DNA of 64,000 nt, from positions 20,894,001-20,958,000 of the forward strand of contig OZ210885.1 of assembly GCA_964658305.1 (NCBI GenBank), written 5' to 3'. The notes beneath the pieces are model-generated. The model was not told the origin of the DNA. It ran no database searches and saw nothing but the letters and a program-made list of their open reading frames with translations. This document shows positions 1 to 64,000 of this stretch, piece after piece. Each line of letters starts with the position of its first letter. Within the stretch, counting starts at the first letter, position 1. The position numbers were made by a program, and so were the translations under genes. This DNA is from Leptogorgia sarmentosa. Taxonomy: Eukaryota.

Positions 1-213
1 GTGAAAAATATGGCTTTTACCTTAAACAAGACTAACAAAAATTACATAGTTGAGTGGAATTTTCAAGCTGTTAGCATTGTATTATGTGATTTATTATACA
101 ACAGTGCAGCGTGTAATTAATGCATGAATTCATGCGTAACTTGCTATTATAAAAGCATAATGAAGTAACGTAAACGGGTGCCCTTTTTATATAGATGGAT
201 AGATAGATAGATA

Positions 214-883
214 CCGGGTGTCCCAAAAAAAAGTACTCTGGTTTGATTCGTAATAACTTTAAAAATAACTTTAAAGCTATTAAACAAAAACAACTCGCAG
301 TAGATAGAGGGAAGACTAACTTAGATTTTGATATATTACACTTGTATTTTACTTTGACATTGACGGAGATATTAATGTTCAAAATGAAGAGCATGTGTCT
401 GGATGTGTGTAAAATATGCAAAAAATGGCGTATCAAATTAACTGAGCGTTATTCAATAGTTCGTTTAGTTGGGGCAGGAATATTACCCCAACGACCCGGC
501 CATCGTCTTCGAACTTCTGCTGCATTTCCACATCTTCCATGCTCCAAGCATACCCAAACCCTTTGATCTTTATTTAATCTTGGCATGTTTAAACTCAGTA
601 ATAATTTATAGAAATATAAGTCACCCCAATGTGTGTTCAAGTTGAGCAAAGCTTGATCAATTTTGATACCGCGTTTTTTGGTATATTTTCGACACATCTG
701 AAAGTACGCTACCGATTTTGAACACAAATATCTTCGTGAATTTTTAACTAAAATACAAGTGTAATATATCAAAATCTAAGTTTGGCTTCCCTTTATCTAC
801 TGTGAGTTGCTTTTGTTTCATAGCTTAACTCGTTCAAAAGTTGTTATGAATCAAACCAGAGTACTTTTTTTTGGGACACCCGG
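214..883. mobile_element. Tc1/mariner-type non-autonomous element (MITE-like deletion derivative)
   Basis: TIRs CCGGGTGTCCCAAAAAAAAGTACTCTGGTTTGATTC at 214 and its reverse complement ending at 883, with TA on both sides (212-213, 884-885). It keeps a minus-strand remnant (586-449, MPRLNKDQRVWVCLEHGR...PAPTKRTIE) resembling the N-terminal HTH (DUF4817-like) of mariner-type transposases. Confidence 0.88.
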
Positions 884-991
884 TAGATAGTTTATTAACT
901 AAAACATTGCAGCCATAGGCTGAATTACGTTAAGTTTACAAAATTATTATAGCTACTAAGATATAAATGATAAATATAAAATGTGACAAAT

Positions 992-2620
992 CTAATTATT
1001 GAAAACATGACTAAAGATAAAACTGTTCTTGCAACGTTCAGTCTTGCATTTTGGTAGTTTATATGATCTTTGACTCCTAAGAGAGTACTTAAGTATGTCC
1101 TTTTCAGGCAAAAGTGAGTACAATTTATGGTCTTTGTTTGCTTGGATCTCAGCGAAGAGCTTGGAGGAGATATCTTCTCTTCTTTCAGATAGTGTGGGTA
1201 AACCAGACGCGCAGATGGATTCAGCATAAGACAAATCAGGGTAGATGACCCGAAGAGCACGTCTTTGGAGACATTCCAGGTCATCACTCAGATAGGCTGG
1301 CAGAGCACGGTGGAAAACTGGGCTGGCATATTCCAAAATCGACCTGATACACGTACAGTAGAATAGAATGAGGTCTTCCGGGCCAACTCTCGATCTCTTG
1401 AGCTGCTTTAAACAATAAAGACGAGAAGCAGCTTTCTTTACCAGTTCAGATATATGAACATTCCACTTGAGATCATTACTAACGATCAGTCCCAAGATTT
1501 TAGCCCTGGACACAACTTCAAGGGGCTTGCCATTTACTTCTACTGGGCCATTAGTAGGCTGTTTCTTTGCAAAACAAATCCTGATCTCTTTGCACTTGCT
1601 TTCGTTAAGTTGGAAGTCGTTGGAGAGAGACTGTCTAGAAAGACAGTCTACAGCAGCTTCAATGTTACTGGTTTGGCCTTTCTCTTGCACCTCTAAAATT
1701 GTGGTGTCGTCTATGTATTTCCACATAGATACTCCCTGAAATCTGAGGTCGCTGATCATTTTTAGAAAGAGCCACGGGCCTAGTTTGGTCCCTTGGGGCA
1801 CCCCAGCAGGAACAGAAATCCATTCTGAATAGCAGTCATTCACAAGCTTGACACATTGCTTTCGGTTCATCAGAAAGTCTATGATCCAATATTGTACTTG
1901 TCGTGGGATGTCATACGCGGACATTTGCTGCACTAGGATGTTGTGGTTAATGAGGTCAAAAGCCTTGCGAAAGTCAAACAATACAACACGGTTCGTAGCT
2001 CCGTTTCCATCAGTACTCACGTAAAGCTTGTGCGTTATGTTAATAAGGGCATGTGTGGTACTCGATTTAGGGATCGTACGAAATTGGTGAACGTCGATTT
2101 TCTTAAGGACAGCAGGTTTTACATAGCTTTCCACGACGTGGTCCTTCGCAATCTTGGAGATAATTGGTGTAAGTGAGATTGGGCAAAGATGTTTATTTAT
2201 GTCTTGAATTGGTCTTTGCTTGAGGACCGGGACGACATCTGCTTCTTTCCAGACAGGTGTTAATCGCCCTTCTTGGTAGGAACAGTTGAGAATATCACAT
2301 ATTGGACCAGCCAGAAGATCGGCGTTTTCTTTCAGGAGCCATGCTGGGATTGCGTCGGGGCCTTGCGCTTTAGTTGGATTGAGCGTCACGAGTTTCTTAA
2401 AAGTAGACATTTCAGTCATAAGTGGAAATTCGTCAGTGAGGTCCCCCGGTACAGCATGTTGTTGGAGAGGGTTGCAGGTGAGTGGTTCAAGGTTTTCCAT
2501 TGGAGTCAAAAAACTTGTATTGATAAAGTTGGCGCAATCCTTTGCTGATTTTCCACTAACGCCTTCAAGATGATGTAATGATTTCAGGACATTGCTGTCT
2601 TCAGTGCTTGGGCTGGACAT
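992..2620 (-). pseudogene. LINE ORF2 reverse transcriptase portion
   Basis: Motifs KAQGPDAIP, FDFRKAFD, GVPQGTKLGP, KYIDDTT. Separated from the endonuclease part by frameshifts and stops (2620-2830). Confidence 0.9.
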
Positions 2621-4815
2621 ACCACTCTTTCTTTACCTCTTTCCACCAGCTAGACGGCGAACACTCTTTAAGGTGTTCAACTTCACATTCGTAGTACTTC
2701 GCCCGGCAGGTCTTGCGTTTGCGATTAACTCTATTCCTCAGGTGACGAAACTCCTCTCTCCTCGTTCACTTGATTGAGATACGTCCGCATTGCGAGTCGA
2801 TTACTGGGTCTCAGATCTCTGAATAAAACGGGGTGTTTAACTTGAGAAGATTTAGGTCGTTGCTTTGGCTGTACTTCAACTTGACTTGTCTAAGGTCTGA
2901 GAGTCCAAACGCAGGACGCTTGATTGGTGGGTTGTAGTAGGTCTTCAAGTTGGTTAGGATTTTGTCCAATGTGTTCCCACCGCGAGTTGGAAAGTGAATG
3001 ATTTGCTTCAAATCAAAATTTGATTTTAACCACGAATCATTGAGTTGATTTGGGTCGCCTAGTAAGATTATACCGGTGTTCGGGTGTTTGGACTCGATAT
3101 CTGATAAACAGCTAGTGAGATAGTCAAGCATTACAGAGTTGTTTGCTGTTGGTGGATGGTGAACGAGGCCGATTATAATATTGGAGATTCCCCTAGGGAG
3201 TCGATGTGGTCTTATTGTGATCCATAGTACTTCCAAACCATCGGTCTTATCAGTGAGATCGTCTAAAATGGCGAAATGGATTAGTTCATTTAGGTATATA
3301 CATACACCTCCATGGATTGAGGAACGATATATAGCGAGTAAAAACGTTGAAGCCGAACGATAACAATGATGATGAAGATCGGCGGTTATATCCATTATAT
3401 GACATTTTACCATATTAATTTCATAAGATAATTAAGAATAAATTAATAAGACTAACGACAAAGGTGGACAAATTGATAACGTACATGGCATACAGAATGA
3501 ATTTAAATTGTTTTACCAACTCTGGTCCGAACTTCAAGACGGGTACGATGCTTTGAAAGATTTACTGACGGAAGAACAGAAGATTACCGAGGACGTTTGC
3601 TATGTAGAACTAACAACAAAACTATTAGACTTTAAGAATAAAATTCAAAACTGGATTACTGGAAACAACGCATCAAAGATCAAATAGACTCCAAATACAA
3701 CTCATCCCGGGACTCCCGCCCAAGTATTTTTAGACCAACCAAAAGCTTGTGCTATGCAGTGGTTTAAACTTTGCCATTTCTAGACCTGTTTCCGCGAAGG
3801 ATGTACAAGCATCCTTTGAGAGTGCGTACAGAACACTTGAGCACACCCTAGATGAGGATAAGAAAGAGTTGACGCAATCAAAAGGTTCGTCAAATTGCTC
3901 TAACACGTTGTCATTAGTGTCCGCGCGGGCCAAGGAAATGGCAAAGTTAGCGGAACTTAAAGTCAAAGCTAATATTTTAGAGAAAATACAAGCATTACAA
4001 AACGAGATCGAGAAGTTAACTTTGCAGGAAAAGATAGCCGTAGCCGAAGCTAGAGAACAAGCCTACGAGCAATTCATAGTACAGACTGACAGTGAACTTA
4101 AGACCAATAATAATTACGGGGATGGAATGAATGAATATTTAGAAACAGCAGGCTTATCTGCAGAAAAAGCCACTTGAGCAAGAAAATCCGAGCTTATTGA
4201 AACTGAGCATTTGTTACAGCAAGACAAAGTAAAGGATTTTCGAACTGCGTCACCTCAACCATCATCTACCCCCCGTACTTCCACTTCATACAAGATCCCT
4301 CCACTTTCTGAACATTTTGCTCCATGCCAAAGTGAACCAACAAACTCACTTATTAGAGACCTTTAGCTTGACGTTTTTGGTCCAAAACCGCAAACCGCAA
4401 ACCGGGAATTATCACGTGACCATGGCCTTGCGGTCACGTTCGCCGTTTGACGTTCGCGTTTCAACCTCAAGAAGGCCTTCTTGCGGTAAGTGAAATACGG
4501 CAATGTTTTTCACAATTTATACACACCAAATACAGGTTTAAGCTTTTTTTTATTAAACTTTGGCTCTTTGCCTTAATATTTAGCCAATTTTTAGTTCTTT
4601 TGTGTAATTTTTAAGAGAGTTAGGACTCTTTGGAACGAACATGTCAGACAGCATTCACAGCAATACCGAATTCAACATGGCGCTGTGCAACACAGTGTAT
4701 ATTTACACGTGTTTACTGCAATTGAACTGCTAAGATTTTCTTCCAAGTTTGTAGTGGACATTTAATAGTTAAGATACATTTTATTCTTTCTAGACTGAAG
4801 TTTTACAACGAAATT

Positions 4816-6259
4816 ATGGCACCATTTAGGTGGTCCATGTCACTGCACGACATTATGCTTGCCAAGGAAGTTGCTGCGAGGAGGCCAAACCTGGCTTCAG
4901 ATTGGGATTCCATTGCTACCGCTCTCAGCGAGGCTTTCAGTACAGATGAGAAAAAAGTCGATTTAACAGGGAGAGCGTGTCGTGAGCGTATGAATAGGTT
5001 GCTACAAAAGTACAGGGAAGATGACAGAAAATCTTTAAAAAAGTGGGTATTAAACAAATGTTTATTTACATATTTTTCTGCTTTTGAACTATAATAAAAG
5101 GCTTTAGCTTATAGAAAATGCATAATGAGCAGGGCCTTACAGAGATAAGGGATAATAAATTTTAAAATACAGGTGAACTGCAGGGGCATTCTCTTTGCAC
5201 TCCCACCCACTCCTGTTTTACCTCAGATTGCCCAAAGTCAGTATGGGGTGGGGGTGTCCACTCCACCCCCCTTCCCTCCCTCCCTTGGGTGTGCCTCTGA
5301 TATATATATATATTCTACCCCATAGATTCTCATTCTACCCCATATATTGTTGTTTTCTATAATTTTCATTTATTTTCATGTCCCCATGATGTTTTTGACC
5401 CAACAAGGTCTGGTACAGAAGAAGAGTACAGTGAACTCATGCAGCTTTTAGAGGATATATCGACATACAGGAGGGACATGGATGAACAAAAACAACAGGA
5501 AAAGGAAAACAAAAGCCGGAAGGAAAAAGAAGATAGGCAAAAGGCATTGGAGATGCGAGATGCTGCACTCACTACAATCAAAAGTGAGCCATATTGACAA
5601 TTTATTAACCCATTTGCTTGGATTTTAATGTACTGTGTTGTATGCCTCAGTTTTGTCTCAATTGTGACTGTCATATGTGCAGAAATCTGTTTGGGAAATC
5701 CTGTCCATTAGTGGATTAAGACTTTTTGTACAAAAAAATGTTATCATTTGCTCTTATCAGTCATTAAATATCTATATGAGAGTAATTGTCTATTCAGTAA
5801 TCACAATATCAATTCAGATGTTCTCAATATTTTATTGTATAGAAAGGAGGCATAGCAGTGACACGACTAACAGTGATGATGAAATTAGCAGCTCTGATGA
5901 TAGTAGTTCTAGCAGCAGCAAAGTCAAAGACAGGAAAAGTTAATACAGTACCACTTGTTAATGCTCATTGATTACTGAAACAAAGTTCCTGCTCTGAACT
6001 GAATAACGCTTTCATTTTTATCCTTACAGGACCCATAAAGAAGCAGAACAGAGCAAGTAAATTATCTGCTATAGAAATGCTTTCAACAAAAAATCGCAAA
6101 AAAGCTGAATTAAAGGATAAAGAGCTTGAGTTGAGAAAGTTAGAACTTCAGTTTCAAAAAGAAAAATTTGAAGCAGAGGCTGAAGAAAGAAGAGTTAAAC
6201 TTGAACTTGAAGTTGAAGAAAGAAAGACAGTGATTGGTCTGCTAAAAGACAGGCTTTAG
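4816..6259 (+). CDS. Harbinger accessory Myb/SANT-like DNA-binding protein with coiled-coil tail (4 exons, ~242 aa)
   Basis: Predicted exons 4816-5042, 5408-5583, 5843-5938, 6030-6259, all GT-AG and phase-compatible (729 nt, open). Trp-containing trihelix-like N-terminus (FRW..HDIMLAKEV..DWDSIA..ACRERMNRLL..Y), then SGTEEEY and an E/K-rich C-terminus. Confidence 0.82.
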
Positions 6260-6812
6260 CCATCTTTGTTGGTTTACCACAACAGCTGGTTATATGTTTA
6301 CATGTTGTGTTAAAATGTTGGTTTTATTATGTTATGTTCTGAAAGACAATAGTTTTGTTCTTCATTGGGGACCAGTCATTATTTAAAGGGAATTCTTATA
6401 TTTCATATTTTTTATTGAATGTCTCCATTCTAAATAATCATGGTAAACCGTTCATATTACAAAATTATCTGTTTCTTCCCCCATCAGTAAGTCAGTACTC
6501 TAGTCACAAGAATTGCTCAAAATATATTACTTAAAGCCAATTTTCTGTTTGATCAATTTTCCATTACATTACAAATTTAATAGCCACCATATTACTGTTT
6601 TATTAATGTCCATACATATCTCTCCCAATTTTTACCCAGCCCACTTTTATAAATAATGATCAGTCCCTTGCCTCATATTATATTTCCATGTATGTACCTT
6701 ATAAACAGGTGTGATTAACTTGATGCCACATGTTTAGGAATGATTGTTTTAATAGATTTTGTAATTAAAAATACAGTCATTAGTTCTATTTAAAGAACGT
6801 GTATCTTTCACA

Positions 6813-8236
6813 TCACACATGATTTGAAAGATATGTCTCCAATGTTGGAGGATGTAAATTAAAATATTTACCAGTAAGGGAGCCATATAAACAAGTATGA
6901 CAGTTTACCAAGATTGTGGCAACCAAGTAATATTTTCCTACTGGTTGTAAAAGAACCTTCAGGTTTTTCTTGAAGTCTAGGAATGCAAAGTTCTGGCAAA
7001 TTTTACCGAAGCCCCACTCCACGGAAACCCGACATTTACTCATTTTTGAATTAAAGGTTTTTTGATAATTGGACAAACCTACTCCTCGATAAGGGGATAG
7101 AATGTTCCCAGTTATCCCATATGCAGGATCACCATAAATTACGTAAGGCTCTCCATCTGGCTGACGTAATCGTTGCAGTTTCTCCATTAGGCCACTTTCA
7201 CCTAACATAAAGGCATCATGCCGTCTTCCTTCGATGGGGCCAAACATGTGGGCAATTAACCCGTTAGGTGCTTGTACAGACTAAAAAGTAAAAAGAAACA
7301 AAGGTGGTTGTTTCCACATTTTTTGGGGGAAAAAGAAAATAAAGATAGACAAACCTGGAACTTTATACAGTGTATTCTTTTATGTCCACTGTACATAACT
7401 CGTTGGCTACGGATTGGACGGGCAATTGGCCTAGGTGTCCCATCAACAAAACCCCAACACTGGGTTAGAGGGGCTCCTTTGTCATGTATTGTATTAGAAA
7501 ATAGCTCGGGGTCAAGCCATACAAGATCTAGAGAATCCAGCAAGTGGTGGAAACGGTCATAAAGATCATCAATTACCTAAAAATATTAGCTGATATGTTA
7601 GCAATACGTGGTTTCATTGTGTTTGGTTCCTAAACTAAAGCATATGCATAAGTATGTGTATATTATAAACGAATTTATACCTTATTAACGATCAGACTAA
7701 GTTCCGTCTCAGATCTACCGAATAATTGTTCTAAATCACATAATCTGTTGGGATACGAAAATCGTCGAAGAAGTATCATCAATCCTTCTATGCCTGTTGC
7801 ACTAGTCCTTTGCTGACAGGTGTAATACTCAGGAATTTGGAGAGCGTTGTGTAGTCTGAACATATCCTCTTTTTGGAACCTAAAAAGGTAAATAAACACG
7901 AATCCAACTCTTTTTCTTTTCTAAAACAAATTCCATAGGAAAATAATACCTGAACATTCTTTCACAACGCTCTTCACTGACGTCTTCAAGGTTTAGCCTA
8001 GGAATCTTCGTGTCTGTTTTTGGAGGGAAGATAGAATCGAGTACTAAAATGTCGAAGTCGTCATCCTGTGATTCATCGTCGCTAGATTGATCAGAGCTGT
8101 CTTCATACACCATGATTGTTAGGATATCATTATAATTCTTCCTATTATAAAAATATATCAGCAAAAGTTCAATAAATGAAACTATATGTCGACCAGTCAA
8201 TAATAACAAATATAATCACCTCGATGCAGCCGCCAT
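6813..8236 (-). CDS. Harbinger/HARBI1-like DDE transposase (5 exons, ~365 aa)
   Basis: Predicted exons 8236-8220, 8141-7950, 7879-7681, 7576-7355, 7280-6813, GT-AG, 1098 nt, open. Motifs WGFVDGT (D), YSGHKRIHCIKFQ, GRRHD, YGDPAY (D), RVSVEWGFG (E). Confidence 0.9.
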
Positions 8237-8387
8237 TTTTGTTCCAGTACCCAGAAGTTATATTTGCGTAAGCAAGAATGTGATCGCCATGCTAAATGTG
8301 TCAAAATAAACAAACGTCTAACCGCTAACCTGTAACCGCGGTTTGCGGTTTGCGGTTTTGTACCAAGACGTCAAGCTAAAGGTCTCT

Positions 8388-8787
8388 ACTGATCTGTTGA
8401 CGCATATTTTGGAAAGGCAGAACAAGTTGACTAAGATCTTATCAGACCAACACCAACAAGGACTTTTACCTTCACTTGGCATATCAAAATTTAAAGGCGA
8501 CCCAATCGATTATCACGTTTTCATACGTACCTTTAAAACAAGAATTGAATCGAGATTGAATTCAAATGAAGCTCGACTGCAACATCTAGAACAACACCTC
8601 GAGGGAGAAGCAAAAGAGCTCATTAAGGGATGTCTCCACATGGAACCGAGTTTGGGCTACGCTGAAAGTAAAAGATTACTTGATGAAAAGTACGGAGACC
8701 CGTACCAAGTTTCAAACGCGTATCTAGCACAAGTAACTAATTGGCCCGCACTTAAGCCGGGTGATGATGTAGCCTTGGATATATTTT
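8388..8787 (+). pseudogene. BEL/Pao gag fragment (DUF1759-like) between the Harbinger and Copia insertions
   Basis: FKGDPIDYHVFIRTF...LEQHLEGEAKELIKGC...LLDEKYGDPY. Continues at 32216 (FATFLTQC...KKLPFFLQERW). Confidence 0.85.
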
Positions 8788-9052
8788 TGTTTAACTCATT
8801 TTGTTATAATCGTCCTTTTATTAAAGATTCACAATATCAACTATAACAAGTTACAGCTTACACACTATATCTTACACGAGGTCGAAAATCAAGAAGTATA
8901 CATCCCATGATGCAACAGCGTCCGATTACGTAATATGAAAACATCTGCCTCGTCCCCAGGCGCTAGATATGCTATTTATACGCTCGTACGGTTATGCACT
9001 ATATTGCAGGCTTACATGAAGTAGCAGGCTGGTGCGCAAGGGTGCGCAAAGC

Positions 9053-11908
9053 ATGGAGGGATGTAGGTGTTTCGGAGAGCGCCTGGCAGATCTTGAAACT
9101 GTCATGGCGGACAAAGAGAGCACTCATGTGGAAACGTTGGGAAAGCCATTTGATTTCAACAAGCGGCCTGTGCATGTAGCCTTTTTACATAAAAGGCTGC
9201 CATGCGCCCATCATTTTTGTTCTAAAAATGTAATATTCTTCGAAGAAAGTGGACTGGACCACCATATGCGAACGATTCATCGGACAAAACTCAACGACGG
9301 CAATGTGAAGGCTGCTAGAGTTTTATTTAATGTTTTGCACGGTGAAGAAACTGCCAGATGCCTCAAGGAGTTATTCCATTTACGATCGACGCAGGTATTA
9401 TTACGTAACCATTTTATGTAATCCTATTTGAAATGCAAATTTTTGCGCTTTCTAGTGAGTTCATTAATATGTATATTCGTATGATCATGTTTTCTTAGAG
9501 TGAATCATTCACGAAGTTCCACGTTGAAGCAAACGGCATTGGCATGGAAGCTTTTGCACACACCGCCACCGAAGCAGCTAAGCTTATTGGTATGTTGCTG
9601 ATGCATTTAGGGAAACTTCGAGCATTTGAAGTGATTAATGTCAAGAACGACGAAGTACATGTTGAGTTCCTAGCTTGGTACTGTCTGCGCAAAGGAAGAT
9701 ATGAGATAAAGCTGCAATCAAGATATGTTAGAAGGGTAAGACTTAGTACCGATATAGCATTATATAAATTTGTTTGTTTTCAAAAATTGAAAGTACAACA
9801 CAGTTGTCAGAATGTTTACATGACATAATTTGGTGTGGTTGCCTGTTTTGTTGTAATAATTTCTTAGCCATTTTTCACAAGTACACTGCCACAAAAATAT
9901 CCAGGTTATGCTCGCTGTTGAACAAAAGACAGAGCAATAAATATCAAAACTATGTGAACTTCAAAAAAAACTGTGGTGCTGCATTTATAGACAGTGTGAT
10001 TGTGAAGTATATAGCCAAAGGTAGAAATGTGGTAAACTCAGAGAAGGGCTTTTCCTCGAAACGTCAGCTCACTAACCACATTTGGCAGTTTACCACATTT
10101 CTACCTTTGGTTATGTGAACTTCATTTATTATTGGTAGTATTTTTTAAAAATCAAATCATTGATCAACTAAGTTAACATATATAGTGTATACATGTAATT
10201 TTACATTAGTCATTTATAACAGTTTACAATTATGTTCACAATGCTAGATAAATATTAACAACATGTTTCCCTAATTAAATTACAGGTATTCATATCCATT
10301 GAGAGCACATCATCACTGCAACCAATAACAAGCCCAGTTCAGTGCACTATTGACAGGTGACAAAGTGATGGATCTGTTGCAACATGTGTTTGGCTACAGT
10401 TCCTTCAAGCAAGGTCAAGAAGAAACAATAAGAGCCATTTTAGAAGGATCTGATGTTTTGGTTGTCATGCCAACAGGAGGAGGTAAAACCTTGTGTTATG
10501 CCATACCAGCAATAATATCAAAGGGGCTCACTATAGTTGTATCTCCTTTGCTGGCATTGATGGATGACCAAGTTAGATGATTAAGAGAGAAAAAGATTAA
10601 TGTTTGTTACATAAATTCGAGAATGTCAGCAGAGGAAAGAGATGTTGTGGTCCACTGTCTCTCTCAAGAAGAGTGTCCTTATGACATGTTGCTGATCACT
10701 CCTGAAGCATTGTTAACCACCCAGTTTCAAGCAGTGGTGAAGAAAATGTCAGAAACAGGAAATCTGGCAAGAATTGTCGTGGATGAGGCACACTGTGTGG
10801 ACACATGGGGCAATGACTTCAGGCCAAGTTACTCTCAGTTAGCTGTATTTAAGGATCATGACATTCAGATGGTTGCATTTACTGGTACAGCTACTGAAGT
10901 TACAAAACAGCACATTGTTGAAAGCCTACAACTTAAAAGTCCACACACAGTTCGAGTATCACTGGAGAGACCAAATTTACTGTTTACAGTAGCAGAAAAA
11001 AAGAATTGAAATCAATGGAAGAAATTGCAGAGACTATCGTAAAAGAACATCCAGGAGAATGTGGCATAGTCTATTGTTTTTCAACAAGAGACACTTTAGA
11101 CATGGCTTATAAACTTAAACGATGTGGAATAAATGCTGTGTACTATCATGGGCAACTTGACTTATTCGAGAAAGACAGAAATGCAGCTATTTGGTTGGAA
11201 AGTAGGGCAGATGTTATGTGTGCCACAAATGCATTTGGCATGGCCATCGATAAAAAAGATGTTAGATTTGTGATTCACCATTCTTTACCCAAGTCAATGG
11301 AAGAATATTTTCAGGAGGCTGGCAGGGCTGGAAGAGATGGTGATTCAGCACACTGTACTTTGTTCTTCCGATTCCAAGATAGGATGAAACATTTGAAACA
11401 CATAAGCGAAATTCAAGATCTATCTCACAGAGCATGTGCAAAGAAGAGGCTCGATGAAATTACGAAGTTTTGCATTGCAAAGAAATGCCGGAAGCAAACA
11501 ATGCTAGAGTATTTCAATGACCATGTTACCGATCCTTGCCAAACATGTGATGCATGTCGTAACTCCACAGGACAGTTAAGTGACATGACAATCCCAGCCA
11601 ATGACCTCATCGATTGTGTGGCAGAAATCCTCACAGTTCAAGCAAGAGTGTCAGCCAAATTTGTTGTTTTAGTATACCGTGGCCATAAAGTAAGAGATAT
11701 TGTAGCAAAGGGATTGCACAACTTACCTTCATTTGGGAAAGGGAAAAGAGTTTTTAAGAACGACAAAGGTGCAATGAAGCTTTTGCATCTACTAATTTCA
11801 TTGGGATTCTTATCAGTGAACCTTGCTTTGGCTGAAAATCAGTCAACACCATTTATTACTGTAGATGAACAAGGTCATGTTCCAGATGGCTTGGTTATTA
11901 AAATGTAG
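9053..11908 (+). pseudogene. Transposon-borne RecQ-family SF2 helicase, probably with an N-terminal C2H2-finger exon
   Basis: Helicase core 10350-11908: FKQGQ, MPTGGGKT, VVSPLLALMDDQ, VVDEAHCV, FTGTAT, ATNAFGMAID, QEAGRAGRDG, and RQC zinc site CRK...CQTCDAC. Premature TGA at 10578 and a frameshift near 11005. Upstream candidate exons 9053-9394 and 9499-9735 (C..HHFC...LDHHMRTIH) splice in phase with each other; joining them to the 10286 acceptor needs a further 1-nt frameshift. Confidence 0.88.
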
Positions 11909-13740
11909 TAATACATCTAGACTGCAGAGTTGGGCAATTTTGAATGAGATGTCAAGTTCAGGAAGACAGCATGTTCAAGTGTAGGGCACAAATTCTACAG
12001 TACATGCTTCCCAGTGTGAAAAATTTGAGAAAGTTGTTACTCAGAAGTTCAACATATTACAGTTTATAGTAATAACAAGAAATTATTAAAATGTAATACT
12101 TTGGGTTGCACTAACAGATCCCACAGAATTTTTCTCGGATGAGTTAAAGCACAACTCTGTAGTCTAGATGTACATATTTCATAGCATATATACTATGTTT
12201 GAGATGAAGTTCATTCAGATTCCACATGTCTTTTGCAGTTTGCTAGCTACACTAGTCTATAAAAAGAATAATGTCAATAAAATGTTTATCTAATTGGGAA
12301 TTATGGTTCTCACACTTGGGAAAGATTCATGTAATTTCCGGTCAAATTCTTTCTCAACTTTTTCACATCCTTTGTGATAAACACTGGAGAATTTGTTTGG
12401 AACTTCAACTTCTTTGGCATCTGATCCATCCACTGGGAATCACTTTACCAACTCCCACCCTTCAATACAGGAGACCACATTCTCTTTCAGGCAAAACCAC
12501 ATTCCTTTCAGCTGGTCTGGGAAGGGATCCTGTTCCTTATGCTTTGTAGTTGGATGGACATTAAATGCATCACGTGACATAAATGCCTTTCTGACGGTTT
12601 CTATCATTTGAATATTGGCCATCAAACGTTCACACATTTTAACACTTGTATGCCCTACAAATGTAAAATGTTTTTACTGCCAAAATAAAAAAATGTAGTG
12701 AACTGTCAAATCTGTTCAATTGCTTAAGCCCTTCCTTATTTGCTTTCACTTGAACTGTCATCAACTTGAACTGCACATTTGGTAGTTCACAACATTTTTC
12801 AATTTTAGCTAGTTAGTATGTAATATTTTTAGTTTATAATGTATTTTGTTAAAATTTAAACAGAAAACAGTATAGTCATTAATTATATTTAAATCATTAC
12901 CTGACACATATGTCTTAAGTGGCTTTACCAAGTGTTCCTCTACAAATTCATCCATTGCTAAATTATGGCCATCTTTCCCATACAAACTAACTGAACAATT
13001 TCTCTTAATCATTTCTCGGAAAGCTAATGGCCAGACTGTACTAAAATTAACGACATGAACAAGTGCTTCCGTCCAGTAGTTTCTAAATTGGAGCTGTGCA
13101 AATATTGGCAGAAGCAATTTCCAAATGGCTTCTCTAGTAGTTCCAAGACCATCTAGAAGTGGTGCAAAAAGGATTACTAGCTCTATGCTATATGCAAAAG
13201 ATTTATCTTTTACTGCACACGTTGACAACCAATCATTAAAACAATCCAAAAGCAGTTTGTTATGGTTGCCATTCAACATGGAGTGTTCATCCAGCATTTC
13301 CTTGGTGGGAAATTTTTCAGATTTCTGAAAATTCTGCACAGCAGCAAGCCCCATTGCGATGCCTCCATCTCTAACTGCTTCTTGTATCCTGGATAGGTTT
13401 TGGTGTTGGAACTTCCGTGACTTAAATGCTTCTTCTGTCACCTTTGCACGTTTCATTACTTTATTAATGAGGTAATGGAACACTCCTGTTTTCTGAGCTT
13501 TATATGCTGCCTCACAAAGGTAGCCTTTTGTTTGAAGATCACCTGGTATTTCAGCTACCCATTTAAATGCTGATTGGGAACGGTTTTTGGTAGATCTTGT
13601 CACCTTGCATGTACCTTGATCACCAACAACAGCGGTTGGAAGTTGCACATGCACACTTCTTGTGTATTTAACTGGAGTAGTGTCATCATCGCTGTCATCA
13701 TCTGCATTTTCCATTGTTGAATCAATATCATTATCTGACA

Positions 13741-14484
13741 CAGGGGCGGATCTAGGATTTTTTATACCTAAGTCGAACTGTCGAACGCAGAAGGCGTGAG
13801 ACACCCCTAGGGGGGTCCGAGGGGCATGCCCCCCCGGAAAATTTTGAAATTTAGAGTCTCTGAAATGCAATTTAAAGCATTTCCCGGGTAGGATTTAAAA
13901 TATTGTAAAGAACATCAAATACATGATTTTTCTCGCAAAACATCCCTAGCCGAAGATATGTATCCTCGGGATTAAATGAATTGGACAGTCATGCAATATA
14001 AACAGAGGGTCAAATTACAACGCACATGCAAATACAATAGGTTTTATAATAGGTTCATTCTAAAGTTAGTTCTCGATCATTAAACCAGATGAGATCCTTC
14101 ATTTAGAAACCATGAAACAACTGATTCAAATACATTCAATATAAATCGCTTTGTTGAATTACAGTGGTTGAATAAAATTTTATTTAATGGAATACAACAT
14201 GCTACAGTATAGATAGACTGGCGGCTGCTGCAACAATGTATTCATCGCAGATATCTGATATTTCACAAAATGTGGCAAATGTTATGAATAATAGTTCATA
14301 TTTTTGATATTTTCATAACCATAGATTATAGCAGCGCACACTCTCCCTTTGTCAGCCGACTGATTGCCAGCACGATCTTTGGGAGGCACGTATATATTCC
14401 AGCCGTTCTGTTGTTGAACATCAATATTAAGTAAAAGCTGCTCGCGCTGGATATTTTCGCTGCCGCACGAAAGATCCGCCCCTG
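13741..14484. mobile_element. hAT-type MITE inserted in an Academ transposase exon
   Basis: TIR CAGGGGCGGATCT / AGATCCGCCCCTG with perfect 8-bp TSD ATCTGACA (13733-13740, 14485-14492). Removing it restores the frame ...DVMSD-NDIDST... Confidence 0.9.
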
Positions 14485-14569
14485 ATCTGACATAACATCA
14501 TTCATGATGTCACTAATGTAGTCATTTTCTGCCGATTCATGTTCAAAAATCCTTGTGATTTCAGTCACT

Positions 14570-14820
14570 TTCATCGTGTCTGCCATTTCAATAGGAGAAG
14601 GCATGCTTGAATATAAGGCTCCTGATGCCAATGCAAAATTTTCGAAAAGGAGTTTGCACATATCCACATCTGCTTTCAACACTGCAATTGTCAAGGGTGT
14701 GGCCCCACAACCTTCTTGTACATTGATGTTCACACCAGCAGAAAGGAGTGTCTTTACAAGAGGCACATTTCCATTCTACACAGCATAATGCAAGATGTTC
14801 CGTCCAAGGTGATCTGTCAC
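14570..14820 (-). other. Ankyrin repeats (2 clear, possibly a third) within the Academ transposase
   Basis: DHLGRNILHYAV*NGNVPLVKTLLSAGVNINVQEGCGATPLTIAVLKADVDMCKLLFENFA matches the ankyrin consensus G-TPLH-A--G----V--LL--GA-VN. There is one TAG at 14778-14776. Confidence 0.85.
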
Positions 14821-17626
14821 AATTTCCCAGTTATCTCTACTATTGTGCAACTTGTTAATAAGCTTAACTAGATCACTATGTTCACTTGACTGCATGGCAT
14901 TAAGCATCTGACCATTTATACTGTCATACACTTTCTTCAATACCCCATCTTCTTGTTGAAAATGTCTTGTTGTGCTTTCAATTGTTTCAGGATGAACATC
15001 ATCAGAACGAGTAGTCTCACTAGGATCACAGACGTCAATTAACCCCTTTTCACTTGAACGGATCTGTTCCTCAGTATTAACCATGTTTATTCGATGCACA
15101 TGCAACATGAGCATAAATTCATGGTGTTTTCGAGCAGCGGAGAGGTCATAGGTATTTTCATCTTTGTTGAGCACAAAATTTCTTGTTGCATGTTCACATG
15201 GAATGTTAAATTCACTGCCAAAACTGTTCTAGTATTGCAGCAGTGCCGGTTAGTGTTGAATTGTCATCCAGAGAAAGAGGGAGAATTAAATAGTCACTTA
15301 CATGTGATGGAAACTCTCGATTGATAACAGGAACCTCAATTTGATAAACGTGGTCCTTTGCCTTAGGAGCTACAGCAGTAGAAACATATTCCTTGATCCA
15401 CCTGGTACACTCCATTTCACTCATTTGTTCTATTGGCTTAGAACTTGAAGGGATATTGTTTAGTCCTGTATCTAGAAGCTTCAGGAAATACCTCTCCTTC
15501 ATTTCATTCCATAACTGCATGTGTTTAGCATCTCCATCTACATTTAACACACAATAAGTAACAATATGTAAATGACAATTACCTAGTGAATATTAATTTT
15601 GGGACAACCATTCAAATGCTTACTGTACAAATCAAACCACTTAAACAGTTTAAAAGTCTGATAAAATGTGCAGCAACTGTACCAACCAATATGTCTTTCG
15701 CTTTGAGATGTTCAACTGGATTTTGTGGCTTCATCCAATGGGTTGAATCAAGGAATAGATGTTCCATCCCATCTAAACAAGGCAACAGGGCAGCTCTTGC
15801 AGTGAAATTCCACATTTTGGGACCCAACTTACGCACAAGCCTGTCATGTCTGGCTTTTCCTCTGTACATGTTGATATTATCCATAAGGAAGATAACAGGA
15901 GTTTCTGCTGTGAATTTGTCATCAATAAGTTGCTGAAAGCCATCCAACCGTTTGTCTAGGTACCCCATTCTTGGAAACAGAATATTGATCAATGTACTTA
16001 TTTAAATATATGTCAAACTCTGGCTCACTAAACTTACTTAAGAGATCATCCACTTTTTTAACATATCAATTCACATACAAAATGTAAAACACCTACAGGG
16101 TATCCCAATGCAGCGAAAGACCAAGAGAAGATAACATGTTGATGAATTGTTTTCCTGCACCATATGAGATACACAGCATTCCAAATAACAACACAAAGTC
16201 ATTCATGGCTCTCGAGTTTCTGATATTTAACAAGACTACCAAGGATTGGCTAGCACATAACAGTTTGTAATGTGCTGTTTTATGAATATTCCTCTCTTGC
16301 TTGTTCGACCCAACTAAACACCCAACTATTGATGTTATAAGAGGGCATGTCCTGGAAATCTCATCAAGAAATGACACAAACATGTCATTTGGTATGCTTG
16401 TATCAGTCCAAAACTTTCCAGTTCGGTATCCCTTGTTTGACAACTCTTCTAGCCTTTTCATCTCAACACTAATTTCTTGTTGCTGCTCAGCATTCAACTT
16501 CACACCAGTATGATGTATATTCTGGACTTGGATTTCATACAATTTTACCAATGCATCTGCATATTTGTTTCTATTACTTTGCTCCACTTTATATTGATCA
16601 GCTACTTGCAATGCAACATCACCAGGACTATCCTGTTCAAGATGGGTCATCAATTCACTCCACAACTCCTGAATTCTTGCATCACAATCAGTGATCTGTG
16701 TTTGCATCCTTTCAATTTCATCATCAACTTGTGATATACTCCGCCCTTGAACAACTGGCACATGAACAGATTTTCTTGTGATTTTCTTATACATATTACT
16801 TAGGTATTATAGTAAAGGAAACAATATAACAGAAAAGTATATTTATCAGTTGTAATTTGTGATGACTACCATTTAAACAAAATTTTAGAGTCAAACCAGG
16901 AGAAATTAATTTTGAAACTGAAACTGCAAGCCCTTTGGCAGGAATTTCCCATGTAACAGAGATTCAGGTGCAACACTCCAAGCAATTTCGGTTTGAGTCC
17001 TGTTGGAGTGCTTGCAGGACAATTACATTTTCACAGCTGTTCGTGTGCATAAAATTGTATCCCATAACCCATTAAAAATTACTACAGTATTTAGTTAAAA
17101 ACAAAAATATGAAACATTTCATAAAGAAAGGATACTAATTCCGACCAGATCTCATCACTCTCTTAATGCTGCATGAAGGAAATGCAGAAAGAACAACCCT
17201 TGTAGCTAGGCTCTTTTCAGTGTCTGTTAATTCCAGATAATGTAGAACAATAGATTGTTCCACTTCCTTCCCATCACATTGCTCAAAACCTTCCAACAGT
17301 TTTGCCTGAAGAATTTCTTGTCTCTGTTTGCGGTCCCGTCCAGACAAACCATGCCCTGTATTCAATACAAAATGAAAAATGTTTATTATCAAGTTAGAAA
17401 ACTGATAAACGAGCATTTGCTTATATCAACTTTCTGACTTACAAAAGGCCATCAGCCTATGGCTAAGAAATGTCAAACACCTGACATAGTGTATTGTAAT
17501 TTTAGTTACAATCATTAGGTGTTTTATCCAAGAACCGTATGACTCATCACTGATAAGAGCTTTCTGTCTTCATATGTAATATGTAAAATATGCAAATTTG
17601 CAATGGCTATCTGTAAAACAAGGAAC

Positions 17627-17958
17627 GGGGAATCGGGGAAGGGAACCGGGGAATCGGGGAAGGGAATCGGGGAATCTGTAAAAGCCGGAATCTGTAAAAC
17701 CCGGAATCTGTAAAAGCCGGAATCTGTAAAACCCGGAATCTGTAAAAGCCGGAATATGTAAAACCCGGAATCTGTAAAACCCGGAATATGTAAAACCCGG
17801 AATCTGTAAAACCCGGAATCTGTAAAACCCGGAATCTGTAAAACCCGGAATCTGTAAAAGCCGGAATATGTAAAACCCGGAATATGTAAAACCCGGAATA
17901 TGTAAAACCCGGAATCTGTAAAACCCGGAATCTGTAAAACCCGGAATCTGTAAAAGCC
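17627..17958 (+). repeat. Left MULE TIR arrays: G-rich 21-bp unit, then ~18 copies of 16-bp CCGGAAT(C/A)TGTAAAA(C/G)
   Basis: Direct reading; head-to-tail units with no spacers. Confidence 0.92.
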
Positions 17959-18379
17959 GTAGAAGTGGAATTGAAGCGTTTAAGTTAAAATGTTCTCTTT
18001 TTCTAGCATTAAACTACATCTCGATGTCTATAGCAATGTGAACATACAAAACGTGTAGATATATGAAAAACGACATTAGATTTTACGCTGAAATGTACTG
18101 TTTTAATAACATTACCAAAACACAAATAATCGAACAAGATGGCCAAAGTAACCAAAGTAAAAACGGTATCCAACTTAACGTGCAATATCTAACTTAAATA
18201 CACAGCTGTTGCAGATTATTCACCCCTCGTGCAAGCCAAAATATCTAAAAAATAACTCAAATTTTACAGCTCAACTTTGTGTGAATTAAGCAAAATAACG
18301 TTTGTAAAAGATGAAAAATGCATATGCAAATGCAATGTCTTATGCGTCATTACAATAAGAATATATGAAAACCTCGCAT

Positions 18380-21300
18380 CTATTCGCTGTGGTTCCAACC
18401 AAAATTTTGCGAAAGTCGTATCACATGCTCAGGGTGGAGCATCGCGGAAAAAGCTTCTGGGATGGCTAGAAAGCTGACGTTAAAATACGGATACCTTAAT
18501 TGAATGCACTCACGCCGCAAGTGAAAGTGGACATTTTGGGGATTGTTAGTTCGCTGAATTTGCCCGGTTATCCGATCTCTATATTCACGTATATCTCTAC
18601 AAAAAACAACAAGGTCATCAGGAGGTTCAGATGGTGGATTTGGAATAGCTCTTCCACAGCCATAGCACTTGGACACTCTAGTTCCGTGAACCCACTTCAA
18701 TTGAAACGACCTCGGTGGAACAGTTACTTGATGGGTGGCTGTAGATGAAGTGCCGACCGAATTTCCAGAAAGAACTGCACGATTTACACACGATGACACG
18801 TTAGTACCGCCGAATGATAGAGCACTGCTTCTGAACGCTTCTCTTGGCTGAGGTTGTAGTTGGAAATCACACATGGGGTGCGAAGCTGTTGATGGGAAAG
18901 ATGGATGCTGTTGCTGTAGACCCTGTGATGCAGATGGAGCTGTTGATGGGAAGGTCAAACGTTGTTGCTGTAGACCCTGCGATGAAGCTGTCGCTGTTGC
19001 TGGGAAAGATGGATGCTGTTGCTGTAGACCCTGCGATGAGGCTGTCGCTGTTGATGGGAAAGATGGATGTTGTCGCTGTAGACACTGCGATGAGGCTGTC
19101 GCTGTTGCTGGGAAAGATGGATGCTGTTGCTGTAGACCCTGCGATGAGGCTGTCGCTGTTGATGGGAAAGATGGATGTTGTCGCTGTAGACACTGCGATG
19201 AGGCTGTCGCTGTTGCTGGGAAAGATGGATGCTGTTGCTGTAGACCCTGCGATGCAGATGGAGCTGTTGATGGGAAGGCTGAACATTGTTGCTGTAGGTC
19301 AGATGTGGATCTCGCCGCCTGCTGATAACTCTCCAGATAATCGGGAGTATGTAATTCGACGTATCTTTCTACAGGAGTTGGTTTTGCATTCGTCCTTTTT
19401 CTGTTCGATGGTTTTTTTCCGGCGTTCTTGGGCCCACCTTGCTCCACCATATCCATCATCATTGTACGTTTTTTTCTTCCTTTAAACCACGCAATAAAAT
19501 CTGTTAATGTTCCTTTAACCTCGGCCACTGCAACGACGTGCTCACAAATTTTAGTGGAAAAGTTGACACATGTTCGATCACATGACAACGAGCCACCTTT
19601 TCCGGGTTTGACGCTGTGGATTTTGTTGCAGTTACCAGCAACAATAAACGATTCGTCCGTTGCTCCAGGTTTAGGAATGACAGATCCAGGTGTCTTCACC
19701 AACCGATCGGCCTTCTCAGATATATTTTCGAGAATGGAAGCAGGAATAGTTGTTATACCGCTTCCATTTGCTGTGCATGACAGCCCAGGCTTGTTTGCTC
19801 CTTTCTCACCACATTCAAGATCGTTGGTTGGATCTGTGATTTCATCAATGTGGTTGATATCCGCCTGCTTGAAATCATTTATTTTCTTAACAACTTGAGC
19901 ATGACTTAAACGACTCCTTTCTACGTCACTGACAGCGAATTTCGAAAATCCTTTTCTCAATCTATACGGTCCTCTATTGAACACGGCCCGCTCTTCGTTT
20001 CTTTGTTGCATCTCAATTATATCCTTGATTTTTTCGATGAACTCGTGGGGTTTGGTTGCATCGAAATGAAGACCATGTTTAATGATAAAATTTGCCGACT
20101 CGGGATCATTATTCTTATAATCGGAAGGTGGATCACCCAACCCTGCATCGATCCGAACTGGTTTCAGCATGGACTCTTTCATTTCCTCTGCCTATAAATA
20201 AGAGGAGCCAAAGCATTACAATATATCAACATGACTATTTGTTAATTTGATGCCATTTAAAAAAAAACATTCAGTCACGATGTAATTTAAGCAACAACTA
20301 CTATTATTCAATTTTTAGTATTATCAATTTTGATTGGTCAATTTATCTGCAAATATATGTGCAAATAATAGTCTGAGCATGCGCATTTGTTAAAAACATT
20401 GTTCATCTACTGAGATCCGCTTTCCTGAGCTTTCAGAAGACGATTTGTCGTCCCTTTTGAAGAAAAAGTGCTGATAAATTAACCAAAAAAAATTAGTATA
20501 CTATGAGGTGAATAATAAAACAAATATTGAACTCGGTTCTCGCAAAATATCGCGATTTGTTGGTGGCTAGCAGATCAATAATTTGCCCCTGCCTTCAGCA
20601 TCGATCAATATAATTGATCAGCTCGCGCCCGACAAATAACGATATTTCGTTCAACCTAGTCTAGTATGTGTTATCCTGCGAATCAATGTCGCAAATTTGT
20701 ACATAATATATCATGAAAAACTATATCACTGTTACCTTCTCGCGTCTAAACCATTCAAAGAAAGTTAAATTCTTTTCCTTCGACCCGCTCTCTCTCTCTT
20801 TCCATTCTTCTTCAAGATAAGCAAGCTTCTCGTCAAATTCATCGGCACAAGCACTATCCACCAGTCCTGTGTACATTACCTCTCCTCTCTGCTCACCGAA
20901 AATATCTGCGATAAATTGTTTACGGGCACTCGGTGACACTCCTATCAGTTAGCTTCCTATTAATGTTGTCCTTAACATGAAGAAAACAGCGTAAAAAGAT
21001 GGCGTAAGGAAAATTCCTCTTAAATCCATCACTTAGCGCCTTTTCTCCGTCAGTTCCACAAGCGAGAATCCCCTCCAACTCTGGATTTGCTGTTTTGAGA
21101 GCGTGGGCAAATTTGGAATAGGTTTTCCAATCTTTCTTTTGATGCATTAGTAGAGGGCCTATAAAAACAGGTGGCTTTCCAGTGGTGGTCTGCTCCAGCT
21201 TAAGATTCCTATATGTAGTAACTGTTAGGCTGATATTCTTATCAAAGATGTTAAATGTTGGGTCGATACCAAATATACAAAAATTCATTGGATTAGTGCA

Positions 21301-22499
21301 AAATTTCTTAAGTTCATCTAACTGCACATTGTTTGCTAAAACGACAAATAGGCTTGGATGGATCGAGCATTCTCGTATGAATACGTTATGTTTTGATTCG
21401 TCTTCCTCTCTCTTGGCGCGTTCTAAAAGCGTCCAAACGTCATCCAATCGCATATTTGCCTTTGTTCCTTGTTCCGCCTCTCCACTAACGCCACTTGCAG
21501 TATCAAGCGACTGCCTTGCCGATCGCCTCGCGTTATACATATCTACAGGACCTCTTGGCAACTCTCCTAACGAGCGTGCCATCGTAACGTCTCCAGATGA
21601 AGAATAAATTTCGTCCAAAGCAGCAGTTGCAGTTTTTTTACCATCTAATACGGAACGCTTCATTTTTTCCCTTGTACTCGGTAGGATACGTCTATACGGT
21701 AGCTTAGACTTGGAATTTCCGTGCGGTTTAGCGTTTAAAACATCGTGCTCAGGCCCACTGAACAAATATTGGACGAGAACCAAAGGAAGCTGGTTACCGG
21801 AAGGATCTATGTTTTAGAAAAAATGTTGCAGAAACAACCGTTAGTTTCAGTACAGTGAAAATAAATACAGTGTATATAAATATGTGGATAATTCCATTCC
21901 CAAATTATGTAAACACAGTCCCATAATTGCCACAAGCTGATCCACATTTTACTAAATTCGCGCAGTATTCATTTTCGCGCAGCCTCCAATTCGTGCATCT
22001 TGTTCAGAGTTTAGAACTACGAGACTCACTACACATACACTGGACGCACATATACATACCGTATAATCTTGAAACAATTTTACGAACATCCGGCGAGGAA
22101 ACGTTCGTGTAATATACTCGCTTCAATTCATGTGCCAAATAGGTTCTGCGTGAACAACTGCGATCTTTACTTTCGATTGTTATTCTCTTACAACCTTGTT
22201 GATCCGTTTCCACCAGACAACGACATTTAGGAGAACCGTTATGTTTCCATGCGCCCATGTCGTCGCACTTCATGTCATCTTTATGCGCGAAACATGTCGA
22301 ATCCAAAAGAAATGACACGTTATGTGACACATTTATAGGCTGCGATATGCACATTGCTTCCTTTTCATATGATCCAAGGAGCACAGCCGCAATCTCATAA
22401 CTTGTATAAGCTTTTATTCGTTTTTCAAATATTGGAGTCTTTGTATCACCCTTGTACGGCTCGCCAAGAGGTGTAAACGATGCAATGTCGTCGTCAACA
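18380..22499 (-). CDS. MULE transposase moiety: DDE core, SWIM finger, Gln-rich repeats, C-terminal CxxC...HxxxxC finger (one frameshift)
   Basis: Exons 22499-22060, 21806-20736, 20191-18380. Motifs DMKCDDMGAW, KPHGNS, FGIDPTFN (D), CGTDGEKAL (D), RCFLH (CxxH), NNDPESAN (E); SWIM-like CDRTC...ICEH; SKCYGC...HFHLRRECI. Single frameshift near 20940. Confidence 0.88.
18880..19300 (-). repeat. 54-bp coding tandem repeat (18 aa, SQGLQQQHPSFPATATAS), ~8 copies
   Basis: GCTGTAGAC recurs every 54 nt (19021, 19075, 19129); in frame in the transposase's last exon. Confidence 0.9.
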
Positions 22500-22870
22500 C
22501 TGAAAGATATTAGGTTCCATTATTGACAATAATAAATTCAAGAAGGCATTGATGACAAAAGTTCGTCAGGAAAACTGCCATAACAATCAATTCAAAATTG
22601 TAATTTGCACGTGAGATGCTATCAGGCGAATTCCTAAAACCTGATAAGTCTGGCCAACGTTCTCTTTCATTTGGCTGTAGCTTCTTATTGTTTAGCATTT
22701 TGGAGTTCAACTACCTTACTCGTACTTAATTTCGGGTGACTTTAATTTCGCGATTGAAAAAGAATCACGAAATTAAAGTCGCGCGAAATATGGCTTCTTA
22801 GAGATTAGTACATGAGATTGTAGGATCTATGCAACTTTCTCAAAGAAAATATTAATAGGCATATTTTTAC

Positions 22871-24067
22871 CTTGATGATGATTCGCCACTACTAGAACTG
22901 GACGTCTCATTAGAGCCTTGATAAAAAATGGCTTGACTTGTGGAGGGAATGTCTCGATTATTGGATACAAGAATTGGCCTCTTTTTTCGCGAATACGACC
23001 TGCCTCTGTCAGGACTACTTGGATTAGAATCATTTCGGCTGGGATTTGTAGATGGAATGTCTCGATTATCACTCCCAGAGAGAGACTGTTCTTCGCTAGT
23101 CGCATCAGAATCATTTCGACGTCGACTAATGGATAGACGGATTGAACTCTTTTTCCTGGAATATGATCTATCTTTATCAACATTAGGATCATTTATTTGG
23201 CTGGGAGTTGTGGATGGAATGTCTCGATTATAACTACCAGAAAGTGGCTGTTCTTCGCTAGTCGCATCAGAATCATTTCGACGTCGACTAATGGATAGAC
23301 GGATTGAACTCTTTTTCCTGGAATATGATCTATCTTTATCAACATTAGGATCATTTATTTGGCTGGGAGTTGTGGATGGAATGTCTCGATTATAACTACC
23401 AGAAAGTGGCTGTTCTTCGCTAGTCGCATCAGAATCATTTCGACGTCGACTAATGGATAGACGGATTGAACTCTTTTTCCTGGAATATGATCTATCTTTA
23501 TCAACATTAGGATCATTTATTTGGCTGGGAGTTGTGGATGGAATGTCTCGATTATAACTACCAGAAAGTGGCTGTTCTTCGCTAGTCGCATCAGAATCAT
23601 TTCGACGTCGACTAATGGATAGACGGATTGAACTCTTTTTCCTGGAATATGATCTATCTTTATCAACATTAGGATCATTTATTTGGCTGGGAGTTGTGGA
23701 TGGAATGTCTCGATTATAACTACCAAAAAGTGGCTGTTCTTCGCTAGTCGCATCAGAATCATTTCGACGTCGATTTATGGATTGAACGATTGGACTCTTT
23801 CTTCTGGAATGCGATCCATCTTTGTCGAGATTTGACTCATTTCGTAATGGAATATCTTCATTGCCTTTACTAGACGGTGGTTGTTCTTCGTAAGTCCGAC
23901 TAATGTGCAAGATTGGATTTTTACTAGCGGAGTACGACATGCCTTCGTCTTTGATTGGTGGAATATCTCGATTATATATACTGGATAAGGATGGTTCTTC
24001 GCCTTGGGGCTGTCGTTGCTGTACATTCAGACTTTGACTTGTGGGCGTCGTTGCCGACTCTGAAAAT
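22871..24067 (-). CDS. Ser/Arg-rich low-complexity exon linking the kinase and MULE moieties
   Basis: Open frame of ~399 codons bounded by acceptor cttag| at 24068 and donor AAG|gtaaaa at 22870, both phase 2. Confidence 0.7.
23050..23775 (-). repeat. 162-bp coding tandem repeat (54 aa), ~4.5 near-identical copies
   Basis: CGCATCAGAATCATTTCGACGTCGA recurs every 162 nt (e.g. 23101, 23263). Protein unit RRRNDSDATSEEQPLSGSYNRDIPSTTPSQINDPNVDKDRSYSRKKSSIRLSIS. Confidence 0.93.
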
Positions 24068-24664
24068 CTAAGACACACATGTCAATGATCAATAAATATG
24101 CTTTACTGACCATCATAGGAGTAGAATACACAGGGGCTTTGGGGCTCGAGCACCACCCCCCCCCCCCCTTTAGAAATCTTACACAGGGGATGCATACATG
24201 CTGCTTGTGGATCAAATTTGCAAATCATGAGTTATTTTAAGCCATTAATTTAGTAAGTGAAATATTACCTTGCATCATTCTCATCATGTGTAACTTCAAC
24301 ACAATGCCAACTTTCTTTCAGAGGAGTCACCTGTTTAGTTAATGGAATAAACTCATGAGTTACAATGTTTAATTAATAGATGGGAATATTCAGTAACACT
24401 GTATCTATCAGTGAATGCAAAATGTTTCTATCATTTTCTGTTTCATTTGACCAATCCAAAACATATGAAAGACCATCATTCCAGCTGAATTTCTGGACTA
24501 CAGCAGTGCTCACATGAATTACTTTACATGAAATACTACCCAAATGAATAAATTAGGTAGCCTTCATCATACCACAGGGAATTTTTACAAAACAATCTTA
24601 CTAGAATCTCATTTCATATGTCATTGTGTTAACGCCTTGTAGGATTGCTTGAAAGCCTGAAATC

Positions 24665-25057
24665 AAATCTCACAACTTGTTAACAAGACATGTTCACAAC
24701 AAGCTTGCAGCAAGCCTGTCAACAAGTTGCAACAATGCTGTTATTTTGACAAGTTGCAACAAGCTTGTCACTCACTCACAACTTGTTAACAAGTTGTCAG
24801 AACAAGCTTGTAGCAAGTCTGCTGCAGATTTGTCACAAGTTGTTACGAACCTGCAACTGACTTGCTACAGGCTTGTTGACTCTACAGTCTTGTTACAAGC
24901 TTGTTCTAGCTAGTAACTTGTTATCATCTTGCAATTCAACAACTTGTTAACATGTTGTGAGTGACAAGCGTCAAAGTTGTCAAAACAAGTACAACTTGTC
25001 GACACTCTTGCTACAAGCTTGTTGCGAACACATCTTGTTGTCAAGTTGTGAGATTTT
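24665..25057. mobile_element. Palindromic MITE-like element built of ACAAG/CTTGT/CAACTTG motifs, in an intron of the MULE gene
   Basis: AAATCTCACAACTTG.TAACAAGA at the left mirrors TCTTGTTG.CAAGTTGTGAGATTT at the right. TSD not resolved. Confidence 0.7.
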
Positions 25058-25062
25058 GGGTA

Positions 25063-26166
25063 TTACATGTGCTTTACCTTTGGAAAATTCTGATCTTGAG
25101 AGTGTTGTTCAGATGAGTCCAGACAGAGAGATATTTCTTTTGCACATGCTCGTCCCCCAGGTTGGAATGCAGTACATGCATAATATGCTTCACATATTTT
25201 TTTCCAGGATCTTTCAAGTCTTACATCCTCATGTTTTTTGGAGAATTGTGGCCTTTTCCCTGTTGACACTACCAATCTGACAACTTCTTTTGCCTCTGAA
25301 ATACTTGATAATTCCTTATATTTTCCAAGCTCAATTGAGTATGGGCACTCCAAATCTGGATTAACAAGAAGGAACATTACCATACCCAATGACCAGATAT
25401 CTGCACGTTTTAGGTCTTCGATTGAAAACAATGCCGAACGATCATGTGAGGTGATAATTTCAGGAGCATTATAAATAAGTGTGCCTCGCTCAATATTTGA
25501 TGTATGTGTATGCTGAAGCGATGCTGTTTGATTAACTGTAGATCTACTTTCGCCAAAATCAGCAAGTTTACAAACAATAGCATTCTTATTCCATGCTTCT
25601 TCAATCAATTTTGTATCTTCCAAATGACAATAGTGCTTATTTGAAACTAAAATGTTTCCTGGCTTGATATCTCTATGGACAATTTGGTTTTCGTGTAAAA
25701 ACGCTAATGCAGTGCATATATCTTGAGCAATCTTTAACTGCAAGGATGAAAGTTGCGCAACAAATCCTTCTCCTGCGATAAAATCCAGGTAATCGCTCAA
25801 GCACGTCACACGATCACCGCTAATTCCCAATGGCTTAAAATCGAAATATAAATATTCCAACATAACCGCTAGTGGTTGCACACAAAACCCTTTAAACTTC
25901 ACAATATTTTCACAGTTTAAGTTATGGTGTATGCGGACTTCTTTCACAAAAAGATCTCTTTCCCTTCGGTTGGTCTGCCGCTTTGTTTTTTTTACGACAA
26001 CAGCTTCATTGTTGTATTCACCATAATACACATCACCATATGTTCCTTCTCCTATTCGACGTTTATCTGTAACATCATGCCACTTGAAAGAATTCAAATT
26101 CGGAATGATCTCTTCTGCCTCCAACTCTTTCCTTTCTCTTTGTAGGATGGGTAGTTTCCTTGCCAT
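25063..26166 (-). CDS. Ser/Thr (TKL-like) protein kinase domain inside the MULE, probable first exon of a fusion gene
   Basis: All catalytic motifs present: IGEGTYGDVY, VVVKK, FVKE (alphaC), HRDIKPGN, DFG, GTLIYNAPE, DIWSLG. A strong donor AAG|GTAAAG lies at 25078/25077, just before the stop. Confidence 0.92.
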   Translation of the reverse strand: MARKLPILQRERKELEAEEIIPNLNSFKWHDVTDKRRIGEGTYGDVYYGEYNNEAVVVKKTKRQTNRRERDLFVKEVRIHHNLNCENIVKFKGFCVQPLAVMLEYLYFDFKPLGISGDRVTCLSDYLDFIAGEGFVAQLSSLQLKIAQDICTALAFLHENQIVHRDIKPGNILVSNKHYCHLEDTKLIEEAWNKNAIVCKLADFGESRSTVNQTASLQHTHTSNIERGTLIYNAPEIITSHDRSALFSIEDLKRADIWSLGMVMFLLVNPDLECPYSIELGKYKELSSISEAKEVVRLVVSTGKRPQFSKKHEDVRLERSWKKICEAYYACTAFQPGGRACAKEISLCLDSSEQHSQDQNFPKVKHM

Positions 26167-26326
26167 TTTTATACAATTTTTTTTCTTCCAAACAACAAGT
26201 ATAAAACCATGATTGAAAAGGATTTGAAACACAGTCGCCGACGTGAATATAGAGCTAGCAGAGAACGCGTGTAATGCAAATCACGATCACGCTGTAATGA
26301 ACTGTTTCCGGTTTTTACAGATTCCT

Positions 26327-26592
26327 CAGATTCCGGGTTTTACATATTCCGGGTTTTACAGATTCCGGGTTTTACATATTCCGGGTTTTACAGATTCCGG
26401 GTTTTACATATTCCGGGTTTTACAGATTCCAGGTTTTACATATTCCGGCTTTTACAGATTCCGGGTTTTACATATTCCGGGTTTTACAGATTCCGGGTTT
26501 TACATATTCCGGCTTTTACAGATTCCCCGATTCCCTTCCCCGATTCCCCGGTTCCCTTCCCCGATTCCCCGGTTCCCTTCCCCGATTCCCCG
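26327..26592 (-). repeat. Right MULE TIR arrays (~12 copies of the 16-bp unit plus the 21-bp unit), inverted relative to the left
   Basis: Reverse complement of the 17627-17958 arrays, with a different copy number. Confidence 0.92.
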
Positions 26593-28070
26593 TTCCTTGT
26601 TTTACAGATAGCCAATTTGCAATACCTTCTCCTGAATGCACAATTCCACTTTCAGTGTCAGCAGCACTATGATAAGCATCCTCAAGGCTACATCGTCAAG
26701 TTGCACTGATACCACCTGGAAACAAATATCCCCCACATTAATCAACTGAGGTGTACATTATATATATATATATTTAATAGATATATGTACATTATAATAT
26801 ATATAATGTTTTATTGAAATTTCAGTAACATACTCAAGATCTGTTTTAATGGTCTAATTGGTGGCCAATTGCTTGTCTTCACAAATATAAAAGTACATGT
26901 GTTGTCTCCAGTGCATATGAAATGTGTAAAATAATCATGCATGTGTACTGTAACTGAATGAAGAGAACATTGTGCCCAATATAGTATACACTAGCCAATA
27001 AGAATTATACCAGATGGCTGATGGGATGTTAAAGCTTCCAAAGTACTGACGACATATTGACTGTTATTAATTTTGTTTTTAAACCATATGAACAAGTAGT
27101 AGGGTCTTAAAAGTACTGGTTATTCTGATTAGAGCTTAACATATTTATATTTTTATTATTTGTATTGTATCATTTCTCTATCAAAGGCATTAAAACTAGC
27201 ATTCCATACAATAATCATACATTTACATTAGCCAGGATTTATGGAAAGGCAAGCTACAGTATACAATACACTTACACTATCGTTATAAAATATACACTTT
27301 TTATTTTACCTGAAACACCAAAACGTTTCCTTTCTGGCTGACCAGAAGATTTAGACTTCGGAGTAAGGTCATGCTTTTGACTGAGTCGTTGTCTGTCTCG
27401 AATATCAACATCACTATCGGTGGCAGTAGTATCACTCTTGCCTCGGTTGTCTTCATCGGTTTCACTTGCTATAACACTAACAGCTTGCTGAAAATTGCAG
27501 GCAAGCCTTACTGATCGCCAGAGACATTGGGCAGACGTTTCTATGAAAGAAATAGAAACGATTACATCAAACTTCACTGGAAACTACAATTGGAAGGCAA
27601 AACCAGTGTGATTTTCAATATTTCATACCTTGTAAGGTTAATCCCTCTACAGCCTCCTTCACCTCTTCAAGTGATGACATCTATAATCACATGTTGAGGG
27701 CATTAACGGCCTCAAATGTCGCGTGGTTCGAATAATAAATCCTCAACGATAAGCGTTTACATGAATGCGTATATATTTCTGTTGAAAACACTTGAAAGAA
27801 AGCTCCAAATCTCAGAAAACCAACTATTTGCAAGAAACAGACGAATTTTGCAAGAAACAGAACAAGATCTGCCAGGCGCTTCTCCTATTTCCCGCAGCAA
27901 CCCCATAAACCCTTGCGCACCAGCCTGCTACTTCATGTAAGCCTGCAATATCTAGCGCCTGGGGACGAGGCAGTGAAAACATTACGACTAACACCCCCAC
28001 TTGTTTTCATGAACTAAAATTATTTACATTTTTTTTTTTTCTTTTAAACTACTTGAAACACGAACGAACA

Positions 28071-31000
28071 CTAATTACACGGATTAAAACCAAACAGAAT
28101 AGGTCTAAATCTATCCAACTTTACCTTAGTAACTGGTTTAGTGAAGATGTCGGCTACCATACATTCAGTTGGGCAATATACAATGTCTATTTTGCCACTT
28201 ACGAGTACCTCTCGCAAGAAATGATATTTAATATCTATATGTTTACATCTTTGTCTGCTTACTGGATTTTTGCTTAAAGATATCGCCCCTTGATTGTCCT
28301 CATATATCATTGTGCATTTATATGTTTTATTATCCATACTATTTAGCAACTGCATCAAATACAAACTTTCCTGAGTGGTAGCTGCTAGACTAACATACTC
28401 TGCCTCGCAGGTGGAAAGAGCAATCGTAGGTTGTCTCTTCGACTTCCACAATATGGGAGGAGCATTCTCAGTTAAGCTAAAACAGTACCCTGTGGTACTG
28501 TGTCTATCATCCAACGAAGATGCCCAATCTGCATCACTATAAGCAGTAAGATTTAGTTCGTTGTTACCCTTTTGATAACACAACTCGTACTCAATCGTGC
28601 CCTTTAAATACCGTAACACGTGCTTTGCGGTGACCAAATCTCCCATCTTTGGACACGACAATCTCTGAGACAGTTGACTACCCAACTAATATCGGGTCTG
28701 GTACAGGTCATCAAGTAAATTAGACTACCTACAATCTATATCTCTTTGGGTCGACTTGTTCACTCTCATTTGTGCATTCTAACCTCTGCTCACATGGCGT
28801 CATTCTTGGCTTACATTCAGACATGTTGAATCGATCTAGTATTTTCTGAATATATCTCTTCTGACTCATCTTAATAACCCCATTCTCTCGCTTGAAGTCA
28901 ATACCAAGGAAGTAAGAAATTTCCCCTAAGTCCTTCATCCTGAAATTACCTTTCATGTTTTCTTTAAACTGGATTATCATATTTGTGTTATTAGAGGCTA
29001 TAATGAGATCATCAACCCAATCGACTGGATTTCTAACAAATCCATCACCTATCAGATATTCATCCAACACCCTATTCCAGTTCCTACCAGACTGCTTTAG
29101 CCCATAAAGAGATTTTCTCAACTTGTAAACCAATTTAACGCCATCCTCTGATATCTTTTGAAAGCCCTCAGGTTGTTCCATGAATATTTCATGGTCAATT
29201 GGGGCATGAAGGAAAGCGCCTTTGACGTCCATCTGATGGACAGTTAGGTCATACTGAGCAGCTAACTGCATAAGAATTCTTATTGAAGTGATATTGGCAG
29301 TTGGGGAAAACGTTTCTTCATAGTCTATACCGTGTACTTGACTGTATCCCTTTGCAACATACCTAGCTTTAAGCGTTTCGGAACCATTTGCATCCTCCTT
29401 TATGGTATAGACCCACTTCCCCCCCCACTAAATACTTACCCTCTGGTAAAGTGGTTAATTCGAATGTGTCATTCTCTCTAAGTGCTTCTAATTCATCTTT
29501 CATTGCCTGCTCCCAGCCTAAAGCATTGGTGGAGTTTATGGCTTCATCAAAAGTTTGTGGCACACCACAAACTTTATAACAAAAATCAACATTTGTATAA
29601 GCTGAGTTTTCAGCTCCCAAGTATTGTGGAGCTTTTCTCTCCCTCTGAGGTTAAACCTTAGGCTCATTTTCAGGCTCTTTTGTATTTTCAGGCTCTGCTT
29701 GCAACCCTTCATCAATATCTAAGCTTCTCTCAACAGATTCTTCAGGTTCAGGGGATGACCCTTCCTCCTGTTTCTCAAGGTCATTTGAGTAACTTTCATT
29801 CTCAACCTTTCTACCAATACCTATGTCCTCAATTTCAGTTTGTGTGCATTGTTCTACATTAGTGTTCTTAATAAATTTTATTAGTCTGTGTTTCATGATT
29901 TTTCCACACTGTGGGTGGTAGACAAGGTAAGCTGGGCTGTTCTTGTCATACCCAATGAATATCCCTTTTTCACACCTAGGGTCCAGTTTCTTGTGATCAT
30001 AGTTATAAACGTAGCACTCTGAACCAAATACCCACATTTTTGAAAGGTCTGGTTTTCTACCTGTCATGCTAAAATAAGGTGTACTCTTAGTTCTATTGTT
30101 ATAGCACCTATTTCTAATATGGGCAGCAGTCTGGACAGCATACGGCCACAACACCTTAGGCACACCCTTCTCCAACAACAAACATCTAGCCATTTCAAAT
30201 AATGTGCGCCACTGCCTCTCTGCCGTACCGTTTTGATGAGGGGAGCTGGGATAGGACGTTTCATGCCTAATACCCTTTTCCCTAAGAAGAGTTTGGAAAT
30301 CGGTACTCATAAATTCTGTGCCATTATCTGACCTTATGCACTTAACCTGGCCATAAGGGGCACAGTCGGCAAGAAACATCTCAGTAGCTACTAACGTGTG
30401 ACTCTTTTTCCTAAGGAAATATACAAAAACAGCTCCAGAGAAATCATCTGTGAAGGCAATACAATATTTAAAACCATTTTTAGATACTGGGCTAACAGGG
30501 CCTGCTAAGTCTGTATGTACCTTTTCTAGGGGTTGTGTCGCTCGACTGTCAGGGTTTCTATTTCTACAATTTGCAAACTTCCCTTCTGCACATGTGCCAC
30601 ATTCCAGCTTAGATCTATCTACCTTTCCTACTACCTTCATCCCACTGACTATACTTTCTAATTTCATTATGTCATCAAAATTGCAGTGCCCCAATATTTC
30701 ATGCCACTTATAAATACTGCATGCTAGATTTACCTTATCACCATTACTTTTACTGCTACCATCACTATATTGTTCAACAGTGTTCAAGTAATACAAGCGT
30801 TCATGTCCCTCAATAATGAATGTAGTGCCATCCTTGTAAACAAGTTCATTTCGATCTTGTGAGAACTTTACTTCAGCTCCATTTGAAGTAGCTGCTTTCA
30901 CAAAAAATATATCTTGTGGGTAGGATGGTATAAACAGTGCATCTTTCAGAACAGCTTTCACATGTCTTCCATTTACATCTTTCAGGACCACCTCAGCATC

Positions 31001-32059
31001 TCCACGTTTCATAGCCACATTATTATGACGTGTCCCATCTGCAAGTTCCATGTAATGATTTGCCGGCTTAAAGTTACCATCAATTCGTTTCAAGGTATCT
31101 GTGGTAATAACATGTGATGTAGCCCCAGTGTCAACAAGCATCCCATTTGCATTGTACTGTGAATGCTTGGCAGGGCTAACTTGCGCATTGATAAAAACAT
31201 ACGAGTGTTCATCCTCAGTTGTGTCCTCTGACTGGTTGCTGGATGTTGCCTGTTTCACTTTTGTGTCTGCTTGATGTCTTTGTTGATGTCTTCGACAGGC
31301 ACTGTCATTATGTGTTGTTGACTTGTGGAACGGACACCACTTGGTTGTCTCACCCTTTGTTTTGTCAGGACAGTCCCTCATGATATGACCTTTGCGACCA
31401 CAAGCATAACATGTGATGGAATTTGGTGGGGAAGTTAATGGGGAGTCAGTTTTCATTACTTGATCTACCTTTGGTTTACAATTGAATTTTTCCGTTTCTT
31501 CAAAGCTTTTCAGTTGGGATTTGAACACAGCAAATGAAATCTCACTTGTACTTTGTGTAACATGGACAACAAAGGGTTTGTAGGCTTCAGGTAGGCCTTT
31601 TAATATCATGGCAATAACAAGACCGTCACTCAATGTCTCTTTAGCGTTTTTCAGGGCAGTAATCGATCTTCCCGCTCTTATTAGATAGTCTGTTACTGTC
31701 TTGTTTGTTCCTTTCTCGAGCGATGTAAGTTCAGTATACAGAGCTATAATCCTAGGTTTACCTTGGCTTGCGTAGTAGTCTCGTAAAATCTTCAAGGCTT
31801 TTCTTCCATCACCAGCGGCATCTTGCATCACTAATGACAGGCTAGTATCATCCAGAAGTTGTATTAATTCAGCATAACATTCTTCGTTCTTCTCTTCATC
31901 GGCTTCTTCCTCCGACGGCATAATTGTTTTCTTCAATTTCAGGGTTTGCATATAACCAAGGAGTCTAGCTTCCCAAAGCTCAAATTTAGTTTCATCTCCG
32001 TCAAATATAAGTCTTTGTAATTTAGCGTTGCTCCTGGGCCCATAACCTGTTGAACTCAT
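28071..32059 (-). pseudogene. Copia gag-pol (gag, PR, IN, RT, RNase H) with frameshifts and a deletion
   Basis: CYACGRKGHIMRDC zinc knuckle; LVDTGATSH protease; WHEILGH; integrase HTDLAGP/SDNGTEF/NGTAER; RT QMDVKGAFL and WVDDLII; RNase H YSDADWA/CEAEY/EDNQG/ADIFTK. IN-before-RT order is that of Copia. Confidence 0.95.
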
Positions 32060-32559
32060 TTTGTTATAATCGTCCTTTTATTAAAGATTCACAATATCAA
32101 CTATAACAAGTTACAGCTTACACACTATATCTTACACGAGGTCGAAAATCAAGAAGTATACATCCTATAATGCAACACCGTCCGATTACGTAATATGAAA
32201 ACATTACAACTAACAAATTTGCAACCTTTCTTACTCAATGCCTTAACGCTATGAAGTCACTGACCTACCTCGTCATCCTGGATCATCCACAGAACTTGCA
32301 CCACCTGGTAAAGAAACTTCCATTTTTCTTGCAAGAACGCTGGAGACATGAAGTCATCAGGATACATGAAACTAAGAAGAACCCCCTATTCACGAACTTT
32401 GTGAATTTCATCAAAGCCGAAGCAAAAGTTGCCACGGATCCTGTTTTCTCTCGACGCATCCTTGAGAGAATTGATCAAGATGACAGAAGTAAATACAAGA
32501 AAGGAAATGTACAAAAATACATTAGTGGAGTCACAATCAGCAGAGTAGTAACTGGTTTG

Positions 32560-35500
32560 GTAGTGTCGGACTTAAATGGCCAAAACCCTATTGAACTTAC
32601 AAAAACCTATTGAACTTACAAAAACCTATTGAACTTACAAAAACCTTTGTTAGAGACGAAATCTCTGGACGTGAATCGCAAGTACCTCATCCAAAGTCAT
32701 TTCGTGAATGGACACATTTACAAAGAGTAGCAGATCTAATACCCAGGCCCATGGAAGACACTAAAGTTGGACTGCTAGTAGGCACAAATTGCACACAAGC
32801 CGTTGAACCGAAAGATTTTGTAGCTAGTGAAAATGGTGGCCCTTTCACAGTCCTAACCTTCCTAACCTTCGCTGGATGGACAGTCGTAGGTCCCTGCTGC
32901 TCATGTCTAAAAATGTGCCTGAATTTGATTGTAATCGAATTATTGTTCACGAAGTAGGAGAAGTAAAACCATCTGAGCATCGCTTTGCGATCGGAAATTC
33001 CGTTAAAGAGATTATCATTCCTGAGAATTTAATCAAGATGTACGAGTTAGAATTCAACGAAAAGTATAACGACGATCATTCAAGTTCCCACGAAGATAGA
33101 CGATTTTCAGAGAAGATCGAAAACAGAATCTCATACATTCATGGTCACTACCAAATGCCTCTACCCTTTCGAGATGTTGATACCAGGATGCCTTCCAATA
33201 GAGAACAAGCAATTCAAAGAGCTTACTGGTTAAAGAAAGGTTTCTAAAGAATAAAGATTTCCACAAAGATTACACGAAGTTCATGAACGATACTCTTGAA
33301 AAGAACGATGCTCATAAAATACCAGTTCAGTATCCCTCGCCGAAAGAAGGGAAAGTTTGGTACATACCACATCATGGCATATACCACGCAAAGAAAGCTA
33401 AAAAGATTCGAGTTGTATTCAATTGCAGCGCTAAATTTGGTGGTATATCTTTGAACGACAAACTGCTACAAGGACCTGATCTTGCGAACTCCTTGATTGG
33501 TGTCCTGACAAGATTCCGCAAAGAACAAGCTGCATTTATGGGAGATATTGAAGGCATGTTTCATCAAGTAAGGGTGAATGAAGATCATCGCCATTATCTT
33601 CGCTTTCTTTGGTGGCCGAGCGGAGATCTGACAAAAGATTTAGAGGAATATCAGATGAACGTGCACTTATTCAGAGCCATCTCATCCCCAAGCTGCGCGA
33701 ACTACGCTTTGAGAAGAACAGCGGACGACTTTGAACACGAAGAAGGAAATCGAGCTGCAAACGTTCTGCGGAAGAACTTTTACGTTGACGACTGTTTAAA
33801 GTCTGAGCCAACAGATTGCAACGGAATGTATCAACGTCATTCGCATTTGTGCAAAAGGTGGTTTTCATCTCACTAAATTCACAAGCAATAGTATATCCGT
33901 GCTCGAGAAAATCCCCGAAGAAGAATGGTCGAATGAACTAAAAAGTATGGAGCTTAATTGTGACCATTTACCTATCGAACATGCTCTCGGCATCCGGTGG
34001 GCAACAGAGTCCGACGAATTGGGATTTAAGATCATAATTAACGAGAACCCACTGACTTGCCACGGTATTCTATCAACTATTAGTTCCATCTACGACCCTC
34101 TTGGTATAGCAGCACCAATTCTACTACCTGGGAAGAAGATATTGCAAGATCTTTGTAGAGAAAAACTAGATTGGGATGAAGATTAGTCCCGTTACAAAAC
34201 GTTTGTTGCTAACCACGTCCAGACGATAAGAGAGAGAACCACAGTCGATCAGTGGAGATATGTTGATAGCAAAGACAACCCTGCCGATGAGCCATCCTGT
34301 GGCATAAGCATCGACTGATTCTTGTCACAACAACGCCGGATTAAAGGACCAAAATTCCTCTGGAATCCAGAAAGCGATTGGCCTGAAGATCTAGCTGTAG
34401 CCAACACCTTCGCTGATGATATAGTCAATCAAACGATCATAGAAGAAAGTGATATTTTACAGCGTGTAGAATACTTCTCACAGTGGCAATATTTGAAGAA
34501 AGTTGTCTCATGGATTCTTCGTTGGAAAAAGATAAAGAAAAATTCAACTGACCTGTCAGATAAAGCCGTAAAGGAAACAATGGTAAACCTTCCACAACCA
34601 ATAACAGTCGACGAAATGACTCAAGCAGAAACGGTAATTCTGAAGTTACTACAAAACAAAGCCTTCCCAGCAGAAATCAATGCATTGAAAGCAGTCACAA
34701 CTGAGGATCATAAAGATGAACGTTCAAAGATAAAACAGATCAAGATAGAAATTAAGAAAAACAGCTCGCTTTTTCGACTGGACCCATTCATCGATGGAAA
34801 GGGTTTACTGCGGGTTGGCGGCCGGCTTAGAGAATCCAAAGAGCTAACTGAAGACCTTAAACATCCAATAATACTCCCCAAGAAAAGTCACATCACCACA
34901 CTTATTCGTCACTGCCATGAGAAAACTGGCCACGCAGGAAGAGGGATGCCCTGGAATGAGATAAAAAACAAGTATTGGATAATTAATGCAAATTCCTCTG
35001 TACGATATTATATATCCAAGTGTGTAACATGTCGAAGACAACATGGTTCTGTAGGAGTGCAGTTAATGGCTGATTTACCACCCGATAGAGTAACATCTGC
35101 CCCGCCCTTCACCTACATCTGTGGATTATTTCGGCCCATATTACGTCAAAGAAGGCCGGAAACAATTGAAATGGTACAGTGTACTTTTCACATGCTTAGC
35201 AAGCAGAGCTATCCACATAGAAACAGCTACAACCTTGGAGACTGATTCGTTCATTTGTGCTCTAAGAAGATTCGTGGCTAGAAGGGGACCGGTTCGCCAA
35301 ATGAGATCTGACTGTGGCACAAACTTCCTGGGAGCCGAAAAAGAGTTGAAGCAAGCTCTGGAAGAGATGGATCATAAACGACTTCAAGAAATCACATGGG
35401 TGGCGTCTGAGAGAGACAAATATGTACAGTAAGATCAATTTTGTCATCTATGATACGAGAAAATGGGCATATTTTAAATGACGAATCCTTGCGAACACTG

Positions 35501-35937
35501 CTTACCAAAGTCGAATGTATCATAAATAGTCGCCCACTAACATTTCCATCTGGTGATGCTAAAGATCCCGAACCTCTGACACCAAACCACATCCTGACAA
35601 TGAAATCCAAAGTCGTACTCCCCCCTCCTGGAAACTTTCAAAGCCAGGACTCCTACCTGAAGAAAAGATAGAGACGAGTCCAGTGAATCTGTTTTGGTCT
35701 AGATGGAAAAAGGAATATATCCAAACACTGCAGACTCGTGCGAAATGGATAAAACCTAAGCGAAATTTTCATGTTGGCGACGTTATTTTGATGAAAGACG
35801 AAAGAACTACGAGGAATCACTGGCCATTGGCACTCATCACCGATGTTTTAACGGATAAAAAGGGACTGGTTCGTTTCGTTACAGTAAAAACTGGATCGAC
35901 AACCCTAGAACGCCCAATAGATAAGTTGATAAAGTAA
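32560..35937 (+). pseudogene. BEL/Pao pol (RT, partial RNase H, integrase), frameshifted and internally deleted
   Basis: WYIPHHGIY..KIRVVFN, DIEGMFHQV, FYVDDCL, IYDPLG, HEKTGH...CVTC, DYFGP, SDCGTNF, INSRPL, W.RWKKEY. A 19-bp triplication lies at ~32582-32646. Confidence 0.92.
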
Positions 35938-36043
35938 ACGATTAACGGACAGGATTATAATGGACTTAATATTGACATTTGAAATTTATTGCACTAACGT
36001 AGTTAAATGGGATAAGAGTGGTAAACCCTCTTATGAGGGAGCA

Positions 36044-36325
36044 TGATGCTAGTGCAGCGTGTAATTAATGCGTGGATTCATGCGTAACTTGCTATTATAA
36101 AAGCATGATGAAGTAACCTAAACGGGTGCCCTTTTTATATAGAGAGATTGTAGAACGTAGACAACGTTTTTTGGACTGCATATTAGTAAATTAAATAACG
36201 AATTGTTTTATACCGAGTCCCTTTTATTTGCAAACGATATATAGCGAGTAAAAAACGTTGAAGCCGAACGATAACAATGATGATGAAGATCGGTGGTTAT
36301 ATCCATTATATGACATTTTACCATA
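36044..36325 (+). repeat. 3' LTR of first BEL/Pao element
   Basis: Follows the PPT and matches the two halves of the split 5' LTR. Confidence 0.85.
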
Positions 36326-36560
36326 TAAGGGCAAAACAGAGTGCAGATACCCAGCTGTATTGAACTCTAATATACTGGTTTGAAACTGGTTTGTTGGCAA
36401 GCTGCCCGACAATTTAGCAAAATATAAGTTATTAAATTATCAGAAATACAGTTGTGTGTCGTATAATAAATACCCTATTGAATGGTTTGGCATGCAATAC
36501 GGCCTGGTATTTTACTCGTTTCTCGCATTTCTATATTTACAAAACTCAATAAGCTATATA

Positions 36561-37017
36561 CAGGGTGTATAAAAAAATTTTTTACTTATGAAAAACATTC
36601 TCTAAACTAACGAGCGCTCAAAATTTCGAAAAACTTTCGGTTAGCATGGATAGTTTAACACCCTCTGTTATATCTAGCACTAAGTTTATTTTAAAAACAA
36701 ACTTTTTTAGAATGGGAAATGTGGTTACTGAAAGGCCCATTAAAAATGGCTTGCTCACAAAAAATAAGTTTTCTTCACACAATTTAATTTAAATCAAATA
36801 CCGTAAAAGAGCTTAGTTTTTGTGCGCAAGCCATTTTTAAAGTCACTTCCAACAACAAATTTCCTACTCTAAAAAAGATAGATTTTTAAAAAAACTCAGT
36901 GCTAGATGTACCAGAGGGTGGTAATCTACCTAGTTTAACTGAAGGTTTTCACAAATTTTATGCGCTCGTTAGTTTAGGGAATATTTCCCACATTAAACTT
37001 TTTCCTGATACACCCTG
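36561..37017. mobile_element. Tc1/mariner-type MITE
   Basis: TA|CAGGGTGTAT...ATACACCCTG|TA with long imperfect inverted arms. Same family as 48686-49334. Confidence 0.85.
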
Positions 37018-38319
37018 TATAACCAAGTCAGGAAAACGTTGCCAGTGGAATGTTCGCTATAAACATTAGAACTACAATTGTCTCGAACATTTTTATGTAA
37101 ATGGCACGGTTTAATCAAAGAATCTCCCTGTTGAACCAGAGCCTTCACAATTTTTGCATTTAGTATCGCTGAGCCACAGTGCGAAGCGCCGTCTGGGCGT
37201 TAGCCCGGGGCGAGGGTAACAATTCCGCATAGCGAAGTCCAAAGTTGCTCGATTTGGCCGCCATTTTGGGTCATTGTGCATCGTAGGTCATCACTGATCT
37301 CTAAAATATAGGGGACTAACATGAATAGCCGAAGCTTTTTAGAGCTTTCAAGGAGCTTCTTAAAGCTTTGGAAAGGGGAAAACAAAGACAAGACCTGTGC
37401 ATAAGACTTGAAAAGCCCTCTTAGATGATATAAAACGCTGAGAAATGGGACGAAACGACTATGGATTGAAACACAGGATAAGTTTGTCAATATATTGTCC
37501 GCAGTGAACTTTTGTTTTGCGTATATTTACTATAAAGGTCGCCGGCCGTAGCCGCGTTTAATCAATTCACAGCTCAATTCCAGAGTATAAGTTTATTTAG
37601 TTTCACAACATATTTACAAACTTTAATCAAAAGAACATGAGCGAACACTGGAGTCTGGCTGGAAATTGTTTCATATCAAAGACTGACTTGAATATTTAAA
37701 ACGTTGTATGCAAACAAATGTAGTATTTTGCACCAAATTCAAGTTTACATTAGTCCTAATAACGTACGGTTAACAAACCCTTTGTTGCATATTGGTTACA
37801 ATTGTAACCTTTATTCTCCCCCCCCCCCCCTGGCCTTCGCTGCATTATTCAAGAAACTACGTTCTATTGTTATATTTATTCCCTGGTACCCAGGCTTTAA
37901 TAATATGTATCCAGGAGGGGACCAGCTTCATTTAAATATTCAAAGATGGCGGCATCCACAAGCAGAAGGTGAGTTGTCTGTTTATCAACTTTGAGTAGCC
38001 TACTAAAGGACGTTTTTGTTATCTTTGCCATAATTTCAAAATATAATTGTTTTGTGACATTGCATAAGTTACTATGAAAGTAAAAAACATTGAAATAAAG
38101 CTAATATTTTCGAAATTTTAGTGATATGTATTTTGGTTACAATTGTGTCATCCGTGCATACAAGTCTCTGGCGTACAAAGTCATAATTGTTACTTTATAT
38201 GATCTAATATCAGTCAATTTAAATTCACAAACCGTATTTTCTAATGATTACATCTTTTAGAGTAGGAAATCTTTTATATATAATATGAATTTTTATAGAG
38301 CAGATTGTCCCATTCAAAG

Positions 38320-41300
38320 CAGGGTTGGATATAAGAACATTTTTTTAAAAAAAAATTTTCTTATTTCTTATATTAATATAAGAACGTTTTTTGCAATATA
38401 AGAACACTTTCCAAATCCTTGATGACGTAATATTATGTCATCATTCAAAATCTAAAAATGACGATTCAACTTTCACTTTACTTGATACCAAATGTATTAA
38501 TGTAACAATATACAATAACCAAAATAATTTTCGCCATATGGATTGTATAACAAGAATATTTAACAAAAATGGTAAATAATATAACATTAACTCATTAAGG
38601 CCTTAGATGTAGATGAAGGAGAACATCTCAGCATGGTTAATATTTAGTTCTAACCTCAACTTTTGTTTCTCAACATGATTAGTTCTAAATTTCTAATGTC
38701 AACTTTTGTTTATGCCTGCCTTTTTAGCTAGTTTAGTCTTGCATATCAACTTCCATTAATTCATCACCATCATCATCATCACTCATGTCATCAGCATGTT
38801 GGGAGATACCTTCCATCTGAATCGCATTGGTTTTGATATAAGCTAGCTTTTTCACCTTTTCTGGCGCAAGGCGATTGCAGAGTTTTGAATGGACAAAGCC
38901 AAATGTTGAAAAATTGCGCTCTGACGCTGCGGCTGATGCCGCCATCGAAAACACACGGAGCGCAAGTTCGTGCAACATTGGCCAATCAGTACCATCTGAT
39001 TTCCACCACTGCAATACAGACTGTGTATCGCCAATCATCTTGAAACGATACGTTTTTTCTTCCCTTTCATTGAGAGCATCGATTCGGAAAGACGTGTATT
39101 CTTTCGCCAACTGATCTTTCCTCTCTTGCTTGTACTTCTATCAGCCTGTGGGAAATTGAAAATAAAATCCTCAATCTCTTTGCGCAGGGTGCGAGACATT
39201 CGGTCTCCCAAATACCTTGGGTCAAGGACATAGGCTACTCCATGAGCGTCACCATACATAAACTCGAATCTCTTTCATACCAGATCCACGAGGTAGGTCT
39301 TCTTGACTTGATTTAGGTTTGGGATCGAATGCATCTTGTCTTCCAGATCCAGAAAAGCTTTGTAGACGTCCGAGCATGGTGCCGCATCACTTTGGAACAT
39401 CTTAATAAACATGTCAATAGGTTCGAGAATTCTGATGCATTCGTCAAGGTTATCAACAAAGTGTGGATCGGTGATAATCTCCTTGATCTCGGTGGGCTTC
39501 TCTCTTTGCTTCGCGTTGGCTTTAGTTACAAAATCGCGTTGGGATACTATCCCGTTTAAGATATTATCTGCCGCTCGTAACGATCGAAAACAACCGAGAA
39601 TCGTGCCCCAACCTGAATGGATAGTTGTTTCTTCACATCGTTTTTACCTTCTCGTAGCATTCCTGAAGAAGTCCGCCTTTGTTGTCATCAGCTAACTGCC
39701 TTCGCGTTGGTAGTTTTGCATTTGGTCGGGCCAATTGAATGGCCCGATGAAGATGGGGGTCTTCTACACGCACAAAACTGGTGCCAGTGCAATAAAAGTG
39801 CATGGCAATCTCGTTGTTGAATTTTTTTTGCTCAATAGCAGTGAAGTGGGGGATTGAAAACGATTTGATCGACTGCTGCAAGGTCGCATTTGGCATACCA
39901 TTTGTTTTTGAACTTGTGAGAGTAGTTATCTTCGACTTCTGGGATTTGTCTTGAATACCACTCTTCCACCAAATTGGGCGGTCACTTATGGCCATGTCCA
40001 GCATCACCTTCTTAAACTGTATGCATTTACGGAGGTGTCTCTCAATGCATATAGTTTTGTGGTGGTGACGAACGGATTGCTTGCAGTGCTTGCAGGTTGT
40101 ACTATTGGGCTTGTGGATGCTTTGGGCATCTGGCTCATCGAAAGCGTCGCTCCAGATTGGATGTTTGGGCTTTCCTACTTTTCGCACATCACGGGAAACC
40201 TCCTCTCCACCCTGAACTCTAGTACTATCATCCGGTTGTACGTCATCTTCTACAGAAACTTCACTACTACTCATGGCAACACTGTGAAGTCAGACTGTAA
40301 AAAATAGCATTTGATAGCCACTTTATTTTTACTATTATTTCCAGTTCTGTTTGTGCATCAATGTAGACTAAAATGTATGGAGCAATGTAACCATGCTAGT
40401 TGTGCCATGAATAATAAAATTTATTTTTTCAATTTTAATTTAGCTTTTTTTTCTGCTTAAAACTTATTTTTTGTTATCTTCTTCATATGAAGGATTCACT
40501 CTATATTTTCAACATTAGCTGGAATTTGTTCAGCTGTAATGAATTACCTAGTGATTTATAGTATAAACTATACAGAACAAAATTTGTATAAATCACATGT
40601 AATATTTTGGCTTTTTTAGGAGGATTGTAATAACTGTTTGGTATTTTTTGGTAGATTTCAAATTTGAAATTTTCAATGGACTCAATAGCATTTCTTAAAA
40701 TTCTTCTTAAACAAAGTTAAAGTGTTAAAGAAGATAATTTAAAATTGCAGGTAGAAAAATAAAGAATAGGTCTCCATGATTCAACAATTTTTACCTTTGG
40801 AAAATAAACATTTTCAGCTTTTTTCTATACTTTTACGAGTTTTTTAATCACAAAGAGGAACTTGAGCAATAATGCAGTAAATATAAATATATTTATTTAT
40901 GTACCTTTTAAAATTTTCTGTGATCTCTCTAGCTTTTCCCTTTCAAAACAGTAAACTAATTCACATTTTCCCCTTTTTTGTTTTTGACGGGAAATGTCAG
41001 GCACTCAGGCTGCCAGGCCCAGGGCGCTCAGGCAGCAACCTGCAAGCAGGTTGTATTATATTATAATTTATAATCGGTATAATCCGGATCGATAATTGCT
41101 TTCAAAATTATAGTTAAATGGGTACGTTCTTTGGTTTATAATGTTTATATGATATTGTTTATTATTGTTACATTAAATTGAGTATTTATGATTTTATGTT
41201 ATACAGTATTTGTAGTGCTTAGAGTAATACTTCAAACCTCAAAGTTAAATAAATAATGTGAAGTTATTGTGAAATGTGAATAATTAATAATATAAAAAAA

Positions 41301-41391
41301 TATAAGAACATTTTTGCTGCCCAAATTTTTTTTCTTATATAATATAAGAACAAATAAGAACAGACTAATATAAGAACATTTGCCAACCCTG
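38320..41391 (-). mobile_element. hAT transposon (internally deleted)
   Basis: TIR CAGGGTTGG / CCAACCCTG; 8-bp TSD ATTCAAAG/ATTCAAAA; subterminal ATAAGAAC motifs at both ends. Confidence 0.9.
38733..40274 (-). pseudogene. hAT transposase (BED finger plus dimerisation domain; central DDE part deleted or frameshifted)
   Basis: HPIW...CKHC...IERHLRKC; YVLDPRY; WW...LALRVFSMAASAAASERNFS. Confidence 0.88.
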
Positions 41392-42148
41392 ATTCAAAAG
41401 GCACCATTCACTAAAAGTATACATGAAAAAGAAACCGAAAAAGTGGGGATATAAGGTCTGGGGTCTTGCAGGTCAATCGGGATATGTACACAAGCTCTAC
41501 ATCAGTGGTGACAACTTGGTGCCAACAGATTTTAAGGATTTAGATCCTGCTATTGGAAAGAGTGGTGGTGTTGTGATTAACCTGGCTAACAACCTTCCCA
41601 GAGGTACTCACCTCTATTTCGATAATTATTTTGCTCGCCCAGAGCTTCTACTTGAGCTGAAAAAGCGAGGGTATCATGCCACATGCACACTTCGTTCAAA
41701 CAGACGTGCAAATTGCCCATTGAAGAACGAAAAGCAGCTCAAAAAAGAGGGTAGAGGGTCATTTGATTATAGGTCAAGTGAAGGGGTAGTTCATGGTTTG
41801 ACAACAGAGTGGTCAATGTTGTGTCAAACAAATGCGCTGTACTACCACCTCATCCCGTAAAACGGTACAGTTCACAGAAGAAGAAACACATTGAGCTCCA
41901 GTGTCCAGCCCTTGTAAAAGCATACAACGAAAGTATGGGTGGTGTGGATCGCTGTGACATGATGCTTTCTTTCTACAGAATTACAATGAAAAGCAGGAAA
42001 TGGCACGAAAGATTACTACCTTATTGATCTGTGTTGTATAAATGCCTGGAAAGTCCACAAGAATGTTGAAGGAATTAGCAAATTGTACAAGTTCAAGCTT
42101 GCAGTGGCTAGATCCCTTGTCCAAGGAACCATTAATCCTCAACCAGTG
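41392..42148 (+). pseudogene. piggyBac transposase fragment (DDD core)
   Basis: KPKKWGYK, YFDNYF, MGGVDRCD motifs, with frameshifts. Confidence 0.88.
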
Positions 42149-42257
42149 AAATGCTTTATTTGCTTCCCAGAAAGGAGAGATTTTAAGAATTATATACAAA
42201 GAATAACTAACTAATTACTACTGTATAATTTACAAAAAAGGAAAACAAAACAAACCA

Positions 42258-45200
42258 TTATTGGAACATTATCAAATTAGACACCTCAATACTTCGGTGC
42301 ACGAAATAGGCAGCGTGAATTCTAAAATCGTCCAGAAGATTAGCTTCTAAGTAAATATTTTGTCCTAAGAGTACATCAAGAAAGTCATCGTCGTCAAATT
42401 GACTAATAAGTCCGCAAAAATCCAATGGCATATTATCAAATGTCCATTGCCAAAAGTTTTTTCTTGATTGGCAGCTCACATTGCATCTTAACACGGCATG
42501 AATTACAGGATCTCCGCATATAATGCCACAGTCATAACATTCATATGGTGCTGGGCAAACATTAATTCTGCGTCCGTTAACCACGAATGAGTTCGATAAC
42601 AGCCTTAGTATTGTCATCACACACGTTCTGATAAGCGGTTGTTGCCTAAGTAAGAAGTACCAAGAAGAGGCGCATAACTCTCCATGCACGCGCAGATATC
42701 GATCCATCCCCCTTGAAGCAAGTCTTTCTTTCCACGTGTCCTCCTCGGTAGCTTGGATGGCGTTGAGTACAAGTCTTTTCCATTGGGCATAAGTCGGAAA
42801 CGCGCCATCATCGAGAAAATTTTCAATGTATGGGCACAAACTATGTTTGAGCACGATCCTCATCACATCAGCTACAACACCAGTCGAGATTTTCCTCCTA
42901 TACCGGGTGGCGCAAAAAAAAGTATAACTGTTTGATTACTTATAACTCAAAAACCATACGCGGTAGTACCCTCAATGGAGTTTCATTGCATCCAGCGATG
43001 TCTAACTTAAAATTTGGTCTATTCGACAGGCATTTTCGTCCAAGATTGACTGAGATATGAGAGTTTAAACTTTTGTTAACAATTTTGAAACCTTCACAAA
43101 TTAGCTAAAAACGACCTATTAAACTGATTTTATAACCGGGTCACTATTTTATCATAAGCAGTGTTTTAACAAACGTAGTTGAAGTGCAAATTTCATCTTC
43201 CTTGTAACAGAGATGCTTTCTCGTTTTTGTTTGCTGTTCGGCAACACAAAAATTAAGCTACAAGGCAAGGTTGATTAAAAGTTTTCTTCTAAATTTTAAT
43301 TCGACGTCCAAAGGGAAGCTGAATTCTAAAATGCGAATGTCGCCTCGTATGCTTCTAAGTAATAATTATGCCTCGTTTAACGAAGGACCAAAGAGTTGGC
43401 AAGACGCTGCATTCATGCTTGGGGACATGCATTTCCTAACGAATAGACGTTTGTTTTACACGATCCGGAACACGGTACATCTCTTTATATGTCGTCAATG
43501 CTGTATTAATATTTAATAGGCCGTTTTTAGCTAATTTGTGAAGGTTTCAAAATTGTTAGCAAAAGTTTAAACTCTCATATCTCAGACAATCTTGGACGAA
43601 AATGCCTGTCGAATATACCAAAATTTAAGTTAGACATCGCTGGATGCAATGAAACTCCATTTAGGGTTCTACCGCGTATGGTTTTTGAGTTATAAGTAAT
43701 CAAACAGTTATACATTTTTTTGCGCCACCGGTACTTCCAACAAACAATTCGTATCATTAACAACTTTCTCTGGGCAAAATCCTGTGACGAATTGATAATG
43801 CGTCCCAAAAATTCCAACTTCTTTTTCTCTATTACTCCCTCTACAGTCCACAAACCCAAAAAAACCCTTGCAGCCGAGCCAGACGTACCCGGTAAAAAAC
43901 CTTCAGTGACACGTAGAAATACATTTTGACATTTTTCCAGCATCACACACTTGGCTTTGTTAAGTAGCCACAATTCACATCCATACAGCATTTTAGGTAG
44001 CACAACCCTCTTCCACAATTTTGTAGCTGTCAGGGGATTAATTCCGCCAGATCTGCACCCTAAGGTTGCAAGTTTTACTCCCATTGCATAACCTTCCCTT
44101 ACCGCGCTCTCAATTGGCTTCATATCGTTGGCTTTAACATGCCATATTTTTCCTAAATTTTTCCAGACATCTTTTTCATCTAACTGGAGATTTCCTAGAA
44201 ACCACTTTCGTGATATTATGTTTATGTGTCTATCGACAGTTATCTCCCCAAAAACCATTGTGACGGTTTTAGTCTGATTAAACTTTATTCGCCAAGTTAG
44301 TCCGTAATTAAATAATGTATCCAGCATTTGTCCAAACCATATTTGGATCGTGAAATCATTGTAAGATCGTCTGCATACATGGGCGAGCCATAGTGTACTC
44401 CAGACACAAGTACCCCAACTTGGGCTGCATGCAAGATTGTTATCAGATCATTAACGGAAACAATAAACAGCCATGGCGATAGAATACCCCCTTGACGCGT
44501 ACCTTGAAGAACATCATAACATCTAGAATAACAGTTGCCAATCCGTACCATTTCCTTAATCCCAGTATACCATTGCTGCATGAGCTTCAGACATTTCCCT
44601 TTAATACCCGCATTGTGATAGAGTTTGTACAGCATTCCATTTATCCAAAGATTATCAAAAGCTTTCTTAATATCCACGTAACACATGTAGACTTTATCTC
44701 CCTCCTCACAACAATGTTTGATAGTTTCATCGATAACAAATGCTGTGGTCAGAGCATCATGTCCACTCCGGTAAGCACCTTGTAATGGGTGTAAACAACA
44801 AGATGACTTCTTATTTATTATCGTAAGGACTAATCGCTTCAGAATTTTGTTGAAAGATGTTAACAAGCTGATTCCCCGGTGGTCATTGAATGTACAGGCA
44901 AAACCCTTCCCACTTTTAGGTATTGGAATTTTAACTGCTAGCTTAAAAGATGATGGAATGTATTCAACTTTTATAATGCTGTTAAACAGTTGAACTAGAT
45001 ACATTAGCAAAATATGCTGTCCAAGTTTAATATGCTCATAGAAGACCCCATCGTGGCCAGGAGCCTTTCCATTAGGAAGTCTACTTATTATATCTCCTAA
45101 TTCTTTTGGTGTGACAGCCTCATCTAGAATCTCATCAAATAGTACTTTTTGCTCAGTTACGCGTTTGACTTCCCTGTCCACTTCGTGTTTAAATTGTTCA

Positions 45201-46470
45201 TCAAATCTAGTAGTAAGTGTGAAAAGAGCTTCGAAATAATCGGCCCATAAATTTGCCAGGATGTTCGGGTCAGATATAGTTTCCCCATCACAGGTTAGGT
45301 TTGAAATTAGTTTGCGTTTGTTTCCATGTTCTCTGCTGACATATCGCCAAAATTTAACATGATCAATTTTGCTAGCGTTACTAATTTTGTCAAATTCTTG
45401 TTGTTATGTTCTTTGTGCTGCATTTCTAATTTCCTTTCTGAAAGCGTACTTAGCTTTCTTATAGTCTGCATAGCTAACATGCTGCATTCCCCTTGGACGT
45501 CCTTCACATGTCCACTCCTTGAATTTTTGTCGTGAAATTTTCTTCAGATGGTTTAATTTTCTTATTGTAGACCACGTGTGGAAACGCCTGCCCTGCTTGA
45601 CAAATTGCTTTGCATAGCAATGATACTTAGGCGTCAATTTCATCCGGTGTTTCAAAAAGTGTTTGAGGAGAAAATTCACTAGGCAGTAAATTTGCTAGGT
45701 TACCATTATACATCTCAATGTGATTGGTTGTACACTTTGACCATGCAATTTGCTGCTTGAAACACGGTAACAGTATTTCATTCATCTCATCAAGTTCCAA
45801 ATGCAAAAAAACAGGCAAGTGAAACGCAGTGTTATCTGGGGTCTCATCCATGATTTCTACGTGGTTAATACAGGGAGTCAAGTGCTTTTCGATAACAATG
45901 TAATCAATCATGCTGACACCGCAGCTAGATATATACGTATTCGTTTGTCCAACACAAGAAGCTTCTGTGTTGACTGCACATAGGTTCAATTTCGTAAGCA
46001 TAGCAAACAATAACTTTCCCCTCGCGTTTAAGGTTTGAGTAGAACGGTACACTTTTAAATGTAAATGTAATGTAAAGTCACCCATAATAATAACAGTTGC
46101 CCATTTGCTTTCTGTTCATAATAAAATTGCTCAACCTCTTCTAAGGTTTTCCTAAATTCTGACAATGATCTGTTACTTGAGGGAAAATAGACAGAACATA
46201 TAACCAAATGCACTGTACCTTTGAGTTTGATAGCTACAAGTCTGTCACTGCCTCCTTGTAATGGTTGACACGATAAATTTCTTCTCCATAAGATCGCAAC
46301 ACCACCTTGACCCCTTCTCCAGCGAAAATTCAAGTCATTTAACATGCTGCTACGTGCAAAACATCTAAAATCTCCATCCAAAGAATCTAAAAACAACAAT
46401 CACGATATAGCCAGTGCTCCGAGATGGCAAGAATGTCAGACATTTGCAATAATTTTTTCATATAACTATA
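42258..46470 (-). pseudogene. LINE ORF2 (APE endonuclease-RT) with frameshifts and a MITE insertion
   Basis: Fragments 46399-46055, 46085-45627, 45679-45404, 45181-44297, 44327-43732, 42900-42258. Confidence 0.88.
42903..43731. mobile_element. Tc1/mariner-type MITE with ~220-bp TIRs
   Basis: TA|CCGGGTGGCGCAAAAAAAAGTATAACTGTTTGATTAC... is mirrored by ...GTAATCAAACAGTTATAC..TTTTGCGCCACCGG|TA; arms at ~42903-43122 and ~43512-43731. Confidence 0.9.
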
Positions 46471-46513
46471 ACTGCTGTAGACTCCACCACAGTTCTAACT
46501 TTTTCACGGCCAA

Positions 46514-47875
46514 TCATTTTGTATCAGATTTCTCTTTCTCCAGATTATCTTGCCATTTCGCTTGCGATACCCACGGTCTGGCACGTACGTGTTCAGGCCA
46601 GAACGTTGATACTATAACTGTATCAAAATCTTCGACATAAACATTTACTTGAGCTGATGTTGTGCCTTTTCGCTTGCTCTTCATTAAACGAACAAAGGTT
46701 GGTTCAATACCTCTATCTTTCATGTATTGTATTATTTTCTCAGTCGTTACACCCTCTTTAATTCCTCCAATAAATATGCGCTTAACTGCTTTTCTCTGTA
46801 CACCGACAAATTCTATGTTGTTATCCGAGCTATTTGCATGATCAGTCCCCTTAATCTCTCTTTCCAAGTTCTGCATAGAATGCTCACTCGGCTCGATACA
46901 CTCGTTATTATCATCTACATTTATTATGTCATACGATGCCTGAGTTTGCTTGGAACTAGCTTTATCATTATTACTCACATACGTGTTTGAATTCTCATTA
47001 GTTACTTGCCTTGAGTTAATCACCTCAGCTGCAATTCCCACAGGAGACACATTTTTGTCCTGTTTTGTGTGCCCTTTATGCAAATTTTCCCCGTTTATAC
47101 TTTGATCGGAGGTTTTAGTCAATTTTACAAGCCTTTGTTCAACGTTTTGTATTTTGCCTTTAGCAAGACCAAGTTCAAAACCGAGTTCTTTCACATTTTC
47201 TGTTGCACGTTCATTATTTACTTTGCAACGGGTTTTCAGAGAAGCTATCTCAGCTTCCAGCGATTCAATTTTCGTGTCCCTCAATTTTAAACCGTTTCGT
47301 AGCTCTTCGATCTCGCTCTTCATTACACTCATTGAAGCAGAACATTCTGCTGTAAACGCTGTAAACTTCGATTCCAGTTTTTCTAAGCAGCTTGATAGGT
47401 CTACCTGCTCAACCTCAGTAGCTGCAACGAAGCTATTGCTCTTCCCGGCCACAGTTGATTCACTTGTTTTAACAAATAACTCATTCAATTGTTGATTTTT
47501 TCCCCCGGATTTCCAATATCGAATAAGTTCAAGAATGTCTGCTGCAAGTTTGACTTCAAATTTAGGACCAGACTGTCTGGGCAGTCTACGAACAAGCCGG
47601 CCCTTTGGGCATTCTATCCTTTCTTCACGGCATAGATTAGCCGCATAGTCCCGTAAATTACTTAGACGTTTTATGCTATAACTCTTTGACAAATTATTTG
47701 CCAATATCTCGCCAGATGTTGTAGCCAACTTCGTCGCTAGTTCCTCGCAGATTTCATGTTCTGTAGCATTAACATTAGTTTCCCGAGAAACACTTACGTC
47801 AAGCACATCGCTAACACAAGATACGTGATTAGATTCTGTCATTTTTGACAACGAATCTGCTAAAACACGGCTCAT
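46514..47875 (-). CDS. LINE ORF1 (coiled coil plus C-terminal RRM-like domain)
   Basis: 453-aa open ORF with a heptad-rich segment and a RIFIGGI...FWPEHVRARPW terminus typical of LINE ORF1. Confidence 0.8.
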   Translation of the reverse strand: MSRVLADSLSKMTESNHVSCVSDVLDVSVSRETNVNATEHEICEELATKLATTSGEILANNLSKSYSIKRLSNLRDYAANLCREERIECPKGRLVRRLPRQSGPKFEVKLAADILELIRYWKSGGKNQQLNELFVKTSESTVAGKSNSFVAATEVEQVDLSSCLEKLESKFTAFTAECSASMSVMKSEIEELRNGLKLRDTKIESLEAEIASLKTRCKVNNERATENVKELGFELGLAKGKIQNVEQRLVKLTKTSDQSINGENLHKGHTKQDKNVSPVGIAAEVINSRQVTNENSNTYVSNNDKASSKQTQASYDIINVDDNNECIEPSEHSMQNLEREIKGTDHANSSDNNIEFVGVQRKAVKRIFIGGIKEGVTTEKIIQYMKDRGIEPTFVRLMKSKRKGTTSAQVNVYVEDFDTVIVSTFWPEHVRARPWVSQAKWQDNLEKEKSDTK

Positions 47876-48685
47876 ATTTCTTGTTACTGTGGAGCCACAA
47901 GTTTCATGACTGTCCGCGGTGTGGATCGCTGTGACATGATGCTTTCTTTCTACAGAATTACAATGAAAAGCAGGAAATGGTACAAAAGATTACTATTTCA
48001 CCTTATTGATCTGTGTTGTATAAATGCCTGGACAGTCCACAAGAATGTTGAAGGAATTAGCAAATTGTACAAGTTCAAGCTTGCAGTGGCTAGATCCCTT
48101 GTCCAAGGAACCATTAATCCTCAACCAGTGCAACAACCAGTGCAAAGAGTTGAAGTGCAGAAAGAAGTTGGCAGTGCAAGACATGTCCAAGATGATATCC
48201 GTCTGGATGGTGTAGGCCATTTACCAAGGCGCATGGCAGACATACCAAAAAGATGCAAATATCCTGACTGTGGCCGGCGCACAAAGTTTGAAGTATGAAT
48301 CTTCATGTCGTCGCCGGGACGTTAACAGCAGGACATGTGCAATTGCCATGCACAGTAACGCTCATTCCAGTCCAAACATTCCAGTCCAAACAGAGAGCTG
48401 ACGTCGCTGTCGTCGTGAAAATTTCATCTGCTTAAGTTCGCTATTATTTATGACCGGGGGTGGGCTGGAAAAAAAGTCAATTAACAACTAAACAAACCTG
48501 TCCCCCCTTGAACACCAAAAAATAAATGACCCCCCCATGAATTCTGAAAAATAGCAACCTCCCCAAACTCCCCCCCCCCCCCCCACCACCACCAACACTG
48601 ATGTATACATAGATACATTACCAGGCTTCAGATCTACATTTACTCATGCTTTTACTGTCGATCAGTAAAATCGTCACAATGGGTT

Positions 48686-49334
48686 GGTGTATCAGAAAAA
48701 AAGTTTACTGTGGGAAATATTCCCTAAACTAACAAGCGCACGAAATTTGTGAAAACTTTCAGTTAAACTAGGTAGATTACCACCCTCTGGTACATCTAGG
48801 ACTGAGTTTATTTAAAAATCTATCTTTTTTTAGATTAGGAAATTTGTTGTGGGAAGGCACTTTAAAAATTACTTGTGTGCAAAAACTAAGCTGTTTTAAT
48901 GGTATTTGATTTAAATGAAGTCAAAATATGGAGCATGTTGTACAAGTTATTAATGTTGTGTGAAATTTGGTACCCACAGGGTCAACAGAGACTCGAAACA
49001 TTGTCCAAAAACTGGATTTTACGTTGTTTCCTGTGTGATTACCGATTACTTTATGCATAATTGGATATTTGCATTAATTACCAATGCAAATTGCAAGGTC
49101 CGTAATTACAGCGTGCACCAAATCTCTCAAAACTTTACTGTGCAAGCCGTTTTTAATGGGCCTTTCAGTAACCACATTTCCCATTCTAAAAAAGTTTGTT
49201 TTTGAAATAAACTAGTGCTAGATATACCCGATTGTGTTAAACTACCCATGCTAACCAAAAGTTTTTGGAAATTTTGAGCGCTCATTAGTTTAGAGAATGT
49301 TTTTTGTCAGTAAACTTTTTTTTTATACACCCTG
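48686..49334. mobile_element. Second copy of the 36561-37017 MITE, inverted, with a ~220-bp internal extra segment
   Basis: 48686-48916 and 49140-49334 match the reverse complement of 36561-37017; ends ATACACCCTG|TA. Confidence 0.8.
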
Positions 49335-49441
49335 TATAAGCATAGCATACTACCTGTTTGATATATACTGTTTACTATTTATACCATGATATATGTACTA
49401 TTTCAAAGTTGCAAATAGTATACTTTTTTCATTATTTTTAT

Positions 49442-50870
49442 CAGGGTTGCCAGATTGGCTCTTTTTAAGCCAAATTTGTCGATTTTGGCTTCTTTTTTAG
49501 GCGTTTGGCTTGAAAATATTGCGTTTGGCTTATAGCTATTTTTTGGCTTATTTTTGGCTTTTTCTAAAAAATAGAAAGTTTTTTCATTTGTTAGTCAATA
49601 AACCTCGTTATTTATTTGACGTTTATCTTGATATGATCTTGATTAATGATTACACCTTGAGAGTGAGACTAGGAACTAGGTCTGGCATAGTACCTGCAAT
49701 CAAAGGGAGTTCTTAACTTAGAACAGCGTCATACGTGTTACTGTTTTCGCAGAGGTCCGACTGCCACAGTGTTGGCACGACGCGACGATTGACAAAGCCG
49801 TCAAATGTCAATTGTCAACACTAGTACTACACGTCTGTGATTACACTCTACAGACTGTCTGCAGCACTGATCAGTAACAAGTTTGTTTCGTTGACGTTTA
49901 TACCCGCTTTTTTATGGTCCTTCATCTGATAAAATGATGAGCCTAAGTAAACCAGCCACAACTAGTCACTGAGGCAACAAATGGAAGTCTCATGATTCCT
50001 CGCGAAAATTCAAGCCAGAGTGGCAAAACAAGTTTACTTGGATAAAGAAAGCAGTTGATGGTTCAGACAATGCCTACTGCTCCCTGTGCCGCACAACTAT
50101 TACTCCTCGATTGTCGAATATCAGTAAACACGAACAGTCTGCGAAACACAAAAGACAAAGTACTCTAATATCAAGAAACTCAAAGATCCCATTATTCAAT
50201 GAAGATGAGCAAGCGAAAGCGATGGAGCTACAGTAAGAAAAGTTCATGAAACCTACAGCTGGTGCCATTCGTTGTTACTAGAAGCAGCTGAACAGGTCAA
50301 GAAACGTCTGCCGCCCTCAAAGGACATCTTTGATAGTTTGTCCCACTTGCATCCATCCCGTGTTTTGAACCAGGTTGGACGCGTTTCTTTAACCAGCCTT
50401 CTCCTATGCAGCACCTTATCCAGGAGAAAGTATCCGAGATCGACAACCAGTATAGAAATATACTGTATATCAATTGGCAGGATAGTCCAGTATTCCCAGA
50501 TGGTATCCCCAGTGATGCTGTCGGATTTTGGTCTGGTGTACTCCAGTACAAAAACCTGACAGGCAACACCACCTATTACCACCTTGCCACTTATGCCCTG
50601 GCCTGCTTAACAACGCCAACCAGCAACGCGGTGGTGGAGCGCATCTTCTCCTATGTGACGGCGGTCAAAACGAAAGCAAGGAACAAGATGAATTCTACCA
50701 TGCTCGAAGCCGTTCTCAGAATCCGTGCGCATCATTATTTTAAAGGTAAATGCTGCAAGGATTTTGTAGCAACCAAGCGGATGCTTGAACTGTTTAATGC
50801 AAAAACTTTGTATGGAAGTAACGATACAGACAACTCAAAAGACGAGGACGCTGATGAATCCATATTTTAA
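49442..50870 (+). mobile_element. hAT remnant (left end plus deleted transposase)
   Basis: CAGGGTTGCCAGA end with TTTGGCT subterminal repeats. N-terminal KFKPEW...AYCSLC...SKHEQSAKH (~50005-50150) is joined to the C-terminal LACLTTPTSNAVVERIFS (50406-50870). Confidence 0.8.
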
Positions 50871-50964
50871 GTCTCATATTAACTATAGCTTGTGTAAATT
50901 ATATAGAGCCCCCCTATTTAAAAAGGGCTTTTTGTGTAAATGTAGACGCACATGCGGTATGCTC

Positions 50965-52100
50965 AGTCGTTCCCGGTCGGGCTTTCTTGCATAGGCTTAT
51001 TGATTTAACGAAAGGTGTCAAATCTCCTCAAAAAGTTTGCCTTGCACCTGGCGATATTTTTTTCTCTGTCTTCGCTTTAACTTCTCCTCGGACACTAACC
51101 GGACTTGCATGGCGACAAGCTGTGCTTGCTCGTGGAGAAGACGTACCATCAAGTAGAAGCTCAGGTTCCCACGCTTTGCATGTTGATTTAGCATACCATG
51201 CCAGCCTTCAACGTCGTTGTTGGTTCTCACAACTTGACAAAACACGCTCCAAGTTCCCCGCTTCCACAATTCACCTTCAATAACAAGAAATAAACAGAAC
51301 ATACTTTATTTTTTTACTGTTTAAAAGATATAGCGGCGACGAAAGTCATGGTGAAAGGGAGTTTTACTACCCGAAAATTACATTATTTTACCTTCAATCC
51401 AGTTTGTGCGACAAGTTCTATCAGCATTGGCGAAGATGTAGCCTTTGCCGCAAGTTTCTTGAATGTAGCTGATATATGTTCCTTGGGTAGGTACGGCAGT
51501 GCAAGGAACTTTCTGCATAGTTTATGCGTGGCGTCATCGTTTGTATAGGCTGGGGCCAGACCAACATCCTGGATGTTCCTCCATATGCACTGTGCCCAGT
51601 GAAAAGAGCAGCCGCGAATCGTGACACCTGGAAACACTTGTGGAATTGCACGCCATACCGCATTCTCAAAGTCGAGAATAATTGTTTCTAGTTTCCTGCT
51701 TCCTGTTAAATCTTTTATTACTTTCAGAACTTTTCGGTAGTCCCGTTTTCTTTTGCCCGACATCAACACGAATGCAAGTGGCACTTGCTTCACGCATTCT
51801 CCACTCCGCACAAACGAATGCATCGGGAATAATTGCGTAAAAGATTCCTTTACCACTTTAAAAGTCCCATCTACATACCATGTCTTCGACTTCGACAGTA
51901 AATTCAGCATGTTTTCAGTTGCGAAAACCAAGTGGCGTCTTCCATCGATCTTTATGTCAGACTTCAAAAAATCATCTGGTATGTGGTCCTCTATTGGCTC
52001 TGCTGGTCGCATGTGTTGACGGTGACGGTTAGCTGCTCGTGCAATGTATTCTGGGTTCCTCAATGCCTCACTAGATGTAACCACACCCTGTTCCAACATT
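50965..52100 (-). pseudogene. MULE transposase fragment (second MULE family)
   Basis: WYVDGTFKVV (D), ILDFENA (D), GCSFHWAQ (CxxH), RTNNDVEGWH (E). No termini found. Confidence 0.85.
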
Positions 52101-52249
52101 ACCTAATAAAATATTTAAAAGACTTGCTTTAACGGGGAAATTCAATGAATGATTTAACGCTGTATCAGTAAAATTACCTAAAATTAAGCTTGAATTTGCT
52201 GGAGCCAAGATTTATAATGATACAAGATATCAGTATATCATGATACCTC

Positions 52250-54711
52250 ATGTCATCAGATGTCTCATCTGAAGATGAATTTGATCCTTCTGGAGAAATT
52301 ATTGTTGGAACGTCACGAAAAAAGATGCGTCGTGGCAGTAAGAGTATGGATTCTGAATTTAAAGTTGAACAAAATAGCCAAGAATACAGGTTGATCAGCT
52401 TGAACTGTTTGTCTTCAGCTGTATCAAATATACAACATCTGTGTGGAGAAGGTATTCTCTCTGATATTTGTAACATTTTAATGCTTTTCCTTCCAAATTA
52501 GGTTTTGTTTGTAAACATTACAAAACACTTTTGATAATTTGAAAGTGTTTCACATGTCCCCAATACTATTTCCTTATAATTTTAGTTTGTTTTAATCTAT
52601 TCCATGTTGATACTAATTATACTCAATTCTATGTTCGATTATTAATTATTATATTTGATACAGGAAATATGAATATTGAAGTTGCCGAAAAGCGTGCAGG
52701 TCTGATGTCAGAGTTTGCAACTCCTGTAATGAGTCGAGTACTTTTAGCACATCTATCAATGCTGCTAGTCAAGGAAGATCGCACGATATTAATCGACAGG
52801 CTGTATATCATTCGGTGGACACAGGCAGTGGGTACGAAGGTCTAGCATCATTCTGTAGCATTTTCAACATGCCTTGTATTTCAAAGCCTGCATATTATAA
52901 GCAAGTTGAAAACATAATGGGATCGCTTGAAGAGGAAGCAAATGAAGAAATAAAACAAGCTGGCCAGAGGCTTCGACTGCTCATATTGGCTGAAAATCCT
53001 GAACAGGCTGCTGATGATATTCTTGATGTTGCTGTCACATTTGATGGTACTTGGGCAAAACGAGGCTTTCCCTCATTAACTGGTGTGGTTTTCGTGATTT
53101 CTGTTGACACTGGGGAAGTCACTCTGGACTACCATGTGCTTTCTAAAGCTTGCCAGAAATGTTCCATAAAATGATCAAAGGCAACTGATGAAGAATTTGA
53201 AGAGTGGGTTCTGCAACATGAATGTGACATAAACTTTGTGGGAAGCTCTCCAGCAATGGAATCAGAAGGAGCTGTCACCTTATGGGAAAGATCGATTGAG
53301 ACCCACAACCTGAGGTACAGGTGGATGGTTAGTGATGGGGACAGCAAGGCATTTAATTCTGTGGAAGATATTTATGGTGAGGTTAAAGTTGAAAAATTAG
53401 ACTGTGTTGGACATGTTCAGAAAAAAATTGGAAAACACCTTATGAACTTGAAGTCCACAACAAAAGGAAAGCTTTCAGATAGTCACACTATTGGAGGTTG
53501 TGGGCGGTTGACCGAAGCTAAAATACAGCAGCTACAAAAGTATTATGGGCTTCCTATATGTCAGAACACCATAAAGAAATTGAATCCAACCAAACAAGAG
53601 ACTTATGTGGCAGTTTATACCATGAAAAAGAATATAATTGCTACCTTGCACCATTGTTGCAAAGGAAAAACTCTTGCTCAGCAACATCGCTTCTGTCCAA
53701 AAGGTGAGTCTTCCTGGTGCAAGTGGCAGCAGCAACAGGAACTAAAGGTATCCAATAGGTATCCAATGAAGAATGCCTGCCTCAAGTATTTCGAGATGTT
53801 TTGAAATCTACATTTTTCGCCCTTTGTGAAACTAGTCTACTAGAGAGATGTGTACTTGGCGCGACTCAAAATCAAAATGAAAGTCTCAATGGTTTAGTTT
53901 GGGCTCGATGCCCAAAACGCAAGCACCATGGATACAAAGCTGTTCGTTGTGCCGTGGCATCTGCCGTTTGTTATTTCCACAAAGGATGTGAAAGTAGAAT
54001 GAGAGCAATGAGAAGGCTTTCTATCCCTGCTGGGGAGAAGATAAAAAAAGCTTGCAATGTGATAGACAAGCAAAGAATGAAAAAATCTGATTTGCAAGCT
54101 ACAGAGAAAGAAATGAAACGACGGCAAGGGGATAAGTTACTACACTCTCGACGAGGGGAAGCTCTTTGTGCAGCTGAAGGGGTAACATATGAGGCAGGAG
54201 CCTTCTAAATCTTTTTAGAAAGGTTTTGTAGAACATTAGAAATGCTATAAAGGTCCAGACAAGGTAAAATTATGAAAAAAAATATATTTCCCAACTAACA
54301 GAAACTTCAAACTCAATTTTCTCATTTTCCCATATTTCCATATTTTCACGCTTGAGAAAAGATTTCTCAAGAACAATAGAATGGATTTGTCTGAAATTTT
54401 CAGTGATTGTTCCACTTAGCCTTCTTTGTGTTTTAAGCAGAGGAATTTGTTATATGGCAAATATCTTAAAAGTTGTAGCTGATTTTCCCATTCATAATTC
54501 AATGGTAAAATCTGATCGGCCATAACTTTTTATTTATATATTGTACCCAAATTCCCTCTGCTTAAAACAATAATCACTATGAGTTTGTTAATATAGAATG
54601 TAAAAAAGTTAAATCATTTAAATACAGAGAGTTGAATCTTTTCTTGAATGTAGGCTACTCCGAAATTTTTTAATCAGGCCAGAGCTCCCTCGATATAGGT
54701 AAAGGGTGACC
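52250..54711 (+). mobile_element. Kolobok-type ('Mutator-like' DDE) transposon remnant with right end
   Basis: Transposase 52800-54208 with VTFDGTWAKRG, MVSDGDSK, DCVGHVQK, TQNQNESLN (frameshifted). The element appears to end ...GGGTGACC|TTAA at 54711; TTAA is the Kolobok target site. Confidence 0.72.
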
Positions 54712-55752
54712 TTAATATTTTTTTTGAATTCTCCAGTCAATGAGCTTTCTGCCAATATATAGTTTGTGGGGGTTTTGAATTATACTTTGGCAACTGTAAA
54801 ACATTTTCGAAAACAATATTTTTTACGTTAACTCCCCCTCATTTATTACAAAATAAATAAACTGGCAAGTGTGTAACACAATACGCACATTGCCATTATT
54901 ATTCCAAAGCGTGTTTGACACTTTTATTGCATAAAGTTTTGACACAGAAAACGGAGCTCATTGTTACAAGGTATCTACCAGATGTATCTAACAGAGAGAA
55001 GAGAGCAAGAAGAGAACTATAAAATACTATAAACTTTGGTTCATCTTGAGAATTGGTGCCAGCTTCCACACAAGTGATTATTAGGTTGCATTTACCCAAC
55101 CTGAACCCGTATTTAGATCAAACACTGCCATTATTTAAATTTTCTTGTCCACAAATTGATCATGGACCTGAAATAAATATGTTGACTATTTATACAATTC
55201 TTTGATTTTTAAAGCAGTACTGTACCTCACTCATGGCGACAGCGCCAGTTACCGATGCCTACATAATCAAGTCAACCAGGTGCATAAGTCATGTCGGAAT
55301 AAATATTACACATCCAAGGTTGAACATCTTGAGAACCGTGAGCCACGTAAATGGTGGAATGAGGTGAAATCTTTGAGTGGTATGAAATCTACACAGCACT
55401 CAGATATGCGATCTGATCTGAATCAGACTCTCTGTCACTTGCTAATGCAATCAACAAAGCCTTCCTTACACCAATGGCTTCCTTCACTCCTTTGGTTGCT
55501 GAGGACTCTATCGCTCCACCTGCCAATCCACCTATAGTCACCGAACTGATGTCCTGAAGAAATTGTCATCTTTAAATGCAAATAAAGCTTCTGGTCCAGA
55601 TGGAGCCCCTGGATGGTTGCTCAAAGAAAACGCTGACTTTCTGGCTCCAGTCATCACAAGCATTGTCAACTGTTCATTTGCTGAAGGTAGGCTCCCTCTG
55701 TCCTGGAAGCATGCCAACATTTGTTATGTATTCAGTAATTGTTAGAGATCTG

Positions 55753-55991
55753 GGGCCGGTTGTACGAAGCCCGTTTAGCCTAAACGGTGGATAAGCTAAA
55801 ATTTAATAACACTCTCACAGTTCTTGTAAACATACGAACTTGAATTTCATGCACTAAATACGTAGTGGCAGTCATAGTTGTTCTATTCATTTTGAAAACT
55901 TTCAGTTTTGTTGTTCAGTGAATGAATAGACTTGTTTTTATTTTTCAGATTATCCACCGTTTAGGTTAAACGGGCTTCGTACCACTGGCCC
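55753..55991. mobile_element. PIF/Harbinger-type MITE
   Basis: ~41-bp TIR GGGCC(G/A)GT.GTACGAAGCCCGTTTA.CCTAAACGGTGGATAA; flanks CTG/CAG (CWG-type 3-bp TSD). Confidence 0.82.
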
Positions 55992-56038
55992 CAGTGTTGC
56001 TTGAGATTAAAGATGGCGGCCGTATGAAATATACCATG

Positions 56039-56790
56039 TGGTGTCAGGAAACGGGATTTTGTTTTAGTTTTAAGGAGTGAACAAAAGAAATAAAAATGGC
56101 AGAAGGATACCCAAGCAAGTGCACAGAGAAGGGAAAGATTTGCGATCTCATGAGTTTTGTGGGAGACAAAGGCTGCAAAATGTACCTTACATTTCAATGG
56201 AACACAAGTCAAGTTGGAACAGGTGAAAATATCCAACCAGTAAGTGAGAAAGATATTCTTGATCAAGTTGCTGCAAAATTCAAAGAACAATTAGCATTGA
56301 AGAAAAATCCTATTATGGCAGCTGTTCAATTTGACAGAGGTGCCAAAAACAAGGAGAAACATTTGACGATTTTGTAACCGACCTGAAATTATTGGCTCGT
56401 GGCTTAGACATTGAGCAAACAGACAAGCTAATAAGAAATGCTATAGCATGCAAATCTTTTGATGAAAGAGTAAAACAACGGTGCTTGGAAAAGAGTAAAA
56501 ACGTAACATTAGAAACAGCCATAAATATAGGGAGATTACTTGAAGCTACCACAGATGGAATGCAAGTAACCACAGGGAAGATCCAAACGTGACGGTGCAT
56601 GGAGTATAAACAAAGCCCAACAGAGTTCAAGGTGAAATTCTTCATCATTGCCAAGGCACATAATCCAATCTTATTTGGGCAAGTGTGCGAAGCCTTAAAC
56701 CTGGTAAAGCGAATACATGAAATCGACAACCTTAAAGAGCTTCTTATCCAACATCCATTATGGATGATATTCTAATAGCTGGCTGTGACG
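56039..56790 (+). pseudogene. Ty3/Gypsy gag remnant with PBS-like TGGTGTCAG
   Basis: TGGTGTCAG at ~56039; gag-like QKQGETFDDFVTDLKLLA...LEKSKNVTLETAINIGR, frameshifted. Confidence 0.6.
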
Positions 56791-57689
56791 TAGCGCATCA
56801 TGCTGCTGTCTTCGTCCGATTTCTTTAACACCGATCCTTTCCAAATTGGCTGAAGACGTTATTGTTGAGAACCACATTAAACCTGCTGTGCTAGCCAAGG
56901 TCGACACGAGACAATTCGGCACTGTTCCCGGTTCCAGTACTACTAAAGCACTCATATGTATGGTCCACTCATGGAACCAGGCGACTGATGGCAATGGGGC
57001 CACTGTAAGGGTAGTCTTATTTGACTTTAAGAAAGCATTTGATCTTATAGATCAATACTTAATAAGCTATGCACCTTTAACATCTCCGATGCTGTAATTG
57101 CCTGGATCACTGATTTCCTATCATCTAGGAAACAGCGGGTCAAGTTGAGTCAGGATTGTCATTGGACAGACTGGGCCTGTGGTTGTTCATTGTGATGATA
57201 AACGATAAAATCCTAGGTCTCATATTTCACATGATCTCAAATGGAACGCCCATATTGACAACATTATGAAGTGTAAGAAGCGCTTGTTTAGGCTAAAACA
57301 ACTAAAACGCTCTGGTTTAGCTACGTCCGAACTTGTTAGCTTTTACAGCACCTGTGTCAGGCCAGTAATGGAATATGCTTGCCCAGTATACCATGACGAA
57401 CTCTTTGGAGCAAGTTCAACAATGCGCCCTACGCATCATCTATCCTTTCTATCCATACGAGGAGGCCCTAGCAGAGTCAAGACTTCCCAGTCTGGCTTTT
57501 GTCGTCAGGGACTCACCACCACGATGTTTGACAGGATTGTCAGTGACAAAAACAATAAGCTTCATAAACTTTTACCACCGAGAAACAACAAGAACTTTTC
57601 CCTCAGACCTAGACGTGTACTTATAATACCAAAATATAATACCAATCGTTTTGGAAATAGTTTTATTATACACAATGCTCGGGCTCAAT

Positions 57690-57908
57690 TGTCGGGGACT
57701 GTCGTAATATTAACTAATTAAATCCAATTAATAATTAGCAATCATCTTGTATAAGTGCATGTCAGAGAGAGGACACATGAGTCTTAAGCGTGATAGCGTG
57801 ATTACAGAAGGGAGTGATTTGGGAGCTGTGATTTTGTATTAAATAAAATTATATAAAACTATTGTAAGTGTGTTGGTTGAACAAAGGCCTCAGACAGCAT
57901 TCCCAACA
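57690..57908 (+). repeat. 5' LTR of second BEL/Pao element
   Basis: Direct repeat of 63340-63558. Confidence 0.93.
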
Positions 57909-57948
57909 CAAGTGGCACCTCCGCAACGGGATTGTGTGATTGTGAGAA

Positions 57949-60900
57949 ATGGATGAATTAGTGAAGCGAAACGTAAAGTGGTACAAAGTACACACGAAGC
58001 TATGAAACGAGCAATTGAAAATCAAAACACAGCGAGCATACAGCGGCAAAAGAACATAATAAAGAAAACTATAGGCGAAATATACGAGCTTAAGGTCGAA
58101 GTGCAAGAGATCCGTATCCAAAAGGGCGATAATGAAGAAGAAATTCAAACGTGGACAAATAACATGGAATTAGAACTCGAAGCGTGGGATAACGAACTGG
58201 AGAATGTTTCGAAAACGACAAGGGAATGGAAACGAAAAGAAGAAGAAGAGGCGAAATTACGTGACCAAGAGTTAGCAGCAAAGGAACGTCACGACTTATT
58301 TAAAGAACAGCTTGAATTCGACAAGGCAAAATTAGAACAGCAAGCACAGCACGAGATAAAAATGGAAAAGATGCGCAAAGAGCAAGGGAAAACGCAGAGC
58401 ACTAACGCGAAGTTACCAAAGCTAGTGATTATCAAGTTTAATGGAACGCCCTTGGATTGGTTGCGTTTTTGGAACCAGTTCGAAGTCGAGATCGATAAGG
58501 CCGACGTGGCATCTGTTACCAAGTTTTCGTATTTGAAAGAGCTGGTGGATCCGAAAGTAAAGGCCTACATCGATGGGTTGCCGTTCTCTACCGAAGGATA
58601 TGAACGTGCGAAGAATATCTTGAAGACGAAGTACGGAGATACAAGTGAGATTGTAAACGCGTATGTACAAAACTTAATGAATTTGCCAACTATCCAGGGA
58701 ACTAATGTCGGTAAGATTCATGATTTTTACAGTAAGCTCATGTTCAACGTACAATCTCTAGGAACACTGGACAAACTAAACGAGGTAAACGGTTATGTAC
58801 GATTATGCTTAGACAAATTAGAAGGCATAAGAGGCGATTTAGTTAGAACGGACGATGATTGGCGCCAGTGGGATTTTATTAAATTGACTGAGGCGCTTCG
58901 AAAATGGACGGAGAGAAACCCTGTCAAAATGCATGACAAATCCAATGATAAATCTGACAGGCAATCCAATTTAAGTCGCACGAACGCATTCCAAGCGCGC
59001 CAGCGCGAAGCTAAACAGAGACGGTGCGTTTATTGTAACGAGATCAATCATGCGTCAATTAATTGTCCTAAAGTAGTTACGTCAGTAGATCGGAAAAAAT
59101 ACCTTAGTTAGAGACGGTTGTGTTTTAATTGTACCGGGGCCGAACACCGTGCCTCCGAATGCCGTAGTCGATCGAGCTGCTCTAAATGTAAACGTCGACA
59201 TCATACTTCTATTTGCGATGCTTCGGGCGAGAATGGGCCCCCAACTGTGCCTACAAATGACAGGTTACTAAATACCGCGACTAATGCTAATAAGCCTGTT
59301 GTCTATCCAGTCGTAATCGTTGACATAAATGGTGTAAAATGTCGCGCTTTAATTGATACAGGGGCGGGAAGTTCTTACACCTCGGCTAAACTCCTTGACA
59401 CCATTAGAGCACAACCATGTAAGAGAGAGATGTGGCGCGTTGAAATGTTGTTTGGCACTTCAACAAAAATGGTTGGAATTTACAATCTGAAAATAGGCAA
59501 TACGAGCAACAAATTCCACCTCGAAACGGAGGTAACCCGAGTCGAACACTTGACAACCCCAAGTACAAAGAGATTATGGCTAATTATTCACATCTTGACG
59601 GAATAATTATGCAAGACGACGATGAGAAAGAGCGCTTGCCCGTGCATTTAATCTTAGGGGCTGGGGACTACTCAAAAATTAAAACCGCCTCAAAACCAAG
59701 GATTGGGTCCCCGGGGGAACCTGTCGCAGAGCTCACGAAATTCAGTTGGACAATCATGTCTCCCGGTGAAGAAGTCAACCTGAACACCATGCTTTTTACC
59801 CAGGTGCATTGTGATGACTACGAACAGTTGTGTAGACTAGACGTTCTAGGATTGCGAGATAACGCAACTGGTGATCAACAAAATGTTTACAGCGAATTTA
59901 AAGAACAGTTGTCGCACAGTGAAGAGGGCTGGTATGAGACGAGTTTGCCGTGGAAGGGAAACCACCCCTCCCTCCTTAGTAACAAAACCGGCAGTTTGAG
60001 ACGCTTAGATGGTCTAGTCCGGAAGTTAGAGAAGCAGAACATTATCGAACAGTACGATAAAATTATAAAGGATCAGATCAACGAAGGCATAGTGGAAAAG
60101 GCAGATAAGGAAGCACAGAGTAAAGAGTTTTACCTACCTTATAAGGCGGTTATAAGGGAATCAGCGGAGACGACCAAACTTAGAATCGTGTATGATGCAT
60201 CTGCATGAGAGAACGAAAACGTCCCTTCCTTGAACGAGTGTCTGGAAACGGGACCCCCCCTGCAGAATCATCTATGGCGTGTATTGGTCCGTGGAAGATT
60301 TCACCCGGTAGCCCTAGCTGGGGACTTGAAACAAGCTTTCCTTCAAGTTCGCATACGTGAAGAAGATCGTGACGTCATGCGGTTTCATTGGTTCAAAGAT
60401 CTTCAGACAAAAGAAATAGTCACGCTTCGATTTACGGGAGCCCTGTTTGGACTTTCTCCATCCCCATTCCTACTCGGCGGCGTGATCCAGCAGCACCTTG
60501 AGAAGCACCAACAGCGACACCCGGAAGTTGTGAAAGAAATCAGCAGAAGCCTTTACGTCGACGACTTAGTCAGTGGTGGCGAGACAGTCGAGAAAGTGAG
60601 TCAAATAAAAGAAACCTCCAAAGCGATCTTCAATGACGCAACATTCCAACTACATAAGTGGCATTCCAATATCCCTGCGCTCGAAGCTGAAGAAACCCCA
60701 CAGTCATCACTAACAGAGGAAACGTTCGCCAAGCAACAATTGGGAGCTCGTTCCAGACAAGCGACGCTACTCAGCCTAGCATGATCAAGAACTTGATGTC
60801 ATTAAGGTAGAGATACCCCAAAATAAAGCACAGCCGACGAAACGAGGGATACTTGGAAAGATCGCCAAAATTTATGATCCTCTTGGTCTGATTTCTCCAA

Positions 60901-63160
60901 TAACATTGCATGGAAAATTCCTTTACCGAGACGCCTGCGATGCGAAGCTACCGTGGGACGCAAGCCTACCGCAAGAATTACAAGCGAAATGGTCAACCTG
61001 GGAACAAAGTTTGCCAGATCATGTTGGTGCTCCAAGAAGTTTGGTGAAGACCCAAGAACCAATTGAACAAATCGAGCTACACGCATTTGGAGACGCGAGC
61101 GGACAAGGAGTAGCAGCTACAGTCGTGGCAGTTGTGCGGCAAGGCAGTGGCGAATCAAAAGGTCTCGTCGCATCAAAATCACGATTAGCCAAGAAGAATT
61201 TGACCATACCTCGACTGGAGTTGGTGTCTGCACACATGGCGAGCAATCTGGTCGACAATGTCCGACAGGCATTGGAAGGATTTCCCGTGAAAAAGGTGTT
61301 CGGCTGGCTAGATAGCATGGTGGCTCTTCACTGGATACGCGGAAACGGCGAGTTCAAGCAATTCGTAGGTAATCGCGTGCGCAAGATTCGAGAGAAGGAT
61401 TACATCCAGTGGAGACACGTTCCCAGCCAAGATAATCCAGCTGACCTTGGAAGTAGAGGAGGACACGTTAATGATGCAAATCGCCTGTGGTGGGAAGGCT
61501 CGGCCTGGCTGTTAACTAAAGAGAATTGGCCACCTGAAATCGTGACGAGTCCCAGCAGAGAATCCTTAGCGGAAACCAAACTAACACGAGAAATCTTCAA
61601 CGTCGCCATCCCACAGCCTGACGAGTTCGAGCAATTATTGAAGAAATGGAATTTGTGGAAAACCCTCAGAATATGCGCGTGGGTTTCGCGGTTCATTCGT
61701 AACGTTGCAAAATCCCATCACAGTATCAAAGGTCCACTGGGGACCGAAGAGATTCAAGAACGTGAAGCCTGGTGGATTCGTAAAGTTCAAACAAGGAACA
61801 AAGACTTGCCAGAGTTCGAAGAAGACTGCACGAGGTTAAACCTCAGGATGACGGATGGCAACCTTAAATGTCACGGCAGAATACAAGGAGACCTACCAAT
61901 CTACCTCCCTGACAACGACCTGTATACAGAGAAACTGGTAGAACAGTGTCACCATGAAACCCTCCATGGGGGAGTAAGCCTGACCATGACGAAAGTAAGA
62001 GAAATCTACTGGATCCCGAGATTGAGGAGACTGACTAAAAGAGTCATAATGCGGTGCTACGGGTGCAAACGGTTCCAAGCTTTACCCTTCCCAACTCCAC
62101 AACCGGGGAAATTACCCAAAGATCCGACGGAAGGAGACGCCCCATTCCAAGTCATAGGAGTTGATTATGCTGGTCCAATCAGATACCGGAAACGAGGAAA
62201 GAAAGAGGCCAAAGCCTACATAATTGTGTACGCATGTTCGCTGACTCGCGTGTTGTATCTCGAACTAACGAAGACCATGAGCACCGAAGAATTCCTTGCA
62301 ACGTTCAAACGGTTCATTGCGCGAAAGGGAAGACCTAAGAAAGTCTACTCGGATAACGCGAAGACATTTGCAGCCAGAGCGAAGTGGTTGAAACAAGTTA
62401 TGAATGATGAAAAGTTCAATAATTTCCTCGCAAAGATGTCGATCAAGTGGCAGTTCAACTTAAGTCGAGCGCCGTGGTGGGGCGGCCAATACGAGAGACT
62501 GATCGGAGTCGTGAAGCAAGCCTTATACAAAACTATTGGGAACGGATTCTTATCCTGGACGAAGTTGGAGGATGTAATTTTGGACGTCGAAGTGGCACTA
62601 AATAATCGGCCGCTTAGTTACGTGGAAGATGATCTACAGCTGCCAGTACTCACACCGAATGCATTACAGTTTTGTCAACCAAATGTTTTGCCAGAGCTGC
62701 CGGAACACCATGTTGAAAACCACGACCTTCGTAAGAGGGCGAAACATCTCATCGGAGATGTAAAGACGCGTTATGGGGGAGATGGTCGTCAGAATATCTA
62801 AAGGCTCTGCGAGAACGACATAACATGAAACACAGAAATAAAACCTTAAGTTTAAAGATCGGAGACGTCGTTATTGTGAAAGGTGAAGAAAAGAACCGGG
62901 GAAAGTGGAAAATCGGAATCGCGGAGCGGTTTATCATCGGTAAAGACGGTACAGTACGGGGAGCTGAGGTACGAGTCGGGGCAGAACGGACGCTAGAGCG
63001 CGCAGTTCAACATCTATACCCACTGGAGCTTTCCTGCGATACAGATAAGAAATCGAAGACAACGCTGAACGTTGACGTACCAGAATTCCGGCCAATGCGA
63101 AATGCTGCAGCAGTAGCAAAATGTCGGATTCAAGATACTATGGACGGAGAAGAGTCATAA
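57949..63160 (+). pseudogene. BEL/Pao gag-pol with several stops and frameshifts
   Basis: KLPKL..FNG..DWLRFW; zinc knuckles CVYC...H...C, CFNC...H...C, CSKC..H...C; protease ALIDTGAG; RT DLKQAFLQ/YVDD; RNase H FGDAS; integrase DYAGP/SDNAKTF/GGQYER. Confidence 0.93.
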
Positions 63161-63339
63161 ACTCTTAAGACTACCCAGTATTTGAATCCTTCATATACAG
63201 AATATAACTATATAGCCACATTATCAGTACATAAATGGACAATATAGCGGACACTTTAGAGACTTAAAATATATAGTCCAAGTTGTTTTGTTTGTATAGT
63301 TGAGGTAAAATTACACACATCGGACGAATAGGGGGAGTG

Positions 63340-63558
63340 TGTCGGGGACTGTCGTAATATTAACTAATTAAATCCAATTAATAATTAGCAATCATCTCGT
63401 ATAAGTGCATGTCAGAGAGAGGACACATGAGTCTTAAGCGTGATAGCGTGATTACAGAAGGGAGTGATTTGGGAGCTGTGATTTTGTATTAAATAAAATT
63501 ATATAAAACTATTGTGAGTGTGTTGGTTTAACAAAGGCCTCAGACGGCATTCCCAACA
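63340..63558 (+). repeat. 3' LTR of second BEL/Pao element
   Basis: Direct repeat of 57690-57908, preceded by the PPT. Confidence 0.93.
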
Positions 63559-64000
63559 CAATACACGTAGATGAATATATTAGTCATTTTATTTAGTTTA
63601 ATTTATATAGTCGAATAATTATCCTAGTTTAAAATTGCAAATGATTTTGTAATTCAACCCTCGGGTTGCCACGAATTTATTTAATAAACTATCTATCTAT
63701 CTACCTGATAGTATTTCTGCTGCACCAAATTTCAGATATTATCGCATTATCAATTGTCTTTTCTTCCTCCTCTCCAAAAGGATTCCACACTGGTTCCAGT
63801 GTAGCAATGGTATCATTTACATCATTCATATCTTTGTCTTCTTCAGCATCTTGATGCCTGATTCTCAAGTTTCTTTAAAAAAACAAATTTATTCTTATAC
63901 ATATGATCACATAAACCAGGATCACTCTACGCCCTGAACCACCACATTTATATGACAAATTTTTAACATGAATCTTTGGGTTTTTTAAAAGATTTCTGTG

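Follow-up and report, generated by a model that had tools for sequence, protein, structure and literature searches.

A Mutator-type transposon of Leptogorgia sarmentosa with a probable in-frame fusion of a protein kinase to its transposase

Leptogorgia sarmentosa harbors a Mutator-type DNA transposon whose transposase very probably carries a protein kinase in the same polypeptide. The element (9,009 bp; 17605-26613) lies on GenBank contig OZ210885.1, within the 64,000-nucleotide stretch that was analyzed here (the window), and all positions refer to that stretch. A classical kinase appears to have been kept fused to the transposase across scyphozoans and anthozoans. The element is organized as follows:

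17595-17604, no strand: left copy of the target-site duplication (TSD), 10 bp; an empty site in run X1 shares the 10 bases
17605-17960, no strand: terminal inverted repeat (TIR) on the 3′ side of the gene, with a short unique tip, 21-bp units and ~18 copies of a 16-bp unit
18380-20191, minus strand: exon 6, with the catalytic Glu motif (NNDPESAN), a SWIM-like motif, repeats rich in Q and a putative PARP-type zinc finger
about 18383-18712, minus strand: putative PARP-type zinc finger at the C-terminal end of exon 6
18885-19297, minus strand: 54-bp Q-rich repeats of exon 6
20736-21806, minus strand: exon 5, which completes the N-terminal domain and holds the DDE core of MULE/IS256 type (IDPTFN, GTDGE, CxxH), with a frameshift near 20940
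22060-22499, minus strand: exon 4, conserved transposase N-terminal domain, likely DNA binding
22871-24067, minus strand: exon 3, low-complexity linker rich in Ser/Arg, in which a 162-bp unit is present in 4.9 copies
24269-24330, minus strand: exon 2, a mini-exon of 62 nt without which the kinase-to-linker frame is lost, since skipping it gives a stop codon; its 3′ junction was deduced from a contig of run X8
24665-25056, no strand: high-copy palindromic (MITE-like) repeat in intron 1, beginning 7 bases beyond the unspliced kinase stop (25063)
25078-26166, minus strand: exon 1, a protein kinase domain of Ser/Thr type that is complete and has an insert specific to the family between catalytic loop and DFG
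26300-26613, no strand: TIR on the 5′ side of the gene, with ~12.5 copies of the 16-bp unit
26614-26623, no strand: right copy of the TSD, 10 bp

A preliminary description of this DNA had recognized a MULE with TIRs and a 10-bp TSD, and the ends of the element bear this out. The flanking direct repeat is exact over 10 bp (the chance of a given 10-base match is ~1.5e-6), and the two TIRs are identical in their first 40 bases, match at 293 of 308 aligned positions and enclose tandem arrays of the 16-bp unit (18.1 and 12.5 copies). Contigs from 4 of 16 listed runs were compared at the locus, and one contig of run X1 connected 17594 directly to 26614 with a single 10-bp copy, representing the empty site. 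TIRs, a TSD within the 8- to 11-bp range tabulated for MULEs (PMC6446971) and a DDE core of MULE/IS256 type with CxxH place the element in the superfamily; it is a recent insertion of a Mutator-superfamily transposon of a cnidarian lineage. Among the 40 displayed of 255 differences, 17 were coding (7 synonymous and 10 nonsynonymous), a number too small for selection to be judged from it. Being compact, recently mobile and near-intact, the element offers a clean system for a kinase-dead comparison.

The gene model of six minus-strand exons held up at the level of the sequence: all five introns have GT-AG borders, and the joined exons amount to 5,671 nt, as had been given. Starting at the kinase ATG, the joined frame stays open for 1,224 codons and ends within the DDE core with a stop at 20920, in agreement with the single frameshift proposed near 20940. 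The phases, described as matching throughout, do match up to the frameshift but not afterwards unless the shift is allowed for. Since contigs of three studies hold two additional bases near 20940 (by net length), the frameshift looks particular to the copy examined. The proposed order of the parts was confirmed: kinase and Ser/Arg linker first, then the DDE core with the SWIM-like motif behind it, and finally Q-rich repeats and zinc finger.

Exon 1 matched the Pfam Pkinase model with 114.8 bits (E 6e-33). It contains the Gly loop, Lys, HRD, DFG and APE motifs listed previously, the HRD within HRDxKxxN, as well as the alphaC Glu of the Lys-Glu pair and the subdomain IX Asp; from these residues, the Ser/Thr kinase is predicted to be active. 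Host TKL kinases had been named as the group to compare the kinase with. Profile matches to JAK, ABL and IRAK4 all lay near 86-90 bits, and look-alikes in the structure atlas were PBK/TOPK-like and PDIK1L-like. In a tree of 32 rows, the 10 family kinases formed one clade (SH-aLRT 100) on a long branch separate from the 22 other kinases, and 8 of the 10 shared a loop-to-DFG spacing of 30-32 residues. The kinases of the relatives are 33-43% identical to that of L. sarmentosa and retain the catalytic residues. A metagenome scan of 1/64 of the collection with a generic kinase pattern returned 80 kinases, all unrelated (23-34% identity).

The exon 4 domain, which may be CG-1/WRKY-like, was 38-46% identical to 7 of the 9 relatives compared, and the equivalent N-terminal region was folded and beta-rich in a structure model of the homolog P0122. 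Against the Pfam MULE model PF10551 the DDE core scored weakly, below the cut-off (E 0.014), and against the IS256 model it gave an E value of 0.003. In structural comparison, the P0122 model matched ISCth4 best (E 1.3e-5; Z 12.1, rmsd 5.4, 232 aligned). Despite the weak Pfam score, homologs and modeled structure clearly point to a transposase of MULE type. The SWIM-like motif of exon 6 reads C-x3-C-x8-C-x-H. The zinc finger announced in the preliminary description is present at the C terminus, and its four ligands (Cys-x2-Cys ... His ... Cys) were invariant in 20 of 20 sequences; we can add that its fold appears to be of PARP type. The top 16 rows of a structural search were all PARP-1 fingers (best match Z 6.9, rmsd 2.8, 84 aligned; below Z 8 and with E > 0.001), and the next unrelated fold reached Z 3.2. 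PARP-1 fingers bind DNA breaks, and the fold suggests that the finger of the element may do the same. Its last ligand spacing is His-x4-Cys; that of PARP fingers is His-x2-Cys.

Co-occurrence of Pkinase and MULE/SWIM in proteomes had been named as a check on the fusion. Searching with the transposase gave 48 longer proteins, and searching with the kinase, among proteins of 644-2,000 aa, gave 372. A Pkinase domain was present in 4 of the 48 (P0121, P0124, P0128 and P0168), all of them within the 9 closest transposase matches; 3 further proteins of these 9 start within the domain that follows the kinase. The 39 more distant matches were without kinase, most of them being ORFs called in databases with the core as their starting point. 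Three of the 372 proteins were close kinase matches, and one of these, P0002 (1,324 aa, Logan), also contains the whole D-D-E core. Up to residue 1291 it is identical to the gene model P0169 except at 4 positions and then diverges; because this divergence resembles intron read-through, P0002 appears to run from the kinase through the catalytic Glu as one unspliced frame. In Sanderia, the kinase is present in three almost identical copies (P0121, P0124 and P0173), which fits the expectation for a multiplying element, and whole-length P0124 as a query matched only itself, P0121 and P0172. P0168 has the layout of the L. sarmentosa protein (kinase, linker, N-terminal domain) and as modeled is without DFG; P0128 is degraded. 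Viral and prokaryote contigs yielded no transposase relatives.

Homologous kinase and transposase were found in one predicted protein in Sanderia (a scyphozoan), in Dendronephthya (an octocoral) and in the distant P0002 lineage. Counted by family clusters, 5 of the 7 found have both in one protein; the P0001 and P0003 kinase clusters showed no transposase. Most of the fused relatives are gene predictions, known from protein sequence rather than from TIR-bounded DNA. This distribution upholds the earlier proposal that the kinase is integral to a distinct MULE lineage. One-off capture of a kinase is refuted by the presence of both domains in the 5 clusters and by the kinase forming its own clade.

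We next consider what the single protein would do. Transposases usually are substrates of host kinases. Here, the transposase would be made as a chain of ~1,890 aa with the predicted-active kinase at its front and would carry that kinase to the element ends and cut sites, where host chromatin, repair or silencing proteins may be phosphorylated to the benefit of the transposon. If the architecture is granted, we somewhat favor such a host target, because the linker is unconserved, relatives add a second enzyme-like domain and the finger resembles DNA-break-binding PARP-1 fingers. The explanation as a whole, fusion and host target together, we consider about evenly balanced between right and wrong. 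The second domain, found after the kinase in many relatives and missing from the L. sarmentosa copy, is cysteine-protease-like and contains both a Cys and an Asp-x-His motif. The same signature is seen in the viral tegument-like deubiquitinases (VTDs) of Helitrons, as given in the accessible part of PMC9741609, which also mentions fusions of cnidarian VTDs with domains of transposons, while the words kinase, MULE and Mutator do not occur in it. Searches in Pfam and by sequence in the PDB gave no link between the post-kinase domain and VTDs. A bolder picture is possible yet rather doubtful: in a widespread, ancient cnidarian MULE lineage, a single chain would unite the DDE core with a kinase, a PARP-like sensor of DNA breaks and, often, a deubiquitinase resembling those of herpes tegument, bringing its own damage-signaling module to each cut and rewiring host repair or silencing locally.

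A kinase fused to its transposase might instead chiefly phosphorylate that transposase or the linker, switching DNA binding, assembly or turnover. Enzyme and substrate would then belong to one polypeptide, Ser and Thr make up 27% of exon 3, which has 17 R-x-x-S/T sites, and some low-complexity linker is kept by all relatives. However, the Ser/Arg repeats are private to the L. sarmentosa element, with no match in any relative compared, and the kinase-to-domain distance varies from about 130 to 440 residues, so that no conserved linker target is visible. The self-phosphorylating transposase suggested earlier therefore does not stand as a family-wide purpose of the Ser/Arg linker, and we regard this alternative as improbable. 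Even less probable, though still to be reckoned with, is that the element mostly makes two separate products: a kinase that terminates at 25063, and a transposase without kinase that begins at 23940, the first in-frame ATG of exon 3. The RNA for the transposase would retain intron 1 or start within it, and its promoter might be the MITE-like repeat (which showed a very high summed contig depth, not read as copy number). The unspliced kinase frame does end at its own stop, 15 bases beyond the donor, and the kinases of TBE and IS3EU are separate genes. The single RNA-like X8 contig reaching exon 2 appears, from depth arithmetic, to extend into intron 1 for 175 bases instead of being spliced to the kinase, while intron 2 seems spliced out; the bin depth in X8 was 2.6 (predicted: 2.60 if read through, 0.30 if fully spliced). 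Yet this is one low-depth contig from a run of unrecorded kind, which partly spliced RNA would fit equally well; the stretch from the kinase stop to exon 2 contains no AATAAA; and P0002 is fused without need for splicing. Within 25064-25199, 25078 is the sole consensus donor. X8 contig pieces end exactly at 24067 and 22871 and within 2-3 bases of 22499, 22060 and 20191; the missing X8 cover at the kinase end (25131) and in introns (24241, 21922 and 20199) is uninformative taken alone. In the L. sarmentosa copy, the kinase exon is likely spliced onto the transposase via 25078>24330, and a kinase-less isoform is possible because the RNA-like contig continues into intron 1.

Pack-MULEs are nonautonomous elements with recently captured host gene fragments. 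The L. sarmentosa element does not belong to them, as it holds a full transposase and a complete kinase of a deep clade common to distant elements. Chance capture of a host kinase in their manner, with the fused relatives as prediction artefacts, is very improbable. Gene predictors can merge adjacent frames, and MULEs have been reported with kinase fragments in maize and adjoining kinase genes in a fungus. Against this, one kinase clade sits in one position ahead of transposases down to 27% identity, the kinases have diverged as far as described above with their catalytic residues kept, and P0002 seems to read as one frame without splicing.

Long TIRs, the 10-bp TSD, the D-D-CxxH-E core and the SWIM-like motif are shared with Mutator/MuDR and prokaryotic IS256 (ISCth4), whereas the N-terminal kinase and the C-terminal PARP-like finger are additions relative to Mutator/MuDR. 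A survey of 50 MULE groups (PMC6446971) lists SWIM, FLYWCH, PHD, OTU, SET, FAR1 and PMD as extras, and the word kinase does not occur in its text and 3 readable supplements. Compared by descriptions only, the cnidarian Ghost sub-group (MuDR-1_NV; 5,366 bp, 177-bp TIR) and Rehavkus (TIRs of 26-400 bp, minisatellite in the C terminus) (PMC6446971) resemble the element as cnidarian MULEs with long TIRs, but no kinase is listed for either. Ciliate TBE elements (Tc1/mariner) encode a protein that is predicted to be a zinc-finger/kinase and is maintained by purifying selection; according to the accessible text (10.1101/2025.03.17.643836), this 57-kDa kinase is a separate gene beside a transposase of another superfamily, and a section heading states that DNA binding in E. 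coli was unchanged by the accessory proteins. Fungal IS3EU is likewise a DNA transposon with a kinase gene, which the accessible part of PMC12730594 presents as an atypical alpha-kinase on the opposite strand rather than an in-frame classical kinase. The statement that a kinase-MULE architecture is undescribed thus stands for the in-frame fusion, none of which was found in the literature (outside Repbase and Dfam), and does not extend to kinases as separate transposon genes. The lineage makes it directly testable why transposons carry enzymes that modify proteins, such as proteases, SET domains and kinases, and what the targets of these are. Some coral and jellyfish proteins annotated as host kinases likely stem from transposons: P0168 ("myosin light chain kinase") and P0169 ("mitogen-activated protein...") are likely transposon products.

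The MULE is real and belongs to a lineage of cnidarian elements in which the kinase is an integral part. Sequence comparison shows a mobile element in which an intact-looking kinase and a transposase lie in one potential frame that is conserved in relatives. The element spans positions 17605-26613 of the window (9,009 bp). The terminal inverted repeats (TIRs) and the 10-bp target-site duplication (TSD) claimed in the preliminary description were both recovered: the outermost 40 bases of the two ends are exact inverted copies of each other, an exact 10-bp direct repeat lies on either side, and the aligned TIRs are identical at 293 of 308 positions and contain 16-bp arrays. A contig from sequencing run X1 connects 17594 to 26614 without the element and without one TSD copy, which marks the insertion as recent and polymorphic. 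X1 and the window's own sample could be related. Summed contig depth over the TIR regions (17400-18027 and 26192-26800) far exceeded that of the element interior in runs X1, X3, and X6, which suggests many short non-autonomous relatives, with the depth inflated by the 16-bp arrays.

All five proposed introns of the minus-strand gene have GT-AG borders, and the spliced frame contains 1,224 open codons from the kinase ATG to the DDE core before it breaks near 20940, in agreement with the junctions and the single frameshift described earlier. As judged from net piece lengths, contig pieces of X6 and X8 carried two extra bases compared to the window between 20873 and 21037, and X1 and X3 carried three over longer pieces; the third extra base in X6 was located separately, between 21324 and 22062. 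With two extra bases, the window frame amounts to 5,673 nt (1,890 codons and a stop). The copies in these four runs, from three studies, are probably intact, and the break near 20940 would be a lesion or an assembly error of the window's copy. High-copy inverted-repeat insertions were observed in introns 5, 3, and 1 (20302-20647, 22729-22789, and 24665-25056, respectively).

Exon 1 encodes the complete kinase that had been claimed (Pkinase, E 6e-33), with every catalytic motif present. No match to the Ser/Arg repeat linker of exon 3 was found in the relatives compared, and exon 4 encodes a conserved, folded domain according to the relatives' alignment and a predicted model. The assignment as a MULE DDE transposase held as well: a D-D-CxxH-E core was located in exons 5-6, and the best structural match of the model of homolog P0122 (pLDDT 80.7) was ISCth4, an IS256-family transposase (E 1.3e-5, Z 12.1). 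The C-terminal 110 residues form a confident predicted fold (pLDDT 91.3), for which PARP-1 zinc fingers occupied the top 16 rows of the structure comparison (best Z 6.9, rmsd 2.8, 84 residues), the next unrelated fold following at Z 3.2. All 20 sequences compared keep the same four ligands of the predicted finger. Since the structure search returned no match at E 0.001 or better, we regard the predicted PARP-1-like zinc finger as a good lead and not as proof.

The transposase query retrieved 48 longer proteins. Pkinase was present in four of the nine closest matches, P0121, P0124, P0128 (Sanderia malayensis), and P0168 (Dendronephthya gigantea); three others start inside the domain that follows the kinase of full-length members, and two start further on. 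The remaining 39 (29-42% identity) were without a kinase, most of them probably being database ORF calls from the core onward, in which upstream exons would be invisible. The kinase query yielded 372 longer proteins, three of which stood clearly above the rest (E 1e-68 to 7e-37; next, 2e-15). No transposase was found in the proteins P0001 (Actinostola) and P0003 (Acropora); the 1,324-residue Logan protein P0002 contains a distant transposase core (27% identity, E 1e-12). Because P0002 and the two Logan sequences clustered with it (six contigs, the longest of about 5.2 kb) match the predicted gene model P0169 up to residue 1291 and then part from it as if entering an intron, we read their kinase through catalytic Glu as a putative unspliced frame. 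Outside the window, the fusion occurs in five of seven family clusters, a count biased by the origin of four clusters from the transposase query and by a kinase query confined to longer proteins. The presence of kinase and transposase in one predicted protein in these relatives bears out the distinct lineage that had been proposed.

In several relatives, the kinase is followed by an additional domain that contains a Cys motif and Asp-x-His. This domain of about 220 residues (Cys motif and D/E-T-H/N) was observed in P0001, P0002, P0003, P0121, P0123, P0124, P0126, P0127, and P0133, and is absent from the window's element and P0168. Cys plus Asp-x-His is a signature described for VTD deubiquitinases in the consulted sections of PMC9741609; the likeness is by motif only, and no Pfam or PDB sequence search linked the two.

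In the transposase tree (50 of 52 rows, two dropped as too short; P0168 left out), the window's transposase fell into a clade of 11 of the 50 rows (100/100) with four other kinase-bearing rows, and P0002/P0169 were placed outside it on a long branch. The proposed kinase phylogeny, whose outgroup consisted of the 22 candidates out of 37 that were long enough to pass a filter, united the family kinases in one clade (SH-aLRT 100). The catalytic loop-to-DFG spacing is 30-32 residues in 8 of 10 family kinases. Given the single clade, the shared spacing, and the transposase tree, the kinase is an old module of the transposon group and not a fresh capture. The one-off capture considered in the preliminary description was not borne out, as the kinase also shares a protein with distant transposases, and chance capture by a MULE is thus highly improbable.

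Ciliate TBE elements (10.1101/2025.03.17.643836) and fungal IS3EU elements (PMC12730594) also carry a kinase, but as a separate gene in the consulted parts of both reports, in contrast to the predicted in-frame fusion here. A MULE survey (PMC6446971) mentions no kinase in the text parts consulted, including the clade table, or in three supplements, and a kinase-transposase fusion is not described in the sections consulted of PMC3558436, 10.1101/2024.02.09.579586, PMC8647823, and PMC10799480. Our literature search, with Repbase, Dfam, and most subscription journals beyond its scope, found no description of such a fusion; databases may hold an annotation of the kinase-MULE architecture.

Pieces of X8, a run of unrecorded kind, stop at predicted exon borders, exactly at 24067 and 22871 and within 2-3 bases at 22501, 22063, and 20193; therefore, we infer that X8 is spliced RNA. 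The depth arithmetic of one X8 contig (predicted 1.48, observed 1.48) upholds the 24269>24067 junction, and relatives align collinearly across junctions 4-5 and 5-6. The 25078>24330 junction fared worse: by the same arithmetic, this contig appears to run on beyond 24330 and to end near 24505, within intron 1 (depth predicted for this reading 2.60, observed 2.6; 0.30 predicted for full splicing). This one low-depth contig speaks against intron 1 being spliced constantly and would fit separate products or, equally well, partly spliced RNA. However, 25078 is the sole consensus donor near the kinase end, no AATAAA lies between the kinase and exon 2, and the frame is kept only with exon 2 included, which argue for the predicted splicing; we consider separate products unlikely.

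For the fused protein, the transposase would bind the arrayed TIRs and then cut, the PARP-like finger would keep it at the broken ends, and the tethered kinase would modify nearby proteins, as the protease-like domain may do in many relatives. Our favored reading, given about an even chance, is that the kinase targets host proteins, because conservation extends to a second enzyme-like domain and to the break-sensor-like finger but not to the linker. The lack of linker conservation speaks against regulation by the kinase of its own transposase, which we hold to be possible but doubtful, if somewhat more probable than separate products.

The MULE lies in a degraded gene, the frame of which is continuous across the empty site.

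Features surrounding the MULE (window positions; Bel/Pao-like regions judged by eye)
10581-17600 and 26614-27560: region on both sides of the MULE, including the degraded gene that hosts it, with ankyrin repeats (14326-14775) and DUF6589 (12809-13894) on the minus strand
10581-11908, plus strand: RecQ helicase facing the degraded gene
28071-32077, minus strand: Copia-type LTR retrotransposon (gag, integrase, and RT pieces)
51383-52102, minus strand: Mutator-type remnant unrelated to the element (PF10551 MULE)
52680-54208, plus strand: Mutator-type remnant unrelated to the element (PF20700 Mutator-like transposase)
6813-7280, 38733-40289, 50337-50870, 32194-35937, and 57957-63160: other transposon remains (DDE_Tnp_4 [Harbinger-like] nuclease, hAT-like pieces, two Bel/Pao-like regions)
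36557-36707 with 49188-49338: long inverted repeat pair that may bound another DNA transposon (about 12.8 kb)
42906-43123 with 43512-43729: long inverted repeat pair that may bound a MITE (about 820 bp)

The ankyrin/DUF6589/RecQ layout around the MULE suggests what we take to be an AcademH-type transposon. AcademH has been linked with helicase domains in the consulted part of PMC10799480.
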